From Bacteroidales bacterium (GTDB lineage Bacteria; Bacteroidota; Bacteroidia; Bacteroidales; VadinHA17): DNA of 60,184 nucleotides. Positions 1 to 60,184 of the stretch are shown one piece after another. Below the pieces are notes generated by a model. The model was given only the letters and a program-made list of their open reading frames with translations. It did not search any database and had not been told where the DNA came from. The translations under genes were made by a program, and so were the position numbers. The stretch's first letter is position 1; each line of letters begins with the position of its first letter. The stretch spans positions 1 through 60,184 of the forward strand of contig JAHYJA010000001.1 in assembly GCA_019429325.1 (NCBI GenBank). The letters are read 5' to 3'.

Positions 1-10
1 GGGGGGGGGG
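1..10. other. Poly-G run at contig edge, probably a sequencing/assembly artefact
   Basis: Ten consecutive G at the extreme 5' end, with no counterpart elsewhere in the window. Confidence 0.5.
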
Positions 11-63
11 TCTTGTGTACCGTTCGGTTGCGATCCGTGCTGATAATGTTTACCCGCAGGTTA

Positions 64-1374
64 TCAGAACCTGTAAGACAATCCCGAGAATATGCCGAAT
101 GAATAGGGATGGGTTCTTAAGCCCGGCACGTTTGTGAAAGGATTAAGATAATATCTGAATGTCGGTTCGAGGTTAAAGGATATTCTGTCAGAAAAGTTAT
201 ATTCCATTCCCATTCCGAGGGAGCTGCTTATTGTGAAAGGATTGAGCCCTTCCGTTTTTCCGACTGCAAGCCTGCCGGCATCCGAGGTGGTATAGACTGA
301 ATTGTTTACCAGCAGGTTATAGGATAATCCTCCTATCAGGTTGAAGTCGATGGCTCTGTTCATCAGTTTATATCTGATAATAACCGGCATCTCTATATAG
401 CTGAAGCTTTGCTGCAGTGAGCTGTTCATATAATCAAGCTCCGATTTGACAGGGTCGAACACATCGTTGGTATAGGCAGTGAGTACTCTGTCGGCGCTCC
501 TGTCAATAAGGAACACATCCGAGTTGTTTGTATAGATTGTACCGCTTGACGTGAGTACCCTGAAGTTGGCATCGCCCTTTGTATAATCGTAACGCTGGAA
601 GCCTGCGTATGAGCTTATTCCGGCGACCTCCTGCCCGACTGAGGCATAATAGATACCTGACTGAATGCTAAGTTTTTTACTAAGTCTGTAAGCAAAACCG
701 ACCCCGCCTGAATAAGATACCCGGGTCTGTTCGGATGCCATCAGCTGTTTTGAGAGCTCGTCACCGGAGGCGGCAAATCCGTTATAGTATATAGGGGATG
801 CGAGTGCGGACAATGACCATCTGGGGGACCTCTCCTTTACGTCTTCATAATAGGGATCTGCACCGCGGGTCTCGTCGATTCCCGGGTAACGGATAATACC
901 TGTCCGGTAGAGTGCCGAGACAGGTCCGGGCGGCGAGATCAACTCATTATATGAAAAGTTGTCTGTTGCGGCGGGATATCCGGTCTCGTCCGGGCTTACA
1001 ATGTTTTCTGCAAGTTGAACAGATTCATTTATTACAACCTGCTCCCTCAGGGGAACTGTTTCCATTCTCCTGTTATCCCTGAAAGTCTGGACCGGGGGAG
1101 AAGGATTGCCGGCCATCATCTGATCAGTTAACTCATTAATTGCCGGAAGAAGGTTCTCAGCAGAAACCTGTAATTCCCTGTTGTAGCGGTATACAATTAC
1201 ACTGAGGGATAAAAGCACTGCAATCATCGCGGCAGAGCGGAGAAATAGAAACGGGGCCGCCTTTTTTCTTATCGCCGGCCGGATATTTGCCCAGGCCCCG
1301 ACGGGAGGAAGTACTTCAAGATCCTTCAGGCCGTTCCTGAACAGGAGATCAATATTTGCTCTGCTGTTATCCAT
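64..1374 (-). CDS. Anti-sigma-like membrane protein with a C-terminal outer-membrane beta-barrel-type domain
   Basis: Its start overlaps the stop of the upstream ECF sigma gene by 8 nt. It has a short N-terminal cytoplasmic segment followed by one hydrophobic helix (FLFLRSAAMIAVLLSLSVIVY). The C-terminal ~250 aa show an alternating aromatic/polar beta-strand pattern ending in ...GLSYRF (terminal Phe). Confidence 0.6.
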   Translation of the reverse strand: MDNSRANIDLLFRNGLKDLEVLPPVGAWANIRPAIRKKAAPFLFLRSAAMIAVLLSLSVIVYRYNRELQVSAENLLPAINELTDQMMAGNPSPPVQTFRDNRRMETVPLREQVVINESVQLAENIVSPDETGYPAATDNFSYNELISPPGPVSALYRTGIIRYPGIDETRGADPYYEDVKERSPRWSLSALASPIYYNGFAASGDELSKQLMASEQTRVSYSGGVGFAYRLSKKLSIQSGIYYASVGQEVAGISSYAGFQRYDYTKGDANFRVLTSSGTIYTNNSDVFLIDRSADRVLTAYTNDVFDPVKSELDYMNSSLQQSFSYIEMPVIIRYKLMNRAIDFNLIGGLSYNLLVNNSVYTTSDAGRLAVGKTEGLNPFTISSSLGMGMEYNFSDRISFNLEPTFRYYLNPFTNVPGLRTHPYSFGIFSGLSYRF

Positions 1375-1927
1375 TGACGATCTGTTTTTGAATTCCCGTA
1401 AAAAGATTCACTTTCCGCTGAAGAATAGCCCGTGCCCTCGAAAGATTTGATTTTGAGGTCCCTTCGGAGATGTTGATCATCCTGCTGATCTCCTTGTGGG
1501 AATAACCTTCGATGGCAAAGAGGTTGAACACCATTCTGTATTTGGGAGGAAGATCCCTGATAATGTCGAGCAGATCGATAGCTTCGAGGCCTGTATTATG
1601 CTCATTATAGGTCTCCGATTCGCTCTCCGGCAACAGATCAATATCATCAACCCTGTAGAGGTGGTTCCTGCTGCGGAATTTCTCCAGTGCAGTGTTGACA
1701 ATAATACGGCGCATCCATCCTTCAAAAGAACCTTCATTCTTATAATGCACGAGATTCTCAAAGATCTTGATGAACCCTTCCTGTAAAACATCCCGTGCCT
1801 CTTCATCATTGCCGGAATACTGAAGGCATACAGCATACAATCTTGATGCATGCCGCCGGTACAGAAGCTCCTGATCTCTTCTGTTGCCAGCCAGACAACC
1901 CTTTATGATATTTTTCAAGTCTGGCAA
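1367..1927 (-). CDS. ECF-type RNA polymerase sigma-70 family factor
   Basis: 186 aa. Region 2 (DVLQEGFIKIFENL, WMRRIIVNTALEKFR) and region 4 (PPKYRMVFNLFAIEGYSHKEISRMINISEGTSKSNLSRAR) are recognisable. TTG start. Confidence 0.85.
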   Translation of the reverse strand: MPDLKNIIKGCLAGNRRDQELLYRRHASRLYAVCLQYSGNDEEARDVLQEGFIKIFENLVHYKNEGSFEGWMRRIIVNTALEKFRSRNHLYRVDDIDLLPESESETYNEHNTGLEAIDLLDIIRDLPPKYRMVFNLFAIEGYSHKEISRMINISEGTSKSNLSRARAILQRKVNLFTGIQKQIVNG

Positions 1928-2033
1928 GGTCTAAACCTTTAACAAACTATAAAGATATAATAAATCTGTCTGAAATGCCAGCATTCCACACAAGAAAGAT
2001 GCTGATAATGGAAAAAAGGTTGCGTCGGAGTTA

Positions 2034-3428
2034 CTATAAATGAATAACCTCATCATAAGCTGCTGCTGCTGCTTCCATAATTGCCTCTGACATAGTCGGA
2101 TGCGGGTGAATCGATTTGATTATCTCATGGGCTGTCGTCTCGAGTTTCCTGGCAACAACGATCTCTGCTATCATTTCAGTGACACTTGATCCGATCATGT
2201 GGGCACCCAGCATTTCACCATAGGCTGAATCAAAAATAAGCTTCACAAAACCTTCTTTTGCACCTGCTGAGCTTGCTTTACCGGAGGCAGTAAACGGGAA
2301 CTTACCGACTTTTATCTCATAGCCTGCCTCCCTTGCTGCAGATTCCGTGAGCCCGCATGAGGCTATTTCGGGGCTCGTGTAGGTGCAGGCAGGAACATTT
2401 TTATAATCCAGAGGATCAGGATCCATTCCGGCCATCTTTTCCACGCAGATAATGCCCTCAGCTGAGGCTACATGGGCCAGAGCCGGTCCGTGGACAATAT
2501 CGCCGATGGCACATACCCCCGGTATTGTGGTCCTGTAATATTCATCAACCACCACCTTGCCCTTTTCCAGTCCAATACCATGTTCCTCAAGCCCCAGTCC
2601 CTCAGTGTTAGGCACCACTCCGGCGGCTGACAGAACTATTTCTGCTTCAATAATTTCCTGACCTCCTCCCTGGGTCCTGACAGTTACCCTGCAATTTTCG
2701 CCTGAAGTGTCTGCCGACTCAACCGATGACCCGGTAAGTATCTTTATTTTACGTTTCTTAAAGGATCTCTCCAGCTGCTTTGAGACCTCCTCATCCTCGT
2801 TGGGAACGATCCGCGGGAGAAACTCAACCAGTGTCACATCAGTGCCCAGTGTCCGGTAGAAATCAGCAAACTCGCAACCAATGGCTCCCGATCCGACGAT
2901 CACCATCGACGCGGGTTGTTTTTCAAGGCTCATGGCTTCCCTGTATCCGATAATCTTCCTTCCATCCTGTTTAAGCCCGGGCAGCTCCTTCGAGCGGGCG
3001 CCGGTGGCCACTATAATATTTCCGGCCGAATAGCTTTTTCTGTTACCCTCCATGTCTTCAACCTCAACGCTGTTCTGCCCGGAAAGACGGCCCGACCCTT
3101 CAATGAGAACAATATTGTTCTTTTTGAAAAGGAACCGGACTCCCCTGCTCATTCCTTCCGCAACGCCACGGCTTCTGGCGATAACAGCCGCGAAATCGGC
3201 TTTGACCTCTCCTCCGGTCACTATTCCGTAATCTGAAGCATGGTTAATATATTCGAGGACCTGTGCGCTCTTTAACAGCGATTTGGTCGGGATACAGCCC
3301 CAGTTCAGGCATACTCCGCCCGGCTCAGCTCTTTCAATAATGGCTACTCTCATTTTCAGCTGTGAAGCCCTTATTCCTGCGACATAACCGCCCGGGCCGC
3401 TTCCAATTATAATAAGATCAAAATCCAT
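2034..3428 (-). CDS. lpdA: Dihydrolipoyl dehydrogenase (E3 component)
   Basis: FAD motif GSGPGGY, redox-active disulfide CLNWGCIPTK, NAD motif GSGAIGCEF and C-terminal HPHPTMSE interface motif. 464 aa. Confidence 0.9.
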   Translation of the reverse strand: MDFDLIIIGSGPGGYVAGIRASQLKMRVAIIERAEPGGVCLNWGCIPTKSLLKSAQVLEYINHASDYGIVTGGEVKADFAAVIARSRGVAEGMSRGVRFLFKKNNIVLIEGSGRLSGQNSVEVEDMEGNRKSYSAGNIIVATGARSKELPGLKQDGRKIIGYREAMSLEKQPASMVIVGSGAIGCEFADFYRTLGTDVTLVEFLPRIVPNEDEEVSKQLERSFKKRKIKILTGSSVESADTSGENCRVTVRTQGGGQEIIEAEIVLSAAGVVPNTEGLGLEEHGIGLEKGKVVVDEYYRTTIPGVCAIGDIVHGPALAHVASAEGIICVEKMAGMDPDPLDYKNVPACTYTSPEIASCGLTESAAREAGYEIKVGKFPFTASGKASSAGAKEGFVKLIFDSAYGEMLGAHMIGSSVTEMIAEIVVARKLETTAHEIIKSIHPHPTMSEAIMEAAAAAYDEVIHL

Positions 3429-3470
3429 GGCATATAATTTTTACTTGATTAATTCCTGACTAAAAAAAGC

Positions 3471-3503
3471 CTTCCGTCTTCGGTCTTCGGTCTTCGGTCT
3501 TCT
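3471..3503. repeat. Heptamer tandem array (CTTCSGT) x ~4.7
   Basis: cttccgt cttcggt cttcggt cttcggt cttct, between the znuB stop and the lpdA start. The same unit recurs at 57011-57024, 59651-59699 and 59888-59907. Confidence 0.9.
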
Positions 3504-3522
3504 CTATAAATATCCTGAGCAT

Positions 3523-4341
3523 CTATGGCGTACTTTTCACTGTCAGCTTTCTTACTATTTTACCTGCAACCCAGAGCAGAACAAGGGTGAAAATTATTGT
3601 CGCACCCACGGGTATCCCGGCCAGGTATGATATTGCATAACCCCCTGCGGTACCCGCGAAGGCCGCGACCACCGACCATACGACGATCCTGCTGTACACT
3701 TTTGTGAACAGCATCGCAATATTCGGAGGGATGGTAAGGAGCGAAATAACAAGCACAACCCCTGCCATCCTGATATTCAGAACTATCGTCAGGGCTATCA
3801 GGCTGGTGGTAAGATACTTGATTATATTGACATACGAGGAGTAAGTACGTGCAAATTCCTCATCGAATGATATGTAAAGAATTGTACGGTAGAAGATAAG
3901 GAAATAGAGGATAAGGACCGCCGACAAAATTCCCAGAGCGATGATATCAGCATTTGTTACGGTAAGTATACTGCCGAAAAGGTAACTCATTAGGTTCGGA
4001 GTGTAACCGGGCGTAAGATAAATGAAGATTATTCCTACTGCCATGCCGAAAGCCCATAAGATTCCGATGGCGGAATCCTCCCTGATCTTCTGTTTAACCG
4101 CAAGGTATTCCACTCCCAGGGCCGACAGGATCCCAAAAATGGCGGCGCCGGCTATGGGATTGAATCCCGCAAAATAACCGATCCCTATTCCTCCGAATGA
4201 AGCATGTGTTATACCACCACTCAGGAAAACCATTTTGCGTGTTACGATATATGTTCCTGCCAGCCCGGCTGTAATACTTGCAAAAATGGCGCCCAGCAAT
4301 CCTTTTATGATAAATCCGTATTGAAAAATATTTTCCTCCAC
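3523..4341 (-). CDS. znuB: Zinc ABC transporter permease
   Basis: 272 aa polytopic membrane protein of the ABC-3 family type. It is the last gene of a three-gene operon with an ATPase and a His-rich-loop binding protein. Its GTG start overlaps the znuC stop by 1 nt (TAGTG). Confidence 0.75.
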   Translation of the reverse strand: MEENIFQYGFIIKGLLGAIFASITAGLAGTYIVTRKMVFLSGGITHASFGGIGIGYFAGFNPIAGAAIFGILSALGVEYLAVKQKIREDSAIGILWAFGMAVGIIFIYLTPGYTPNLMSYLFGSILTVTNADIIALGILSAVLILYFLIFYRTILYISFDEEFARTYSSYVNIIKYLTTSLIALTIVLNIRMAGVVLVISLLTIPPNIAMLFTKVYSRIVVWSVVAAFAGTAGGYAISYLAGIPVGATIIFTLVLLWVAGKIVRKLTVKSTP

Positions 4342-5087
4342 TATTGGTGATATTTGAGAACTGTATGAGGAACATCACCATGAGTTATCAGCTGTATCGG
4401 GCATCCGTATGCAAGCAGCTGCTCGTTGGTTATCTCCGAAGAGGGATGATAGTGAAGCGTCTTGTTCACACAGGCAAACGATTTGACATAAGATGAGATC
4501 GTTCCTATATCATGCGAGACCATAAGAATGGCCATACGGTCGTTGAGTTCGCGCAGTTTTCCGTAAAAATCATTCTCGAAATTGGCATCCACGAAATTTC
4601 CGGGTTCATCGAGCAGAAGCAGTTTCGGGTCCCCTATAATGGCACGGCCAAGGAAAACCCTCTGAAGCTGACCGCCCGACAACTCGTTCAGCGGCGAAAG
4701 TGCCATTTCCGACAATCCGAGCTCCTCAATAACTTCAGAAGCCCTGTTCCTGTCTGCTGACGACATGGCGGGTACAAAGCTCTTTCTGATCATCAGCCCT
4801 GAAAGCAGGACATCTTTTACTGTAACCGGATAGCTTAGATCACCGGTCTGCAGCTGGGGCAGATACCCGATGCTCTTGCTGCTGACAAGGCTGCTGTTGA
4901 AACTGATACCTCCCTTAAATGGTTTTACCAGTCCGAGAATTACTTTCAGCAGAGTTGTTTTTCCTCCGCCATTGGGCCCGATAACTCCGACAAAATCATG
5001 CTCATTCACTTTGAAATCGACATCTTCAAGAACAGCACTGCCATTATATGATACTGATAAAGAGCTTATTTCAAACAGGTACGCCAT
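4341..5087 (-). CDS. znuC: Zinc ABC transporter ATP-binding protein
   Basis: Walker A GPNGGGKTT, signature LSGGQLQRV and Walker B LLLLDEP. The start is trimmed to MAYLFEISSL; the longer ORF-track N-terminus runs into znuA. Confidence 0.8.
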   Translation of the reverse strand: MAYLFEISSLSVSYNGSAVLEDVDFKVNEHDFVGVIGPNGGGKTTLLKVILGLVKPFKGGISFNSSLVSSKSIGYLPQLQTGDLSYPVTVKDVLLSGLMIRKSFVPAMSSADRNRASEVIEELGLSEMALSPLNELSGGQLQRVFLGRAIIGDPKLLLLDEPGNFVDANFENDFYGKLRELNDRMAILMVSHDIGTISSYVKSFACVNKTLHYHPSSEITNEQLLAYGCPIQLITHGDVPHTVLKYHQ

Positions 5088-5103
5088 TCTGTCAAATTGG
5101 TGT

Positions 5104-5985
5104 TCATCTTGTAAAGCTAACGTGCAGGGCATTGATAATATCCATTGTTGCATTAAGCCAGTCCTCCGACAGGGGATCAATAGTCAGGATCTCAGCGCCC
5201 GTCTCACCTGCAATTGTCCTCGCATTCCTGGTATCATGCTCCCGTTGAATGAAAATTGATCTGATATTTTCCTTCCTGGCCCTGTCAATCAGTTTCTTCA
5301 TGTGTGATGGAGAGGGTTCTTTCCCTTCATGCTCAAGGGATATCTCCTCAAGACCGTAATCCCTGGCGAGGTAGCCCAGTGAGGGATGAAATATCATAAA
5401 TGCCTTGTTCTCAACATCCTTAAACAGTGCTACAGCTATACTGTCCGCCTCTTCGATCTTTCCGGCCAGGCGCTCGTAATTTGATCCGTATTCATCAGCT
5501 TTTTCCGGATTGAGCTCCTTCAGCATATCCCTGACCGAGACAGCAATGATCAGGGCAGACCGTAGGGAGACCCAGTAATGCGGATCGGCTCCTTCAACAT
5601 GGTCGCCGGAATGTTCATGCTCAGCAACAATAGGATCGATCCTGTCGCCAATATTGAGCTTTTTCATTCGGGTATTAGCCTCATAGAAACGGTCGAGCCA
5701 TGTCATCTCAAAGCCAAGGAAACCGTTGCTGACATAAGCCACTGATCTGCGAAGATACCTCATCTGCCCCGGGTAGGGCTCATAGATATGGGGATCTGCC
5801 CCTGCAGGGACCATCACATTCACAGAGAAATCATTGCCGCCAATCTGTTCGATAAAGTACTTAAAGGGAGCAATGCTTACTGAAATTACAGGATCTGTAA
5901 GCGCCGGCCCCCTACTGCCGCACGACGTCATAAAGATAATTGCCGGAATTATCAGAATCCGGAGCATCATTCTATTTAAATTCAT
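5104..5985 (-). CDS. znuA: Zinc ABC transporter substrate-binding lipoprotein
   Basis: Lipoprotein signal (MNLNRMMLRILIIPAIIFMTSCGS) and an acidic His-rich loop AEHEHSGDHVEGADPH typical of ZnuA. The start is trimmed from 6012 to the Met preceding the signal peptide. Confidence 0.75.
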   Translation of the reverse strand: MNLNRMMLRILIIPAIIFMTSCGSRGPALTDPVISVSIAPFKYFIEQIGGNDFSVNVMVPAGADPHIYEPYPGQMRYLRRSVAYVSNGFLGFEMTWLDRFYEANTRMKKLNIGDRIDPIVAEHEHSGDHVEGADPHYWVSLRSALIIAVSVRDMLKELNPEKADEYGSNYERLAGKIEEADSIAVALFKDVENKAFMIFHPSLGYLARDYGLEEISLEHEGKEPSPSHMKKLIDRARKENIRSIFIQREHDTRNARTIAGETGAEILTIDPLSEDWLNATMDIINALHVSFTR

Positions 5986-6007
5986 TACAGGTACAAATTT
6001 AACATAT

Positions 6008-6031
6008 AACACTTCAAAAGGATTAAGTGTT
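6008..6031. promoter_or_regulatory. 7-bp inverted repeat AACACTT-N10-AAGTGTT; candidate operator in the znuA / M14 divergent region
   Basis: A perfect inverted repeat lies 23-46 nt upstream of the trimmed znuA start. Its identity as a Zur-type box is not established. Confidence 0.3.
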
Positions 6032-6051
6032 GCAAATAAAATAATATAAGC

Positions 6052-6059
6052 TATTTTTG
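6052..6059 (+). promoter_or_regulatory. Bacteroidota -7 promoter box (TAnnTTTG)
   Basis: TATTTTTG lies 32 nt upstream of the ATG at 6091. Confidence 0.45.
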
Positions 6060-6090
6060 GTTTCTCAATATTTAAATTCCCTCCTGAAAG

Positions 6091-7707
6091 ATGAAGATGA
6101 ATTCAAGAATTCTGATCATGGCATTGATTGTCATTCCTCTGCTCTCCGGCACACCGGCCGCAGGGCAATACAACAATTACAGCCGGATGACGCAGATCAT
6201 TAAGAATCTTGCATCGGAATACTCTTCCGTATGCAGTGCGAGATCGCTTGTAAAAACTGCCGGAGGCAAAGATATCTGGCTTTTGTCGGTAGGAACAGGC
6301 GATCGCGATAATAAACCGGCAATAGCAATTATCGGAGGCGTTGAAGGAAATCACATACTGGGAAAAGAGCTCGCTCTCGGTTTCGCCTCTTCGCTGCTGA
6401 AGGATTATCAGACACCGGAGGTAAGGGATCTTCTTAACCGCCTGACTTTTTACATAATTCCCGACGTAAGTCCGGACGCAACCGAGCAGTTCTTCGCCGG
6501 CCTGAAATATGAAAGAATCCTTAATGCCCGTCCGGTTGATGATGACAGGGATTTTTCGGTCAGTGAGGATCCCTTCGAGGACCTTAACCAGGATGGTTAC
6601 ATTACTCTGGTTCGCATCAGGGATCCCTCAGGTTCATACATGGAAAGCCCTGAAGATAAAAGGATCATGGTGACAGCTGACCTGGCGGAAGGGCAGGCGG
6701 GAAGCTGGCTTGTGATAAGCGAAGGGATTGATAACGACAAAGACGGAAGGTTCAATGAAGATGGTGAAGGCGGGGTCTGTTTCAACAGGAACTTCTCCTT
6801 CAATTATGAGGAGTTCGGACCCGGCGCCGGCCTTCATGCCGTGTCAGAACCTGAATCAAAAGCCGTTGCAGATTTTCTGTTCGACAGATTTAATATTTAT
6901 GCAACTTTTTCTTTTGGCCCTCAGGATAATCTCGGACAGCCGATGAAAGCCTCTGACCGTCCGGCACAGGGAAGAATGGTTACAAGCATTACTAAAAGCG
7001 ACGAGACAATAAACAAACTCGTATCGGATAAATATCACGAGATCACCGGAGCGAAAGGGGCCCCTGCAGCACCAGACTCAAGGGGTAATTTCATGGAATG
7101 GGCATACTACCACTATGGGAGATACAGTTTCAGCACTCCGGGCTGGTGGTATCCCGTGGAAAAGGGCAAAAACAACGAAGCAGCTTTCCTGAGATTTGCT
7201 GAAAAGAACAAAATGAACGATGTGTTTGTTCCCTGGACCGCCATCAATCATCCGGATTTTCCCGGGAAGCAGGCTGAAGTGGGAGGTATAAAGCCTTTTG
7301 CAATGATCAATCCTCCTGCTGATACACTCCCTGACCTGATCAGTGCAAACTACAGATTCATAAAGGCCATTGCGGAATTGCATCCCGAACTGGAGTTCCT
7401 TGATCTTAAAACAGAGAACCCCGGAGAGGATGTCTACCGGCTGACACTGAAAGTACATAATAAAGGTATTTTCGCAACCTGTGCAGAGGTCGGGAATCAG
7501 AATATCTGGACAAGAATTATGAGAATTACCGTTGAGCCCTCTAAAGGACAGACGATCCTGAGCGGACAGAAGGTCCAGAGGATCCCGAGGCTCGGGGGTG
7601 ATCAGTCGGAAGAGTTCTCCTGGCTGATCTCCGGAAAAGGGAATGTAACGATCAGGGCCGGTGCAATCAATACCGGTACAATAACCGAAACAATAAACCT
7701 GAGATAA
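6091..7707 (+). CDS. Secreted M14 (zinc carboxypeptidase) family homologue, predicted catalytically inactive
   Basis: It has a signal peptide and aligns without gaps to the downstream paralogue through the M14 core. The HxxE site reads ExxH (GGVEGNHILGKE vs GNIHSNEIQGTE). The second zinc His is Gly (FSFGPQD vs QSFHNSG). The general-base Glu is Pro (STPGW vs SNELW). It retains NRNF and the Asp-rich DNDKDGRFNEDG loops. Confidence 0.6.
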   Translation: MKMNSRILIMALIVIPLLSGTPAAGQYNNYSRMTQIIKNLASEYSSVCSARSLVKTAGGKDIWLLSVGTGDRDNKPAIAIIGGVEGNHILGKELALGFASSLLKDYQTPEVRDLLNRLTFYIIPDVSPDATEQFFAGLKYERILNARPVDDDRDFSVSEDPFEDLNQDGYITLVRIRDPSGSYMESPEDKRIMVTADLAEGQAGSWLVISEGIDNDKDGRFNEDGEGGVCFNRNFSFNYEEFGPGAGLHAVSEPESKAVADFLFDRFNIYATFSFGPQDNLGQPMKASDRPAQGRMVTSITKSDETINKLVSDKYHEITGAKGAPAAPDSRGNFMEWAYYHYGRYSFSTPGWWYPVEKGKNNEAAFLRFAEKNKMNDVFVPWTAINHPDFPGKQAEVGGIKPFAMINPPADTLPDLISANYRFIKAIAELHPELEFLDLKTENPGEDVYRLTLKVHNKGIFATCAEVGNQNIWTRIMRITVEPSKGQTILSGQKVQRIPRLGGDQSEEFSWLISGKGNVTIRAGAINTGTITETINLR

Positions 7708-7727
7708 TCCTTTATAAAACGATCATC

Positions 7728-9458
7728 ATGAAAACCACGATAATAAAATCTCTTCTGATTTTCTTTTTCTCATCACTATCTCCTGCACTCTGTTCCCAGA
7801 GCGCGGAGTTGTTCTTCAAAGCGGCCGGATCTCCTGCAAATCCGAAGGTTCAGGTCTCCTGGAACAAGTATTATACATACCAGGGAATTACCGATCTGTG
7901 CCGAAGACTTGAAAAGGCTTATCCCGATCTTGTTACAATGGAATCTGCAGGCAAATCATATCAGGGAAGGGACATCATTGCCCTGACAATCTCCTGCAAA
8001 AAGAACATGGACCCCGGCCTGAAGCCAGGTTTCTATATCGACGGCAATATCCACTCAAATGAGATCCAGGGTACCGAGATGGCTCTCTACACAGCCTGGT
8101 ACCTTTGCGAAATGTTCGGGGAGAACCAGTTCATCAACAAGCTTCTGAAAGACAAGGTGTTCTATATATTACCGACCATAAATCCTGATGCAAGGGAATA
8201 CTTCATGCACGAACCGAACACCGCGAGTTCACCAAGATCGGGTCTGGTACCGGTCGATAACGACCGCGACGGCCTGTATGATGAGGACGGATATGACGAT
8301 CTCAATGGTGACGGGATGATCAGCCAGATGAGAAGAAAAAATCCCGATGGCCAGTACAGGGCCGATCCGAAGGACCCCCGGAGAATGGTCCGGGTTGCTC
8401 CCGGGGAAAAGGGTGATTATGAGCTGCTGGGGCTCGAGGGAATTGATAATGACGGCGACGGACTGGTTAACGAGGATGGTCCGGGAGGATATGATCCTAA
8501 CCGCGACTGGGGCTTCAACTGGCAGCCTGCCTATGTTCAGTCGGGTGCAGGAAAATACCCTTTTACCTTTCCTGAGAATCAGGCGGTCCGCGATTTTGGG
8601 TTAAAACACAGGAATATTGCAGCTTCACAGTCTTTCCATAACTCGGGAGGAATGATCCTGCGGGGACCCTCCATTCAGGGAGGAGGAGCGGAGGTTTACA
8701 GCCGGGCCGACGAGGAGGCAATAAACGCAATAGGAAAGAAAGGGGAACTGATCATTCCCGGATACAGATTCCTGACAATCTGGAAAGACCTTTACACGGT
8801 TTACGGCGGGGAAGTGGACTGGTGGTATGGCGCCATGGGATCGTACGTCTATTCCAACGAACTCTGGACCAGCTATCTTATGTTCTACGACACTGCAAAC
8901 ACCGACCAGTATGAGTTTGACAGGCTTCTCCTTTTTGAAGATGCCTTCATACCATGGCAGGAGGTGGATCATCCAGTCTATGGCAAGGTGGAGGTTGGCG
9001 GGTTCAGCAAGAATTTCGGCAGAACGCACCCCGGGTTCCTTCTGGAATCGGACGCTCACAGGAACGCTGCATTCTGTATATATAATGCATGGGTGACCCC
9101 TGAGCTGGTGGTCTCGGATGTAAAAGTAAAGAATCTCGGGAGCGGACTTAAGGAGGTCACAGCCACCGTGTCAAACAGGCAGTTGCTCCCAACCCATTCA
9201 GGAACCAACCTGCGGTATAAGATTGATCCTCCGGATTATTGCTATATCGAAGGCGGGACAGTTATTGCAGGGATGATCGTTATTGATGCTGACAGGAACA
9301 TCAACGCAGAACAGAAAAGGAATCCCGCGAGGATTGAAATAGAAAATATTGCCGGCTACCAGAGCATTAAACTTAAATGGCTGGTAAAGGGCGGCAATAA
9401 TTTCACTGTGCGGGTTGAGAGCGTAAAGGGGGGACGTGCCTCAGCCCGGTCCGAATAG
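7728..9458 (+). CDS. Secreted M14 family zinc carboxypeptidase
   Basis: Signal peptide, zinc motif HSNE, NRDW, second His in SFHNSGG and catalytic Glu in YSNELW. Two DxDxDG-type Asp-rich loops are present (DNDRDGLYDEDG, DNDGDGLVNEDG). Confidence 0.75.
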   Translation: MKTTIIKSLLIFFFSSLSPALCSQSAELFFKAAGSPANPKVQVSWNKYYTYQGITDLCRRLEKAYPDLVTMESAGKSYQGRDIIALTISCKKNMDPGLKPGFYIDGNIHSNEIQGTEMALYTAWYLCEMFGENQFINKLLKDKVFYILPTINPDAREYFMHEPNTASSPRSGLVPVDNDRDGLYDEDGYDDLNGDGMISQMRRKNPDGQYRADPKDPRRMVRVAPGEKGDYELLGLEGIDNDGDGLVNEDGPGGYDPNRDWGFNWQPAYVQSGAGKYPFTFPENQAVRDFGLKHRNIAASQSFHNSGGMILRGPSIQGGGAEVYSRADEEAINAIGKKGELIIPGYRFLTIWKDLYTVYGGEVDWWYGAMGSYVYSNELWTSYLMFYDTANTDQYEFDRLLLFEDAFIPWQEVDHPVYGKVEVGGFSKNFGRTHPGFLLESDAHRNAAFCIYNAWVTPELVVSDVKVKNLGSGLKEVTATVSNRQLLPTHSGTNLRYKIDPPDYCYIEGGTVIAGMIVIDADRNINAEQKRNPARIEIENIAGYQSIKLKWLVKGGNNFTVRVESVKGGRASARSE

Positions 9459-9464
9459 CTCAGA

Positions 9465-10118
9465 TTAATATGTCTGCAGGGAGATCTTGAACTGGCCGGT
9501 AGCGTTCCGGGCGCTGATCTTAAATGTCCATTCACCGGTTTTGTCCTTGTTCTCCTCTTCGGTGATATTGAAGGATTTTCTCCAGTTAAGGTTCCCGAAT
9601 TCATCAATAACGATATCAGAATAGCTCTTGCCTCCCGGCATAATAATACTGACCCTGATCTCGCCCGATTTACAGTCGCCGTTAACCGACATAACCACGG
9701 TGCGGGCTGTTTTCTCCACATCGAAGGAATAGCTCTTTGTAAATGATGCCCCCTTGACCGACCTGAAGAAGTCCCATGTGGTTCTTTCCGAATCGCCCCC
9801 GAAAGGTGCTCCGTGAATAAATTCGCCCCCGGGTGTGAAGATGAACGGTTCGCCGTAACTGAAAGATCTGCCGGAACCCCTGTAGGTACGCATCATCTCA
9901 TTTATTTTCTCCGTAGCTTTCTCAATATTTACTTCGGCTTCCTTCATAGCTTTCTCCTGGGCTTTCTCCTGGGCCTTCTTCTGTGACTCTAACTCCTTCA
10001 GGTCTCTGAGCTCCTTTTCTTTCTCACCAACGCTCCTCTCCTGGGCGGTGGCGGATTGAACGGCAATCACTGCTGTGATCAGGGTGATTGCTGCTAACAT
10101 AAATACTTTCTTTTTCAT
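9465..10118 (-). CDS. Secreted hypothetical protein (N-terminal coiled coil, C-terminal beta-rich domain)
   Basis: Signal peptide MKKKVFMLAAITLITAVIAVQSATAQ, a Lys/Glu-rich heptad-like segment with KAQEKAQEKA, and no recognisable catalytic motif. It is divergent from the HK/RR operon. Confidence 0.6.
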   Translation of the reverse strand: MKKKVFMLAAITLITAVIAVQSATAQERSVGEKEKELRDLKELESQKKAQEKAQEKAMKEAEVNIEKATEKINEMMRTYRGSGRSFSYGEPFIFTPGGEFIHGAPFGGDSERTTWDFFRSVKGASFTKSYSFDVEKTARTVVMSVNGDCKSGEIRVSIIMPGGKSYSDIVIDEFGNLNWRKSFNITEEENKDKTGEWTFKISARNATGQFKISLQTY

Positions 10119-10144
10119 GACTGCCTGTTTTTTAATTCCTTATC

Positions 10145-10152
10145 CAAAGATA
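10145..10152 (-). promoter_or_regulatory. Bacteroidota -7 promoter box (CAAAnnTA on the + strand)
   Basis: CAAAGATA lies 27 nt upstream of the minus-strand start at 10118. Confidence 0.45.
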
Positions 10153-10158
10153 GTGCCC

Positions 10159-10220
10159 TTTATGCAGGAATATTGTTAATGCAGGGTTAATGCAAGGTTA
10201 ATGTTCAGCTCAATGCTCAG
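10159..10220. promoter_or_regulatory. Phased direct repeats (WATGCWSG core, 11-12 bp period); candidate response-regulator binding array
   Basis: tatgcagg(10161), gttaatgcagg(10175), gttaatgcaag(10186), gttaatgttcag(10197) and ctcaatgctcag(10209) sit between two divergent -7 boxes. Confidence 0.45.
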
Positions 10221-10238
10221 ATATAAGATTAAAATGAA

Positions 10239-10246
10239 TAATTTTG
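10239..10246 (+). promoter_or_regulatory. Bacteroidota -7 promoter box (TAnnTTTG)
   Basis: TAATTTTG lies 20 nt upstream of the ATG at 10266. Confidence 0.45.
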
Positions 10247-10265
10247 AGAATGTAAATCTTCACGG

Positions 10266-11717
10266 ATGAAAAAAAGAAATACAGCCCAGCTTCTTGGGAT
10301 CTTTTCGATCGTAATACTTATTCTGGTACAGATATTTATTATCAGGGGTGTTTGGAAACAAAAGGATGAGATGTTCAATCTCAGGTACCGGATGCTTTCC
10401 CAGGAAGCACTGACGGCCATGAGCAGGCGCTGGAACACGGATGGTTTTGATACTGCGCGTTATATTCTTAGTGAGTTCTCCCGTCAGATCGTCAGGGAGG
10501 TCGCTGCAATAAGCAATGATTCGGTGCTGAATGAAAAAAAGAAGGATATTCTGGAGTTCGTTACAGATGTCCTTAATGAAGAGCAGTTCCTGTCGTACTT
10601 CCTGTCGGGTTACTTTGAGAGACAGGGCTTTGAGAAGGATTTCAACCACAAGATCATCGTTAATTACTTTGAACTCATTGATTTTGACACCCGGATACCG
10701 ATCTACGTAAGTGAGGAGTATGCCAGCAGAAGACCCTTGAGAACCGCCAGGCCGGAGTCCGGACAGGTACAGGGACCGGGGTCAGGGCCCGGATCAGGAG
10801 CCCCTCCGCCAGGTATGGGCCGCAGACAGACCTCAGAGATCCTGGTAAGGGACGATCGTTCGGAGGACAATAATTACAGGCTTGATTTTGAATACTATAT
10901 TGATTTCTCCGACAAACAGAAGGTTATCCTGAAGGAGACATCAGCATCCCTTGTATTAAGCATACTCAGCATCCTGGTTGTGGCAACCCTTTTCCTGATT
11001 ACATACCGTAACCTGATGGAAGAGAAGAGATTGTCAGACCTCAAGACCGATTTTATCAATAATATGACCCATGAGCTGAAAACCCCGCTCTCCACAATCA
11101 CTGTGGCTGGCAGGACACTTGAAATGGAAAAGATCAGGAGCGACGATTCAAAGATCCTCGAAACGGCAAAACTGATCGGGAAGCAAAGCGTGCATCTTAA
11201 CCAGCTCATAAACATGATACTCGAGATCAGCATGTGGGAAAGGACACAGTTCGAGCTCGATAAAAGAAAAATCCCGGTTGAGGAGCTTATGAACGATATT
11301 GTCGGGAGCTTTAAAACAGGCAGCGGCAGCAGCGTATCGCTCATGGAGAAATATCATCTTGAAGGGGTGAAGGCTGACCTTGATATAGTGTATTTCACAA
11401 CCCTTATCAACAACCTTCTCTCGAATGCTGTCAAATATTCAGATAAAGATCCTGTTATCGAAATTGAGGGCTTTAAGGAGAATAACAGCATCATGATCAG
11501 GGTAGCCGATAACGGGATAGGAATAAGCAAAAACGACCAGAAACACGTGTTTGACAAGTTTTACAGGGCGTCTTCAGGGAATGTCCATAAGTATAAAGGC
11601 CTCGGGCTTGGCCTCTACTACGTAAAAAGGATTGCCGAAGCCCACGGAGGAGATGTTTCCGTCGCCAGTAAACCGGGAAAAGGCAGTATATTTACAGTAA
11701 CAATACCTTACGAATAA
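10266..11717 (+). CDS. Sensor histidine kinase
   Basis: N-terminal TM helix, second TM helix (LVLSILSILVVATLFLITY), H-box MTHELKTPLSTI, N-box LLSNAVKY, G1 DNGIGI and G2 GLGLGL. There is a Gly/Pro low-complexity linker (GPGSGPGSGAPPPG). Confidence 0.9.
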   Translation: MKKRNTAQLLGIFSIVILILVQIFIIRGVWKQKDEMFNLRYRMLSQEALTAMSRRWNTDGFDTARYILSEFSRQIVREVAAISNDSVLNEKKKDILEFVTDVLNEEQFLSYFLSGYFERQGFEKDFNHKIIVNYFELIDFDTRIPIYVSEEYASRRPLRTARPESGQVQGPGSGPGSGAPPPGMGRRQTSEILVRDDRSEDNNYRLDFEYYIDFSDKQKVILKETSASLVLSILSILVVATLFLITYRNLMEEKRLSDLKTDFINNMTHELKTPLSTITVAGRTLEMEKIRSDDSKILETAKLIGKQSVHLNQLINMILEISMWERTQFELDKRKIPVEELMNDIVGSFKTGSGSSVSLMEKYHLEGVKADLDIVYFTTLINNLLSNAVKYSDKDPVIEIEGFKENNSIMIRVADNGIGISKNDQKHVFDKFYRASSGNVHKYKGLGLGLYYVKRIAEAHGGDVSVASKPGKGSIFTVTIPYE

Positions 11718-11729
11718 ATCAGAGCAGTT

Positions 11730-12431
11730 ATGAAAGTACTATTGGCAGAAGACGACAGGGATTTTGGGAATATCCTTTCGCAATATATAAGCATAAGCGG
11801 CTTCGAAGTTATCCTGGCGCGTGACGGGAAAGAAGCATGGGAACAGTTTGAAAAGAACAGGCCCGATCTGTGTGTCCTGGATGTTATGATGCCTGAAATG
11901 GATGGCTTTACGCTGGGTGAAAAAATCAAGGATGCTTCACCCGGAGTGCCGGTCATATTTCTTACTGCAAAAAGCCTGAAGGAAGATATTGTGCGCGGGC
12001 TGAAGATCGGCGCTGATGACTACATCACCAAACCCTTTGATCCCGAAGTGCTTATACTTAGGATCAACAATATACTGAAACGCGCCTATTCCGCTTCGAA
12101 CGATGAGTTCCGGATCTCGTCGACAGTTCTTAAGTTCAACACGCTCGAACTGATCAGCGGAAGCAGGAAAGAGAAGCTCACCCTGAAAGAGGCCCTGCTG
12201 CTGAAATATTTTATAGTGAACAGGAATAAAATTCTTGCCAGGGAAGATATCCTGACTGAAATATGGGGTGAGGATGACTATTTCCTGGGAAGGAGCATGG
12301 ATGTGTTCATCTCGAGATTAAGGAAATACATCTCCGACGACAAGCATATTGATATACGTACCGTCAGGGGCACCGGTTTTATCCTTGAAGAGATCCAGAA
12401 GGGAGAAGAGTTCAAAAATGAAGAACTCTGA
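11730..12431 (+). CDS. OmpR/PhoB-family response regulator (REC + winged-helix)
   Basis: REC residues EDD...DVMMPEMDG...LTAK...K, and a C-terminal Trans_reg_C-like segment LTLKEALLLKYF...RSMDVFISRLRKYI...IRTVRGTGF. Confidence 0.9.
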   Translation: MKVLLAEDDRDFGNILSQYISISGFEVILARDGKEAWEQFEKNRPDLCVLDVMMPEMDGFTLGEKIKDASPGVPVIFLTAKSLKEDIVRGLKIGADDYITKPFDPEVLILRINNILKRAYSASNDEFRISSTVLKFNTLELISGSRKEKLTLKEALLLKYFIVNRNKILAREDILTEIWGEDDYFLGRSMDVFISRLRKYISDDKHIDIRTVRGTGFILEEIQKGEEFKNEEL

Positions 12432-12441
12432 TAATTTCCGC

Positions 12442-13545
12442 CTATCTGCTGCCCAGAACCTCGTTCACCTTATTGTAAAGAGCCTCTCCTCTCAGGTTAC
12501 GTGCTATGATCATCCCGTTTTCGTCGAGCAGGAAGCTTGCAGGGATCGCGTTCACCGCGTAGGCTTTTGCTGCTGAATTGTTCCAGTACTGAAGGTCCGA
12601 GACATGCGTCCATGTCAGATTGTCGTCGGCAATGGCCTTCACCCAGTCCTCCTTTGTCCTGTCGAGTGAAACGCCGAAAACGTCAAATCCTTTCTTATTG
12701 AACTCTTTATAAACCTTTACAACATTGGGGTTCTCCTGGCGGCACGGACCGCACCAGGCTGCCCAGAAATCGAGCAGGAGAAGCCCCGAACCGACTCTGG
12801 AATAGAGTGTCACCGGATTTCCATTCACATCATCCATTGTAAAATCAGGAGCTTTCTTTCCGACAGAGACAGCCTTCATCATCTCCGTTCTCTCCAGAAG
12901 GCTTATGACTGCCGGGGTAGCGGCAACACCCGGGTCCATGGCTTTTATCATCGCTTCGATCTCCTCTGCTTCCATCTCGTAGCTAAGGCCCTGAAGAAGG
13001 GAAGGAGCGAAATACGATGAAGGATTGTTCCTGATAAATTCCTTCTGAAGGTTATTCATCTCTGCCTGAATCTCCTCAGCCTGTTTTTCAAGCTCTGCCA
13101 CCCTGGCCAGGTCCTTGTTCTGAATCGCGATCTGATATTCATTGTAAAGATTTGAATACCTCTCGCTTAACGGTTTGTTTGACTCAAGAAAGGAGACATA
13201 TTCATCATGTGTCCCGGAGCCGGTAATCTTTGCATCAGGCAGTGAGTCGAGAGTACCCGTAATGGTAATCTCCGAATTTTCAAGATAGAAGGAGGCCCGT
13301 GTTCTGGTCTCTTTGGCAACAAGCATGACCATCTGCGGGAACTCGACCGCGCCGCCCTTCATTTTAAAGGACCCCTTGCGGGCCACGGCTGAATCAATGT
13401 TCACCATCATACCTTCGTCTCTCTTCTGAAGGTAGAATGTTACACTGTCCGCACCCTCCAGATTGCCCTTAATCACATAACGGGGCTCGGAAGAACAACC
13501 AGCGATCAGTATCACTGCAAATGACAACAGGATTAATTTTTTCAT
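12442..13545 (-). CDS. TlpA-like thiol:disulfide oxidoreductase lipoprotein (thioredoxin fold with N-terminal extension)
   Basis: Lipobox LIAGCSS and thioredoxin motif WAAWCGPCRQE in the C-terminal ~150 aa. Confidence 0.8.
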   Translation of the reverse strand: MKKLILLSFAVILIAGCSSEPRYVIKGNLEGADSVTFYLQKRDEGMMVNIDSAVARKGSFKMKGGAVEFPQMVMLVAKETRTRASFYLENSEITITGTLDSLPDAKITGSGTHDEYVSFLESNKPLSERYSNLYNEYQIAIQNKDLARVAELEKQAEEIQAEMNNLQKEFIRNNPSSYFAPSLLQGLSYEMEAEEIEAMIKAMDPGVAATPAVISLLERTEMMKAVSVGKKAPDFTMDDVNGNPVTLYSRVGSGLLLLDFWAAWCGPCRQENPNVVKVYKEFNKKGFDVFGVSLDRTKEDWVKAIADDNLTWTHVSDLQYWNNSAAKAYAVNAIPASFLLDENGMIIARNLRGEALYNKVNEVLGSR

Positions 13546-13589
13546 AATGATGATAATTGGATTTTGCTAAGCTTGAATATTTTGTGACG

Positions 13590-13597
13590 CAAAGATA
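13590..13597 (-). promoter_or_regulatory. Bacteroidota -7 promoter box
   Basis: CAAAGATA lies 45 nt upstream of the start at 13545. Confidence 0.4.
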
Positions 13598-13607
13598 TTA
13601 ATTATTG

Positions 13608-14669
13608 TCAGCCGTGCATCCTTTTATTGTATTTATCAATTAATCTGAGTGCAGCGTTATACGAGGTTACAGAACTGTTAAACAGTTGTTTCTCCATTTC
13701 CGGCAGCAGGAGCCGCACTTCACTGTTATTATAGAACGATTTGCTTAAATATTCGGTGATGGTGTCATGCATCCTTTCGACGGCCTGATGCTTTCTCCTT
13801 TCCTCAAGGTAACCGGTTTTTGTGGTAAACTCAATATAGTCCCTGATATTTTTCCATATTTCGCTTATTCCCCTGTTTTCGTGAGATGAACAGGTAAGCA
13901 CTTCCGGTCTCCGGCCCGACCCGGGTGGGGGAAACATCGCGATTGCGTTCCTGAACATACCTTGTGTCCTTTCGACAGCCGTTATATTCTGTCCGTCGGC
14001 TTTTGTAATAACAATGGCATCAGCCATTTCCATTATACCCCTCTTTATTCCCTGCAGTTCATCGCCGGCTCCCGCAAGCATGAGCAGAAGGAAAAAGTCG
14101 ACCATCGTGTGGATGGCTGTTTCTGACTGTCCCACGCCGACTGTCTCCACCAGTATTGTATCAAAACCTGCAGCTTCGCAAAGTATAATCGTTTCCCTGG
14201 TTTTACGGGCGACGCCTCCCAGGGTCCCGGCTGAAGGTGAAGGCCTTATAAATGCATGAGGGTGCACGCTAAGCCTTTCCATCCTGGTTTTATCTCCAAG
14301 AATACTGCCCCTGGTCCTTCCGCTGCTGGGATCGATCGTCAGCACAGCGAGGCGTCTTCCCTCTTCAAGGACAACCATTCCGAAGGCATCTATGAAAGTG
14401 CTCTTACCGGCCCCCGGAACACCCGTGATACCTATCCTTACCGACAGGGCACTGTGTGGCAGGCACTTGCCGATAATCTCCTGTGCAATATCATAATGCT
14501 CAGGCAACAGACTCTCGGTCAAGGTTATAGCCTGACTGAGAATGGTCCTGTTACCCGACAGGATGCCATCGACAAACTCATCGGCAGAATAGATCTTTCG
14601 TTTAGCCCTTTTCCTGCTCTTAAGTATCTCAGGATTAATATTGGGCGTAGGTGGCACACCCTCAGTCAC
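13608..14669 (-). CDS. meaB: Methylmalonyl-CoA mutase-associated G3E GTPase (MeaB/ArgK)
   Basis: P-loop GVPGAGKST, ETVGVGQSE switch motif and NKAD-like TKADG. 353 aa. Confidence 0.85.
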   Translation of the reverse strand: MTEGVPPTPNINPEILKSRKRAKRKIYSADEFVDGILSGNRTILSQAITLTESLLPEHYDIAQEIIGKCLPHSALSVRIGITGVPGAGKSTFIDAFGMVVLEEGRRLAVLTIDPSSGRTRGSILGDKTRMERLSVHPHAFIRPSPSAGTLGGVARKTRETIILCEAAGFDTILVETVGVGQSETAIHTMVDFFLLLMLAGAGDELQGIKRGIMEMADAIVITKADGQNITAVERTQGMFRNAIAMFPPPGSGRRPEVLTCSSHENRGISEIWKNIRDYIEFTTKTGYLEERRKHQAVERMHDTITEYLSKSFYNNSEVRLLLPEMEKQLFNSSVTSYNAALRLIDKYNKRMHG

Positions 14670-14701
14670 CTTAAGGGCGCTTTTATTTTCTTTTTTCGGG
14701 T

Positions 14702-15793
14702 TTATTGTGCCTGAGTTTTGGGAACAACGTTTGCAGTAAGCATCAGTACCACTTCGCTGTTTTTGGGATCGTTCGTGTAAACATATATGGCTTTGGTGGT
14801 CTTCCCTTTATAACTGCCCGAATTAAAAACTGCCTTGATAGAGCCAGTCTCGCCTGCCTTTATCGGGGCGTCTTTCACTCCCTGCTGTACTGCAGTACAA
14901 CCGCAGGTCGACCTGATATGCCTGATCTCCAGATCGTTTTTCCCGGTATTGGTGAATTTGAATTCAAACTCTTTTGAAGTTGCATCAGCCATCGTACCCA
15001 GATCGACGGTCTTGGACTCTACGTTGAAGACCGGTGCGTTGGCGAGGTCGTCCTTTGAGAGCTTTGAGAAATCCTCTACGAGGTTTGCTGACACGTAGTA
15101 ATAGATTTTCGGGTCAACAGTGCCGTTTACCTTTACCTTAATCAGATCGCTGACATTTCCCCATCCGTTGTTTTTGGTTGCATCGTAAGTGCCCTCAATA
15201 ATCCCCTTCTGCCCTGGCTTCAGGGTCTCGGGATTGGCTTTCAGCGAGAGATGGGCAGGTACATTATCGAACTCAATCTTTGCAGGGGCATCCGAGGTGT
15301 TAACCACCTGCATCACCCTGATCTTCTTCTCATTCTTTTTAATACTTGTAAAAGCGAGATGATTGCTTTCGAATCTTACTCCTGCGACAGGGAATGTAAA
15401 CAGTTCCTCCATCGTCTTTTCCCTTGGAACTACCTCCCCCTTTATCGTGAGCACTGCCACCTGTGGCTTTGAGTTTGTATAGACCGAAAGGGTCTTGTTA
15501 AAAGCGCCGGGCCGGTTTGCAGGGTCATAAATGGCAGTTATCTTACCCTTCCCGCCGGGAGGGATCGGCGACTTGGTCCACTCAGGCGTTGTGCACCCGC
15601 ACGATGCAACAATATTCTGAATAACCAGAGGTGTATCACCGGTGTTTGTGACCGTGAAATCATAAGTCTGCCTGCCTGCCTCCTCCTTGAATGTTCCGAA
15701 ATTATGATCATTTGATGAAAGTTGCATCCTTGGCTGTCCCCAGGCTGTAATAGCAAAAGATGTGATCAACAAAATAAATAATGCTCTTCTCAT
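14702..15793 (-). CDS. DUF1573 repeat protein (secreted)
   Basis: Signal peptide MRRALFILLITSFAITAWGQ. DUF1573 hallmarks are repeated, with CGC motifs (ASCGCTTPEW, STCGCTAVQQ) in Ig-like ~110-aa modules. The ORF-track start at 15868 is probably too long. Confidence 0.7.
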   Translation of the reverse strand: MRRALFILLITSFAITAWGQPRMQLSSNDHNFGTFKEEAGRQTYDFTVTNTGDTPLVIQNIVASCGCTTPEWTKSPIPPGGKGKITAIYDPANRPGAFNKTLSVYTNSKPQVAVLTIKGEVVPREKTMEELFTFPVAGVRFESNHLAFTSIKKNEKKIRVMQVVNTSDAPAKIEFDNVPAHLSLKANPETLKPGQKGIIEGTYDATKNNGWGNVSDLIKVKVNGTVDPKIYYYVSANLVEDFSKLSKDDLANAPVFNVESKTVDLGTMADATSKEFEFKFTNTGKNDLEIRHIRSTCGCTAVQQGVKDAPIKAGETGSIKAVFNSGSYKGKTTKAIYVYTNDPKNSEVVLMLTANVVPKTQAQ

Positions 15794-15912
15794 ATCAGAT
15801 AATTTTAAGATTAACCTATTGTCACGTTTCTGAGTTAAACGGTTGCTAAACGATAAAAGTTGCATCAATAACTACAAAAATCAGACCAAAAGCGTTTATC
15901 TTCATCAGGATA

Positions 15913-15920
15913 CAAATTTA
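15913..15920 (-). promoter_or_regulatory. Bacteroidota -7 promoter box
   Basis: CAAATTTA lies upstream of the DUF1573 gene. Confidence 0.35.
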
Positions 15921-15962
15921 ATAAAGTTTGTCATTTTTTGCGAAATATAAATGATAAAATTT

Positions 15963-15970
15963 TAGCTTTG
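15963..15970 (+). promoter_or_regulatory. Bacteroidota -7 promoter box
   Basis: TAGCTTTG lies 72 nt upstream of the ATG at 16042. Confidence 0.35.
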
Positions 15971-16041
15971 CTCCCTGACATTAATTGTTTGGAACAGAAT
16001 TTGCTGATCAATCTCCGGCCTGTCTCTTGAAGGAATATTTG

Positions 16042-19000
16042 ATGAAGATTACCAATAAACTGATTATCATAACTATAGGCTGCATTCTTTCTCTTGATGC
16101 AGGTGCTCAGTTTTATAATGGACATCAGATGCCATTTGGCAAGAACAAAGTCCAGTATTATGATTACTACTGGTCGTTCTACAGATTTGATGACTTTGAC
16201 TGTTATTTTAATGAGTTTGGCCGTGACCTTGCACAATTTACAGCTGATTTCGCGACCAGGAAGATAAACGAGATCGAGGAGTATTTTGACTACACTCTTG
16301 AGAAGAGGCTGATCTTCATTATTTACAACAAGCAGGGCGAGTTCAGGCAGTCCAACATCGGACTGATTACCTTCGATGAGGATACTTACAATACCGGGGG
16401 CTTCAGCAGGATCATCAAGAATAAGGTTATGCTCTATTTCGAGGGTGATCATGTGGCATTTCAGAAACAGATATCTGCATCGATTGCGGAAGTGGTGGTC
16501 AATGAGATGCTTTACAGCGCTGACCTTAAAGACCGTATAGCCAGCTCATCAGTCATAAACATGCCCGACTGGTACCTGAAGGGGCTGATCAACTATGTCG
16601 GGTTCGGCTGGGATTTCAATGTTGAGAACAGGGTCAAGGATGGACTCAGCACCGGGAAATACAATAAGATTAACCACCTCGAATACAATGATGCCATATA
16701 TGCAGGGCAGTCATTCTGGAGATTCCTTGGAAGGGAATACGGGGATGCAATTATTCCCAATATCATATATATCACCAAGATCTACAAGAATATCGATGAC
16801 GGATTCCTGTACGTGACCGGTAAGAAGCTGAAAGAGCTCCTTGAGGAGTGGCGCGGGTATTACAGCGAAGAGTATGCTGACGACAGGAAAAGGCCAGGGG
16901 ATGATGGCAACATTATCCGAAAATCGAGGAGGGAACAGATATTCCAGCAGATTAAGGCCAGCCCTGATGGCGGCCATATTGCCTATGTCTCCAACGACTG
17001 GGGCAGAAAAAGGATCTGGCTTTATGATCAGACTACCGGCAAACAGAAAGTCATCTTCAGGGCTGAACCCAGATTTGAACAGAAAACAGATAATACCTAC
17101 CCTGTCCTTGCCTGGCATCCCACCGGAAGGATCCTTACATATATCAACGAAGAGAAAGCCGGACTGGTAATGTATTTCTACAGGACTCAGGAGGGAACAA
17201 CTGAAGAGAGAAATCTGCTCTATTTTGACAAGATCCTGGATTTTTCTTATTCCCCTGACGGGACAAAACTTGTTTTTTCTGCCGTAAAAGACGGTTTTTC
17301 AGATATTTACATTCACACGATCGCTTCCGGAACAAATGACCAGATAACAAGGGACGTTGCTGACGACCTGAATCCTTCTTTCCTGAGGGAATCACCCGGA
17401 GAAATAATTTTTTCATCGAACCGGCTATCCGATACTCTCACCAATACAGGCAGTCCTTTTGAAAGGCTCTCTCTTACCTATGACCTCTTCCTGTACGACA
17501 CCGAGGGCAGAAGCAATATCCTGACAAGGCTGACCGAAGACATGTTTTCGAGCAGGTACCAGCCTTCAGGTGTAGCAAAAGGCAGATTCTCCTATGTCGG
17601 CGACCAGAACGGGGTCCTCAACAGGTTCGTCGCCTCCTACGACAGTACGATAAGCTACATAGATACTATTACACATTTCAGGTATTTTATCAACTCCGTA
17701 CCTGTCACCAATTACGACCGCAACATTATTGATCAGTCCGTTGTGAGCGGTTCAGATACATACGGCGAAATTCTATTCAATCAGGGTAAATATCAGGTCA
17801 GAAAAGGGTCATTAAGAGAAGCCCAGCGTGTTCCGGAAAACGAGATCAACATTTCCAGGTTCAGGGAAGAGAGGAACGAGTATCTCCACAAAGCCGACAG
17901 TATAGATCAGATAAGGCAATGGCTGATCGCTGAGGACAAAAAGAGAAGGGATACACTCACCAAGCCTTTTTATGAATACTTTCTGACAGACGAACCCATT
18001 GATATCAATCATTATATCTTCGAAAAGGAAAAACAGAACTATTACGATCAGCTGTGGCGGCAGGATTATATGGATATTGATCTCGATACGGGTACTCTGA
18101 AACTGCCCCTCATAAGGATCTACGAAACGTCCTTCTACAACAACTATATAGCTAATCAGATCGATTTCACATTCCTGAATAATTCTTACCAGGTGTTCAC
18201 CGGGGGTGCCCCATACTTTAATCCCGGTACAAATCTACTGACCCGGTTCGGGATAATTGACCTGTTCGAAGATTACAGACTGACAGCAGGATTCAGGTTC
18301 TCAATGAATTTCGACAGCAATGAATATCTTCTCAGTGCCGAGAGCCTGAAAGGAAAGTTCGACAAACAGCTTATATACCACCGGCAGGCCTTTTTCAGTT
18401 CCGACGGCTACGATTATTTCAAGTCCCATACCCACAATATTCAGCTATCCTACTCATATCCCTTTACCCCTGTTCTTGCCCTGAAAGGGACGCTTGGCTA
18501 CAGGTACGACAGGCATGTCTATCTTGCGACCGACATGATGTCGCTGATGAGCGATAATATCTCAAGACATTGGGCCAGCCTTAAAGGTGAGGTGATATAT
18601 GACAATACCCGCAAGAGGGCTGTAAATATTTATTTCGGGACAAGGTTTAAAGTATTCGGCGAGTATTACCGCAAGATCGCGGAGAGCAAGTCCGACATGA
18701 TCGTTCTTGGCATCGATTTCAGGCACTATACAAGGATACACCGCGAGCTGATCTGGGCTAACCGTTTCGCCGCCAGCACCTCGTACGGTCCGACCAAGCT
18801 GGTGTATTATCTTGGAGGGGTTGACAACTGGATGGGATACCTTTTCAGCAACCGCATTCCCATGTTTGACTATTCAATTTCGGTAAGCCAGTCTGAGAAC
18901 TATGGCTTTCAGGCGCTTGCAACAAACATGAGGGGATTTAGCCAGAACATACGCAACGGAAGCAGTTTCGCCCTGATCAACAGTGAGATAAGATGGCCTT

Positions 19001-19320
19001 TCGTAAGATATTTTGCAGGTCATCCCCTGAAGTCAAACTTCCTGAACAGCCTTCAGGTTGTCGGATTCGGAGATATAGGCACGGCATGGGCCGGAAGGAG
19101 TCCCTGGTCAGGGGAGAACGCCTACGATACTGAAGTGATAAGAAGCGGGCCCGTGGTTGTTACGCTCGATTCGAACAGGAACCCTATTGTGGCAGGGTTC
19201 GGAGCCGGACTGAGAGCTCAGCTTTTCGGCTATTTCATCAGGGCCGACTGGGCTTGGGGAATCGAGGACAATTACCTGCTGCCCAGAATATTCTACCTTT
19301 CCTTCAGCCTCGATTTCTAG
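16042..19320 (+). CDS. Large outer-membrane protein: N-terminal domain + TolB/PD40-like beta-propeller repeats + C-terminal Omp85/surface-antigen-like barrel
   Basis: Signal peptide MKITNKLIIITIGCILSLDAGAQ. PD40-like repeats are present (SPDGGHIAYVSND, WHPTGRILTY, YSPDGTKLVFSAVKDGFSDIYIH, NPSF..IIFSSNR). The C-terminus carries Omp85-type motifs (LGGVDNW, MRGF, GDIGTAW, GAGLRAQLFGYFIRADWAW) and ends in SLDF. Confidence 0.5.
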   Translation: MKITNKLIIITIGCILSLDAGAQFYNGHQMPFGKNKVQYYDYYWSFYRFDDFDCYFNEFGRDLAQFTADFATRKINEIEEYFDYTLEKRLIFIIYNKQGEFRQSNIGLITFDEDTYNTGGFSRIIKNKVMLYFEGDHVAFQKQISASIAEVVVNEMLYSADLKDRIASSSVINMPDWYLKGLINYVGFGWDFNVENRVKDGLSTGKYNKINHLEYNDAIYAGQSFWRFLGREYGDAIIPNIIYITKIYKNIDDGFLYVTGKKLKELLEEWRGYYSEEYADDRKRPGDDGNIIRKSRREQIFQQIKASPDGGHIAYVSNDWGRKRIWLYDQTTGKQKVIFRAEPRFEQKTDNTYPVLAWHPTGRILTYINEEKAGLVMYFYRTQEGTTEERNLLYFDKILDFSYSPDGTKLVFSAVKDGFSDIYIHTIASGTNDQITRDVADDLNPSFLRESPGEIIFSSNRLSDTLTNTGSPFERLSLTYDLFLYDTEGRSNILTRLTEDMFSSRYQPSGVAKGRFSYVGDQNGVLNRFVASYDSTISYIDTITHFRYFINSVPVTNYDRNIIDQSVVSGSDTYGEILFNQGKYQVRKGSLREAQRVPENEINISRFREERNEYLHKADSIDQIRQWLIAEDKKRRDTLTKPFYEYFLTDEPIDINHYIFEKEKQNYYDQLWRQDYMDIDLDTGTLKLPLIRIYETSFYNNYIANQIDFTFLNNSYQVFTGGAPYFNPGTNLLTRFGIIDLFEDYRLTAGFRFSMNFDSNEYLLSAESLKGKFDKQLIYHRQAFFSSDGYDYFKSHTHNIQLSYSYPFTPVLALKGTLGYRYDRHVYLATDMMSLMSDNISRHWASLKGEVIYDNTRKRAVNIYFGTRFKVFGEYYRKIAESKSDMIVLGIDFRHYTRIHRELIWANRFAASTSYGPTKLVYYLGGVDNWMGYLFSNRIPMFDYSISVSQSENYGFQALATNMRGFSQNIRNGSSFALINSEIRWPFVRYFAGHPLKSNFLNSLQVVGFGDIGTAWAGRSPWSGENAYDTEVIRSGPVVVTLDSNRNPIVAGFGAGLRAQLFGYFIRADWAWGIEDNYLLPRIFYLSFSLDF

Positions 19321-19407
19321 AGTTGCCGCACCAGTCATCCAGATTACAGGCTCACACGAAAAATTCATATAATGATAAAGATCCTTTTTCATTTAGAAAA
19401 ATTAGGA

Positions 19408-19415
19408 TACTTTTG
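19408..19415 (+). promoter_or_regulatory. Bacteroidota -7 promoter box
   Basis: TACTTTTG lies 38 nt upstream of the ferredoxin ATG. Confidence 0.45.
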
Positions 19416-19452
19416 GCGATTAAAATAATTCAGTAAACTTAAAACAATAGAA

Positions 19453-19620
19453 ATGGCTTACCAAATTAATGACGATTGTACAGCTTGTGGAACTTGTATT
19501 GATGAGTGTCCGGTTGAGGCAATTTCAGAGGGTGATATTTACGTGATTGATCCGGATGTCTGCACTGATTGCGGTGCATGCGCTGATGTTTGCCCGGTCG
19601 AGGCAATTCATCCCGCTTAA
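19453..19620 (+). CDS. fdx: 2x[4Fe-4S] ferredoxin (55 aa), not in the ORF track
   Basis: It translates to MAYQINDDCTACGTCIDECPVEAISEGDIYVIDPDVCTDCGACADVCPVEAIHPA. There are two CxxCxxCxxxCP clusters, and the gene has its own -7 box and terminator. Confidence 0.9.
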   Translation: MAYQINDDCTACGTCIDECPVEAISEGDIYVIDPDVCTDCGACADVCPVEAIHPA

Positions 19621-19644
19621 GTTCCCCTGCTCCGTAGATTTAAG

Positions 19645-19673
19645 GGCTGTATTGAAGAATATGGCCTTTTTTT
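19645..19673 (+). terminator. Rho-independent terminator of the ferredoxin gene
   Basis: ggctgtatt-gaag-aatatggcc forms a 9-bp stem (two G.U pairs) with a GAAG loop, followed by TTTTTTT. It overlaps the stop codon of the convergent gldB-like gene. Confidence 0.7.
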
Positions 19674-20703
19674 ATTGGGGACTATATTTAGCCTGATCCA
19701 GGATCTTCTGTATGTCAGTCTCATTCATCAGCTCCTCCAGGCTTGTACCCGGATTCTTCATCATGTACGATTCGACAATCCTGAAACCTGTCCAGACAGC
19801 AGCCCTCCCGGGTGATTCGCTGGTGAACCATCCGGTGAACGGTGCCTCTCCCGTAAGCTTCCGGATCGTAAGATGATCTGTCCTGAACAGAAGATCATTG
19901 CTTACAAGATACTGCCACATCTGTCCCTCGTTGTTTACGCAGAACTTAAGCTGATCGCGGGTAAAGCCGAATATTATCTCATCAGGCAATTCCGGGAGCA
20001 TGCACTTGGCAAAGTATTTGAGCTTCCCTTCATGTATCATCCTTGCTATCACATTCTCCTTTCCGTAATTCAATTCATTGAAATCCCATTCAGATGATGC
20101 CCACCCGTAAATACAGTCTGGCACAATATAATCCGGTGTCATTCTTGCTGCAACGTACCTGTAAATCTGCAGACGGGGATAATATTCACAATCGGCCCCC
20201 AGATACCTGTCAAGCCCTATCCCGAGAACCGAATCGCCGGCTATAATGCTGGAATTAAACCCGGTAATGCAGGTAAAAACAGCCGGGACATGCTTTTCCG
20301 GAAAATACCTGATATAATGGCGAAATGCCCTCTCCAGATCCCCTTCAATTCCAGTGAGGTCGGGAAAGATTGTCATAGCCATATCATAGACCTCATTGTT
20401 AAGCCTGTCGGTGCAAAAAGCTGTCAGATATTCTCCGAAAGCCGGATCCTCAATGTCGCCCGTATTAATAACGTAACTGAACAACTGCAGGAAAGAACCA
20501 TATTTTTCCTTAAGGTCCGGTACATTTTCAGCAATCTCATGCGGATCAATCGAAAACAGGTCCTTCTCAAGCCTGCTGATCTCAAGCTTAAGATCAATTG
20601 AAGAGATGTCAATCCGGTATGGGTTCTTCCTGCACGATGTGGCCTGCAGTAATCCCAGCACGATCATTGATAAACAAATAATACGCCCTCTCATATCATT
20701 CAT
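19672..20703 (-). CDS. gldB: Gliding-motility lipoprotein GldB-like
   Basis: 343 aa with lipobox LLQATSC. The size and the N-terminal I-x-I-x-R-x-E-K-D-L-F pattern match my recollection of the GldB family. This is not verified by search. Confidence 0.55.
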   Translation of the reverse strand: MNDMRGRIICLSMIVLGLLQATSCRKNPYRIDISSIDLKLEISRLEKDLFSIDPHEIAENVPDLKEKYGSFLQLFSYVINTGDIEDPAFGEYLTAFCTDRLNNEVYDMAMTIFPDLTGIEGDLERAFRHYIRYFPEKHVPAVFTCITGFNSSIIAGDSVLGIGLDRYLGADCEYYPRLQIYRYVAARMTPDYIVPDCIYGWASSEWDFNELNYGKENVIARMIHEGKLKYFAKCMLPELPDEIIFGFTRDQLKFCVNNEGQMWQYLVSNDLLFRTDHLTIRKLTGEAPFTGWFTSESPGRAAVWTGFRIVESYMMKNPGTSLEELMNETDIQKILDQAKYSPQ

Positions 20704-20753
20704 GGATTTTATCCTGACCCTTCCTAATTAAAGTTATTACTAATTTATTGTAT

Positions 20754-20828
20754 GCCTTTGTGTTACTTAGTGTAAGCCTTTGAGTCCTTTGTGGTTAAAA
20801 TCTTTTTACTACAAAGTTCACAAAGTTA
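20754..20828. repeat. CCTTTG(W)G direct repeats (x3) facing inverted CAAAG copies (x2)
   Basis: gcctttgtg(20754), gcctttgag(20776) and tcctttgtgg(20785) face tacaaag(20810) and cacaaag(20819). CTTTGTG/CACAAAG forms a 7-bp inverted repeat. Confidence 0.5.
20821..20828 (-). promoter_or_regulatory. Possible -7 promoter box for the gldB-like gene
   Basis: CAAAGTTA lies 118 nt upstream of the start at 20703 and overlaps the repeat above. Confidence 0.3.
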
Positions 20829-20975
20829 GGAATTAATCAGGCAAAAATTAAGCACACAAATTTATGTAACAACATTTCTGCCTTCAGGTATAGTTTTTCT
20901 TAATATTTGTTAATTTTACGTAGATATATGAAAAAAATTATCCGGACATAACGTTTCATCTAAATTATTTCAGTC

Positions 20976-21671
20976 ATGATAACCTTTGCAGCCTTAAACC
21001 GCTTCCGGAAAATTCTTCCGGTGATACTCCTTGTTATGATCTCCACCCAAATCTCAACCGCCCAGAATTTAAAGTATGGAGTATATCTGGCTCCGTCAAT
21101 AACCTGGTTTTCATCAGATATCACCGAGGTGGACAATCAGGGATCAAGACCCGGAATGGTTTACGTTATCAATGCGGAGAAGCCACTGAATAACAACTTC
21201 TTCCTCACTGCCGGCCTCAGTATTGTGAACGCAGGCGGCAGGCTCGTTGGGCGGGACGCTGCACCCTTCAAGTTCCAGAATTATACTGCCATCGTGGCCG
21301 CAGGTGAACCAGTCATCTACAGAATTCATTATCTCTCTGTTCCGGCGGGGTTCAAGGCCAGGACAAACCAGATCGGATCAATATTCGTTTTCGGCGACAT
21401 CGGGATCGACCCTAAGGTTGTGGTGCTCGGCAAAGTAGATGTGCCATCGCTTGATGTTGAAAAGGAAAACGGCATGGCCGAGATAAACAGGTTCAACTTT
21501 GGATGGCATCTTCATGCCGGCATCGAATATCCTCTCGGAGACAGAACATCTGCGGCACTTGGACTGGGATTCGAAAACAACTTCGCTGACATTACAAAGG
21601 ATGTGGGGACACAGGTCAATGACAGGATCGCTCACAAGATTCTGAAATTTATTTTCGGAATAAATTTCTAA
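20976..21671 (+). CDS. Small outer-membrane beta-barrel protein (porin/OmpW-like size class)
   Basis: It has a signal peptide ending STAQ and amphipathic beta-strand periodicity, and the C-terminus ends FGINF. Confidence 0.55.
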   Translation: MITFAALNRFRKILPVILLVMISTQISTAQNLKYGVYLAPSITWFSSDITEVDNQGSRPGMVYVINAEKPLNNNFFLTAGLSIVNAGGRLVGRDAAPFKFQNYTAIVAAGEPVIYRIHYLSVPAGFKARTNQIGSIFVFGDIGIDPKVVVLGKVDVPSLDVEKENGMAEINRFNFGWHLHAGIEYPLGDRTSAALGLGFENNFADITKDVGTQVNDRIAHKILKFIFGINF

Positions 21672-21681
21672 AATCCGGGGG

Positions 21682-23334
21682 ATGAGGATCACTCTTGCGC
21701 AACTCAATTATCATGTAGGAAATTTCACACGGAACAGGGAACTTATCTGCCGGGCCATAAGAGAAGCGAAGGATCAGGGATCCGATCTTGTAATATTCTC
21801 CGAACTCTCAGTAAGCGGCTATCCCCCGCTTGACCTTCTCGACCGGTACGACTTCATCCGGGAATGCGGCATCACCGTTCAGAAAATAGCTGATGAGTGC
21901 GCCGGCATAACGGCCATAGTGGGGGCTCCGGTTATAAACCAGAGGCCTGAGGGGAAGAAATTGTTCAACTCAGCACTCCTTCTCTCCGAAGGAAAAATAA
22001 TCTTCTCGGTTAACAAGGCACTTCTGCCAACATACGATATCTTTGATGAATACCGGTATTTCGAGCCTGAAACGAGTTTCTCAACATTCACATTCAGGGG
22101 TCTGAAGATAGCTCTCACCATCTGCGAAGATCTGTGGGATGAACAGCCTTTCGATAATGAGTTCGAAAAAACCAGGCTGTATACCATCTCCCCAATGGAA
22201 GAACTGGCAAAACAGAATCCGGATCTTGTTATCAATATCTCCGCATCTCCCTTTTCATACTCAAAGGTAAAGGCAAAGGTTGACATCTTCAGATCGAAAG
22301 CGCTCAAATACGGACTGCCTGTGATTACTGTCAACCAGACGGGAGCCAACACCGAGCTTATTTTCGACGGTGCTTCATCAGTCATCAACACCAGGGGGGA
22401 AATTGTATACCGTCTTCCGTTTTTCGAAGAGCAGATATTCACTTTCTCACTTGATGAAGCTCTTTCGCAGGAGAAAGCCGTAGAAGAAACCGGGCCTCCT
22501 GTCATCCCTCTGATTCATAAAGCTCTTATCACGGGGATACGCGATTACTTCGGCAAGATGAATTTCACCAACTGTATCCTCGGACTTTCCGGTGGCCTCG
22601 ACTCGGCCGTAACATTGTGCCTGGCAACAGAAGCTCTGGGAAAAGAGAATGTCAGGGCCCTGCTTATGCCGTCTCATTTTTCATCCGGACATTCCGTCTC
22701 CGACTCGGAGGAGCTGGCTGACAGACTGGGAGTCAGATACGACATTCTCAGCATCGCCGGACTTGCCGGGGCTTTCTCGGAGACCCTGACTCCCTTTTTT
22801 GAGGGAATGGAGGAAGATATAACGGAGGAGAATATTCAGGCAAGAATAAGGGCAGTACTCCTTATGGCCTTCGCAAACAAGTTCAACTATATTCTGCTTA
22901 ATACTTCGAACAAAAGTGAAGCAGCCGTGGGGTACGGGACCCTGTACGGCGACATGGCCGGCGGGCTTTCCGTGATCGGCGATGTCTACAAAACCGACGT
23001 TTACAGGCTGGCTCGTCATATCAACGCAAACGGTGAGATCATTCCCCGGCATATCCTCGAAAAACCACCCTCGGCAGAACTCCGCCCCAATCAGCTTGAT
23101 ACTGATTCACTTCCCGATTACAGCATCCTGGATTCAATTCTTTACCAGTATATTGAACTGCAGAAATCCCCCGGGAACATAACGGTGCCGGGAGCAGATA
23201 CTGAACTTATCACGGAAATACTGTGGAGGATCAATGCCAATGAATATAAAAGGTATCAGGCTCCTCCGGTACTGAGAATATCATCGAAGGCGTTCGGCGC
23301 CGGAAGAAGGATGCCGCTCGTGGCCAGGTTCTGA
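21682..23334 (+). CDS. nadE: Glutamine-dependent NAD+ synthetase
   Basis: N-terminal CN-hydrolase domain (catalytic Cys in LTICEDLW) and C-terminal PP-loop SGGLDSAV. 550 aa. Confidence 0.9.
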   Translation: MRITLAQLNYHVGNFTRNRELICRAIREAKDQGSDLVIFSELSVSGYPPLDLLDRYDFIRECGITVQKIADECAGITAIVGAPVINQRPEGKKLFNSALLLSEGKIIFSVNKALLPTYDIFDEYRYFEPETSFSTFTFRGLKIALTICEDLWDEQPFDNEFEKTRLYTISPMEELAKQNPDLVINISASPFSYSKVKAKVDIFRSKALKYGLPVITVNQTGANTELIFDGASSVINTRGEIVYRLPFFEEQIFTFSLDEALSQEKAVEETGPPVIPLIHKALITGIRDYFGKMNFTNCILGLSGGLDSAVTLCLATEALGKENVRALLMPSHFSSGHSVSDSEELADRLGVRYDILSIAGLAGAFSETLTPFFEGMEEDITEENIQARIRAVLLMAFANKFNYILLNTSNKSEAAVGYGTLYGDMAGGLSVIGDVYKTDVYRLARHINANGEIIPRHILEKPPSAELRPNQLDTDSLPDYSILDSILYQYIELQKSPGNITVPGADTELITEILWRINANEYKRYQAPPVLRISSKAFGAGRRMPLVARF

Positions 23335-23362
23335 ATTGGCGGCTCCGGCTCTTAAGCCTTGA

Positions 23363-25825
23363 TCATTCCCTGTAAAAGATCCTCTTCACCCTTGCAGGTA
23401 TTGATGTGAGCATCTCGTAAGGAATAGTACCGCAGATCTCTGCAATCTCCTCTATGCGTATGTTCTCCCCGAATATCTCAGCCTCATCCCCCTCAGCCAG
23501 GTCGATGCCGGTAATATCGGCACTGCACATATCCATGCAGATATTTCCTATCAGGAGAACTCTTCTTCCTTTGATAAAGAGGTTTCCTTTCCTGTTTCCG
23601 AGTTTTCTGTTAAGCCCGTCAGCATAACCCACCGGTAAGATTGCTATTATCCTTTCGTAATCGGCCACATCCGCACAATTATATCCTACCGGCTCTCCTG
23701 CGGGGATCCTTTTTATCTGGCTGATCCTCGTCTTGAAGGTGCCGGCCGGCTTCAGGTTAATCCCCTTATACCTTCCTATCCCATAGAGTCCGATACCCGG
23801 ACGGACCATGTCAAACTGATATTCGGGGAAACGGACAATCCCTGAAGTATTAAGGATATGAATAAGGAAAGGATACCCGGCCATGCTCCTGATCTTTTCC
23901 ACCGATTCAAGGAAAATACCGGCCTGCCGCTGCGTAAATTCATCAAGTGAAGGATCATCACTGCCTGCCAGATGTGAGAAGACCGAAATCACCCTGACGC
24001 ATTCATTATCCCTGATCATTTCGCCCAGTAGTCCGGTCTCTCCGGGTAAAAAACCCAGACGGTGCATGCCGCTGTCGATCTTTATATGTACAGGATAATG
24101 CAACAACCCGTGCTTCGAGGCAACCTCGATGAATCTGCCAAGAGATGAAAAATTATAAAGCTCAGGCTCAAGGTTGTACCTGATCATCTGACCGAAAGCA
24201 GACGGATCGGGGTTCATGACAAGCACCGGCAGGGTAACACCGGATCTCCGAAGTTCCATGCCCTCATCCGCGCAGGATACGCCGAAATATCCCACCCGGT
24301 GGTATTCGAGAAGTCCGGCAATCTCCGAAGCTCCCGCACCATACGCAAAGGCCTTCACCATTGCCATGATGCCTGTGCCGGGGTTCAACAGCTTGCGGAA
24401 TTCATTAAGATTATGCAAAATGTTGTCGAGGTTTATCTCAAGAACCGTGGAATGTGTCTGCAGCTCGAGGAGGGATCCTATTCTTTCAAATTCATACATC
24501 CTCGCTCCTTTCAGCAGTATGGCTTCATCCCTGTGATCAGACGGGTTAAACCGTTGTATGAACTCATCCGTCGACCAGTAGAACTTCGAACCGCTGTCAA
24601 AGTTCCTGCTGTTCCTTACCAGAGTCTCTCCTATCCCGATAAACTTGTCGATGCCTGCGCGCCTGATCAGTTCCGCCACTTCACCATAAAGCTCCTCCTC
24701 ATTCCTCCCGCTCTGAATAAAATCGGAAAGTATCAGGGTCGTCTTTGGCCTGTTTTGCAGTTTCATGTACTCAAGTGCCATCCTGAGCGATCCGGGATCT
24801 GAATTATAGTAATCCTCAATAAGCTGGCAGTTATTGATCCCGCTCTTGATATCCATTCTCATGGCAACCGAAACGAGCCCGGAAACACCTCTCTTTATGA
24901 TGTTATTTTCTATCCCCAGGGAGAGGCATACCGCAATCACAGCAGTGGCGTTCTCAACCGAGGCCGGGTCACTGAAGGGTATGGTAAATTCACTTGCTGA
25001 TCCGTCAAATGTAATTTCGGCACGGGACGTACCCTCCGCTGAAGGCAGTTTTCGCACAAATATCCTGGCTGCCGGATCCTTGAAGGACCAGTCGAATATC
25101 TCTTTTGACCTGAAGTCGTCGTTTTTCATAATCGCCTGACGGACAGGGTTATGATCCCTGCAATAAATCAGCACAGGGGTCTTTTTGAAAAGTTTTAGTT
25201 TCTCTTCAACCTTCGATTCCTTGTCAGGGAAATTCTCATCGTGGGCATCTCCTATATTTGTAAAAACACCAATATCCGGATCCATTATTGCAGCAAGCTT
25301 TTCCATTTCACCTTTCATGGATATCCCTGCCTCAAAGATCCCGTATTCATACCTGTCATCGAGTTTCAGCAACGAGAGAGGAACGCCGATCTGGGAGTTG
25401 TAGCTTCTGGGGCTTCTCACAACAGGCACTGCAAGCCCGAGAATATCTGCAAGCCACTCTTTGACTACAGTCTTTCCTGCACTGCCGGTAATGCCTATCA
25501 CAGGCGCTCTGAACAGTTTCCTTAAATGACCTGCCAGCCTCTGCAGCGCTTCAACCGTGTCTGAGGCAAGTATGAAGGCGGAGCCGGGATACCGGTCAAT
25601 ATTATCCGGCATTTTGGCTACAATGAATACTTTTACCCCCCTCGCAAAGAGAGGATCAATGAAAAGATGGCCATCGTGATGAATACCCTGTATTGCAATG
25701 AATGCAATCTCTCCGGTGTAATGCAAATTGCGGCTGTCGGTTATTATATCGGTTACCGGCAGGTCCGGCCTGCCTGTGATCCGCCCTCCCGTAATACCTG
25801 CAATATCTGATGAATAGTATCTCAC
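23363..25825 (-). CDS. murF-alr: Bifunctional UDP-MurNAc-pentapeptide synthetase (MurF) / alanine racemase (Alr)
   Basis: The N-terminal Mur ligase has GITGSAGKT. The C-terminal half has the alanine racemase PLP site AMVKAFAYGAG and a C-terminal beta domain. 820 aa. Confidence 0.85.
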   Translation of the reverse strand: MRYYSSDIAGITGGRITGRPDLPVTDIITDSRNLHYTGEIAFIAIQGIHHDGHLFIDPLFARGVKVFIVAKMPDNIDRYPGSAFILASDTVEALQRLAGHLRKLFRAPVIGITGSAGKTVVKEWLADILGLAVPVVRSPRSYNSQIGVPLSLLKLDDRYEYGIFEAGISMKGEMEKLAAIMDPDIGVFTNIGDAHDENFPDKESKVEEKLKLFKKTPVLIYCRDHNPVRQAIMKNDDFRSKEIFDWSFKDPAARIFVRKLPSAEGTSRAEITFDGSASEFTIPFSDPASVENATAVIAVCLSLGIENNIIKRGVSGLVSVAMRMDIKSGINNCQLIEDYYNSDPGSLRMALEYMKLQNRPKTTLILSDFIQSGRNEEELYGEVAELIRRAGIDKFIGIGETLVRNSRNFDSGSKFYWSTDEFIQRFNPSDHRDEAILLKGARMYEFERIGSLLELQTHSTVLEINLDNILHNLNEFRKLLNPGTGIMAMVKAFAYGAGASEIAGLLEYHRVGYFGVSCADEGMELRRSGVTLPVLVMNPDPSAFGQMIRYNLEPELYNFSSLGRFIEVASKHGLLHYPVHIKIDSGMHRLGFLPGETGLLGEMIRDNECVRVISVFSHLAGSDDPSLDEFTQRQAGIFLESVEKIRSMAGYPFLIHILNTSGIVRFPEYQFDMVRPGIGLYGIGRYKGINLKPAGTFKTRISQIKRIPAGEPVGYNCADVADYERIIAILPVGYADGLNRKLGNRKGNLFIKGRRVLLIGNICMDMCSADITGIDLAEGDEAEIFGENIRIEEIAEICGTIPYEMLTSIPARVKRIFYRE

Positions 25826-25828
25826 CGA

Positions 25829-26410
25829 CTAGCTTTTTGTGGCTTTATTGAAACACGACCGGCAGAGCGGTTCGTAAATATTCCCTGAACCAAGGAGGAC
25901 AACCTGCGGATCATCTGATTTCCTGTATGAATAGTGCGCGAGACTGCCGCATCTCATACAGATAGCCTGCACTTTTGTCACAAATTCGGCAATAGCCATA
26001 AGCTCAGGCATCCGGCCGAAAGGCTTAGCCATGAAATCCATATCAAGCCCTGCAACCAGCACTCTGATGCCATTATCAGCCAGGCTCACGCAAACATCAA
26101 CTATCGACTCATCAAAAAACTGGGCCTCATCAATTCCCACCACATCTACATTTCCTGCCAGCAGAAGGATCGATGAGGGATTATCCACAGGGGTTGATAC
26201 GATCGATTTGTTGTCATGCGAGACTATGCTTGTTTCAGAATACCTCCTGTCAAGCGAGGGCTTGAATATAGCTACCGTCAGTCCGGCAAACTGGGCTCTT
26301 CTCAACCTTCTGATAAGCTCCTCGGTCTTACCGGAAAACATACATCCCGTGATAACTTCCACCGAACCCCTTTTTCCTGCTGTCCCTGCCCAATTCCCGT
26401 GAACATCCAT
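25829..26410 (-). CDS. tdk: Thymidine kinase
   Basis: P-loop [18 protein letters not shown] and zinc-ribbon cysteines CMRCG...CRSC. Confidence 0.9.
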
Positions 26411-26474
26411 ACCGGTAAAATATATCGTTACTGCAAAGCGTTATTTTGTTTTCCCCCTGCTTGAGGAAAATGGT

Positions 26475-26482
26475 TACTTTTG
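26475..26482 (+). promoter_or_regulatory. Bacteroidota -7 promoter box
   Basis: TACTTTTG lies 39 nt upstream of the ATG at 26521. Confidence 0.45.
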
Positions 26483-26520
26483 CAAAATAAAGATAATGGT
26501 TTGTTTAATATCATAAAATT

Positions 26521-27222
26521 ATGGATTTCAATGCCACCATCGACCTGATCATTAAAGATCTCAGGGAAGCACAGGAGATTATTGACGATCTGAAGAAGTA
26601 TCCGGGAGTTCCGGTTTTACAGGTAGAGCTTGCCAAATCGAGGTGTAAGAGTGCAGGAGAAGTCATAGCCTGCCTTAAGGATATTCAGTCGCGGGTCACG
26701 GCAGAAACTGTTTCAGTTTCCACTGCCCGTGAACAGACAGAAGAGCCTTCAATTGTTTCGGACAACACAGCCGGTCAGATACCTGACAAGCCGGAGATCG
26801 TTCCCGAAGTTCAGAATGAACTGATAGAGATGGTTACTGAAACAAGGGAAGCAGTTCAGCAACCTGCCAGAAAGCCGGTTGAATCTACCATAATTGCCGA
26901 CAAATTCAGTCATCTTTCGAGCCGGTTCAACGAACAGCTGGGAAGCAGCAGGGGCCCTGATGAGGTAACTGAGATGCTGAAGTCCAAGCCACTGAAAAAT
27001 CTTTCGGACGCAATAGGATTCAATGATAAATTTCTCTTTATCAGGGAGATATTTAACGGCAACAAGGATGTCTATACCCAGGCCATTACCAGGCTCGAGA
27101 GTGCCGGAAGCTTATCTGAAGCCAGGGGCCTAATAATGAATTACAAGGGAGATGATGAAGAGAATGAAGCCGTCATCCAGCTTCTGGATATTTTAAAACG
27201 TAAATTTCCTGCCCATGGGTAA
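26521..27222 (+). CDS. Hypothetical acidic protein
   Basis: 233 aa with no signal peptide or TM helix and no motif I recognise. Its stop overlaps the rsmI start by 8 nt. Confidence 0.55.
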   Translation: MDFNATIDLIIKDLREAQEIIDDLKKYPGVPVLQVELAKSRCKSAGEVIACLKDIQSRVTAETVSVSTAREQTEEPSIVSDNTAGQIPDKPEIVPEVQNELIEMVTETREAVQQPARKPVESTIIADKFSHLSSRFNEQLGSSRGPDEVTEMLKSKPLKNLSDAIGFNDKFLFIREIFNGNKDVYTQAITRLESAGSLSEARGLIMNYKGDDEENEAVIQLLDILKRKFPAHG

Positions 27223-27910
27223 GCTTATCCTGGTCCCGACTCCCATCGGTAATCTGAAGGATATTACTCACAGGGCCCTGGAAGTGCTGGCAGACGCCGA
27301 CCTGATACTTGCGGAAGATACGCGCCACGCGGGAAAGCTTCTTTCCCATTTCAGGATCTCCACCCCTCTGCAGTCTCACCATATGTTCAATGAACACAGG
27401 ACCGTTGAATCGGTCTGCGCAAAGATCATCTCGGGCCTTACTGTCGCACTTGTCTCCGATGCAGGCACTCCCGGTATTTCTGATCCGGGCTTCCTGCTTG
27501 TCAGGGAATGTATCAAAAGAGAGATCCCTGTTGAGACACTGCCCGGACCCTCTGCCCTGATTCCGGCACTGGTCAATTCGGGGCTCCCCACCGATCGTTT
27601 TTGCTTTGAAGGCTTCCTGCCGGCAAAAAAAGGGAGACAGAAAAGGCTGGCCTCACTGGAGTCGGAAAAAAGAACAATGGTGTTTTACGAATCACCTTAC
27701 AGGCTGCTTAAAACCATTGACGACATGGCGCTGGTTTTCGGACCCGAAAGGGAAGCAAGCGTCTCGAGGGAATTGAGCAAAATCTTCGAAGAGACCGTCA
27801 GAGGCTCGCTGGCTTATATCTCAGAATATTATAAGGGAAAACCACCAAAAGGTGAAATAGTAATAGTAGTTGCGGGCAAAAAGGAACCAGCACCTTGCAA
27901 CCTGAGTTAA
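27215..27910 (+). CDS. rsmI: 16S rRNA (cytidine1402-2'-O)-methyltransferase
   Basis: N-terminal GKLILVPTPIGNLKDIT and the tetrapyrrole-methylase-fold motifs DAGTPGISDPG and PGPSA. Confidence 0.85.
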   Translation: MGKLILVPTPIGNLKDITHRALEVLADADLILAEDTRHAGKLLSHFRISTPLQSHHMFNEHRTVESVCAKIISGLTVALVSDAGTPGISDPGFLLVRECIKREIPVETLPGPSALIPALVNSGLPTDRFCFEGFLPAKKGRQKRLASLESEKRTMVFYESPYRLLKTIDDMALVFGPEREASVSRELSKIFEETVRGSLAYISEYYKGKPPKGEIVIVVAGKKEPAPCNLS

Positions 27911-27929
27911 TTAATCGCGGTATTGTTTA

Positions 27930-30617
27930 ATGAAATCTTTTATCCTTTTACTTATCCTCTTCATCCGTTTTTCACCCCTGGCAGATGCACAGGTGATCAG
28001 GGGGAAGGTCACCAGCACCTCCGGCGAACCTGTCCCCTATGCAACAATCTATATACAGGAACTGAAACAGGGAACAACAGCGAACACAAGGGGGGATTAC
28101 GAGATCAGACTGCCTCCTGGAAAATACATGCTTATTTGCCAGAGTCTTGGCTTTGAGCCGCTGTTCGCAGAGATCCTCCTGGCAGATAAGGATATCGCGA
28201 GGGATTTTGTTCTCCCCGAACAATACTATGAAATACCGGAAGTGCGGATAACTGCCTCGGGTGAAGATCCTGCCTATGTTATAATGAGAAAGGCCATCGG
28301 TCTGGCTCCCTATTATCTGAATCAGATAAGCCACTATAAAGCAGATGTTTACCTCAAGGGCAACCTTGTAATCGGCAGGATCCCGAAAATAATGGAGAGA
28401 GCTATCAGAATGGAAGCCCGCAGCAGCTCGGGAGGATCCTCAGTCAGCAGCAGCAGGATGAAAGAAGGGGATTCATTTTTTATGGAATCATTCAACGAGA
28501 TAGAGTTTACGGCTCCGGATAAATATGTTCAGAAAGTGATCTCTTACAACAGCACCTTCCCCGATGAAGGGAACGAGATATCACCGATGGATTTCATTCA
28601 GGCAAGCCTCTATCAGCCTCTCATTGCGGATCTTGCGATCTCCCCCCTCTCCCCCGATGCATTCTCGCATTACAATTTCAGATACATGGGTTCTTCACCT
28701 CAGGGCAACTACGTTATAAACAAGATCGGGGTAAGGCCCAAAAGGAAAAGTCAGCAACTCTTTTCAGGAACAATTTTCATTATCGAGGACCTCTGGTGCC
28801 TTCACAGCATTGACCTCACAAACGAGAACATAGTCGGAAAGATAAGACTGCAACAGTTGTTTATACCTGTACAGGAGGAGGTCTGGATGCCGGTAAGCCA
28901 TACTTTCGACGTGGATATCTCCATAATAGGGTTCAGGGCTGTCGCAGGCTATGGAAGTTCAGTCAGGTACAACGAGGTTATTCCGAACACCTCCCTCGCC
29001 AGACCCTCTTCCCTGACCACTGATTTCAGAATGAGGAACATTGACACCGACACCATCGGATCCGGATCGAGGCAGCAGATTGAGAAGATACTTCAGAAAG
29101 AAGAGCTTACAAACCGCGACATGGCAAGACTCTCGAGGCTGATGACGAAGGAATCTGAAAGGAGTGTCAGCGACAGCACCAGGAATAGTCTCGAGGTCAG
29201 GGACAGGACAACATATGTTATTCGGGATGGCGCTGCTGCGAAAGACAGTGCCTGGTGGGCCGGGGTCCGTCCCGTTCCCCTGTCTGATATTGAAAAACGA
29301 AGCCTGAGGGTGGCCGACAGCACAAAGGCCCTACTCAGGAGAGCCGGAGAATCAAAAACGGATACAGTCCCTGAAACTGAGTCGCGGAAAAAAAACAAAA
29401 CAATTACTGCAGTAAAGAATATTGCCTTCGGTCACACCTGGACTGACTCAAAAGGATTCAGGTTCATGGCGGGTGGTCTTATCGACCTTAAAAAACTATC
29501 TTTCAACACTGTCGACGGATTTGTTTATGGCACTGATTTCAGGTTCTCGAAGGCCTGGAAGGAGAAGGGGACACTGTCGCTCTATCCCGATTTTCGCCGG
29601 GCTTTCAGCCGCCAGTCCCTGATGTGGCGTGTCAACACCAATTACAGCTTCAGCGGGATGAAGCAACGACAGATCTTCATCAGGACAGGCGTTACCAGCA
29701 AGGATCTTAACAGCAACGGAGGAATAAATCCGTTTCTGAACGCCGAGGCATCGCTGCTTGTGAAAAGTAATTACCTCAAGCTGTATGAGAGCAGGTATAT
29801 TCTGGGCGGGTACAGCAGTGAGATCGCCAACGGACTTAATATTGAACTGACAGCAGGCTATGAGGACCGCAGGGTGTTGGAAAACACCACCAGCTTCGCT
29901 CTTTTCGGTTCCTCACGAGAATATACAGCCAATGTTCCTGTAAATGAGTTCCTCGATCCCCCGGTCACTTCCTATGTTTCGCTGAGGGATCAGAGACACG
30001 GGGATTTCGCAGTAAGCTTGCAGTATACTCCATATCAGAGATACAGGATCGCAGGAGGTAACAAGATACCTGCCGGTTCAGACTGGCCTACCTTCAGGCT
30101 GACCTGGAAGCATGGAATAAACGAGTTTTCGGATCTGTCAGATGATCTCCTGCACTACGATATGTTCAGGTTCGAAGTGTCGAAGAGGCGCAACATCGGT
30201 GCATTCAGCGAATTTGTCTGGAGGCTTAGGACAGGAGCATTCGCCAATAATACAACCCTTCCCTGGTACGATTTCTTCCACTTCAATACGCAGCCCTTAC
30301 CCTTTCTTATAGACAATTATGAAGATGCGTTCAGGCTGCCGGATTACTATTCCTTAAGCACCTCCGAACTTTTCGGTGAGTTCCACCTGAAATATACCAC
30401 ACCCTACCTGCTTCTTAAATTGCTTCCGGGGCTCAGCAACACTCTTATGCGCGAGAACCTCACACTGTCGTGGCTCGGATCGCGGTATCACAGCCACTAC
30501 ACGGAGATAGGTTACACACTGAGCGAGATATTCCTGCTTGGAGAGGCGGGCATCTGGGCCGGATTTGACAACCTCAGGTACAGGAGCCTTGGCTTTAAGA
30601 TAATACTGCGTCTCTGA
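27930..30617 (+). CDS. CarboxypepD_reg-like domain protein with a large C-terminal DUF5686-type region
   Basis: A signal peptide is followed by IRGKVTSTSGEPVPYATIYIQELKQGTTANTRGDYEI (carboxypeptidase regulatory-like fold). 895 aa. The C-terminal strand pattern suggests an outer-membrane location. Confidence 0.55.
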   Translation: MKSFILLLILFIRFSPLADAQVIRGKVTSTSGEPVPYATIYIQELKQGTTANTRGDYEIRLPPGKYMLICQSLGFEPLFAEILLADKDIARDFVLPEQYYEIPEVRITASGEDPAYVIMRKAIGLAPYYLNQISHYKADVYLKGNLVIGRIPKIMERAIRMEARSSSGGSSVSSSRMKEGDSFFMESFNEIEFTAPDKYVQKVISYNSTFPDEGNEISPMDFIQASLYQPLIADLAISPLSPDAFSHYNFRYMGSSPQGNYVINKIGVRPKRKSQQLFSGTIFIIEDLWCLHSIDLTNENIVGKIRLQQLFIPVQEEVWMPVSHTFDVDISIIGFRAVAGYGSSVRYNEVIPNTSLARPSSLTTDFRMRNIDTDTIGSGSRQQIEKILQKEELTNRDMARLSRLMTKESERSVSDSTRNSLEVRDRTTYVIRDGAAAKDSAWWAGVRPVPLSDIEKRSLRVADSTKALLRRAGESKTDTVPETESRKKNKTITAVKNIAFGHTWTDSKGFRFMAGGLIDLKKLSFNTVDGFVYGTDFRFSKAWKEKGTLSLYPDFRRAFSRQSLMWRVNTNYSFSGMKQRQIFIRTGVTSKDLNSNGGINPFLNAEASLLVKSNYLKLYESRYILGGYSSEIANGLNIELTAGYEDRRVLENTTSFALFGSSREYTANVPVNEFLDPPVTSYVSLRDQRHGDFAVSLQYTPYQRYRIAGGNKIPAGSDWPTFRLTWKHGINEFSDLSDDLLHYDMFRFEVSKRRNIGAFSEFVWRLRTGAFANNTTLPWYDFFHFNTQPLPFLIDNYEDAFRLPDYYSLSTSELFGEFHLKYTTPYLLLKLLPGLSNTLMRENLTLSWLGSRYHSHYTEIGYTLSEIFLLGEAGIWAGFDNLRYRSLGFKIILRL

Positions 30618-30629
30618 AACCACCCCTTA

Positions 30630-32153
30630 TCATGCAAACGGGGGCTCATCGCTCAGATCATTTTCATTGTCGAATCCGCCGCCCAGCCTTCTCATGTTGT
30701 CGTGATTCATTTTTGAACCAAGGGTTATGCTCTGTGCACTTTCCCTGAACTCAGCATCAGTATCGATCTCAAAATCGTCAATATCCACGAACTGGGCCTT
30801 TTCTTCGCGAAATCTCAGTCTGACATCATCAACGGGGCCGTTACGGTTTTTCGCCAGGATGATCTCGGCTATCCCCTTGGTGGAGGAGCCATCCTCAAAT
30901 GCCGGTATTCCGAATTTATCCTGGCGGTGAATAAATACAACCATGTCAGCATCCTGCTCGATGGCGCCTGATTCCCTGAGGTCGGAAAGGAGGGGCCTCT
31001 TGGTGCCGCCTCTCATCTCCACCGATCTGTTCAGCTGCGAGAGAGCAAGAATGGGAACATTCAGCTCCTTGGCGATGCTTTTCAGCGAACGTGATATGTT
31101 GCTTACCTCCTGCTCCCGGCTGCCTGCATTCTCGGGCCCCGACATAAGCTGAAGGTAGTCAACAATGACTATGTCAAGCTTATGCTGGGCAACCAGGCGC
31201 CGGCATTTCGCACGCAGCTCGAAGATCGAGATTGCCGGCGTATCATCGATGAAAACAGGTGCCTGTACCAGCTTCTTGATCCTGGAATCAAGTTGCTTCC
31301 ACTCCTCCTCCGACAGACGGCCATTCTTAATCTTATCTCCGGGTATGTCTGTCTCAGCTATTATAAGCCTGTTTACCAGCTGGATGGAAGACATCTCGCA
31401 CGAGAATATGGCCACCTTTTTACCATGATCGATCGCCATATTACGCGCCATGGATAGTGCAAATGCCGTTTTACCCATCGACGGTCGGGCAGCAATAATG
31501 ATAAGTTCCGATTTCTGCCAGCCCGATGTAAGACGGTCGAGCTTCGTAAAGCCGGAAGGGATCCCTACAAGAGCATCCTCCCTCTTCCCCGCTTCCTCAA
31601 TCTCCCTGATCGCTTCCTTAAGCACTACATTTATCGGGGATACCTCCCTCTTTATATTGCCCTCGGCAATCTGGAAAAGAGCATTCTCGGAATAATCGAG
31701 TAACTCGGTCACATCGTATGTGTCATCAAAAGAGCGGTTCTGTATTTCAGTAGCTACCCTGATAAGCTCCCTCTGAATGTATTTCTGTGCAACGATCCTC
31801 GCATGATAATCGACGTTTGCGGCCGATACCACTTTCGAAGTAAGCTGAGTCAGGTAAACGGGGCCCCCGACGCTGTCGAGCTCGTTATGAGCCCTCAGCT
31901 CCTCCGTTACGGTGTACAGGTCAACAGGATATTCCCTCGAAGAAAGATCTGAAACAATCTTGAATATTTTCTGATGAGCCTCCTTGTAAAAACTCTCCGG
32001 ACGAAGAATGTCCAGAATTGTAATCACGGCCTCTTTTTCCAGCATAATTGCCCCGAGAACCGCCTCTTCCATATCAATGGCCTGAGGCGGCACTTTGCCA
32101 AAATCAGGAAGAGCTGCAACTACGGGCCTTGCACTTGTTCGTTGTTTTGCCAT
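30630..32153 (-). CDS. dnaB: Replicative DNA helicase
   Basis: N-terminal PPQAIDMEEAVLGAIML, Walker A ARPSMGKTAFAL, Walker B IVIVDYLQLM and LSQLNR. 507 aa, no intein. Confidence 0.95.
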   Translation of the reverse strand: MAKQRTSARPVVAALPDFGKVPPQAIDMEEAVLGAIMLEKEAVITILDILRPESFYKEAHQKIFKIVSDLSSREYPVDLYTVTEELRAHNELDSVGGPVYLTQLTSKVVSAANVDYHARIVAQKYIQRELIRVATEIQNRSFDDTYDVTELLDYSENALFQIAEGNIKREVSPINVVLKEAIREIEEAGKREDALVGIPSGFTKLDRLTSGWQKSELIIIAARPSMGKTAFALSMARNMAIDHGKKVAIFSCEMSSIQLVNRLIIAETDIPGDKIKNGRLSEEEWKQLDSRIKKLVQAPVFIDDTPAISIFELRAKCRRLVAQHKLDIVIVDYLQLMSGPENAGSREQEVSNISRSLKSIAKELNVPILALSQLNRSVEMRGGTKRPLLSDLRESGAIEQDADMVVFIHRQDKFGIPAFEDGSSTKGIAEIILAKNRNGPVDDVRLRFREEKAQFVDIDDFEIDTDAEFRESAQSITLGSKMNHDNMRRLGGGFDNENDLSDEPPFA

Positions 32154-32213
32154 TAAGCTTATATCGCTGATTTAATAATGATTAGGAGATAAAAGATTGC
32201 TTACTCAGCATCT

Positions 32214-32221
32214 TCAAAGGT
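32214..32221 (-). promoter_or_regulatory. Bacteroidota -7 promoter box
   Basis: CAAAGGTA lies 61 nt upstream of the dnaB start. Confidence 0.4.
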
Positions 32222-32339
32222 ATGAATAACAATATGCAATAATCAGACAGGTGTTCATTTATTACAAACAAATTAATGTTTAAAACTTGTTGAAAAACTG
32301 AAAAAACGGAATATTGGATTTTTATTCGAAACCATTAGG

Positions 32340-32347
32340 TATTTTTG
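32340..32347 (+). promoter_or_regulatory. Bacteroidota -7 promoter box
   Basis: TATTTTTG lies immediately before the first ATG (32349), which favours the second ATG (32364) as the ispE start. Confidence 0.4.
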
Positions 32348-32363
32348 CATGAAACGGCTTAAG

Positions 32364-33182
32364 ATGGTTAGTTTTCCGAAAGCTAAGATAAATATCGGGT
32401 TGCGGGTAAGGGCAAAACGCAGGGACGGATTTCATGATATTGAAACAATATTTTATCCGGTTCCTCTCTGTGACGCACTCGAAATTGTTGAGGCAGACGA
32501 TCCATCATCAGGCGACAGTATTACAGTTACGGGGCTCAATACGGGGGGCAGACCTGAAGATAACCTGGTAATCACGGCAATAAAGACTCTGAGGAAGGAG
32601 TACCCCATCCCGGCCCTGAAGATCCATCTGCACAAGGCTGTTCCGGCCGGGGCAGGACTTGGAGGGGGTTCCTCAGATTCGGCCTTCACTCTTTCTTTGC
32701 TTAACAGGCAATACGGGCTCGCCCTTGAGGCAAGTGAACTCCGGAAATTTGCACTTGAGACCGGAAGTGACTCTCCATTTTTTATTGATCCTGTACCCTC
32801 CTGGGCCACAGGAAGAGGAGAAGTGCTGAATCCTGTTGATCCTCTTGCTGATGGCTTCCACCTGCTTCTTGTTAACCCCGGCATAAGGATAAACACCAGG
32901 GAGGCTTACGCCCATTGTACACCCCGGACTCCGGACATAACGCTTAACGAGCTCTACAGCCAGCCGGTCGCGGAATGGAAAAACCTGATTTATAACGATT
33001 TTGAAGAAAATATTTTCAGGCAGTATCCGGTGATAGCCGGCATTAAAAGAAAACTGTACGAATCGGGAGCAATATTCAGCTCAATGTCGGGCAGCGGCTC
33101 AACAGTTTACGGTATCTACTCAGGTAAGCCGGCAGTTCCGGAGGAAATAAAACCCTGGGTGATCTGCAAAGGATTGTTATAA
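32364..33182 (+). CDS. ispE: 4-diphosphocytidyl-2-C-methyl-D-erythritol kinase
   Basis: N-terminal FPKAKINIGL and GHMP kinase motif PAGAGLGGGSSD. The alternative upstream ATG is at 32349. Confidence 0.85.
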   Translation: MVSFPKAKINIGLRVRAKRRDGFHDIETIFYPVPLCDALEIVEADDPSSGDSITVTGLNTGGRPEDNLVITAIKTLRKEYPIPALKIHLHKAVPAGAGLGGGSSDSAFTLSLLNRQYGLALEASELRKFALETGSDSPFFIDPVPSWATGRGEVLNPVDPLADGFHLLLVNPGIRINTREAYAHCTPRTPDITLNELYSQPVAEWKNLIYNDFEENIFRQYPVIAGIKRKLYESGAIFSSMSGSGSTVYGIYSGKPAVPEEIKPWVICKGLL

Positions 33183-33184
33183 TC

Positions 33185-33502
33185 TCACTCCATCTCCAGC
33201 AAAAGGGTTCCCTTCGATACCTTGTCCCCCTTTTTTACTGCAATGCTCTTTATCCGTGCATCGGTACTGCAGATAAGGACGTTCTGCATTTTCATGGCAT
33301 CGAGTATCATCAGTTTCTCTCCCTTACTGACATCCTGCCCGACTTTTACCATGATGTCGAGGATGGTACCCGGTATAAAGCTCCTGATGATTTTCGGATC
33401 AGCAGGCTTGTAGGGCTTACGACTGGCAAATCTTTTGCTTATCCTTGTTTTGTACAGAGTTGTATCGATATTAAGTACGCCCAGTTCTTTATGCTCTTTC
33501 AT
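33185..33502 (-). CDS. Biotin carboxyl-carrier (biotinyl domain) protein
   Basis: Biotinylation motif LDAMKMQN in a ~70-aa C-terminal biotinyl/lipoyl fold. It lies directly downstream of the carboxyltransferase gene. Confidence 0.8.
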   Translation of the reverse strand: MKEHKELGVLNIDTTLYKTRISKRFASRKPYKPADPKIIRSFIPGTILDIMVKVGQDVSKGEKLMILDAMKMQNVLICSTDARIKSIAVKKGDKVSKGTLLLEME

Positions 33503-33536
33503 AATCTGTCTTCTGATATGGAACCACCCGAATTGA

Positions 33537-35081
33537 TCAGAACGGAGGTAGACCGTGCTTCTTATTAGGCATTACAACATCTTTGTTTTCAGATATTTCA
33601 ATCCCGTGCAACAGCAGTCGTCTTGTTTCGCCCGGCACAATCACGGCATCTATATATCCCCTGGAAGCGGCAACGTAAGGATTGGCGAACTTTGCTTTGT
33701 ATTCTTCGACTTTCTGTTTTCTCATACCGTCAGGATCGTCAGAGGACATTATCTCTTTTCTGAATATAATATTTGCGGCTCCCTCAGGTCCCATAACAGC
33801 TATTTCAGCAGTCGGCCAGGCAAAGACAAAATCAGCCCGGAGGTGTCGTGAGCCCATTGCTATGTATCCGCCACCGTATGCTTTCCTGAGAATAACAGTC
33901 AGTTTCGGGACCGTGGCTTCGCTGTAGGCATAGAGTACTTTTGCACCGTGCCTGATCACCCCTGCATGCTCCTGGTCAACTCCCGGGAGGTACCCCGGCA
34001 GGTCAACGAGCGATATGATGGGTATATTGAACGAGTCGCAGTACCTGATAAACCTGGCTGCCTTGTCAGATGAATCGACATCAAGAACCCCGGCCATCTC
34101 AAGTGGCTGGTTGGCGACAAAACCCGTTGTCCTTCCTCCCATTCTGCCAAAACCGATCACCATGTTCTTTGCATAGTGTTCCATTATCTCAAAAAAGTCG
34201 GATCTGTCGATTATCGCCCGTATCACATCCCTCACATCGTACGGAAGGGTCGGGTTGTCCGGAACAATTTTGTCAATATTGTATTGCGGGTCCGGTTCTC
34301 CGGGTTCAAAGCTTCTTGCTTTGCGGCTGTTGTTCCACGGGATAAAGGTGATAAGCCTTTTTATCTGCTCGAAGCACTCTTCCTCGGTTGCGGCAAAAAA
34401 ATGAGCATTTCCTGTAATCTCGCTGTGAACCCTCGCCCCGCCAAGATCCTCCATCGAGATCTCTTCGCCAAGGACGGTTTTGATAACTTCGGGACCCGTG
34501 ATGAACATCTTGGATATGTTGTCCACAACAAAGACGAAATCTGTCAGAGCCGGTGAATAGACTGCTCCGCCTGCGCAGGGGCCCAGAATCACCGAGATCT
34601 GGGGGATGACCCCGCTGGAGATGGTGTTCCTGAAGAATATCTCCCCATACCCGGCCAGCGAATTGACCCCTTCCTGGATTCTTGCTCCTCCTGAATCGTT
34701 GATCCCGATAAGCGGAATCTTCATCTTCAGAGCATGATCCATTATCTTGGTGATCTTCCTCGAATGCATCAGGCCGAGCGAGCCTCCGGCAACTGTAAAA
34801 TCCTGTGCGTAAACAGCTATGGGAGCTCCGTAAATGGTCCCGGTGCCAATTACAACACCATCGCTTGGAAGCGATTTCTTGTCCATGTCAAAATCGCGGG
34901 CATCATGCTCGACAAAAAGATCATACTCACTAAAGGTGTTGTGATCGAGAAGGGCCATGATCCGCTCCCGGGCAGTGCGTTTCCCTAAAGCCTTCTGCTT
35001 CTCAATAGCCTGTTCACCCCCGCCGAGTAAAACCTTATCACGTTTCTCCTGCAATTCGCGGATCTTCTTTTCAAGTGGCAT
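33537..35081 (-). CDS. Acyl-CoA carboxyltransferase (methylmalonyl-CoA decarboxylase alpha / propionyl-CoA carboxylase beta type)
   Basis: 514 aa with two crotonase-like halves and family motifs GGARIQEG, GPCAGGAVYSPALTDF and AYGGGY. Confidence 0.85.
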   Translation of the reverse strand: MPLEKKIRELQEKRDKVLLGGGEQAIEKQKALGKRTARERIMALLDHNTFSEYDLFVEHDARDFDMDKKSLPSDGVVIGTGTIYGAPIAVYAQDFTVAGGSLGLMHSRKITKIMDHALKMKIPLIGINDSGGARIQEGVNSLAGYGEIFFRNTISSGVIPQISVILGPCAGGAVYSPALTDFVFVVDNISKMFITGPEVIKTVLGEEISMEDLGGARVHSEITGNAHFFAATEEECFEQIKRLITFIPWNNSRKARSFEPGEPDPQYNIDKIVPDNPTLPYDVRDVIRAIIDRSDFFEIMEHYAKNMVIGFGRMGGRTTGFVANQPLEMAGVLDVDSSDKAARFIRYCDSFNIPIISLVDLPGYLPGVDQEHAGVIRHGAKVLYAYSEATVPKLTVILRKAYGGGYIAMGSRHLRADFVFAWPTAEIAVMGPEGAANIIFRKEIMSSDDPDGMRKQKVEEYKAKFANPYVAASRGYIDAVIVPGETRRLLLHGIEISENKDVVMPNKKHGLPPF

Positions 35082-35175
35082 AACTCTTTTTATTTGTTTG
35101 TTTCCTCAGGACCAAAGAATTGAGATATGGTAAAACCAGGTGGCAAGTTTAATGAAATTGAATGATTAAAAAAAA

Positions 35176-36312
35176 CTATTTTGGCGCTAATCGGTATAAT
35201 ACCAGTGCAACAACCGCGTAGATAATATTTGGCAGCCACATGGCCAGCATCGGATCAAGGTTCCCTTTCAGGGAAAATTGCGATGAAAACTGCATGAAAA
35301 GGATATATGTAAAACTCAGACCGAGTCCTATCCCGATATTCATCCCGATTCCTCCCCTTACTTTACGTGAAGAGAGCGAGACCCCTATCAGTGTCAGTAT
35401 AAATACAGCGAACGGACTTGAGAAGCGCCGGTGCTTCTCGATAAGGAAAAGCTTTATCTCATCAGAGCCCTGGAGCCTCAGAAGGCTGATATAACTGCGG
35501 AGATCATTATAGGTCATGGTGTGAACAAAATCCGGGTCCCTCGACAGATCATCCGGTCTTATCGTCAGGGTCGTATCGGTCTGCATGCCTCTGGTTATTA
35601 CCTCCCCTTCACTGCTTATCTCCCTTATATAATAATTACCAACCGTCCATCTCTGCGTCGCAGTATCCCACCTTACCCACATCGATGATAGTTTGGACCG
35701 GAGCATCCCGTCATCATCAAACTTCTCAATAGTGAAATTACGTCCCGACATGCTTAAAGGATTGAACGACTCCATGTAAATATAAATGTTCCTGTATACC
35801 TGCCGGTGAACATTCATCACCTGCACCCGGCGGCTGGTACGCCTGTAATACTTATCCTCAAAATTCATCCTCTTCATGTTCGCATCCGGAATAACAAAAT
35901 TTGTAAGGAGGTAAATGAAGATCGCAATTACAAGCGCTGAGAGGAAATAGGGCCACATCATCCTCCTGTAGCTCATTCCGCTGTTGAGTATGGCAATTAT
36001 TTCAGTATTAACCGACATTTTCGAGGTAAAGAAGATGACGGAGATAAACACGAACAGCGGAGCGAAAAGGGTGGCGAAGAAGGGTATGAAGTTCATGTAG
36101 TAGTCAAGAATGATGGCCTTTACCGGGGCCTCTTTCTCCATGAAATTGTCGATCTTCTCCGCGAAGTCGAAGACTACGGCAATCGTGAGGATCAGTATCA
36201 GGCTGAAGACAAACGTACCAAGGAACTTCCTGATAATGTACAGATCGATTATCCTTATCCGTAAACCCCCTAAAGTCTCTCTGAGACTCTTCTTACTGTA
36301 GATTCTTTCCAT
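35176..36312 (-). CDS. LptF/LptG family lipopolysaccharide export permease
   Basis: It has the YjgP/YjgQ architecture: three N-terminal TM helices, a ~130-aa periplasmic beta-jellyroll and three C-terminal TM helices. IDLYIIRKFLGTF is the typical N-terminus. The annotated start overlaps tgt by 43 nt and may be too long. Confidence 0.8.
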   Translation of the reverse strand: MERIYSKKSLRETLGGLRIRIIDLYIIRKFLGTFVFSLILILTIAVVFDFAEKIDNFMEKEAPVKAIILDYYMNFIPFFATLFAPLFVFISVIFFTSKMSVNTEIIAILNSGMSYRRMMWPYFLSALVIAIFIYLLTNFVIPDANMKRMNFEDKYYRRTSRRVQVMNVHRQVYRNIYIYMESFNPLSMSGRNFTIEKFDDDGMLRSKLSSMWVRWDTATQRWTVGNYYIREISSEGEVITRGMQTDTTLTIRPDDLSRDPDFVHTMTYNDLRSYISLLRLQGSDEIKLFLIEKHRRFSSPFAVFILTLIGVSLSSRKVRGGIGMNIGIGLGLSFTYILFMQFSSQFSLKGNLDPMLAMWLPNIIYAVVALVLYRLAPK

Positions 36313-37397
36313 CTCTTGAAGTCACCTTCTATGATCCTTTTTCTTGCCTCTTCGACAAGGCGCAAATAAAATGCCAGGTTATGAATGCTTGCAATCTGGG
36401 CCCCGAGTATTTCCCCCGATATTACCAGATGCCGCAGATAAGCTTTGGAATAATACAGACTTACGGAAGAGGGCCCCTCAGGATCAATAGGACTGAAATC
36501 GGTAGTCCATTTCCTGTTCTTGATATTGATTATTCCCTCATGCGTAAAGAGCATTCCGTTCCGGCCGTTCCTTGTGGGCATCACACAATCGAACATATCT
36601 ATTCCCCGCTCGATTGATTCGAGTATGTTTGCCGGTGTACCCACTCCCATAAGGTATCTCGGCTTATCCCCGGGAAGTATCTCATTGACTGTTTCAATTA
36701 TCCTGTACATCTCTCCTGCAGGTTCTCCGACCGATAATCCGCCAATCGCGTTCCCTTCCATCCCCGCCTCTGCTATTACCTCAGCAGAGTGCCGTCTGAG
36801 ATCGTCAAATGTGCTGCCCTGCACAATGGGAAACAGATACTGCGCATTACCCCACAGGGAGTCTGTTTCGTCGTATCTTTTAACTGCCCTGCCGAGCCAG
36901 TGATGCGTCAGCCTCATCGACTTCTCAGCATATTTGTATTCGCATGGGAAAGGGGTGCACTCATCAAAAGCCATAATGATATCAGCACCGATAATGCGCT
37001 GAATATCAATTGTATTCTCCGGCGTGAAGATATGGCTTGAACCATCAATGTGCGATCTGAAATGTGCTCCTTCTTCAGTGAGCTTCCTGTTTTCCGACAG
37101 CGAAAAGACCTGGTATCCTCCGCTGTCGGTAAGTATTGGCCCCTTCCAGTTCATGAAAGGGTGGAGCCCGCCCGCTTCCCTCAGCACCGTGGTGCCCGGA
37201 CGGAGATAAAGATGGTAGGTGTTTCCCAGAATGATTCCGGCCCTGATATCCTCAGCAAGATCCTTCTGCAGTATCCCTTTCACCGTCCCTGATGTGCCTA
37301 CCGGCATGAATACCGGCGTCGGGATATCACCGTGAGATGTGTGCAGAAGGCCTGCACGCGCCATGGTATCTTTATCCCTGCTCTCTACTTTAAACAT
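36270..37397 (-). CDS. tgt: Queuine tRNA-ribosyltransferase
   Basis: FMPVGT, LTDSGGYQVFSL, GLSVGEP and the zinc-site region are present. 375 aa. Confidence 0.95.
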   Translation of the reverse strand: MFKVESRDKDTMARAGLLHTSHGDIPTPVFMPVGTSGTVKGILQKDLAEDIRAGIILGNTYHLYLRPGTTVLREAGGLHPFMNWKGPILTDSGGYQVFSLSENRKLTEEGAHFRSHIDGSSHIFTPENTIDIQRIIGADIIMAFDECTPFPCEYKYAEKSMRLTHHWLGRAVKRYDETDSLWGNAQYLFPIVQGSTFDDLRRHSAEVIAEAGMEGNAIGGLSVGEPAGEMYRIIETVNEILPGDKPRYLMGVGTPANILESIERGIDMFDCVMPTRNGRNGMLFTHEGIINIKNRKWTTDFSPIDPEGPSSVSLYYSKAYLRHLVISGEILGAQIASIHNLAFYLRLVEEARKRIIEGDFKRWKESTVRRVSERL

Positions 37398-37421
37398 CAG
37401 TTATGGTTAATTTTGGAAGCA

Positions 37422-37429
37422 CAAAGGTA
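37422..37429 (-). promoter_or_regulatory. Bacteroidota -7 promoter box
   Basis: CAAAGGTA lies 25 nt upstream of the tgt start. Confidence 0.45.
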
Positions 37430-37488
37430 GCTTATCCGTATTGCATTATAAAATTATTCATTAATATTGCCTGATATTTGGAAGTCAG

Positions 37489-38619
37489 ATGATACCCCCG
37501 GATAATATTTTCCTTTTTGTTGTTTTTCTGATTTTTAGTCTTTCAACAGCGATACAGCTATTCTACTATCTGTACTTCTATCTGGCAGCGGGCATTTACA
37601 AACATCCTGACTTACAGGGATCAGATGCTCCGGTCTCAGTGATTGTATGCGCAAGGAACGAGGCGGAGAACCTGAAAAAGTTCCTGCCTGCAATACTTGA
37701 ACAGGATTATCCCGATTATGAAGTTATTGTGGTAAACGACTGTTCAGAAGATGACTCCTTCAATATCCTGGGGAACTTCCTGGCTGAATACCCGCACCTT
37801 AAGGTTTCAACTGTACATAAGGACCCTAAATTTACCCACAGTAAGAAATTCGCCCAGTTCATCGGCATCAAGGCAGCGAAGAACGACCTTCTTCTTTTCA
37901 CCGATGCCGATTGCCAGCCTATGTCCGACAAATGGCTTGCCATGATGACATCGCACTTTGACGAAAAAACTGATTTTGTTCTTGGCTTCGGGGGATATCT
38001 GAAAGAAAAGGGATTGCTGAACAGATATATAAGGTACGACAGCATGTTTATTGCCATGCAGTATTTAGGAATGGCCATCCGCGGCATTCCCTATATGGGT
38101 GTCGGCCGGAACCTCGCATGGCGCAGGTCGCTCTTCTTCAGGAACAAGGGTTTTGGATCGCACAGCCACCTTATTTCAGGTGATGACGATCTGTTCGTCA
38201 ATAAGATAGCTACAAAGGAAAACACCTCTGTCGAATTCAGGAAGGGGGCTCATACAAGATCCGTACCTTCATCAGGGATCAGTGAATGGTTCAAACAGAA
38301 AAAGAGGCACATGACAACGGCACGCTACTACAAGTCCGGGAATAAATTCCTTCTTCTGATCGAGCCTGCTTCAAGGATCCTTTTCTATGCCTCCTTCATC
38401 CTGCTTCTCACGGATCTTTATCTTTGGCCCTATTTAGCCGCCGGTTTCGGTGCAAGGTTCGTTATTCAGGTTATTGTACTTTCGCTCGCGCAGAGAAAGC
38501 TAAATGAACCCGGAATGCTGCCATTCTCATTATTTTTTGATATCTTTTCGCCTTTTATTAACGGAATAGTTTATATAAGCAATTTCAGGAACAGACCGGG
38601 CACTAACTTATGGAAGTAA
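37489..38619 (+). CDS. Membrane-bound family-2 glycosyltransferase
   Basis: N-terminal TM helix, VSVIVCARNEAENL, the DAD motif in LLFTDADCQP, and C-terminal TM helices. Confidence 0.8.
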   Translation: MIPPDNIFLFVVFLIFSLSTAIQLFYYLYFYLAAGIYKHPDLQGSDAPVSVIVCARNEAENLKKFLPAILEQDYPDYEVIVVNDCSEDDSFNILGNFLAEYPHLKVSTVHKDPKFTHSKKFAQFIGIKAAKNDLLLFTDADCQPMSDKWLAMMTSHFDEKTDFVLGFGGYLKEKGLLNRYIRYDSMFIAMQYLGMAIRGIPYMGVGRNLAWRRSLFFRNKGFGSHSHLISGDDDLFVNKIATKENTSVEFRKGAHTRSVPSSGISEWFKQKKRHMTTARYYKSGNKFLLLIEPASRILFYASFILLLTDLYLWPYLAAGFGARFVIQVIVLSLAQRKLNEPGMLPFSLFFDIFSPFINGIVYISNFRNRPGTNLWK

Positions 38620-39206
38620 CGAATGGATTATCGGAAAAGGCCAGGAATGATCTTCTGCTTGTGGAGAAGGCTAAGAACGGAAGTGAGCTTGCATTCGCCA
38701 ACCTGATGAGCCGTTACAGGGATTCCATCTATTTCATGCTCCTGAAAATGGTGAACAACCCGTCTGATGCCGAGGATCTCACGATAGAGGCATTTGGAAA
38801 AGCCTTCCGTAACCTCGAATCCTTCACACCCGAATTTGCATTCAGCACCTGGCTCTTTAAAATAGCCACAAACAATTGCATCGATTTCATCAGAAAAAAA
38901 CAGAGTTCCCCTTCACCGATCGATCAATGGCATGATGATATCGACAACCTCACCATCAACATACAATCTGATCTCCCCGACCCGGAGGAATCGCTTATCA
39001 ATGATCAGAAGATAGCTGTCCTCAGGGGAATAGTCAACCAGCTGAAGCCCCGTTACAGAACCCTTATTGAACTCAGGTACTACAAGGAATATTCCTACGA
39101 AGAGATCTCATCGGAACTTAAACTCCCCATTGGAACGGTTAAAGCGCAGCTCTACAGGGCAAAATCCCTTCTTTACAACATCTTCGTTAAAACAGGCAAC
39201 AGGTAG
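38610..39206 (+). CDS. ECF-type RNA polymerase sigma-70 family factor
   Basis: Region 2 (AEDLTIEAFGKAF, WLFKIATNNCIDFIRKK) and region 4 (YRTLIELRYYKEYSYEEISSELKLPIGTVKAQLYRAK). Its start overlaps the GT2 stop by 10 nt. Confidence 0.85.
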   Translation: MEVTNGLSEKARNDLLLVEKAKNGSELAFANLMSRYRDSIYFMLLKMVNNPSDAEDLTIEAFGKAFRNLESFTPEFAFSTWLFKIATNNCIDFIRKKQSSPSPIDQWHDDIDNLTINIQSDLPDPEESLINDQKIAVLRGIVNQLKPRYRTLIELRYYKEYSYEEISSELKLPIGTVKAQLYRAKSLLYNIFVKTGNR

Positions 39207-39847
39207 TGCCAGAGCGTATCTTCAGATATTTCCCGTCACTTTCAGAAATCCAGGCCGACAGAATCTCGCGCATGATGGAGATCTACCGTGAATGGAACGA
39301 CAGGATCAATGTTATCTCGCGAAAAGACCTTGAAAATTTCTATATTCATCATGTTCTTCATTCACTGTCGGTTGCCAGGATAATCTCCTTCCTGCCATCC
39401 ACGCGTATTCTGGATGTCGGTACAGGAGGGGGCTTCCCCGGCATACCCCTTGCCATACTCTTTCCCGCATCGGAGTTTACCCTTCTCGACTCTGTGGCGA
39501 AAAAGATAAAAGTGGCAGACGCTGTGATCGGCGGGCTTGGTCTGAGTAACGCCTTCACGGCAAGGAGAAGGATTGAAGAGGAAAAAGGAAAATATGATTT
39601 CGTCGTCAGCAGGGCTGTCACCGGCTTTCCCGCCCTGGTGAAGCTGACGGCAGGAAAAATCTCTGACAACAGCAGGAACAGCCTGCAGAATGGCATCATC
39701 TGCCTGAAGGGAGGCTCCATTGAGGATGAGCTTGCTCCTTTCAGAGACAGGGTCAGAATTTGGGACATAAAGGACTTCTTCTCAGAGCCATTCTTTGAAA
39801 CAAAAAAGATTATCTTTCTTCCGTCAGCTAAAGCTGACGGCAATTGA
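39206..39847 (+). CDS. rsmG: 16S rRNA (guanine527-N7)-methyltransferase
   Basis: SAM motif LDVGTGGGFPGIPLAI. Its GTG start overlaps the sigma stop by 1 nt (TAGTG). The last 8 codons plus the stop lie in a repeat element. Confidence 0.85.
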   Translation: MPERIFRYFPSLSEIQADRISRMMEIYREWNDRINVISRKDLENFYIHHVLHSLSVARIISFLPSTRILDVGTGGGFPGIPLAILFPASEFTLLDSVAKKIKVADAVIGGLGLSNAFTARRRIEEEKGKYDFVVSRAVTGFPALVKLTAGKISDNSRNSLQNGIICLKGGSIEDELAPFRDRVRIWDIKDFFSEPFFETKKIIFLPSAKADGN

Positions 39848-39997
39848 ATTTTCCTGAAACAGGACTAAGGTCCCGGACTGAGAAGGAGGGAGCCTCATCT
39901 GTCCGTCAGCTAAAGCTGACGGCAATTGAGCTGCTTCAATTGCCGTTGGCTTTAGCCAACGGATGTGGAAGCTTTTACTGCAGCCGGGCTTTAGCCC
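39821..39997. repeat. REP-like hairpin cluster with a 27-bp direct repeat
   Basis: ccgtcagctaaagctgacggcaattga occurs at 39821-39847 (rsmG 3' end) and again at 39903-39929. Consecutive 8-bp-stem hairpins are CCGTCAGC-TAAA-GCTGACGG (39903-39922), GGCAATTG-N8-CAATTGCC (39921-39944) and CCGTTGGC-TTTA-GCCAACGG (39943-39962), plus GGGC-TTTA-GCCC (39986-39997). Confidence 0.85.
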
Positions 39998-40053
39998 AAT
40001 AAAGCGAAATTCAAAAAAATTATCCCTTCAGCCTCAATTTTCCAAAAAAACAC

Positions 40054-40061
40054 TATATTTG
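40054..40061 (+). promoter_or_regulatory. Bacteroidota -7 promoter box
   Basis: TATATTTG lies 42 nt upstream of the rpmH ATG. Confidence 0.5.
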
Positions 40062-40102
40062 CGGTCTCAAATAAAAACAGCAACAATTAAATAATTATCA
40101 AT

Positions 40103-40258
40103 ATGAAAAGGACATTTCAGCCATCCAGGAGAAAGAGAGTGAACAAGCATGGTTTCAGGGAAAGGATGTCCACCCCTAACGGCAGAAGAGTGATTTCAGC
40201 ACGGAGGGCAAAAGGGAGGAAGAGGCTGACAGTCTCTTCTGAAATGAGGTTAAAATAA
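40103..40258 (+). CDS. rpmH: 50S ribosomal protein L34 (51 aa), not in the ORF track
   Basis: It translates to [51 protein letters not shown], which has the canonical L34 N-terminus and basic composition. Confidence 0.95.
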
Positions 40259-40283
40259 TATTTACCAAGCCTGTAATCCATAA

Positions 40284-40315
40284 AGGGTGTCTGCTGAAAG
40301 GACACCTTTTTTTTT
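40284..40315 (+). terminator. Rho-independent terminator of rpmH
   Basis: The stem AGGGTGTC / GACACCT has a core of 6 Watson-Crick pairs and a 9-nt loop, followed by a run of 9 T. Confidence 0.8.
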
Positions 40316-40316
40316 C

Positions 40317-40324
40317 TACCTTTG
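40317..40324 (+). promoter_or_regulatory. Bacteroidota -7 promoter box
   Basis: TACCTTTG lies 25 nt upstream of the ATG at 40349. Confidence 0.45.
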
Positions 40325-40348
40325 CCTGCATCATTTCATGCGGTTTCA

Positions 40349-41449
40349 ATGAACGGACTGGCCGATTATATTGATAATGAAGCATTGAAGCAGATATCCG
40401 CCAGGATAGATGCCGGTGAGAGGATAACTCCCGCGGAAGGCTTGATGTTATACGAAAAGGCAGGCCTGCCTCTCCTGGGGATGCTGGCCGGAAGAGTCAG
40501 AAGACGGCTTAACGGTAATTCAGCCTTCTTTAACCGTAATTTCCATATCGAACCAACAAACTTATGCATTCACAACTGCCTCTTCTGCTCGTATCAAAAG
40601 AGCGAAGGCGATCCCGGGAGCTGGGATTACGGACACGATGAGATACTCGAAGCATTAAGGCGTTTTGATGAAGAAAAAATTACAGAGGTGCATATTACAG
40701 GAGGAGTACACCCCGGCCACGGTCTGGATTTCTACTGCAAGATGGTCCGTATGATCAAACAACACAGGCCATCACTGCACGTGAAAGCATTTTCCGCAAT
40801 TGAGATCGATCATATGATCAGCAGGGAAAACCTCACAATGGAAGAGGGTCTCCGCAGGCTTGTCGATTGTGGAGTTGACTCCATACCAGGCGGAGGCGCT
40901 GAGATATTTGATGAGAAACTGAGGGAGAAGATTTGCCCGGGAAAAACCTCCTCTGAGAAATGGCTGGAGATTCACGAAACAGCTCATAAGATTGGAATTA
41001 AATCTAATGCCACAATGCTTTACGGGCATTTTGAATCGTACAGCCACCGGATAGACCACATGGAACGGCTCAGGAAGCTCCAGGACAGAACCTCCGGTTT
41101 CAATGCTTTCATACCACTCAGGTTCAGAAACGCGAATAACCGCATGGAGCACCTTGGTGAGGTGAGCGTAACCGAAGACCTGAGAAATTACGCAGTCGCA
41201 AGACTCTTCCTTGATAATATCCCCCACATCAAGGCATACTGGCCGATGACAGGCAGGGAGGTCGCCCAAATGGCACTCTCTTTCGGTGCTGACGATCTCG
41301 ATGGCACAATCGGAGATACTACGAAAATTTACTCCATGGCCGGGGCAGGTGAACAGAATCCCGTCATTACCGTCGAGGAAATAACGAGACTTATCTGCGA
41401 AGCAGGCTACCAGCCGGTAGAGAGAGACTCCGCTTACAACCCGGTCTGA
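40349..41449 (+). CDS. Radical SAM enzyme of the MqnE/MqnC/CofH family (futalosine-route menaquinone biosynthesis type)
   Basis: Radical SAM cluster motif CIHNCLFCSY sits ~55 aa from the N-terminus. ~367 aa, with a C-terminal CofH/MqnC-like region (DDLDGTI). I cannot distinguish the subfamily by eye. Confidence 0.6.
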   Translation: MNGLADYIDNEALKQISARIDAGERITPAEGLMLYEKAGLPLLGMLAGRVRRRLNGNSAFFNRNFHIEPTNLCIHNCLFCSYQKSEGDPGSWDYGHDEILEALRRFDEEKITEVHITGGVHPGHGLDFYCKMVRMIKQHRPSLHVKAFSAIEIDHMISRENLTMEEGLRRLVDCGVDSIPGGGAEIFDEKLREKICPGKTSSEKWLEIHETAHKIGIKSNATMLYGHFESYSHRIDHMERLRKLQDRTSGFNAFIPLRFRNANNRMEHLGEVSVTEDLRNYAVARLFLDNIPHIKAYWPMTGREVAQMALSFGADDLDGTIGDTTKIYSMAGAGEQNPVITVEEITRLICEAGYQPVERDSAYNPV

Positions 41450-41477
41450 TCAGCTCTCCACTTAATAATTTTATCAT

Positions 41478-41485
41478 TACATTTG
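41478..41485 (+). promoter_or_regulatory. Bacteroidota -7 promoter box
   Basis: TACATTTG lies 29 nt upstream of the ATG at 41514. Confidence 0.45.
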
Positions 41486-41513
41486 CGTTATATCTAATGT
41501 TCAATAAACCGGT

Positions 41514-42356
41514 ATGAGCCTGAAGAACTTCCTCCTCAGTAAGATTTTCCTGAAAAACCTGGTCCTGGCCGTTGTGATCGCAATCGGCCTGATAATTCTT
41601 TTGCTTGTATCGCTTAATTTCTATACACGTCACGGACAGGCCCGGCCTGTACCGGATTTCACCGGCCTGAATCTGGACGAGGTCGCTCAGCTCGCCAGAA
41701 AGAACAGGCTGAAATTCGTGGTAATCGATTCTGTGTATACCTCAAACGTGCCAAGAGGTTATATTGCGGAGCAAAATCCTCAGCCCGGGTTCAAAGTAAA
41801 AAAATGGAGGAACATTATTCTTACTATTAATGCTTTTCACCCCGAAATGGTGGCAATGCCCGACCTGGTTGACCTGCCCAAGAGGCAGGCTCTGGCCCTG
41901 ATTGAGAGCTCGGGCCTGAAAATGGGGGAACTCAGGTATATACCCGACCTTTCTGTTGATGTTGTTCTCAGACAGTTGCTTAACGAAAGAGAGATCGCTG
42001 CAGGTGATTCCCTCCAGAAAGGCTCGGTAATCGACCTTATCCTGGGAAAAGGATTGAGTAATCTGAGGACCCCCGTCCCCAACCTTTCCGGCATGACTCT
42101 TGAACCTGCCAGAAACAGGATTCTCGGAGCCTCCCTTAACCTCAGGACCTTCATTTATGACAATACCATCAGATCCGGAAGTGATTCTGTCAAGGCTTTC
42201 GTCTACCGGCAAAATCCTGAGTTCAGGGAGGACCTGACACTTCAGCTTGGTTCCGATATTTACCTCTGGCTGACGATTGATTCTGCCAAACTGCCCGGTG
42301 AGCCAGGCATGATGCTGCCAGACACCATTCCCGGGATTGAACTGCCTGAGCTTTAG
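41514..42356 (+). CDS. Membrane-anchored PASTA-domain protein (no kinase or PBP domain)
   Basis: An N-terminal TM helix (LVLAVVIAIGLIILLLVSL) is followed by three ~65-aa PASTA-like repeats (VPDFTGLNLDEV..., MPDLVDLPKRQA..., VPNLSGMTLEPA...). Confidence 0.7.
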   Translation: MSLKNFLLSKIFLKNLVLAVVIAIGLIILLLVSLNFYTRHGQARPVPDFTGLNLDEVAQLARKNRLKFVVIDSVYTSNVPRGYIAEQNPQPGFKVKKWRNIILTINAFHPEMVAMPDLVDLPKRQALALIESSGLKMGELRYIPDLSVDVVLRQLLNEREIAAGDSLQKGSVIDLILGKGLSNLRTPVPNLSGMTLEPARNRILGASLNLRTFIYDNTIRSGSDSVKAFVYRQNPEFREDLTLQLGSDIYLWLTIDSAKLPGEPGMMLPDTIPGIELPEL

Positions 42357-42369
42357 AACTGATAATCTG

Positions 42370-44229
42370 ATGTTTAAGAAAATTGTCCCATACCTGCTGA
42401 TTCTCAACCTGTTTTTTTCAGGTTCGCATGCCCAGGAGGTAGTGACAGGTTTGCCATCCCAGATTCAGATCATTGAGAAGAATTCCGGCAGCTTAAGGAC
42501 CAAGGGAATCTCAGCCGATATGATCCCCCTTCCGTTTTTTGACGATTTCTCAGGCAGTTCAATATTTCCCGACCCCTCGCACTGGTCAGATGATTTTGCA
42601 TTCATCAACAACACCTATTCCGACCGCCAGATAACTACCGGTGTGGCAACGCTGGATGCTATCGACAATTACGGAAGGCTTTATGAATCAGCGGCAACCA
42701 CAGTATTCAGGGCCGACCAGCTTACATCCCAGCCAATTGATCTTGCTTATCCTGCATCCGACAACATCTGGCTCAGTTTCTGGTATCAGCCTGGCGGTCT
42801 GGGTGATCAGCCTGAACCTAACGATTCGCTTACACTTCAGTTCCTTGCCCCTGAAGAGGGAATATGGTATTCGGTCTGGAAAGCGGAAGGGTCGGACCAG
42901 CCGGATTTCAAGCCGGTCATAATCAGGATCGAAGATGCACGTTATCTTATGGAAGGATTCAGGTTCCGTTTCGTCAACTATGCCAGCCTGACCCCAAATA
43001 TTAGCGATCCTGCAATGACAGGCAATTGTGATCACTGGAACCTGGATTACGTGCTGCTCGACCGAAACAGGCACGAAGCGGACACTCTCTTCAGGGATGT
43101 TGCATTCACTAACGGATTACGTTCACTTCTGAAAACACACGAATCAATGCCGTGGAATCAGTTCCGGCAGGCCTCTCTGCAGGAAATGGGCTCCTTTATA
43201 CCAATCAGCTACCGTAACAACGACAATATAATCAGGAACGTTACACGTAATTTCCGGATCCGGGATGTTTACAGGAACCAGCAGTCACACTCATTCTCCG
43301 CTGGAGCAACCAATATAGATCCTCAGACAAACGTGGATTATAACGCCAGTCTGATATACACATTCAATACCACCGGCAGCGATTCAGCGCTATTCAATAT
43401 CACAGCCTGGCTGATAACCGATGATTTCGACCCGAAAGCAAACGACACCATAAGGTACGAACAACGGTTCAGCAACTATTTTGCTTTTGATGACGGATCA
43501 GCCGAAGGGGGCTACGGAATAAACGGCCTCGGATCGAGAAATGCCATGGCTGCCTACAGATTCAAATCTTTCATCCGCGACACTCTCAGAGCTGTTCGTA
43601 TATGCTTTAACGACAGCTATATGAATTCAAACAGAAGATCTTTCGACCTGATGGTGTGGGACGATAACCTGGGATCACCGGGGAATGTGATCTATTCACT
43701 TGAGGAAGTGATGGTTGAACAGGGACCAAGGATCAATGGATTTTACACATATCTTCTGCCAGACGGGGTTATGGTGGATGATGTTTTTTATGTCGGATGG
43801 CGACAGCGGTCCGAGACTTTCCTGAATGCCGGCTATGATGTCAACACCCCGCATGGAAACAGACAGTTTTACTGGCTTAACGGCTCATGGAACCAGTCGC
43901 AGGTAAGTGGAAGCGTAATGATCCGGCCTGTCGTCGGGGAACCCCTTAAAACCACTTCAATCGACCCTGTGCCGGAAGAAGGTGAAAACACCTTCAGAAT
44001 AAGGATATGGCCCAACCCCGCTTCCGGTTTCATCAATCTGGGATATGACGAATCAATCATGCCTGTCAATGCCAGCATTACCGTCATTGATCTCCAGGGC
44101 CGCGAACAGATGAACGTAAAGCTCGCCAGTCGCATCGACATCTCCTTCCTTCCCGCAGGAATCTACATTGTAATTCCCAGGCTGAACGGGAGGCCGGCAG
44201 CTCATTACCGTCTGGTCAAAACAAGGTAA
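42370..44229 (+). CDS. Secreted protein of unknown function with a T9SS C-terminal sorting domain
   Basis: Signal peptide MFKKIVPYLLILNLFFSGSHAQ. The C-terminal ~80 aa (IWPNPASGFINL...ITVIDLQGRE...LPAGIYIV) match the type-A T9SS CTD pattern. Confidence 0.65.
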   Translation: MFKKIVPYLLILNLFFSGSHAQEVVTGLPSQIQIIEKNSGSLRTKGISADMIPLPFFDDFSGSSIFPDPSHWSDDFAFINNTYSDRQITTGVATLDAIDNYGRLYESAATTVFRADQLTSQPIDLAYPASDNIWLSFWYQPGGLGDQPEPNDSLTLQFLAPEEGIWYSVWKAEGSDQPDFKPVIIRIEDARYLMEGFRFRFVNYASLTPNISDPAMTGNCDHWNLDYVLLDRNRHEADTLFRDVAFTNGLRSLLKTHESMPWNQFRQASLQEMGSFIPISYRNNDNIIRNVTRNFRIRDVYRNQQSHSFSAGATNIDPQTNVDYNASLIYTFNTTGSDSALFNITAWLITDDFDPKANDTIRYEQRFSNYFAFDDGSAEGGYGINGLGSRNAMAAYRFKSFIRDTLRAVRICFNDSYMNSNRRSFDLMVWDDNLGSPGNVIYSLEEVMVEQGPRINGFYTYLLPDGVMVDDVFYVGWRQRSETFLNAGYDVNTPHGNRQFYWLNGSWNQSQVSGSVMIRPVVGEPLKTTSIDPVPEEGENTFRIRIWPNPASGFINLGYDESIMPVNASITVIDLQGREQMNVKLASRIDISFLPAGIYIVIPRLNGRPAAHYRLVKTR

Positions 44230-44237
44230 TCGCGGTA

Positions 44238-45269
44238 ATGGCAGAAGAAGAACTCCCCGATCAGCAGGAACTATTTGAACATTTCAGATTTAATGTTGAG
44301 CCCGGGCAATCCATGCTGAGGCTGGACAAATATCTTTTCTCCAGGATCGAAAATATTTCAAGGACACGTATCCAGGATGCTGCCGCAGCAGGCAACATAC
44401 TGGTTAACAACAAGCCTGTCAGGGCAAGCTACAGGGTAAAACCCGGTGATATGATCCAGATTGTACTCCCTGCGCCACCCCGAGAAATAGAGCTTATTCC
44501 CGAGAACATCCCCCTGGACATCGTTTATGAAGATGATGATGTGATTGTGGTGAATAAGAAACCCGGCATGGTTGTTCATCCGGCCTATGGGAATTATACC
44601 GGCACACTGATAAATGCACTGATGTGGCATTTCAGGGATCTTCCGCTGTTTCAGACCGGCGAGCTCAGACCCGGACTGGTGCACAGGATCGATAAGGACA
44701 CTTCCGGCATAATTGTCGTGGCAAAAAATGAGCTCAGCCTTAACCGCTTATCGCGCCAGTTCTATGAACGTACCACTGACCGTTTGTACACTGCCATCGT
44801 CTGGGGCCGGCCGGAACCTGCCTCCGGGACCATCACGGGCCATGTCGGAAGGAACATAAGAGACAGAAAGATCATGCAGGTCTTTCCTGATGGCAGTCAG
44901 GGCAAACCTGCGGTAACACATTATAAGGTCATTGAGGATCTTGGCTATATTTCAGTCGTTGAATGCAAGCTTGAGACCGGAAGGACTCATCAGATAAGGG
45001 TCCATTTCAGCTGGTTCAGACATCCCCTGTTCAATGATGACGAGTATGGTGGTGACAGGATACTAAAGGGAACCGTCTTCAGCAAGTATCAGCAATTCGT
45101 CAGAAACTGCTTTGAAATTTTGCCCCGTCAGGCGCTTCACGCACGGTCGCTTGCATTTGATCATCCTGCTACCGGGGAGAGGCTCTCCTTCGTATCTGAC
45201 CTTCCCGGTGATATGCAGACAGTGATCGATAAATGGAGGGCATATATCTCAGGAAGGGCTGAGGGCTGA
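44238..45269 (+). CDS. rluD: 23S rRNA pseudouridine synthase, RluD/RluA family
   Basis: N-terminal S4 domain and catalytic motif HRIDKDTSG. The last 4 codons and the TGA stop lie inside the GGGCTGA array. Confidence 0.9.
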   Translation: MAEEELPDQQELFEHFRFNVEPGQSMLRLDKYLFSRIENISRTRIQDAAAAGNILVNNKPVRASYRVKPGDMIQIVLPAPPREIELIPENIPLDIVYEDDDVIVVNKKPGMVVHPAYGNYTGTLINALMWHFRDLPLFQTGELRPGLVHRIDKDTSGIIVVAKNELSLNRLSRQFYERTTDRLYTAIVWGRPEPASGTITGHVGRNIRDRKIMQVFPDGSQGKPAVTHYKVIEDLGYISVVECKLETGRTHQIRVHFSWFRHPLFNDDEYGGDRILKGTVFSKYQQFVRNCFEILPRQALHARSLAFDHPATGERLSFVSDLPGDMQTVIDKWRAYISGRAEG

Positions 45270-45307
45270 GGGCTGAGGGCTGAGGGCTGAGGGCTGAGTG
45301 CTGAGGG
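45256..45307. repeat. Heptamer tandem array (GGGCTGA) x ~7.4
   Basis: Six perfect copies plus GTGCTGA and GGG. The array contains the rluD stop codon. Confidence 0.95.
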
Positions 45308-45312
45308 AAGAT

Positions 45313-45353
45313 TTGTGAGTTGTGAGTTGTGAGTTGTGAGTTGTGAGTTGTGA
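45313..45353. repeat. Heptamer tandem array (TTGTGAG) x ~5.9
   Basis: Perfect copies. It is related to the TTGTGAT arrays at 55647 and 59567-59648. Confidence 0.95.
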
Positions 45354-45385
45354 TTAGGCTGAGCTGCCATCCCTTGTAATACGCC

Positions 45386-45426
45386 TGAATGACTATTGAA
45401 TGACTATTGAATGACTATTGAATGAC
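45386..45426. repeat. 11-mer tandem array (TGAATGACTAT) x ~3.7
   Basis: Three perfect copies plus a partial one. Confidence 0.95.
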
Positions 45427-45434
45427 CAGATAAT

Positions 45435-45469
45435 TCGCTCCATCGCTTTGTCGCTCCATCGCTCCATCA
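45435..45469. repeat. Octamer tandem array (TCGCTCCA) x ~4
   Basis: tcgctcca tcgctttg tcgctcca tcgctcca tca. Confidence 0.85.
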
Positions 45470-45483
45470 TTCCCTGCTTCCTG

Positions 45484-45590
45484 CTTTGCCAGCCGTCTTC
45501 GTCGGCCGTAGGTCGACTTCGACGACCGAAGGCCGAAGCCTTGCTTTGCCAACCGTAGCCATGCGGAGGTTGGGCGAAGGCTGGCTCCCC
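45484..45590. repeat. GC-rich hairpin block sharing words with the 59.7-59.9 kb locus
   Basis: CTTTGCCAGCC (45484) and GCGAAGGCTGGC (45574) are both also present near 59722/59831/59869. Local stems are GGTCG-N7-CGACC and CCAACC-N13-GGTTGG. Confidence 0.75.
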
Positions 45591-45610
45591 GCTCTACGCT
45601 CTACTCTATC

Positions 45611-46429
45611 TCACCATCTGCCGCCGGCACCACCTCCTCCGAAACTGCCTCCTCCGAATCCGCCGAATCCGCCGCCAGACCCTGTTCCTCCTCCTCCCGA
45701 GAATCCTCCCCAACTGCCGCTGTGCCTGCTGCTGCCTGAATTCATCATTGCCAGCAGCATCCACACAGGAAGCCCCTTTTTGCTTATATGCCTCTGGTTC
45801 GAGCCTCCCTTTGTACGGATAAACAATATCGTCACCAGTACGATTATGAAAATAACAAAAGGTATGACATCACTTACATTGCCCCTCATCTCTTTGCTAT
45901 ACTCGTCCGCAGTAAACTCCCTGGCTGCAAGCGACATGATGACGTCAGTGGCTTTGTCGAGGCCATTGTAAAAATTTCCAGCCCTGAACTCTGGCAGTAT
46001 CTCGTAATCTACTATCTGACCGCAGACAATATCAGGGATTACCCCTTCAAGGCCGTATCCCGGCGCAATAAAGACCTCACCAACCGGCGACACTGTTGTT
46101 TTTGGCTTTACAAGTATCAGAACGCCGTTATCCAGGCCCTGACGGCCTATTCCCCACTTTTCAGCAAGACGGTGGGCATAATCTGCCACGTCGTATCCCC
46201 CGAGATCTGAAACAGTAACAACAGCTATCTGGGTTGATGTGGTGTCGCTGAATGCGACAAGCTTGCCCTCGAGCATGTTTATCTCCCCTGATGTCAGCAT
46301 CCCGGCAAAGTCGTTTACAAGCCTGGGGGGAGATGGCTTATCCGGGATTGTCTGGGCTGCAACATTGCCGGTGATGCCTGTGCCAGCAAGCAAAACATAT
46401 ATGATCAGAATAACGTATCTCGTTTTCAT
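45611..46429 (-). CDS. TPM-domain protein with a TM helix and Gly-rich C-terminal tail (YgcG-like)
   Basis: Signal peptide, TPM/phosphatase-like domain (NDFAGMLTSGE...QIAVVTV), a TM segment (VIPFVIFIIVLVTILFI), and the tail GSWGGFSGGGGTGSGGGFGGFGGGSFGGGGAGGRW. Confidence 0.75.
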   Translation of the reverse strand: MKTRYVILIIYVLLAGTGITGNVAAQTIPDKPSPPRLVNDFAGMLTSGEINMLEGKLVAFSDTTSTQIAVVTVSDLGGYDVADYAHRLAEKWGIGRQGLDNGVLILVKPKTTVSPVGEVFIAPGYGLEGVIPDIVCGQIVDYEILPEFRAGNFYNGLDKATDVIMSLAAREFTADEYSKEMRGNVSDVIPFVIFIIVLVTILFIRTKGGSNQRHISKKGLPVWMLLAMMNSGSSRHSGSWGGFSGGGGTGSGGGFGGFGGGSFGGGGAGGRW

Positions 46430-46890
46430 TTATCGGAAAACTTATAGGGATCGTCATACGATATATCATCCGGCAGTTCGTTGACATCATCCGGCATTCG
46501 GGGGAAATGATCCTTAAGCTGTTCACCTGCAAGCAGGATGGCTTCCGCCAGCCCTTCAGCAAATCTTCCCTGGTTGAAACGCTCCTGAAGAAGCTCTTTT
46601 ATCCTGTCCCAGAAATCCCCGGCGACCTGCGCGTTTATTCCCGAGTCTCCAATAACGGCAAACTGTCTGCTCCTGACAGCCAGATAGAAGAGGACCCCAT
46701 TTCTCAGCTCCGTCCGGTGCATACCGATCTTTTTGAAGATCCATGCCGCCCGGTCCATAACATCTCCCTCCAGAGCCGTCTCAATGTGAACCCGTATCTC
46801 TCCCGAAGTGGCCTTCTCAGCCTCCCTGATTGCAGAAAGAATATAATCCTGCTGATCACGCGAGAAAAAATCCGAGGCTCTGATTTCCAT
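46426..46890 (-). CDS. TPM-domain protein (TLP18.3/Psb32/MOLO-1-type putative phosphatase), cytoplasmic-type
   Basis: 154 aa with a TSGEIRVHIE motif. There is a 4-nt overlap with the downstream TPM gene. Confidence 0.7.
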   Translation of the reverse strand: MEIRASDFFSRDQQDYILSAIREAEKATSGEIRVHIETALEGDVMDRAAWIFKKIGMHRTELRNGVLFYLAVRSRQFAVIGDSGINAQVAGDFWDRIKELLQERFNQGRFAEGLAEAILLAGEQLKDHFPRMPDDVNELPDDISYDDPYKFSDK

Positions 46891-46903
46891 GCTCTTCCCT
46901 GTT

Positions 46904-47506
46904 TCAGAATTTTACCTGGGGCGCTTTCTCAGTGCCGGCGTCCGCTTCGAAATAAGGTTTTTCGTGAAATCCGAACATCGCCGCAAGGATTCTCTGGGGA
47001 AACTGTTTAACAAATGAATTGTAGGCTAATGTCACTTCGTTGAATCTTCTCCTTTCAACGGAGATCCTGTTCTCGGTCCCTTCCAGTTCGATCTGGAGAT
47101 CCCTGAAATTCTGAGTGGCTCTCAGTTCCGGATATTGCTCAACAACCACCATCAGCCTCGACAGGGCAGAACTCAGACCCTCCTGTGCCTGCTGGAACTG
47201 CTGCATGTTCTCCGCAGTCATGTTTGCAGGATCAATATTAACTGAAGTAGCCCTGGCCCTTGCTTCAATAACTTGTGTAAGTGTTGATTGCTCAAAAGCG
47301 GCAGCTCCCTTGACCGTTTCCACGAAGTTTGGGATCAGGTCCGCCCTGCGCTGGTATTGAGTCTCAATATTACCCCACTGGCTGGTGACAGCTTCACTCA
47401 TCGTAACCATGTTGTTGTAGATCCTGGTACCCCAGAGAACAATGCCAAGCGCAATGAGCAAGAGAAAGCCGGCTAAGATTATCCAGATTAAACAACCTTT
47501 CTTCAT
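46904..47506 (-). CDS. lemA: LemA family membrane protein
   Basis: N-terminal TM helix and conserved QYQRRADLIPNFVETVKG and YPELRA motifs. Confidence 0.85.
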   Translation of the reverse strand: MKKGCLIWIILAGFLLLIALGIVLWGTRIYNNMVTMSEAVTSQWGNIETQYQRRADLIPNFVETVKGAAAFEQSTLTQVIEARARATSVNIDPANMTAENMQQFQQAQEGLSSALSRLMVVVEQYPELRATQNFRDLQIELEGTENRISVERRRFNEVTLAYNSFVKQFPQRILAAMFGFHEKPYFEADAGTEKAPQVKF

Positions 47507-47529
47507 CTTTCTGATATTTATTATTTATT

Positions 47530-47537
47530 CAAAGATA
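47530..47537 (-). promoter_or_regulatory. Bacteroidota -7 promoter box
   Basis: CAAAGATA lies 24 nt upstream of the lemA start. Confidence 0.45.
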
Positions 47538-47564
47538 CTTAAACAGCAGATTATTACAAATGAC

Positions 47565-47572
47565 TAAATTTG
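47565..47572 (+). promoter_or_regulatory. Bacteroidota -7 promoter box
   Basis: TAAATTTG lies 23 nt upstream of the ATG at 47595. Confidence 0.45.
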
Positions 47573-47594
47573 GAAATCAATAATTGTGGCCAGG

Positions 47595-48581
47595 ATGAGA
47601 ACAATAGCAATAGTTGCCGGAGGTAATTCTTCTGAATACGAGATCTCTGTAAAAAGCGCGAATGAAGTGAGTAAGACATTGTCTGCCAGATATATAACCT
47701 ATATCATAATGATCCGTGGCATCAACTGGTACTGGGAGGATCCCAAAGGGCGCTTCCACGCTGTTGACAAGAATGATTTTTCCCTGATGACCGATGATGC
47801 CAGGATAAGATTTGATGCCGTCTTCATAGCCATACATGGCACCCCGGGTGAGGACGGGCTACTGCAGGGTTATCTCGACATGCTGGAAATTCCGTATACA
47901 AGCTGCAGCTCTTTTTGCTCAGCCCTCACCTTCAACAAACAGGCCTGCAAGTCATATCTCAGAGAATACGGGATTCCTATGGCTGATTCAGTCTTAATAA
48001 ACAGGAGGGAAGTTCCCGCTACTTCTGAGATTATCAGCAGAACCGGATTGCCCTGTTTTGTCAAACCCAACGCGAGCGGGTCGAGCTTTGGGGTAAGCAA
48101 GGTCACAAAGGAGGAAGAGTTATCATCTGCCATCGAAAAAGCTTTTCATGAGAGCCCGCAGGTGATGGTGGAAGCGTTTATGGAGGGGCGTGAGGTCGGA
48201 TGCGGAGTTGTAAAATCCGGGGAAAAAACTTTGGTATTGCCTGTAACCGAGATCATCAGCAAGAATGATTTTTTCGACTACGAAGCCAAATACACTCCCG
48301 GGAGGTCTGATGAGATCACTCCCGCCGACCTGCCGGTAGAGATCACAGATGAAATTCAGGAAATGAGCTCAGCTGTTTATGACATCCTTGGCTGCAACGG
48401 GATTGTCAGGGTTGATTTTATTATCGTCGGCACGAGGCCATTTTTCCTTGAGATCAATACTGTCCCCGGGATGACGCCGGAAAGCATAGTGCCAAAGCAG
48501 GCAGAGGCTGCGGGGGTAGCGCTTGAGGAGCTCTATTCGATGGTGGTCGAAGACTGTATAAGAAGGGGCGTTACGGCGTAG
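47595..48581 (+). CDS. ddl: D-alanine--D-alanine ligase
   Basis: N-terminal MRTIAIVAGGNSSEYEIS, then HGTPGEDG, an ATP-grasp core and C-terminal EINTVPGMT. The last 5 codons and the TAG stop lie inside the GGGGCGTTACGGCGTA array. Confidence 0.9.
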   Translation: MRTIAIVAGGNSSEYEISVKSANEVSKTLSARYITYIIMIRGINWYWEDPKGRFHAVDKNDFSLMTDDARIRFDAVFIAIHGTPGEDGLLQGYLDMLEIPYTSCSSFCSALTFNKQACKSYLREYGIPMADSVLINRREVPATSEIISRTGLPCFVKPNASGSSFGVSKVTKEEELSSAIEKAFHESPQVMVEAFMEGREVGCGVVKSGEKTLVLPVTEIISKNDFFDYEAKYTPGRSDEITPADLPVEITDEIQEMSSAVYDILGCNGIVRVDFIIVGTRPFFLEINTVPGMTPESIVPKQAEAAGVALEELYSMVVEDCIRRGVTA

Positions 48582-48622
48582 GGGCGTTACGGCGTAGGGG
48601 CGTAGGGGCGTAGGGGCGTTAC
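48565..48622. repeat. Nested 16-mer/8-mer tandem array (GGGGCGTTACGGCGTA x2, GGGGCGTA x2, GGGGCGTTAC)
   Basis: Perfect copies. The array contains the ddl stop codon. Confidence 0.95.
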
Positions 48623-48626
48623 ACGT

Positions 48627-48655
48627 TGTGCCACTATGCAGCTGTGCCGCTATGC
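48627..48655. repeat. Direct repeat TGTGCCNCTATGC x2 (16-nt period)
   Basis: tgtgccactatgc agc tgtgccgctatgc. Confidence 0.8.
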
Positions 48656-48669
48656 CGTAATGCCGTTTG

Positions 48670-50055
48670 TTATTCCAGTGCTTTTTTAAGGGCGCTCGTT
48701 GTTGTGTAATATTTCGTTATCATTCCCGGCACTTCCCAGTCAGGCAGTTTGCCTGCTTCCATGTACTCCAGGAACTTTCCGGTAACCTGGCCGAAATGAG
48801 CCTCATGTCCGACCCTGTAGCTATCCGGGATATTGATCTTAAGTGTCTTTGCATTAACGGCCTCAACTATAAGGTTTTCGTAGGGCAGGGATGCCAGTGC
48901 ACTCTTTAGTTTCTCAGTGAAAAGATCCATATTAATACCCTTTACATTTTCAATGTAAAAGGTAGGTACATATTTCTCATCAGCCCCCTGTTTGATCACA
49001 AGATCGCATTGAGTTCCCCGCATCACCGAATAATGAGTATCTCCTGCTCCGGGAGGTGCCTGGTAATTCCATTCAACAGATACTTTGGCATATATTCCTT
49101 TTAACCGGTAGACCATCTCTCCGTTGGCGTAAACATTCAGCTTCCCATCCTTCACATCCTTCTGGAGGTAAGGAGGAAAATCCTCAATGCCGGTAACTCC
49201 CCTGAACTCCTCCTTCGACATTACTGTTGGCCATCTCCTGGCTTCAATCATCTCCACGTCTGATATGCTCAGGATCTGCTCAGGGAAGCACTCCCACTGA
49301 ATAAGATCTACAAGGTGTGTCGTCACATCAACTATTCCTTCCCCCTGCTGATCAACATCAAAAAACCAGGCCGGACGTATCAGCGGGGCTCCGGAAACAA
49401 TCTTTGAGAAATGGTGAACACTTACCTTTGTTACTGCAGGATCCTCCTTACTGCCGGTTACAAGTTTCCCAAAGACCTCTTCCTTTTGTGACAGAAGCTT
49501 CTGAAGTATTGTAGTTATCTCATACCGCTCAGTCATGATATCGTAAAGCAGGATGCCCTTCTCCTGTGCAGCGCGGAATGCTTTCTCAAGTCCTGGAAAA
49601 TCTTCCGGAAGAATGATCATTGGTTTGTCTGCAAGCACGTTAAGGCCTCCGGCTACTGATCTGCTTATATATTCGGCTTTTTTTCTGTTGTTACCTGAAA
49701 GAACAACCACATTACCGGGCTTTTCCGAAAGCATCTTTTCAAAGAAATCATCTCCCCGGTAAATGACTTCATTCCAGGCTGTCGGATCGGCCTCCCTTGC
49801 GTTGTACGACTCTATCCTGTCGAGATGTTGCTGAACATCAGGACCTTCAGGAGCATAAACATAAACATCTGGGGATACCTGATCGTACATGATTTTCTGA
49901 ACAAGGGCGGCATGAAAATGCCCGGGATCGACAGTGATTAATTTAACCTGATAATCATTTTTCATTGAGTCTGCCGGTTTTTTCTGTGAGCCTCCTGAGC
50001 CGCACGAACTCAGCAAAACTACAGCTGTGAGTATTAACAATAAGATCTTCTTCAT
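48670..50055 (-). CDS. Lipoprotein, putative oxidoreductase (Gfo/Idh/MocA-like N-terminus with a distinct C-terminal domain)
   Basis: Lipobox LLSSCGS. The KLITVDPGHFHAALVQK segment resembles the family annotated as putative oxidoreductase with the Oxidoreduct_C domain. This is from recollection only. Confidence 0.45.
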   Translation of the reverse strand: MKKILLLILTAVVLLSSCGSGGSQKKPADSMKNDYQVKLITVDPGHFHAALVQKIMYDQVSPDVYVYAPEGPDVQQHLDRIESYNAREADPTAWNEVIYRGDDFFEKMLSEKPGNVVVLSGNNRKKAEYISRSVAGGLNVLADKPMIILPEDFPGLEKAFRAAQEKGILLYDIMTERYEITTILQKLLSQKEEVFGKLVTGSKEDPAVTKVSVHHFSKIVSGAPLIRPAWFFDVDQQGEGIVDVTTHLVDLIQWECFPEQILSISDVEMIEARRWPTVMSKEEFRGVTGIEDFPPYLQKDVKDGKLNVYANGEMVYRLKGIYAKVSVEWNYQAPPGAGDTHYSVMRGTQCDLVIKQGADEKYVPTFYIENVKGINMDLFTEKLKSALASLPYENLIVEAVNAKTLKINIPDSYRVGHEAHFGQVTGKFLEYMEAGKLPDWEVPGMITKYYTTTSALKKALE

Positions 50056-50090
50056 TTCTCTGTGATTTATATTATTGCCGGTTGTTTATC

Positions 50091-50187
50091 AAACTCTGAA
50101 ACTCTGAACCGAGGCGCTCCGCGCCGAGCTCGCCGTAGGCAAACTCTGAAACTCTGAAACTCTGAAACTCTGAAACTCTGAAACCTG
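50091..50187. repeat. Octamer tandem arrays (AAACTCTG x2 and x~5.9) flanking a GC-rich core hairpin
   Basis: Arrays lie at 50091-50106 and 50141-50187. The core at 50111-50140 contains GGCGC-TCC-GCGCC. Confidence 0.95.
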
Positions 50188-50189
50188 TT

Positions 50190-51221
50190 TTAATGATTCT
50201 TTACTGCTTCAATAAATGCCATGATATTTTCGCTTTTAACATCAGGCGGCATCCCTCCACCTACGGACCATATAACATGACTGTAGTCATCCGTTTCACT
50301 GAAAGCCCTGGCAACTGCACTTTTCACATCCTCCGGTGTTCCGGCAGCCATAACATCCCTTGGCGGAACGTTTCCGACAAGTATTACATCCGGACCGGCA
50401 AGCTCCCTTATCTCACCCATGGTGTGTGTGAATGAAAAATTAAACATATTGACACCCATTTCAGTCAGGTATTTTGCTGTGATCAGCCCCTCAGCGTCAT
50501 TGTGAAGAAAGCGGACCTTTGAGCCTGTCGTGGCGAAAATCTTACTGAAGTATGGCAGCACAAATTCTCTGAATTCATCTTCTCCGACAAAACCGATTAT
50601 ATCATCAAGTATCAGCACTCCATCAATGGACGGGAAACACTCCTTCTGCCAGCTAATCCAGTCGCATATAAAATCCGTGATCTTTCTTATCAAACGGTGA
50701 GAACCCTCGGGATCCATTGCCAGTGCCATCATAAACTCTGTTGTGCCCATCAGGAAACTGGCAATGTTCAGTGGTCCCCTGGCGATTGCAAACCTGATCT
50801 GATGACCGGCATCCCTTATGGCATTTTCGTTGTTCCTCAGTCTGCTTATCATGAAGGGAAGCAACCCGTCAGTTTTAACGTTTGGCTGTGGCAGCGAAGC
50901 CGCCTCCGAGATATCTGAAATGATCCTGTCAGCATGAGGAAGGTTTTTCTCCAGGAACACCATCCTTGAACCAAAAGCAGATGGTTCGGTACACATACCA
51001 TACTCCGACCAGAAGCCGGGCATGAACCATACATCGGGAAATGTGTTCACCGCCTTGAGGTTAGCCTTGAGCCACATCTCGTCAGATGCGTAGAAATCAA
51101 CATTGGATATACCATACCAGCCTGGTATCCAGGGGCTGTCAATAATAAAGCCTGATGGTTTGTATTCCGGCTTAATTCCGTTGATCATCCTGATCAGATC
51201 ATCCCATGATGAGTTTCGCAT
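50190..51221 (-). CDS. Uroporphyrinogen decarboxylase (URO-D) family protein / MtaA-CmuA-like
   Basis: 343 aa with a TIM-barrel-like pattern and RFLHNDAEG and GGGMPPD segments reminiscent of the URO-D family. This is a low-certainty by-eye call. Confidence 0.4.
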   Translation of the reverse strand: MRNSSWDDLIRMINGIKPEYKPSGFIIDSPWIPGWYGISNVDFYASDEMWLKANLKAVNTFPDVWFMPGFWSEYGMCTEPSAFGSRMVFLEKNLPHADRIISDISEAASLPQPNVKTDGLLPFMISRLRNNENAIRDAGHQIRFAIARGPLNIASFLMGTTEFMMALAMDPEGSHRLIRKITDFICDWISWQKECFPSIDGVLILDDIIGFVGEDEFREFVLPYFSKIFATTGSKVRFLHNDAEGLITAKYLTEMGVNMFNFSFTHTMGEIRELAGPDVILVGNVPPRDVMAAGTPEDVKSAVARAFSETDDYSHVIWSVGGGMPPDVKSENIMAFIEAVKNH

Positions 51222-51277
51222 ATTCCCGGGGATAAATAATGTAAATCTGCTTCGACTTTAAAATTGAGAATTATTTT

Positions 51278-54169
51278 TCAGGAATTAAAATTAAATGTCT
51301 CCATTCTGTACGAATCGATCGGATCGCATATGCAAACCAGGTTTCTGTCGCCGTACCCGTCGTCGACACGCCCGACTGAAGGCCAGAACTTGCTCTCGAC
51401 AATCCATTTAAGAGGAAAGGCTGCTTTCTGCCGGCTGTATGCATGGTTCCATTCATCAGCCGTTACCACTTTAACTGTATGAGGGGCATTGTGAAGAACA
51501 TTATCCTCCTTGTCCGCCTTGCCTTCACTTATCTCCCTGATCTCCTTCCATATCGATTTCAAAGCATCAATGAACTTGTCAAGTTCCTGTAACGACTCTG
51601 ACTCAGTGGGCTCAACCATCAGCGTGCCATGCACCGGGAATGAGAGCGTCGGGGCATGAAATCCATAATCCATGAGTCGTTTGGCGATATCCGCTTCGGT
51701 TATACCTGCTTCAGTCTTGAAATTCCTGCAGTCGAGTATCATCTCATGCGCAACAAATCCTGTTGTGCCGGAATAAAGTGTTTTATACCAGTTTTTCAGT
51801 GATGCGGCAATATAATTCGCATTAAGGATGGCGTATTCCGTAGCCTTCGTCAGTCCGTCAGGACCCATCATCATAATATAGGCATGTGAAATTGCCAGGA
51901 TCAGCCCACTTCCGAAGGGTGCAGAAGCGACCGCTGATATAGCGTGGCTTCCTCCTGTTTTTACATGAGGGTGCGATGGCAGAAATTCCGACAGTTTGTC
52001 ATTCACGAGTATGGGTCCCATCCCTGGGCCACCACCTCCGTGGGGAATAGCAAATGTCTTGTGAAGGTTAAGATGGCACACATCAGCGCCTATGTGACCG
52101 GGATTTGTCAGCCCGACCTGTGCGTTCATATTGGCACCATCCATATATACAAGACCTCCGTTTTCGTGGATGATTTTGCACATCTCCGTCACCTCTGCTT
52201 CGAAAACACCGTGCGTTGAGGGATAGGTAATCATAAAGCATGAAAGGGCCTCCCTGTTCTCCTCAGCCTTCCTTCTAAGGTCTTCCAGACTGATATTCCC
52301 TTTCTCGTCACACTCCACGACAACAACCTTCATCCCTGCCATTACCGCACTAGCAGGGTTTGTACCGTGAGCCGATGAAGGGATAAGGGCTATGTTCCGG
52401 TGCCCCTCCCCTCTGGTCTGGTGATACTCCCTGATCACAAGCAGTCCGGTATATTCACCCGCTGCTCCCGAGTTAGGCTGGAAGGAAATGGCCGGAAAGC
52501 CTGTGATCTCCTTAAGGGCTTCACCCAGCTCATCCATAAGCTGGTAGTAACCCTCAGCCTGATCTTTGGGTACAAAGGGATGAATATTCGCAAATTCCGG
52601 CCAGCTCAGAGGAAACATTGATGTTGCAGGATTCAGCTTCATCGTACATGATCCAAGCGATATCATACTGTGTGTCAATGAGAAATCCTTGCGCTCCAGC
52701 ATCTTGATATAGCGCATCATCTCTGTCTCGCTGTGATACCTGTTAAAAGCCGGTCCCCTGAGGAAGGTTGATTTTCTTATAAACTTCTCTTCGAAACAGT
52801 TGCAATCACACAACGATTCGATCTTCTCAGCCTGCCTGCCTGCCGCTTTGGCAAATATCCCGGCAATAATGTTTATCTCATTCAGGGAGGTCACTTCATC
52901 GGTACTTATAATAACAGTGTCATCCTCCGGATAATAGAAATTCATTCCTGCCTCTTCTGCTTCTCTTCGTATTTCGTCCGGTTTAATACCTTCGTGCAGG
53001 CCAATTTTTATAGTGTCAAAGAACTGGGAGTTATGCTGAATATACCCGAGCTTCCTTAGGGCTGTACCAAGTGTGCAGGAAGACTGGTTGATATGGTTGG
53101 CTATTCTTCTGAGGCCCTCCGGCCCGTGATACTGGGCATACATACCCGACATTGTTGCCAGCAGCGCCTGTGCCGTGCATATGTTTGATGTTGCCCTCTC
53201 ACGCTTGATATGCTGTTCTCTTGTCTGAAGCGCCATCCTCATCGCATGATTGCCCTGGGCATCGACCGAAACGCCTATTATGCGCCCGGGCATATTTCTT
53301 TTAAGCTCCTCACGGGTGGCAAAGAATCCGGCATGAGGGCCGCCAAAACTCATTGGCAGTCCCATACGCTGATTGGAACCCACAACAATATCCGCTCCCC
53401 ATTCACCGGGAGGAGTGAGCAGGGCAAGGCTCATCAGATCAGCTGCTGCTGCAACAAGGAGACCGGCTTTGTGCACTCTGTCAGTAAATTCCGCGAAGTC
53501 GCGTATCATCCCCGAAGCTGACGGATACTGTATGAATGCTCCGAAGAACGATTCATCCGGCACAAATTCGTTAAAACTGCCTCTGACAATCTCAATGCCA
53601 AGAGGTTTCGAGCGTGTCTCGATAACAGCAAGCGTCTGAAGGAAGATATCATTGTCAACAAAGAACCTGTTCGATCCTGCTTTGACAGCGGCCCGCGACC
53701 GCGCATTGAACATCATTATCATTGCCTCGGCCGCAGCGGTCGATTCATCAAGAAGAGAAGCATTGGCAACCTGCATTCCGGTCAGCTCGATGATCATCGT
53801 CTGGAAATTGAGGAGAGCCTCAAGCCTTCCCTGAGAGATCTCGGCCTGGTAGGGAGTATAGGAGGTATACCATGAAGGATTTTCAAGAACATTCCTGATT
53901 ACTACCGATAAGGGTGCAACACCATAGTATCCCTGACCAATGAACGACCTGTTCATCCTGTTCCTGATGCCGAGCCTCCTGATATGAGTGAGGTATTCGT
54001 ATTCACTCATGGCATCCGGAAGAGTGAGGGCTTTTTTCAGCCTTATATTGCCCGGAACGGTCTTGCTGATCAGCTCCTCCAGAGAGCCAACCCCTATAAC
54101 TTTCAGCATTTGAGGAAGATCATGTTCCCGGGGACCGTTATGGCGGTTAACAAATTTATCAGTTGACAT
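51278..54169 (-). CDS. gcvP: Glycine dehydrogenase (decarboxylating), single-chain P protein
   Basis: 963 aa. N-terminal FVNRHNGP, YTPYQAEISQGRLE and the PLP-lysine region NLHKTFAIPHGGGGPG. Confidence 0.95.
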   Translation of the reverse strand: MSTDKFVNRHNGPREHDLPQMLKVIGVGSLEELISKTVPGNIRLKKALTLPDAMSEYEYLTHIRRLGIRNRMNRSFIGQGYYGVAPLSVVIRNVLENPSWYTSYTPYQAEISQGRLEALLNFQTMIIELTGMQVANASLLDESTAAAEAMIMMFNARSRAAVKAGSNRFFVDNDIFLQTLAVIETRSKPLGIEIVRGSFNEFVPDESFFGAFIQYPSASGMIRDFAEFTDRVHKAGLLVAAAADLMSLALLTPPGEWGADIVVGSNQRMGLPMSFGGPHAGFFATREELKRNMPGRIIGVSVDAQGNHAMRMALQTREQHIKRERATSNICTAQALLATMSGMYAQYHGPEGLRRIANHINQSSCTLGTALRKLGYIQHNSQFFDTIKIGLHEGIKPDEIRREAEEAGMNFYYPEDDTVIISTDEVTSLNEINIIAGIFAKAAGRQAEKIESLCDCNCFEEKFIRKSTFLRGPAFNRYHSETEMMRYIKMLERKDFSLTHSMISLGSCTMKLNPATSMFPLSWPEFANIHPFVPKDQAEGYYQLMDELGEALKEITGFPAISFQPNSGAAGEYTGLLVIREYHQTRGEGHRNIALIPSSAHGTNPASAVMAGMKVVVVECDEKGNISLEDLRRKAEENREALSCFMITYPSTHGVFEAEVTEMCKIIHENGGLVYMDGANMNAQVGLTNPGHIGADVCHLNLHKTFAIPHGGGGPGMGPILVNDKLSEFLPSHPHVKTGGSHAISAVASAPFGSGLILAISHAYIMMMGPDGLTKATEYAILNANYIAASLKNWYKTLYSGTTGFVAHEMILDCRNFKTEAGITEADIAKRLMDYGFHAPTLSFPVHGTLMVEPTESESLQELDKFIDALKSIWKEIREISEGKADKEDNVLHNAPHTVKVVTADEWNHAYSRQKAAFPLKWIVESKFWPSVGRVDDGYGDRNLVCICDPIDSYRMETFNFNS

Positions 54170-54262
54170 ATATTATATTTTGAATTGTAAACAACGATCT
54201 GAAGAATGAGTTCAGAGATCTGCTAAAATAACAATAAGAAAGCAGTAATAAAAAGAAAAGGG

Positions 54263-54904
54263 TCAATGTTGATTAAAATACGGATTGGTCTTAATCTCCT
54301 TTTCTATGGTCGTCGATCCGCCATGACCCGGATAAACGACTGTATCGGGAGGTAAAGTGAAGAGTTTCCCTGAAATGCTTTTTATCAGCGTTCCATAATC
54401 ACCGCCGGGCAGGTCGGTCCTGCCTATACTGCCCGCAAAGAGCGCATCCCCTGTAAATACAACTCCCTCGTGTTCAGAGTAAAAAGAGAGGCTTCCCTTG
54501 CTATGACCGGGGACATGCAACGCTTTTAGGCTTATCTCTCCGAAAGTGATTATCTGGCCGTCAGAGAGGAACCCTTCCGGTTCGGGGGGAGTCTCCATCC
54601 CGAGGCCGAAAAGCATGGCAATGTTAACCGCATTAAGGCGGTTATACTCATCATCCTCACAGCAGAATGAACGGAGCTTATATTTCTCAAGAATGAACCT
54701 GTTTCCGAAAACATGGTCAAGATGGCAGTGAGTGTTCAGAAGGAGAACCGGTTTCAGTCTCCTGCTTTCAATGAAGCCGTCGAGTTTCCGGAATTCATTT
54801 TCGGTATAACAGCCGCAATCTATAATAGCGCAATCTCCCGATTTGTCGGCCAGAACATAGGTATTGACCTCAATGGGTGAGAAAATATGTCTGTAAACTT
54901 CCAT
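54263..54904 (-). CDS. MBL-fold metallo-hydrolase (glyoxalase II-like)
   Basis: HxHxDH motif THCHLDH, then later HVPGHSKGS and GDALF. Confidence 0.85.
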   Translation of the reverse strand: MEVYRHIFSPIEVNTYVLADKSGDCAIIDCGCYTENEFRKLDGFIESRRLKPVLLLNTHCHLDHVFGNRFILEKYKLRSFCCEDDEYNRLNAVNIAMLFGLGMETPPEPEGFLSDGQIITFGEISLKALHVPGHSKGSLSFYSEHEGVVFTGDALFAGSIGRTDLPGGDYGTLIKSISGKLFTLPPDTVVYPGHGGSTTIEKEIKTNPYFNQH

Positions 54905-54910
54905 AAGCGA

Positions 54911-55561
54911 TCATGTGTTATTAACTGTGCCTTTCAGCATCGGGACAAAAACAAAGTTTCCGTGCGAAGAGTATTCATAAGTATCTTCACCTGTCCTGAT
55001 GACCACTGTCATTTCCTGCGAAAAGGAATTTCCCAGGGGAACCACGAGCCTGCCTCCCGTTTTAAGCTGTTTAAGAAGGTTTTCAGGTACTTCCGGAGCG
55101 GCGGCGGTTATTACAATACCGTCGTAGGGGCCATACTGAGGTTTCCCCTCATAACCATCTCCGAAAAAGAAATCGGCACTATAACCAAGTGAAGAAAGCG
55201 TTCTCTGGGCTTTCAGGAATAATTCCCTGTGGCGCTCTATGGTATAGACCTTTGCGCCCATTTCAGCGAGGATAGCTGCCTGATATCCCGAGCCGGTGCC
55301 GATCTCGAGAATCTTATCCTTTCTCTTTATCTTAAGCAGAGATGTCTGGACGGCAACCGTGTAGGGTTGAGAAATTGTTTGCCCGGAGGTGATCGGGAAG
55401 GCTTTATCGACGTAAGCATGGTTCAGGAATGCCGGGTCCATGAAATCATGACGCGGTACTTTGCCAAAAGCTCTTAATACTTCCTCATCGGTTATACCCT
55501 TTTTACGGAGCTCCTCTACAAGCTTTTTTCTTTTGCCTTTTGCCTCGAAATTGTCTGTCAT
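54911..55561 (-). CDS. pcm: Protein-L-isoaspartate O-methyltransferase
   Basis: PRHDF, the ISQPY motif and SAM motif LEIGTGSGYQAA. The start is trimmed to MTDNFEAKG because the 54 extra ORF-track codons translate the tandem arrays. A -7 box lies 25 nt upstream of the trimmed start. Confidence 0.85.
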   Translation of the reverse strand: MTDNFEAKGKRKKLVEELRKKGITDEEVLRAFGKVPRHDFMDPAFLNHAYVDKAFPITSGQTISQPYTVAVQTSLLKIKRKDKILEIGTGSGYQAAILAEMGAKVYTIERHRELFLKAQRTLSSLGYSADFFFGDGYEGKPQYGPYDGIVITAAAPEVPENLLKQLKTGGRLVVPLGNSFSQEMTVVIRTGEDTYEYSSHGNFVFVPMLKGTVNNT

Positions 55562-55585
55562 CAGTTGACCAGGTAGTGTGGGAGA

Positions 55586-55593
55586 CAAAAATA
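55586..55593 (-). promoter_or_regulatory. Bacteroidota -7 promoter box
   Basis: CAAAAATA lies 25 nt upstream of the pcm start at 55561. Confidence 0.45.
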
Positions 55594-55646
55594 AGAAAAA
55601 TGTAACACAACCTTTCTGCCGTTGGCTAAAAGCGGAGGACGGGGAG

Positions 55647-55688
55647 TTGTGATTTGGGATTTGTGATGTGTGATTTGTGATTTGTGAC
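55647..55688. repeat. Heptamer tandem array (TTGTGAT) x6
   Basis: ttgtgat ttgggat ttgtgat gtgtgat ttgtgat ttgtgac. Confidence 0.9.
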
Positions 55689-55736
55689 CATCGAACCATC
55701 GAACCATCGAACCGTCGAACCATAGTACCGTCGAAC
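55689..55736. repeat. Octamer tandem array (CATCGAAC) x6
   Basis: Three perfect copies, then ccgtcgaa c-catagtac-cgtcgaac variants. It directly abuts the heptamer array. Confidence 0.9.
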
Positions 55737-55744
55737 GACTAACG

Positions 55745-56299
55745 CTAAAGCCTGAATTTCCCCAGCGGTTTATAAAGCGGCCCCGTTGGCATCAATATGC
55801 TCTCATAAAGGATAACCTCATTAACATCCACCCTCTGGATCGCTTTCTCGGAGTAACTGGCAATCAGCACTTTGAGGTTCTCTGTTTCTCTCAGCGATTT
55901 TATCCGTCCGATCGTAATATGAGGCCTGAACACGCGCTCCTCAAGCCGGAACCCGTTCTCCTTCAGACCCTCAGCTATCTGCTCATTCAACTTATTCAGC
56001 TTATCAGATGACTCTATCCCTATCCAGATTACCCGGGCGTCCCGCAAACTCCTGAAGACGCCTGTCCCCTTAAGCTGAAAGCTGAATTCCCCGAAATCCC
56101 GGCATCTTTCCTTCAGCATACCGGACAGAGACTTGATTTTTCCTTCTTCAGTGTCTCCGAGGAAAGCGAGTGTCAGATGGATATTTGCCGGATCTGCCCA
56201 TTTGATCCTTTCCGCTGCCAGTACAGATTTGAATGTTGCCAGAGTTTTCTGCAGTTCGGGGCCAGCTTCAGCCTTAACAGCTATAAAAATCCGTTTCAC
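55745..56299 (-). CDS. thpR: RNA 2',3'-cyclic phosphodiesterase (2H family, LigT/ThpR)
   Basis: Two HxT motifs (HLTLAFLG and HITIGR) at the expected spacing. 184 aa. Confidence 0.85.
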   Translation of the reverse strand: MKRIFIAVKAEAGPELQKTLATFKSVLAAERIKWADPANIHLTLAFLGDTEEGKIKSLSGMLKERCRDFGEFSFQLKGTGVFRSLRDARVIWIGIESSDKLNKLNEQIAEGLKENGFRLEERVFRPHITIGRIKSLRETENLKVLIASYSEKAIQRVDVNEVILYESILMPTGPLYKPLGKFRL

Positions 56300-56910
56300 A
56301 ACCTACCGGATTCTATTTCAGTGACTATCAACTCAATAAGCAGATCATTTCCAAACGGATCGTAGCTGTCTTTGAGATTGGTGCCGAAAATCCTGGCGAC
56401 AGCCTGCCAGAATGTTGCAGAAAAGGTTCCCCTGTACTGTCTTATCAGTTCATAGGATGTGTTCTGTGTTTCCCTGTCAATAAGCTTTATCAGCAGTCTC
56501 CCCTGCGTTATTGTCATTTCACGGATATCATCCTCATATTCTGCAAAAACCTCCTTCTCGATGTCCCTGAGATATCTTCTCCTGCTCACATCTTCAGGGA
56601 TCTTTTCAAGATGGGCATTAACGTCCCCCAGCTTTGCCCTTACGATAATCGCATAAGGATATACCTTTTTCAGGTTATAAACGAGCCGCTGGTACCTCCA
56701 GAATGCAAACCTGCCCGTGGACTCTGAGCGCCCCATAATCGTTACCTCCTTTATTGCAATTTCTGGCAGGACCTCACCATCTCTTTCAACCTTGTTAAGT
56801 ACGTAGCCACGGCCCGGAAGAGAATCGGTTCCCTGCCGCAGAGTATCATTCTGTCCGGAAGCGGCAACAGTTGCAAGGAGAAATAATACTATTGAAATAA
56901 TGAGCCTCAC
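56296..56910 (-). CDS. DUF4294-like secreted protein
   Basis: It has a signal peptide. The size (204 aa) and a conserved-looking central region (YPYAIIV, LIKLIDRETQNTSYELI) match my recollection of DUF4294. It overlaps thpR by 4 nt. GTG start. Confidence 0.5.
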   Translation of the reverse strand: MRLIISIVLFLLATVAASGQNDTLRQGTDSLPGRGYVLNKVERDGEVLPEIAIKEVTIMGRSESTGRFAFWRYQRLVYNLKKVYPYAIIVRAKLGDVNAHLEKIPEDVSRRRYLRDIEKEVFAEYEDDIREMTITQGRLLIKLIDRETQNTSYELIRQYRGTFSATFWQAVARIFGTNLKDSYDPFGNDLLIELIVTEIESGRL

Positions 56911-56928
56911 TGATTAAACAGGTTTTTA

Positions 56929-56936
56929 CAAAGGTA
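56929..56936 (-). promoter_or_regulatory. Bacteroidota -7 promoter box
   Basis: CAAAGGTA lies 19 nt upstream of the start at 56910. Confidence 0.45.
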
Positions 56937-57009
56937 TCAAATAACAGGCCATTTAAAATAACCGGAAACCATCCGTAAAATTGTCCGGATATAATCGCTT
57001 TCTCCACTC

Positions 57010-57041
57010 CCGTCTTCGGTCTTACTTGGCTCAGTGCACAG
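57010..57041. repeat. 32-nt anchor word shared with 59689-59720 (29/32 identical)
   Basis: ccgtcttcggtcttacttggctcagtgcacag vs ccgtcttccgtctttcttggctcagagcacag. Confidence 0.9.
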
Positions 57042-57070
57042 TGCAGAGGGGCAGAATATCTTAAAATACC

Positions 57071-57098
57071 GATTACTGATTACTGATTACTGATTACC
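57071..57098. repeat. Heptamer tandem array (GATTACT) x4
   Basis: Three perfect copies plus GATTACC. It is followed by ATTACCAACT, which recurs at 59419-59428. Confidence 0.95.
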
Positions 57099-57102
57099 AA
57101 CT

Positions 57103-57188
57103 ATCTCCTGCTTCCGCTTTCGGTTTTCGTTCTCTCTTGTCTCCCCCTCTCCCCCTCTCCTCTTCTCCCCTTCTTTCCTCCCGTCTCC
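57103..57188 (+). repeat. Polypyrimidine (CT-rich) tract
   Basis: About 90% C/T over 86 nt, with an uninterrupted 43-nt pyrimidine run at 57140-57182. It contains GTCTCCCCCTCTCC (57139-57152), identical to 59543-59556. Confidence 0.9.
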
Positions 57189-57241
57189 AAATTTTTCGTA
57201 TCTTGTTCTGGCATGCCCATTTGGGATAATAATAAGGTCTT

Positions 57242-59419
57242 ATGAAATTTCCGGACTTTGCCAGGGCAGATAAATGGATGACGAAAATCCTGAGTTACCC
57301 GGGCATTGATGAAAAAACACTCAGCCAGAAGAAGATCAACTGGATGGCAAGCCTTGCCGTCACTTCAATGATACTGTGCCTTACAATTGTATACCATATC
57401 ATCTTTCCCCACTTGCGAATTCTGATCTGGTACGGTTTATTTCTTACTATTGTCTTTTCCCAGGGGATCATATATCCTGTAATATTCCGCCGTACGGGGA
57501 TTTGGATTTTAATCGTTGATCAGGTACTGGTAGCTGTCGCCACATTCATTGTTATACTCAAACTCGGAGGGATACCCTATTCAGGAGGACTTGTAATGGT
57601 TGGTATTGCCCTGGTCTTTTTTTCTCTCAATTTCAGGAAAAAGAGCCATTCGATCTGGATCTATCTTATTTACGTTATCACAGTGATCCTTGCGGGTATC
57701 CTCCATCCATATCTTACGATACCTCCGGAAATGACTTCTGAGGTCAACATCTCCCTCTTCGTTATTAACATCCTTTGGATATCGGGTTTTGCCATGATCT
57801 TTGTGCTCAGCTTCATTTCCCAGCGCGTGAAGCTTGAGCAGGCGGAAACAAGGCGGGTGAAGGAACTGGAAGAGGCAAAGTCGAGGCTTTATACCAATAT
57901 TACACACGAATTTCGTACTCCCCTTACCATAATCTCCGGCATGACGGACCTCATCCGGAATGAGCCTGAGCGATGGGTCGACGAAGGCACCGAAAAAATC
58001 GACCGGAACGTTCATGTTCTTCAAAACCTTGTCAATCAAATGCTTGATCTGGCGAAGCTTGAGGCCGGGGCTATGACTGTTAATATGATCAGGGCTGATG
58101 TTTACCTCTATATCAGTTACTTGGTTGAACTGTTCCGGTCGTTGGCTGATGAAAGGAATATTGAGCTCCGGTTCACCCCCCATGATGCCCCGCTTATTAT
58201 CGACCACGATCCGGACAAGCTTATGCAGATCCTGTCAAATCTGATTTCTAATTCCTTGAAATTCACCCCGGAAGACGGTACTGTTAAGGTAAGCACATCC
58301 TTGACAAGCAGCGGAGATTATCAGATAAGCGTAAGTGATAATGGTCCCGGAATACCTGAAGAGAAGCTCCCTTTTGTGTTTGACCGTTTCTACAGGACGA
58401 ATGAAAAAACTGATGGATCAGTACCCGGATCTGGCTTGGGGCTGGCACTGGTTAGAGAAATGGTAAAGCTTCTTAGAGGAACAATCGAAGTGAGGAGTAT
58501 ATTTGGAAAGGGAACTGAATTCATCATCTCCCTCCCTGTAACATATGAGGCACCCCTTCAGGAGAAACAACAATTAAACGGTCTTGAAGTGAAGGTTTCA
58601 ACGGATAAAATTAAGTTTAATCATGATGACAGAGCTCCCGGCTCCTCTTATGAATCCGATGCCGGCCATGAAAAACCCTTGCTCCTGATTACAGAAGATA
58701 ACGATGATGTTGTTCAGTACCTCAGGACTATTCTGGAGGATGAGTATGTAGTAATGACTGCCGCCGACGGAAGGGAGGGAGTCAGCATAGCGCTTGAATA
58801 TGTTCCAGACATTATCCTAAGTGATATAATGATGCCGTTGATGGATGGCATTGAGATGCTCAGCATCATAAAGGAGGATATGCGTACAAGCCATATCCCT
58901 GTGGTAATGCTGACTGCAAAGGCAGATATTGATTCGCGGATCGAAGGACTTGAAAGGGGTGCTGATGCATATATTGCCAAACCCTTTAACAGGGATGAAC
59001 TGCTGGTACAGTTGAAGTCACTGACGGAATCACGGAAGAAACTCAGGCAGAGGTATGCGGCAACAAGTCCCCCGGTCCTGTCTGAAGAGAGTGATTTTGC
59101 TATTGAGGATGCATTTATTAAAAGGGCACGTGAGGTTATGACAGCTAATCTGGGTAATGAAACGTATGATATCCAGAGTCTCTGCGGTGAAGTGGCGATG
59201 AGCCGCACACAACTCTATCGGAAGTTCGGGTCCCTGACCGGCACAACCCCGAACCAGTATTTTCTTTCCATGCGACTTCATGAAGCCAGGAAGATTCTCG
59301 GCCTGCCCGACGTCACCGTTGCCGAAGCAGCTTACAAAACAGGTTTTAAAAACATCTCCCATTTCAGCCAGGCCTTCTCTCGCGAGTTCGGCACTCCTCC
59401 GAGGGAGGTCCGTAAATAA
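57242..59419 (+). CDS. Hybrid sensor histidine kinase / response regulator with C-terminal AraC-type HTH
   Basis: N-terminal ~6-7 TM helices, H-box ITHEFRTPLTII, DNGPGIP, GSGLGLAL, a REC domain (LLLITEDNDD...SDIMMPLMDG...LTAK) and an AraC HTH (FKNISHFSQAFSREFGTPP). Confidence 0.9.
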   Translation: MKFPDFARADKWMTKILSYPGIDEKTLSQKKINWMASLAVTSMILCLTIVYHIIFPHLRILIWYGLFLTIVFSQGIIYPVIFRRTGIWILIVDQVLVAVATFIVILKLGGIPYSGGLVMVGIALVFFSLNFRKKSHSIWIYLIYVITVILAGILHPYLTIPPEMTSEVNISLFVINILWISGFAMIFVLSFISQRVKLEQAETRRVKELEEAKSRLYTNITHEFRTPLTIISGMTDLIRNEPERWVDEGTEKIDRNVHVLQNLVNQMLDLAKLEAGAMTVNMIRADVYLYISYLVELFRSLADERNIELRFTPHDAPLIIDHDPDKLMQILSNLISNSLKFTPEDGTVKVSTSLTSSGDYQISVSDNGPGIPEEKLPFVFDRFYRTNEKTDGSVPGSGLGLALVREMVKLLRGTIEVRSIFGKGTEFIISLPVTYEAPLQEKQQLNGLEVKVSTDKIKFNHDDRAPGSSYESDAGHEKPLLLITEDNDDVVQYLRTILEDEYVVMTAADGREGVSIALEYVPDIILSDIMMPLMDGIEMLSIIKEDMRTSHIPVVMLTAKADIDSRIEGLERGADAYIAKPFNRDELLVQLKSLTESRKKLRQRYAATSPPVLSEESDFAIEDAFIKRAREVMTANLGNETYDIQSLCGEVAMSRTQLYRKFGSLTGTTPNQYFLSMRLHEARKILGLPDVTVAEAAYKTGFKNISHFSQAFSREFGTPPREVRK

Positions 59420-59453
59420 TTACCAACTGCTCTCTATGGCTCAGGGCAAGACT

Positions 59454-59504
59454 GTCGTGCAGGTCGTGCAGGTCATGCAGGTCATGCAAGTCGTGCAAGT
59501 CTGA
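59454..59504. repeat. Nonamer tandem array (GTCGTGCAG) x ~5.6
   Basis: gtcgtgcag gtcgtgcag gtcatgcag gtcatgcaa gtcgtgcaa gtctga. Confidence 0.95.
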
Positions 59505-59566
59505 AGAAACTTCTTAATTATGCCCTTGGTATTCGACCTCCTGTCTCCCCCTCTCCATTTTGGTTT

Positions 59567-59648
59567 GATTTTTGAATTGTGATTTTTGAATTGTGATTTT
59601 TGATTTTAAATCACAAATCCAGACTCACGAATCACAAATCACAAATCA
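59567..59648. repeat. Imperfect long inverted repeat built from tandem units (GATTTTTGAATTGT x2.6 facing TCACAAA-type heptamers)
   Basis: The left arm (59567-59603) contains TTGTGAT words. The right arm (59611-59648) contains their complement, TCACAAA. The centre is tttaaa. Confidence 0.85.
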
Positions 59649-59650
59649 AT

Positions 59651-59699
59651 CTTCCTCCTTCGGTCTTCCGTCTTCGGTCTTCCGTCTTCCGTCTTCCGT
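59651..59699. repeat. Heptamer tandem array (CTTCSGT) x7
   Basis: cttcctc cttcggt cttccgt cttcggt cttccgt cttccgt cttccgt. This is the same unit as at 3471-3503. Confidence 0.95.
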
Positions 59700-59795
59700 C
59701 TTTCTTGGCTCAGAGCACAGGCTTTGCCAGCCATAGCTGGACGAAGGACAGCGACGGCTGGGCTCAGAGCTTAGGGCAAGAGAGTAATTCTGTTT

Positions 59796-59890
59796 GCCAA
59801 CTGCCAACTGCTTTGTCAGCCGTAGCTTCAGCGAAGGCTGGCCAACTGCTTTGTCAGCCGTAGCTTCAGCGAAGGCTGGCCAACTGCTTT
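59796..59890. repeat. 38-nt perfect tandem duplication (x2.3), each unit carrying a hairpin
   Basis: gccaactgctttgtcagccgtagcttcagcgaaggctg occurs at 59803-59840 and 59841-59878, with partial copies on both sides. The stem is CAGCC-N14-GGCTG. Confidence 0.95.
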
Positions 59891-59907
59891 CCGTCTTCCG
59901 TCTTCCA
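59888..59907. repeat. Short CTTCCGT array (x ~2.7)
   Basis: tttccgt cttccgt cttcca closes the repeat-rich spacer. Confidence 0.8.
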
Positions 59908-60002
59908 ATTGGTACTTAGACTAAAGAATTTGGGACGCAGAATAAAATGACTCTGGTGCTAATTGAATAATTTGTGTCTGAATTTCAACTAAAACCAGGA
60001 TC

Positions 60003-60184
60003 ATGAAAGTACATCTCAGAATTTTCGTAATAACTTTTCTTATGGCAGGCTCTGCCCTCTGGCTCAGCTCCTGCAAAAAGGACCCTGTTCCGCCTTCCGT
60101 AACCACGGCGGGCGTGTCAGCAATAACCCTTACAACAGCAACTTCCGGGGGTAACGTCACCGCCGACGGTGGTGCCGAAGTCAC
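60003..60184 (+). CDS. Lipoprotein, 5' partial (runs off the window)
   Basis: ATG at 60003. It translates to MKVHLRIFVITFLMAGSALWLSSCKKDPVPPSVTTAGVSAITLTTATSGGNVTADGGAEV. The lipobox is LSSC, followed by a Thr/Ala/Gly-rich surface-protein-type domain. Confidence 0.65.
   Translation, partial: MKVHLRIFVITFLMAGSALWLSSCKKDPVPPSVTTAGVSAITLTTATSGGNVTADGGAEV

What the first reader, a model, noticed from the sequence alone, without database searches (positions are those of the whole stretch)
45256..45600. Four different tandem arrays plus a hairpin block fill the rluD / TPM convergent spacer
Within 340 bp, in order, lie GGGCTGA x7.4, TTGTGAG x5.9, TGAATGACTAT x3.7, TCGCTCCA x4, a CTGCTTC doublet, and a ~100-bp GC-rich block with several stems. 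Almost no unique sequence remains between the two stop codons. Arrays of unrelated unit sequence lying head to tail are hard to explain by simple slippage of one seed. The pattern looks like serial addition of modules.
Basis: seen in the sequence. Interest (0 to 1): 0.8.

Follow-up and report, generated by a model that had tools for sequence, protein, structure and literature searches.

The report
Fast-evolving short tandem repeats between genes
The gap between two converging housekeeping genes in an uncultured Bacteroidales genome is filled with short 7-11 base tandem repeats and a GC-rich palindromic block, and this is one case of a known genome-wide class of fast-changing, dispensable intergenic repeats, not a special device at this locus.

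Summary
Between the rluD stop (45269) and the TPM stop (45611), Tandem Repeats Finder (TRF) finds GGGCTGA x7.6, TTGTGAG x5.9, TGAATGACTAT x3.7 and TCGCTCCA x4.2. A 64%-GC palindromic block and a short GCTCTAC array follow. Shuffles give no such arrays.

The spacer is not unique. The 60-kb window holds 15 such arrays, all in the 6.8% of DNA that is intergenic, and heptamers dominate.

Same-genus genomes (88-92% nucleotide identity, collinear) have 1, 30, 51 or 136 bp at this site, against 341 bp here. They share only the gene-proximal arrays: GGGCTGA, seeded from rluD's own GGC-TGA end, and GAGCGTA next to TPM. The central ~280 bp is specific to this lineage. A sister species has a different composite at the same site. 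Other spacers also turn over; one octamer array has about 2, 6 or 51 copies.

My best reading is slippage-driven heptamer-class simple-sequence arrays plus a small dispersed palindromic element. This matches Mrazek's long simple sequence repeats (LSSRs), cyanobacterial short tandemly repeated repetitive (STRR) sequences and Xanthomonas/Nostoc G-rich heptamers. The spacer is dispensable for the flanking genes.

A dedicated module-adding mechanism is not. One puzzle remains: the same units recur at several loci in this genome.

The parts
44238..45269 (+). rluD-like gene (RluA-family pseudouridine synthase with S4 domain). Its last 3 codons (AEG) and its TGA stop are GGGCTGA units.
   Evidence: ORF. 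Pfam PF00849 and PF01479. Congener L170 ends ...GR-TAG with no repeat.
45255..45307 (+). (GGGCTGA) x7.6 array. It is old and gene-proximal, with 2.4 copies in congeners and 0 in L170. It is the only canonical G-quadruplex motif in the window, and it lies on the rluD sense strand.
45313..45353 (+). (TTGTGAG) x5.9 array. It is in the same 7-nt register as the GGGCTGA array, joined through intermediate units GTGCTGA, GGGAAGA and TTTGTGA. It is specific to this lineage. The same unit class recurs at 55647 and at 59566/59608.
45354..45385 (+). Short non-repeated linker with a GGCTGAG remnant.
   Evidence: no copy elsewhere.
45386..45426 (+). (TGAATGACTAT) x3.7 array, specific to this lineage.
45435..45468 (+). 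(TCGCTCCA) x4.2 imperfect octamer array, specific to this lineage. Its unit is within 2 mismatches of ACCATCGA at 55687, which likewise follows a TTGTGAT array.
45474..45487 (+). CTGCTTC doublet, which overlaps the start of the GC-rich block.
45482..45588 (.). GC-rich (64%) palindromic block. It holds two copies of the motif TGCTTTGCCARCCGT...CGAAGGC, with hairpins at 45502-45536 and 45550-45574 and an outer pairing 45488-45497/45576-45585. The motif recurs at 59720, 59809 and 59847. The block is absent from congeners at this site.
45590..45604 (-). (GAGCGTA)-type array on the TPM sense strand (CGCTCTA x2.1 on the + strand). It is old and gene-proximal, with x2 to x4.7 copies in congeners. The same unit follows ddl in congeners.
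45611..46429 (-). TPM-domain protein gene, convergent with rluD.
48564..48660 (.). Sister example. An AGGGGCGT/TACGGCGT array runs over the ddl stop and is followed by a roughly inverted array. Congeners have GAGCGTA x3-8 here.
50091..50184 (.). Sister example. An AAACTCTG array (x2.2 plus x5.5) is split by a GC hairpin. The congener has AAACCCTG/AAACATTG units around the same hairpin.
55647..55736 (.). Sister example. TTGTGAT x5.9 abuts ACCATCGA x6.2. The octamer has 51 copies in L163 and about 2 in L175.
59442..59906 (.). Sister example. A chain of 6 or more arrays plus the same GC-rich motif (a 38-mer, x2.3), flanked on both sides by TCTTCCG arrays.

Best explanation
The spacer is a local pile-up of hypervariable simple-sequence arrays with 7-11 nt units, the class in which heptamers dominate. 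A small GC-rich palindromic repeat that is dispersed in this genome sits among them. Shown: two arrays are old and hug the genes. (GGGCTGA)n grew out of rluD's own terminal GGC-TGA. (GAGCGTA)n lies next to the TPM stop. The central ~280 bp (TTGTGAG, TGAATGACTAT, TCGCTCCA and the GC block) was gained in this lineage after it split from congeners that are ~92% identical. Arrays at orthologous sites change in copy number and in homogenised unit variants. Inferred: the arrays arise and turn over by replication slippage and unequal recombination from local seeds. They are tolerated at gene 3' ends, where there is no promoter to disrupt. Gene-abutting units carry a stop codon (TGA or TAG every 7 nt, so all three frames are closed), and this lets them invade the gene end harmlessly. 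The spacer has no required function for rluD or TPM. Side effects on 3'-end stability or on transcriptional read-through (G-quadruplex, hairpins) are possible but unproven.
For: Fifteen arrays against 0 in shuffles, all within the 6.8% of the window that is intergenic, where they make up 15% of it. Period 7 dominates across 1.55 Mb of related loci: 90 arrays of period 7, 32 of period 8 and 22 of period 9. Congeners L161-L174 are collinear at 88-92% identity, and the alignment breaks exactly at the spacer. Their spacers are 1 bp (L170-L174, five assemblies), 30 bp, 51 bp and 136 bp, against 341 bp here, and only the GGGCTGA and GCTCTAC ends are shared. Orthologous arrays differ in copy number and in unit variants. 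The octamer has about 2, 6.2 or 51 copies. GAGCGTA has x3.3, x3.7 or x7.9 copies and is replaced by AGGGGCGT in the window. AAACTCTG in the window corresponds to AAACCCTG in the congener. The rluD ends in relatives read AGR-GGC-TGA, and L016 has (GGCTGA)x3. The register is shared across the first two arrays, with intermediate units between them. Period-5+ repeats occur in 33 of 43 orthologous spacers in the wider clade, with different units. The literature describes the same class: heptamers are the commonest long simple sequence repeats and polymerase slippage has been proposed, Bacteroidetes have mixed heptamer assemblages (PMC4679880), and Xanthomonas shows variable arrays between the same genes in close relatives (PMC4692102).
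Against: Unit sequences are not random. Six heptamer pairs within one mismatch occur among 9 units, against 0.7 expected (P<0.0005). TTGTGAK and TCTTCSG arrays recur at 3-4 separate spacers. TTGTGAK arrays appeared at two new sites in this lineage. Pure local slippage does not predict any of this. The 11-mer and 8-mer arrays have no visible seed in congeners. No same-species genomes were found, so true population-level copy-number variation was not observed. One inverted heptamer array (59566-59648) is better conserved (97%) than the coding DNA around it, so some arrays may be under selection.
Confidence: 0.75

Rival explanations
1. The spacer is a functional 3'-end element. Under this reading, the arrays and GC hairpins act as a bidirectional terminator or insulator for the convergent transcripts, or as 3'-end stabilisers, with a G-quadruplex on the rluD mRNA and hairpins on both strands.
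For: The position is convergent. [quoted passage not shown] Many relatives carry inverted arrays that would form long hairpins in this spacer and downstream of ddl (L003, L004, L082, L087, L104, L106; L001). A GC hairpin inside another array keeps its position but has a completely different stem in a congener. One inverted array is 97% conserved.
Against: Five congener assemblies have a 1-bp spacer, so nothing here is needed. No hairpin-plus-T-run terminator is present. The whole spacer folds no better than shuffles, with z = +0.41 on the + strand and +1.90 on the - strand. There is no Rfam match. The arrays in this spacer are direct repeats, not inverted. Allowing a G4 improves the predicted energy only from -17.7 to -18.9 kcal/mol.
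Confidence: 0.12
2. The central block, or at least its GC-rich part, was inserted by a small mobile element similar to REP/REPIN elements, MITEs or cyanobacterial small dispersed repeats (SDRs). Under this reading, array units spread between loci together with such elements.
For: The motif TGCTTTGNCARCCRTAGC...GCGAAGGCTGG occurs 4 times in the window against 0.01 expected and is absent from the 160 relatives' loci held when it was searched. The block is absent from congeners at this site. At two other loci a GC block sits inside an array, with the same unit on both sides. A second composite module, [TCTTCSG]n-CTTGGCTCAGNGCACAG, recurs at 57025 and 59704. Unit vocabulary is shared between loci. 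From memory, Elhai 2008 described small hairpin repeats inside heptamer arrays in Nostoc; that paper could not be read here.
Against: No full-length second copy of the block or of the array segment exists in the window or in the 174 loci held at that point. No terminal inverted repeats or target-site duplication are visible. No transposase or REP-associated tyrosine transposase (RAYT) could be looked for in only 60 kb. The shared sequence is only 18-38 nt long.
Confidence: 0.1
3. The spacer is an assembly artefact, with repeats misjoined or collapsed in a metagenome-assembled genome.
For: Congener assemblies break or carry N-gaps exactly at such arrays (L164, L169, L175). Copy numbers in the window could therefore be inexact.
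Against: Each array is at most 53 bp, shorter than a read. Arrays of the same type sit at the same sites in many independent assemblies from different samples. Both ends of the spacer join to conserved coding sequence.
Confidence: 0.03

Closest known systems
Long simple sequence repeats with 5-11 nt units (Mrazek, Guo and Shah 2007, as summarised in PMC4679880)
   Same: Tandem direct repeats of 7-11 nt that are far longer than chance allows. Heptamers are the commonest class. The repeats are mostly intergenic, have a patchy phylogenetic distribution, and polymerase slippage is the proposed origin.
   Different: That survey did not cover this uncultured Bacteroidales lineage. Here several arrays with different units lie end to end and make up 15% of intergenic DNA.
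Mixed heptamer assemblages in Bacteroidetes and cyanobacteria (TAACTGA repeats; MacGregor 2015, PMC4679880)
   Same: Intergenic heptamer arrays mixed with other heptamers. Close relatives have shorter spacers without repeats. Indels come in 7-nt steps. Contigs end inside the repeats.
   Different: The TAACTGA unit itself is not tandem here. Only a 1-nt variant, (TTACTGA)x4.4, occurs at 57067. The arrays here mostly abut stop codons, not start codons.
G-quadruplex-forming GGGNATC / GGGGAYT heptamer repeats of Xanthomonas and Nostoc (Rehm 2015, PMC4692102)
   Same: [quoted passage not shown] Such repeats are under-represented between divergent genes. Length and sequence vary widely between close relatives at the same gene pair.
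   Different: The unit is GGGCTGA. Most arrays here are not G-rich. G4 formation was not tested.
Cyanobacterial STRR heptamers (Mazel 1990) and small dispersed repeats inside them (Elhai 2008); from memory, cited
   Same: A few heptamer families are reused at many intergenic loci. Small hairpin elements are embedded in the arrays.
   Different: The phylum is different and none of the STRR units is present as an array. The genome-wide family structure cannot be established from 60 kb.
REP / BIME / REPIN elements
   Same: GC-rich imperfect palindromes, clustered, extragenic and often between convergent genes. A GTAG tetranucleotide lies within the conserved motif.
   Different: Here GTAG lies inside the stem, not 5' of it. 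Only about 4-5 copies were seen. No RAYT gene is known. The hairpins are not unusually stable.

Membership tests
Long simple sequence repeats, 5-11 nt units (LSSR) | Head-to-tail direct repeats of a 5-11 nt unit, longer than expected by chance in that genome | tested here: met
   TRF scores of 47-99. Fifteen arrays against 0 in 100 shuffles.
Long simple sequence repeats, 5-11 nt units (LSSR) | Units that are not multiples of 3 are concentrated outside coding sequence | tested here: met
   All 15 arrays lie in the 6.8% of the window that is intergenic. Only two overlap a gene end, by 15-18 nt.
Long simple sequence repeats, 5-11 nt units (LSSR) | Heptamers are the most abundant unit length | tested here: met
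   Across 1.55 Mb of related loci, 90 arrays have period 7, 32 have period 8 and 22 have period 9. In the window, 8 of the 15 arrays have period 7.
Long simple sequence repeats, 5-11 nt units (LSSR) | Copy number varies between close relatives (slippage) | tested here: met
   Between congeners, GGGCTGA has 0, 2.4 or 7.6 copies, the octamer about 2, 6.2 or 51, and GAGCGTA 3.3 to 7.9. Variation within a species could not be tested.
Cyanobacterial STRR | The specific STRR heptamer units (CCCCAGT, TTGGTCA, CAACAGT) | tested here: not met
   No tandem copies on either strand.
Cyanobacterial STRR | A few unit families are reused at many loci of one genome | tested here: inconclusive
   TTGTGAK occurs at 3 spacers and TCTTCSG at 4. 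The excess of near-identical units has P<0.0005. Only 60 kb was seen.
G4-forming heptamer repeats (Rehm 2015) | At least four G3+ tracts spaced 1-7 nt apart | tested here: met
   A G4 motif was found at 45256-45279, the only hit in the window; shuffles average 0.66. The array has six perfect GGG tracts.
G4-forming heptamer repeats (Rehm 2015) | Unit GGGNATC or GGGGAYT | tested here: not met
   The unit is GGGCTGA. No tandem GGGAATC, GGGGACT or GGGGATT is present.
G4-forming heptamer repeats (Rehm 2015) | A quadruplex actually forms (CD spectroscopy, K+ dependence) | not testable with these tools
   The only evidence is an energy model: -18.9 kcal/mol with G4 allowed against -17.7 without.
REP / REPIN | A 20-40 nt imperfect palindrome present in many extragenic copies | tested here: inconclusive
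   The motif has 4 copies in 60 kb against 0.01 expected. Hairpin z-scores are only -2.2 to +0.1. The genome-wide count is unknown.
REP / REPIN | A cognate RAYT (Y1 transposase) gene in the genome | not testable with these tools
   Only a 60-kb window is held.
Intrinsic (rho-independent) terminator | A GC-rich stem-loop followed by a T-run | tested here: not met
   No sites were found in 44800-46000 on either strand.
CRISPR array | Repeats of 23-50 nt separated by unique spacers of similar length | tested here: not met
   The units are 7-11 nt and directly abut, with no spacers.
Any Rfam RNA family | A covariance-model match at the gathering score | tested here: not met
   No match in the whole window. 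Only chance-level hits appear at E of 0.7 or more in 45150-45750.

The most novel reading that the evidence does not exclude
The recurrent units are not born locally. Under this reading, TTGTGAK, TCTTCSG, GAGCGTA and the GC-rich palindrome are copied between intergenic sites by an active, sequence-directed process. That process could be an unrecognised very small mobile element system, or templated array synthesis. Composite spacers like this one would then be built by repeated insertion into existing arrays. This would be a Bacteroidales counterpart of the unexplained spread of STRR and small dispersed repeats in cyanobacteria.
Probability: 0.1. Interest if true: 0.7.

Novelty: new member of a known kind. 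Interest (0 to 1): 0.35.

Why it matters
Heptamer-class tandem arrays are a long-noted but mechanistically unexplained feature of a scattered set of bacterial lineages. This environmental Bacteroidales genus gives a clear natural series, from 1 bp to 341 bp at one gene pair and from about 2 to 51 copies at another, all within about 8-12% sequence divergence. Such a series could be used to measure birth, growth and turnover rates of these arrays. It could also be used to ask why the same units recur at different loci. There are practical consequences too. These arrays break metagenome assemblies, they attract spurious gene calls (a 60-aa ORF was called inside the 51-copy array), and they rewrite the last codons and the stop codons of neighbouring genes. 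For rluD and TPM themselves the spacer appears dispensable.

Tried and rejected
- **Rfam.** A search of the whole window at gathering score found nothing, and a permissive search of the spacer gave only chance-level hits.
- **Terminator and promoter scan.** No terminator was found in the spacer region.
- **Folding.** The whole spacer on both strands, and the GC block alone, are no more stable than shuffles. I therefore dropped a structured-RNA reading.
- **Same-species genomes for population variation.** The genome scan found relatives with at most 81% RluD identity. The metagenome scan found at most 70% TPM identity. The 90%-identity protein cluster gave only congeners at about 88-92% nucleotide identity. 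L177 ends before the spacer.
- **Exact look-ups.** The window's own RluD and TPM proteins are not on record.
- **Second copies.** A search for the GC block, the linker or the array segment in the 174 loci then held and in the window found none. The dispersed motifs were absent from the 160 relatives' loci held at that point.
- **Named heptamer families.** TAACTGA, the STRR1-3 units, GGGAATC and GGGGAYT are not present as arrays.
- **Strand bias of the arrays.** I saw no consistent purine or GC bias among the units, and GC skew is uniformly negative across the window. This is uninformative.
- **Elhai 2008.** The paper is not held in the library, so the comparison with small dispersed repeats rests on memory plus the citation seen.
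- **Literature search.** The first search was swamped by the prefix 'STRR'.
Full report
**1. The observation**

The sequence is as described. rluD (an RluA-family pseudouridine synthase, 44238-45269, + strand) and a TPM-domain gene (45611-46429, - strand) converge on a 341-bp spacer. Tandem Repeats Finder (TRF) reports these arrays:

| Coordinates | Unit | Copies | Matches |
|---|---|---|---|
| 45255-45307 | GGGCTGA (reported as AGGGCTG) | 7.6 | 95% |
| 45313-45353 | TTGTGAG | 5.9 | 100% |
| 45386-45426 | TGAATGACTAT | 3.7 | 100% |
| 45435-45468 | TCGCTCCA | 4.2 | 76% |
| 45590-45604 | CGCTCTA | 2.1 | 100% |

A 64%-GC block lies at about 45482-45588, against 47% GC for the window. It has an internal direct repeat, TGCTTTGCCARCCGT, and several inverted repeats. 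Arrays of this kind never appear in shuffles: 0 in 100 shuffles against 15 observed in the window.

Two refinements apply. The first array begins inside rluD and encodes its last three residues and its TGA stop. The stems of the GC block are not exceptional for their composition: z = -1.27 for the block, and -2.2 to +0.1 for individual hairpins.

**2. The spacer is not unique in this genome**

The window holds 15 arrays with 7-11 nt units. All are in the 6.8% of DNA that is intergenic, and they make up 15% of it. Composite chains like the one reported also occur elsewhere:

- 55647-55736: TTGTGAT x5.9 abutting ACCATCGA x6.2.
- 57005-57174.
- 59442-59906: six or more arrays plus the same GC-rich motif.
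- 48564-48660, 50091-50184 and 3471-3502.

The GC-block motif TGCTTTGNCARCCRTAGC recurs at 59720, 59809 and 59847, which makes 4 copies against 0.01 expected.

**3. Organism and relatives**

The window is a contig of an uncultured Bacteroidales metagenome-assembled genome (MAG). Its RluD is NCBI MBW6499785.1, on a contig of 60,184 bp. Species representatives in GTDB reach only about 80% RluD identity, and JGI metagenome contigs reach at most 70% TPM identity.

The rluD/TPM convergent pair is conserved in 69 of these loci, with spacers from -22 to 461 bp. Of the 43 spacers of at least 40 bp, 33 carry repeats of period 5 or more. Nearly all have different units. Examples are TGCCCTG, CCAGCGT, CGACACA, CTCACCG x19.6 and GGTAYRAC x11.5. 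Inverted arrays such as (CGCAAAGNN)n...(NNCTTTGCG)n and (CACAGAGNNN)n...(NNNCTCTGTG)n would form long hairpins. Across 1.55 Mb of such loci, period 7 dominates, with 90 arrays against 32 of period 8 and 22 of period 9.

**4. The decisive comparison: same-genus genomes**

The 90%-identity RluD cluster led to 14 contigs, L161-L174. They are fully collinear with the window at 88-92% nucleotide identity, and their alignments break exactly at the spacer. The spacers are as follows:

| Loci | Spacer | Content |
|---|---|---|
| L170-L174 (five assemblies) | 1 bp | rluD ends ...GR-TAG; no repeat |
| L161, L162 | 30 bp | GGGCTGA x2.4 + GCTCTAC x2 |
| L165-L167 (L169 shows the same start but its contig ends inside the array) | 51 bp | GGGCTGA x2.4 + CTACGCT x4.7 |
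| L163 (L164 shows the same start but ends inside the array) | 136 bp | Degenerate GGGCTGA x2, then GTAATCG x4.4, then AATCCRM x8.6 |
| Window | 341 bp | As in section 1 |

The window's right end, GGCTCCCCGCTCTACGCTCTACTCTATCTCACCATC, is homologous to the right end in L165. So the two gene-proximal arrays are old, and the central ~280 bp (45308-45589) is a gain specific to this lineage. A sister species independently built a different composite at the same place.

More distant relatives end rluD with AGR-GGC-TGA, and L016 has (GGCTGA)x3. The GGGCTGA array was therefore seeded by the gene's own last codon plus its stop codon.

**5. Other orthologous spacers behave the same way**

- The octamer upstream of the PCMT (protein-L-isoaspartate O-methyltransferase family) gene has 6.2 copies in the window, 51 copies (400 bp) in L163, and about 2 in L175.
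- Downstream of ddl, congeners have GAGCGTA x3.3 to x7.9, while the window has AGGGGCGT/TACGGCGT.
- Downstream of the URO-D (uroporphyrinogen decarboxylase) gene, the window has AAACTCTG where L165 has AAACCCTG/AAACATTG. Unit variants homogenised within each species are the mark of concerted evolution.
- Assemblies of congeners end or carry N-gaps at arrays (L164, L169, L175).

**6. Relations between the arrays**

GGGCTGA and GTTGTGA lie in one 7-nt register and are joined by intermediate units (GTGCTGA, GGGAAGA, TTTGTGA). This fits one heptamer tract that diversified, although the register evidence alone is weak, because two of the seven rotations tie for best match. The 11-mer and 8-mer arrays have different periods and are separate.

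The units that abut stop codons on the sense strand carry a stop codon themselves: GGGCTGA after rluD, and GAGCGTA after TPM and after ddl. With a 7-nt period this closes all three reading frames within three units. It would allow such arrays to overrun a gene end at the cost of only a few residues. This last step is inference.

**7. What pure slippage does not explain**

Unit sequences are reused. Among 9 heptamer units, 6 pairs are within one mismatch in some rotation or strand, against 0.7 expected (P<0.0005).

- TTGTGAK arrays occur at 45313, 55647 and 59566/59608.
- TCTTCSG arrays occur at 3471, about 57010, 59650 and 59889.
- The order TTGTGAK array then CCATCGNN array occurs at both 45.3 kb and 55.6 kb.

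Only the copy at 59.6 kb is shared with a congener, at 97% identity over 70 bp, which is above the ~88.6% identity of the neighbouring coding DNA. So arrays with a pre-existing unit appeared at two new sites in this lineage. Transfer between loci or unit-specific selection therefore remains open. However, no longer shared flank, terminal repeat or second full copy was found.

**8. Function**

- No Rfam family matches.
- No hairpin-plus-T-run terminator is present.
- The spacer as a whole folds no better than shuffles, with z = +0.41 and +1.90.
- The GGGCTGA array is the only canonical G-quadruplex motif in the window, but the model gain is small, -18.9 against -17.7 kcal/mol.
- The 1-bp spacer in five congener assemblies shows that nothing here is required by rluD or TPM.

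**9. Comparison with what is known**

The class is known.

- Mrazek and colleagues found that 5-11 nt long simple sequence repeats (LSSRs) are patchily distributed among bacteria. Heptamers were the commonest, and they proposed polymerase slippage as the origin (as summarised in PMC4679880).
- MacGregor described TAACTGA arrays mixed with other heptamers in cyanobacteria and in Bacteroidetes. These included "larger assemblages of heptamer repeats", relatives with shorter repeat-free spacers, and contigs ending inside repeats.
- Rehm and colleagues described G-rich heptamers that sit just after stop codons on the sense strand, are rare between divergent genes, and vary greatly between Xanthomonas species at the same gene pairs. 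The function remains unknown.
- The cyanobacterial short tandemly repeated repetitive (STRR) sequences, and the small dispersed hairpin repeats reported inside them, are the closest analogy for GC blocks embedded in arrays. This rests on my memory and on the citations, because the paper was not readable.
- None of the named units occurs here as an array, apart from a 1-nt variant, (TTACTGA)x4.4, at 57067.

**10. Verdict**

It is, however, a new instance in an environmental Bacteroidales genus of a known kind of repeat: dispensable intergenic arrays of the heptamer class with an embedded palindromic element. It is not a new mechanism.

| Reading | Confidence |
|---|---|
| Slippage and turnover of simple-sequence arrays | 0.75 |
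| Functional 3'-end element | 0.12 |
| Mobile-element origin of the central block | 0.10 |
| Assembly artefact | 0.03 |

Interest is 0.35. Its value lies mainly in the unusually clean evolutionary series and in the unexplained reuse of units.

Noticed in passing
window 59566-59648; L175 9969-10038: Inverted heptamer arrays (TTGTGAT-type, then AAATCAC-type) form a long imperfect hairpin downstream of the hybrid sensor kinase gene. This stretch is 97% identical to a congener over 70 bp, while the adjacent coding DNA is only about 88.6% identical. It may be under selection, for example as a terminator, or it may have been exchanged recently.
   Followed up: partly
window 50105-50140; L165 15501-15555: A GC hairpin sits inside the AAACTCTG array and is orthologous in a congener. 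The flanks are identical (CTCTGAACCGA ... GAGCTCGCCGWAGGCAAAC), but the stem is completely different (GGCGC/GCGCC against CCCGG/CCGGG). The structure is kept while the sequence is swapped.
   Followed up: partly
L163 20165-20564 (orthologous to window 55687-55736): An octamer array CGTCGAAC/CCATCGAA has 51 copies (400 bp) in one congener, 6.2 in the window and about 2 in L175. A 60-aa ORF was called inside the 51-copy array and is almost certainly spurious.
   Followed up: yes
window 57067-57097: (TTACTGA) x4.4 is a one-base variant of the TAACTGA repeat described in Beggiatoaceae, cyanobacteria and a few Bacteroidetes. It lies about 145 nt upstream of the sensor kinase start codon, in forward orientation.
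   Followed up: partly
window 48564-48581 and 45255-45269: Arrays overrun gene ends. The last residues and the stop codons of ddl (...RRGVTA-TAG) and rluD (...RAEG-TGA) are encoded by repeat units, and congeners have different C-termini.
   Followed up: partly
L164 end, L169 end, L175 about 7590-7710 and about 10050-10150: Congener contigs terminate, or scaffolds carry N-gaps, exactly at these arrays. They are a systematic cause of breaks in metagenome assembly in this genus.
   Followed up: partly
window 57025-57041 and 59704-59720: A second dispersed composite module recurs at two spacers: a TCTTCSG array followed by CTTGGCTCAG(W)GCACAG. A weaker third match lies at 59758. It is absent from the 160 relatives' loci held when it was searched.
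   Followed up: partly
window 39848-40000; L163 5656-5738; L161 5113-5163: Direct and inverted copies of GCTGACGGCAATTGA, with hairpins such as CCGTTGGCTTTAGCCAACGG, lie downstream of the GidB-like gene. Congeners have a 15-mer array (x3.4 to x5.5) at the same site.
   Followed up: no
L165 11045 and 14037 (also L161, L163, L166, L167): The same unit, GAGCGTA, follows two different genes in one genome (TPM and ddl). In each case it is on the sense strand right after the stop codon, so it lies in opposite chromosomal orientation at the two sites.
   Followed up: partly
window 19454-19620 and 40104-40259: Two small genes sit inside apparent long spacers: a 2x[4Fe-4S] ferredoxin-like ORF and ribosomal protein L34. 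These spacers are therefore not truly long and are free of arrays.
   Followed up: no

Follow-up and report, generated by a model that had tools for sequence, protein, structure and literature searches.

The 488-nt spacer at positions 59420-59907 of the window, by which we mean the whole 60,184-nt stretch of DNA analyzed here, is non-coding repeat-nest DNA. We judge it probable that the spacer consists of short-unit slippage arrays of the STRR/LSSR type that were colonized by small REP- or SDR-like hairpins, and that it has no dedicated function.

A non-coding spacer between co-oriented kinase and lipoprotein genes

Based on Pfam domains and open reading frames, the spacer adjoins a HisKA-HATPase-receiver-AraC kinase gene (57242-59419, with its TAA stop codon at 59417-59419) and is followed by a lipoprotein-like ORF that starts at 60003 and has a 450-aa orthologue in the related locus L081. 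This agrees with the original prediction of a hybrid kinase upstream and a lipoprotein gene downstream. The two genes are co-oriented, with the spacer between them. An Rfam search of the spacer gave 0 families at gathering score, and no tRNA was found; the sub-threshold Rfam matches were to eukaryotic miRNA-precursor models and fell on the palindrome at 59565-59649, and we treated them as meaningless. Intrinsic terminators (GC-rich hairpin plus T-run) numbered 0 in 59300-60184 on both strands, and a sigma-70-type promoter scan, which leaves out Bacteroidetes promoters, found no consensus match.

It is highly improbable that the spacer encodes a structured small RNA or a small protein. Such a gene might account for the whole-spacer RNA fold, which scores z = -3.2 against shuffles, and for mechanical ORFs of 41-87 aa; however, a fold signal of this kind is expected from any set of inverted repeats, Rfam returned nothing above threshold, and orthologous spacers differ in their interiors, which means that no ORF or RNA has been maintained. 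The arrangement is also not that of a phase-variable contingency locus, where a simple repeat within a coding sequence, or separating the core elements of a promoter, switches expression as its unit number changes: here the arrays stop at 59906, upstream of the conserved operator/promoter block at 59909-60002 and outside both ORFs.

Tandem arrays across the spacer

Tandem repeats were called with TRF, using 500 dinucleotide-preserving shuffles as the control. TRF returned nine rows in 59420-59907 that cover 310 of the 488 nt, while array coverage in the shuffles (n=500) averaged 1.8 nt and did not exceed 43 nt. Across the window, 19% of non-coding bases lie in arrays versus 0.7% of coding bases, and the arrays cluster at 45-60 kb. 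The period histogram from approximately 1 Mb of related loci peaks at 7 (49 arrays). The original prediction described the spacer as a composite of word families, and indeed all the components that it listed are present where it placed them. The following features are on the plus strand, except for the palindrome, which is assigned to neither.

The spacer opens with the word ATTACCAACT (59419-59428), a relic unit of a (T/G)(A/G)CCAACT heptamer family; its first letter doubles as the final A of the TAA stop, and a second copy lies at 57093; the orthologous spacer of L083 (Ga0334882) starts with TTGCCAACTGCTCTCTATGGC. Next, GGCTCAGGGCAAGA (59438-59451) represents, by comparison with L083, two remaining units of a decayed GCNCAGR heptamer array, as L083 carries approximately 25 GC(T/G)CAGG units at this position. 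The nonamer array GTCGTGCAG (59454-59501) is present as predicted, with TRF giving 5.3 copies at 92% matches rather than the 5.6 claimed, and it is absent from L081, L082, and L083. The word GTCTCCCCCTCTCC (59543-59556) belongs to an TCTCCCCC octamer family: it has four matches versus 0.55 expected, and a second exact copy at 57139 lies within an TCTCCCCC array of 4.4 copies.

The long imperfect palindrome of TTGTGAT-type units that had been predicted is found at 59565-59649 by inverted-repeat and TRF data. It consists of inverted arrays, TGATTTTTGAATTG in 2.7 copies opposite AAATCAC in 5.9 copies, with TGATTTTTGAATTG/TTGTGAT units in both orientations. Its arms (59565-59606 and 59608-59649) are 42 nt long and 79% complementary, and as DNA it folds at -18.1 kcal/mol (z = -3.9). 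In L081, where the flanking genes are 89% identical, the palindrome is 97% conserved, minus one 14-nt unit.

A CTTCSGT heptamer array of 7.6 copies follows (59650-59702), whose unit is also found at 3471-3502, 57008-57025, and 59889-59906, as well as in L081 and L083. It is followed by CTTGGCTCAGAGCACAG (59704-59720), a GCNCAGR relic that forms the core of a 32-nt anchor. The anchor (59689-59720) matches 57010-57041 at 29 of 32 positions, and its core has three matches versus 0.08 expected. Although it had been listed among the components, the anchor is not an entity of its own and is actually the junction between the CTTCCGT array and the GCNCAGR relic, which corresponds to the array of approximately 25 units in L083. 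A second GCNCAGR relic, GGCTCAGAGCTTAGGGCAAGAG (59761-59782), lies beyond a 40-nt hairpin. TRF then finds two units of a TGCCAAC/GCCAACT array (59795-59809), which hosts the 31-nt elements described below, and a closing CTTCCGT array of 2.6 copies (59889-59906) that is kept at the spacer edge in L081 and L083.

Elsewhere in the window, these word families reappear in spacers at 3471, 45255-45600, 55642-55736, and 57000-57180. The kinase gene is flanked on both sides by repeats of the same words, and they also occur in unrelated housekeeping spacers of tandem, convergent, and divergent types. GCCAACT is arrayed in L001, L061, and L083 as well, and it is suggestive that GCCAAC-like units recur between unrelated loci. 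The overall enrichment is modest, with a handful of pairs of identical canonical heptamers at unrelated loci versus approximately one expected. We also considered a shared ACTG-NNN heptamer vocabulary across phyla and found it unsupported (5 ACTG-containing units versus 2.2 expected among 46 arrays).

Array turnover between conserved spacer edges

The content of the spacer turns over fast, in whole-unit steps. Among relatives whose flanking genes share 72-89% nucleotide identity, the conserved block lies 69 nt beyond the stop codon in L001, 100 nt in L082 (85% nucleotide identity), 280 nt in L081 (with an N gap), 491 nt in the window, and 530 nt in L083. Both spacer edges are kept in the four orthologous spacers, and the arrays inside differ: the interior of L001 has only a decayed array, and that of L082 has no arrays. 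The 14-nt unit is present in 2.7 copies in the window versus 1.7 in L081, GCNCAGG in approximately 2 units in the window versus approximately 25 in L083, and ACCATCGA in 6.2 copies at 55687 versus approximately 2 in L081. Even the nearest contigs share just 82-89% nucleotide identity with the window, and exact-protein look-ups with the kinase, metallo-beta-lactamase, and LigT found no same-species strains.

Collapsed, expanded, or chimeric repeats in a metagenome assembly could also yield such a region, but we consider an assembly artifact very improbable. The L081 scaffold has N runs exactly at these arrays, a sign that assemblers struggle here, and the exact copy numbers in the window are those of the assembly. 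On the other hand, three independent assemblies from different sources (ENA, JGI, and the window) share this architecture and these words at orthologous positions, gene order on both sides matches that of relatives, and each array, like the 88-nt block of 38-mers, is shorter than a typical read.

The nest ends exactly at a block that is not part of the repeats. This block (59909-59950) consists of two 21-nt direct half-sites, TTGGTAC..AGA..AAA and TTGGGAC..AGA..AAA, which are identical to each other at 13 of 21 positions. It is kept in L001, L081, L082, and L083, and GGGAC-type motifs are also found in L004, L005 (CAVSZC01), L007, and L084-L086. The direct repeat is a likely operator/promoter of the lipoprotein gene, and it would be a better candidate for an AraC operator than the arrays. 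Arrays as binding sites for the AraC domain of the kinase were rejected as the main reading, as they are dispensable in relatives and present at unrelated loci.

The more general proposal, that the nest is itself a cis-regulatory or structural element, is in our view unlikely. The nest would then act as a terminator, attenuator, insulator, or set of multivalent protein-binding sites, with the kinase AraC-type domain or a cold-shock-type single-strand binder as candidate binders, and its copy number would tune or phase-vary the lipoprotein gene. Several observations are consistent with such a role. The co-oriented genes have no canonical terminator between them, so something else must end or pass transcription. 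The strong fold of the palindrome and its conservation in L081 point the same way, as do the shared words on the two sides of the kinase gene, and effects on expression have been suggested or described for heptamer arrays in Beggiatoaceae (PMC4679880) and Nostoc (bioRxiv 10.1101/2022.06.06.494920). Nevertheless, the array-free L082 and the decayed array of L001 indicate that the arrays are dispensable, orthologous spacers carry completely different unit types, and the words are shared with unrelated housekeeping spacers of all orientation types. In addition, the operator/promoter block begins downstream of the arrays and contains none of them, so changes in unit number would leave promoter geometry unaltered.

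E1 hairpins and the 38-nt repeat

Embedded in the arrays are small hairpins that we refer to as E1, with the form GCTTTGYCAGCC-(G/A)TAG-loop-GGCTG, a length of 31 or 40 nt in this spacer, and an outer stem of 5-6 bp. The CCAGCC/GGCTGG hairpin of the original prediction is found at 59721-59760, as a 40-nt E1-family element of the form GCTTTGCCAGCC-ATAG...GAC-GGCTG (covariance-model match of 29.9 bits, E = 1.6e-5). In L083, it has the same ends and a different loop at two loci. The 31-nt form, E1a, is GCTTTGTCAGCCGTAGCTTCAGCGAAGGCTG, with one copy at 59810-59840 (51.4 bits) and an identical second copy at 59848-59878, as seen by both TRF and the covariance model. A single GCCAACT heptamer separates them (59841-59847), so that 31 + 7 nt gives a 38-nt period, and a GCCAACT unit plus GCTTT forms a partial third period (59879-59890).

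The predicted perfect 38-nt tandem duplication is thus present at 59803-59890, in 2.3 copies with 100% identity. Rather than an independent unit, the 38-mer is the 31-nt E1 plus one heptamer of the GCCAACT host array. Hairpins had also been predicted for the 38-mers, and while there is an E1 hairpin inside, the isolated 38-mer folds weakly (-5.6 kcal/mol, z = -0.6). Very recent duplication, as originally suggested, is the best reading: in L083, the same composite holds a single copy of the 31-nt core, identical over 48/48 nt.

The E1 stem was assessed for covariation in an alignment of five sequences. All 40 of 40 cells pair, and three of the six outer-stem pairs have double (compensatory) changes; slid controls gave 8-40% pairing, and the observed values were reached in 22 of 500 shuffles. 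GTAG occurs in four of the five sequences (E1d has GAAG), within the loop and just 3' of the 5' stem arm. Copies in the window are all on the plus strand in direct orientation, and there are 5 E1-type copies in 4.6 kb of non-coding DNA. In the 371 kb searched with the covariance model, the family is restricted to the window, L083, and L005, and the hairpin modules had no match in viral contigs (two patterns) or plasmids (two queries). The E1 hairpin family is absent from the libraries and collections searched; the array and hairpin kind is already known. Among the Bacteroidales MAGs sampled, E1 is present in some and missing in others (L001 and L084-L086 are E1-negative), and this patchiness makes an enzyme co-occurrence search feasible.

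Hairpins interrupt arrays in phase

Deleting E1, or a second hairpin type found in L083 (E2), restores uninterrupted in-phase arrays. In the window, excising E1a leaves 14 of 14 matching positions to its left and one complete unit to its right, and excising 59721-59760 joins GCACAG|GGCTCAG with the heptamer phase kept. In L083, the corresponding values are 14/14 + 14/14 for E2 and 19/21 + 19/21 for E1; L005 also has in-phase inserts, in TGAAGGTC and ATAACNG arrays. The paralogue of the anchor at 57025-57041 has no E1 hairpin after it. The in-phase joins and this paralogue near 57 kb argue indirectly for E1 insertion. A strictly orthologous pair of filled and empty E1 sites was not found among the loci compared. 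Neither terminal inverted repeats nor a target-site duplication is present at E1, E2, or the composite of approximately 200 nt, and excision leaves no extra bases.

The hairpins are also nested. At 45483-45585, the nesting is three deep, with an E1 containing a third module (E3) and another E1, and L005 likewise has an E1 that contains E3. The E3 module at 45490-45535 is identical to that of L005 at 46 of 46 positions, whereas the longest exact coding match between the window and L005 is 21 nt and the kinases are 57% identical as proteins.

One alternative treats the hairpins as merely parts of a single MITE-like or gene-conversion cassette of approximately 200-225 nt (59683-59906), copied between neighboring spacers. 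The composite has the order CTTCCGT - GCNCAGR - hairpin - ... - GCCAACT - hairpin - CTTCCGT. Window positions 59676-59912 resemble positions 1-215 of L083 in reverse complement, with blocks that are 91-100% identical where the flanking genes are 82% identical. This collinear L083 copy lies in a different spacer, approximately 3 kb from the orthologous one, and has a single E1a copy (34-65, reverse complement). CTTCSGT units bound both copies, the window has a shorter paralogue of the composite at 57004-57106, and the concentration of arrays at 45-60 kb suggests short-range spread. Recombination of a larger cassette could also explain the E1 copies that share flanking heptamers (window 59721 and two L083 loci). 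Nonetheless, we find a single cassette quite unlikely. Beyond the missing terminal inverted repeats and target-site duplication, E1 relatives occur without the rest of the cassette in the TGAAGGTC/ATAACNG arrays of L005 and at 45483-45585, E2 breaks a CTTCCGT array three times with differing unit spacings, and the first hairpin keeps its stem with a completely different loop between the two cassettes.

A proposed build-up of the nest

Under the reading that we favor, of slippage arrays colonized by small hairpins, the nest would have formed in three layers. In the first, arrays of 7-9 nt units (GCNCAGR, GTCGTGCAG, TTGTGAT-type, CTTCSGT, and GCCAACT) would grow, shrink, and decay by slipped-strand mispairing, and one array was inverted, probably via intrastrand template switching, giving the 59565-59649 palindrome. 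Slippage and template switching are both deduced from sequence patterns. In the second layer, E1 hairpins would have been inserted precisely between array units, with neither target duplication nor terminal inverted repeats. In the third, a block of the 31-nt E1 plus GCCAACT would have been duplicated recently to give the perfect 38-nt repeat, either through slippage or through unequal exchange involving the GCCAACT(GCTTT) direct repeats on its two sides. We infer that, apart perhaps from hindering read-through, the nest serves no dedicated function, although function, and not selfish spread, could also explain the 97% conservation of the palindrome and the retention of hairpin modules across distant genomes.

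The hairpins would be mobile or copied by an enzyme, for which a Y1/HUH single-strand transposase (RAYT/IS200 type) is the obvious candidate; the 48 ORFs of the 60-kb window include 0 transposases, HUH proteins, or reverse transcriptases. A stronger version of this idea, which we raise tentatively and regard as doubtful, is that E1, E2, and E3 are unrecognized ultra-small (31-41 nt) mobile hairpins of Bacteroidales, with array-specific insertion lacking target duplication, nesting, and movement between genomes. Insertion might proceed through recognition of slipped single-stranded structures at the replication fork. If this is true, arrays are landing pads and nests a record of activity, and movement between genomes would explain the 46-nt identity of E3 despite orthologous proteins that are only 57% identical.

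By itself, the spacer is ordinary fast-evolving repeat DNA, and its value lies in a clean dissection, at the sequence level, of how a nest may be built. It bears on the spread of elements below MITE size in bacterial genomes, such as cyanobacterial SDRs and REPs without an obvious RAYT. Nests can also supply the stop codons or 3' ends of genes, as observed at 45255-45269 and 48564-48581. As they break short-read assemblies (the N gaps of L081) and generate spurious ORFs in addition to supplying 3' ends, recognizing nests improves MAG annotation.

Comparison with known repeat systems

The arrays resemble LSSR/STRR arrays in being tandem units beyond chance, mostly intergenic heptamers, that vary among relatives. 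According to Mrazek 2007, as summarized in PMC4679880 and PMC4692102, heptamers are the commonest long simple-sequence repeat of prokaryotes. Intergenic heptamer arrays that are missing from close relatives are known from several Bacteroidetes and Cyanobacteria (PMC4679880), and TAACTGA arrays from Beggiatoaceae, Cyanobacteria, and five Bacteroidetes (MacGregor 2015, PMC4679880); arrays of the STRR/LSSR type are further described by Mazel et al. 1990 (cyanobacteria) and Rehm et al. 2015 (PMC4692102). As in those systems, the units here are 7-9 nt, head-to-tail, strongly intergenic, and dominated by heptamers, with several unit types side by side per spacer. The arrays of one genome may be lacking or replaced by others in a close relative, even where the gene neighborhood is shared. 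L005 even carries a unit of the TAACTGA family. The differences lie in the host, an uncultured Bacteroidales lineage outside the coverage of those papers; in the repertoire (CTTCSGT, TTGTGAK, GCNCAGR, and GCCAACT); in the hairpins that interrupt arrays in register and the arrays that occur as inverted pairs; and, compared with Beggiatoaceae, in the lack of preference for the site just upstream of start codons.

E1 can be compared with REP/REPIN and GTAG/CGTC-tagged palindromes (Bertels & Rainey 2011, PMC3116915; Di Nocera et al. 2013, PMC3733652). Like these, it is an extragenic, imperfect, GC-rich stem-loop of 20-40 nt with a conserved GTAG, and it clusters, nests, and reiterates in tandem with bits of flanking DNA. 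It has the short imperfect palindrome with a stem-loop that is typical of REPs, though its isolated fold is weak (z = -0.6). In contrast to REPs, the GTAG of E1 is inside the loop, not an unpaired tag at the stem end, and PMC3733652 reports Bacteroidetes REPs of the CGTC type only, with no GTAG type. E1 copies are direct and form no inverted doublets as in REPINs, and E1 sits inside short tandem arrays. REP/REPIN families come with a cognate RAYT (Y1 HUH transposase) gene and tens to hundreds of copies per genome; there is no RAYT among the 48 ORFs of the 60-kb window.

The composite of 200 nt is within the size range of MITEs, and the hairpins share with MITEs a non-autonomous, dispersed, and structured character; unlike MITEs, there is no terminal inverted repeat, target-site duplication, or related IS element here. 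E1 itself is far below MITE size, and in this respect it resembles the SDRs of Nostoc. These are reportedly hairpin elements of approximately 21-27 nt that are nested within one another and in characteristic repeat contexts (Elhai et al. 2008, Genome Res 18:1484), and their mobility is said to have been inferred in the same work from presence/absence patterns, with no known transposase. E1 likewise is a very small hairpin that is nested and found in repeat contexts, although it differs in phylum, in sequence, and in its length of 31-41 nt versus approximately 21-27 nt.

Composition of the spacer

The spacer at 59420-59907 is most likely a neutral or selfish repeat nest. It separates a gene (57242-59419) encoding a HisKA-HATPase_c-receiver-AraC/HTH_18 protein from an ORF that starts at 60003 with a lipoprotein-type signal and whose orthologue in a relative has 450 aa and a Fib_succ_major domain. 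Reading 59200-60184 and running Tandem Repeats Finder and a repeat finder recovered every element listed in the original prediction. ATTACCAACT (59419-59428) adjoins the TAA stop of the kinase gene and is followed by a GTCGTGCAG array (59454-59501, x5.3), GTCTCCCCCTCTCC (59543-59556; exact second copy at 57139), a palindrome with 42-nt arms of TTGTGAT-type units in both orientations (59565-59649), and a CTTCSGT array (59650-59702, x7.6). Beyond these lie a "32-nt anchor" (59689-59720; 29/32 identity with 57010-57041), a CCAGCC/GGCTGG hairpin (59721-59760), perfect copies of a 38-nt repeat (59803-59890, x2.3), and a CTTCCGT array (59889-59906, x2.6).

Tandem arrays cover 310 of the 488 nt, against a mean of 1.8 nt and a maximum of 43 nt in 500 shuffles, and the word families exceed chance counts under dinucleotide shuffling. 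Folding is significantly stronger than in shuffles for the palindrome (z = -3.9) but not for the 38-mer taken alone (z = -0.6). Searches in and around the spacer found no Rfam family, tRNA, sigma-70-type promoter, or intrinsic terminator. The 48 scanned ORFs of the window are ordinary chromosomal genes (e.g., DnaB, GldB, Tgt, GcvP, Ddl, RsmG), with no transposase, HUH protein, or reverse transcriptase among them. Uncultured Bacteroidales MAGs gave the best genome matches; their kinase proteins reach no more than 69% identity.

Conserved edges and changing interior

We recovered four relatives with the kinase-lipoprotein arrangement, and all four share with the window a conserved block, TTGGTACTTAGACTAAAGAATTTGGGACGCAGAATAAAA, immediately 5' of the lipoprotein gene. 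From the stop codon to this block, the window has 491 nt, filled by the full repeat nest. The distance is 69 nt in L001 (a GTDB MAG; flanks 72% identical to the window at the nucleotide level), which has a decayed ACTCAYY array only; 100 nt in L082 (Logan; 85%), which is without arrays; 280 nt in L081 (ENA; 89%), where the window's palindrome less one 14-nt unit and a CTTCGG array precede an N gap; and 530 nt in L083 (JGI; 82%). The L083 spacer starts like the window's, with TTGCCAACTGCTCTCTATGGC, and continues with ~25 GC(T/G)CAGG units, TAATCRG units, and CTTCCGT arrays holding three copies of another hairpin (E2). The four-relative comparison indicates that the spacer edges are kept and that the interior turns over fast, by whole units. 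The PCMT-LigT spacer behaves likewise (ACCATCGA x6.2 in the window vs. ~2 units in L081). The comparison of orthologous spacers also accounts for the "anchor", which is the junction between a CTTCCGT array and the stump of a GCNCAGR array.

A regulatory role for the nest is possible but disfavoured because relatives manage without arrays, orthologous spacers differ in array unit type, and the nest ends short of the conserved operator/promoter block. Assembly error is an unlikely source of the nest, since three independent assemblies agree in architecture; exact copy numbers are as assembled.

Two 21-nt direct half-sites at 59909-59950 (TTGGTAC..AGA..AAA and TTGGGAC..AGA..AAA, 13/21 identical) are kept downstream of the kinase gene in L001, L004, L005, L007, and L081-L086 (57-89% identity), and are a candidate operator through which the hybrid kinase, by its AraC-type domain, may control the lipoprotein gene. 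L084 and L085 have two copies of the motif, one on either side of a ~330-nt hairpin-rich insert. In L083 (3809-4237, - strand), the kinase gene carries an internal deletion that fuses its first 44 nt to its last ~280 nt, giving a 115-aa ORF with the AraC part only. The L081 scaffold has N runs at 3762-3880, 5879-5979, and 8343-8440, the latter two coinciding with repeat-nest positions of the window; repeat nests thus break short-read assemblies.

Hairpins inserted in register

The perfect 38-mers had been taken as a sign of very recent duplication or ongoing homogenisation. Recent duplication is supported in refined form: the 38-nt period is a 31-nt version of hairpin mini-element E1 (E1a, GCTTTGTCAGCCGTAGCTTCAGCGAAGGCTG; copies at 59810-59840 and 59848-59878) plus one GCCAACT heptamer, and the GCCAACT array becomes uninterrupted once E1a is deleted. 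The 40-nt E1 at 59721-59760 lies in register within the GCNCAGR relic, as do its L083 counterparts (19/21 + 19/21 matches to the array model). In L005, one E1 variant is in register inside a TGAAGGTC array and another E1 inside an ATAACNG array. E2, a 34-nt hairpin unrelated to E1, breaks the L083 CTTCCGT array three times (14/14 + 14/14). Since array phase is continuous across the inserts, the hairpins appear to have entered arrays already present; neither target duplications nor terminal inverted repeats were left at these in-register inserts. At 45483-45585, an E1 holds two more inserts, E3 and another 31-nt E1, without which it is again ~31 nt.

Across five E1 sequences, the proposed stems pair at every cell (100%; slid controls, 8-40%), and compensatory double changes affect three of the six outer-stem pairs (CAGCC/GGCTG, CAACC/GGTTG, AAGCC/GGTTT). 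For this set of five, the pairing is suggestive of a hairpin that matters. A covariance model built from them found known copies only (window, L083, L005) in 371 kb of Bacteroidales loci and scored E3 as a relative.

Window 59676-59912 is collinear with the reverse complement of L083 1-215, in blocks 91-100% identical; this L083 segment belongs to a different spacer, ~3 kb from the orthologous one, and has a single E1a copy. E3 (45490-45535) is identical to L005 at 46/46 positions, whereas window and L005 share no exact coding match longer than 21 nt and their kinase orthologues have 57% identity. Together, the collinear blocks and the identical E3 indicate that the hairpin modules are better conserved than the surrounding genes, a pattern compatible with strong constraint as well as with recent copying or transfer. 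An origin by cassette (gene conversion) alone explains some hairpin copies but leaves those in unrelated arrays unexplained. The neutral or selfish nest would combine three components: arrays driven by slippage, one inverted array made by template switching, and in-register inserts of REP/SDR-like mini-hairpins. The 38-mer would then stem from a recent duplication of E1a plus one unit, by slippage between the GCCAACT(GCTTT) repeats on either side.

The E1-type elements at 45483, 45496, 45543, 59721, 59810, and 59848 are all on the + strand, as are the CTTCSGT and TTGTGAK arrays, the inverted palindrome arm being the sole exception; independent events are few.

Arrays and hairpins elsewhere

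Arrays take up 19% of the window's non-coding DNA vs. 0.7% of its coding DNA, and spacers of all three orientations (tandem, convergent, divergent) contain them. The commonest array period is 7 in ~1 Mb of related Bacteroidota loci, and adjacent, palindrome-like inverted arrays also occur in L019, L028, L061, and L081. Within the window, seven of the last nine spacers (45000-60184) have arrays, each covering 15-310 nt; 1-45000 has just four short arrays across 17 spacers. A second nest (45255-45610) combines AGGGCTG x7.6, TTGTGAG x5.9, TGAATGACTAT x3.7, and TCGCTCCA x4.2 with the three-level nested hairpin, and its AGGGCTG array gives an RluD-like ORF (44238-45269) its last codons and stop codon. 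The final 18 nt of the ddl ORF (47586-48581) lie within a AGGGGCGT/16-nt array (48564-48622). The G-runs of this array are evenly spaced, as are those of AGGGCTG at 45255; it is hence predicted to be G-quadruplex-prone, and these arrays can be likened to the GGGNATC repeats of PMC4692102. The mechanical PCMT ORF (54911-55723, - strand, 270 aa) runs upstream into TTGTGAT/ACCATCGA arrays; its true start is probably the ATG at 55562, because the Pfam match begins at residue 65 and the L086 orthologue has 219 aa.

In L005, a GTTATCA/ATAACNG heptamer array (11780-11900) with an in-phase E1, itself containing E3, is a member of the TAACTGA family of MacGregor 2015 (PMC4679880). This MAG also has AGTCTTC, TGAAGGTC, and CCCTCCGGC arrays. 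A second hairpin family occupies the rsmG(gidB)-rpmH spacer (39821-39962) as perfect 20-nt palindromes, CCGTCAGC-TAAA-GCTGACGG (x2) and CCGTTGGC-TTTA-GCCAACGG. L001 (2850-3450) shares the stems with different loops (TTCA, TGAA), adds GGGGGC-TGAA-GCCCCC, and carries these hairpins inside a ~195-nt unit present in three copies.

Relation to known repeats

Bacterial repeat DNA made of heptamer-class arrays and small palindromic elements is a known kind, and the spacer is of that kind. Its hairpins may resemble the cyanobacterial SDRs (small dispersed repeats) reported by Elhai 2008. Long simple sequence repeats are heptamer-dominated, and some intergenic heptamer arrays of Bacteroidetes and Cyanobacteria are absent from close relatives (PMC4679880, PMC4692102); the window arrays match both descriptions. 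E1-type hairpins are like REP-type palindromic elements in size, GTAG motif, clustering, and nesting, but depart from the REP definition in tag position and orientation (PMC3733652, PMC3116915). The E1/E2/E3 family with its strictly in-phase insertion into arrays, for which the literature and sequence collections searched gave no match, is the part of the spacer worth following up.
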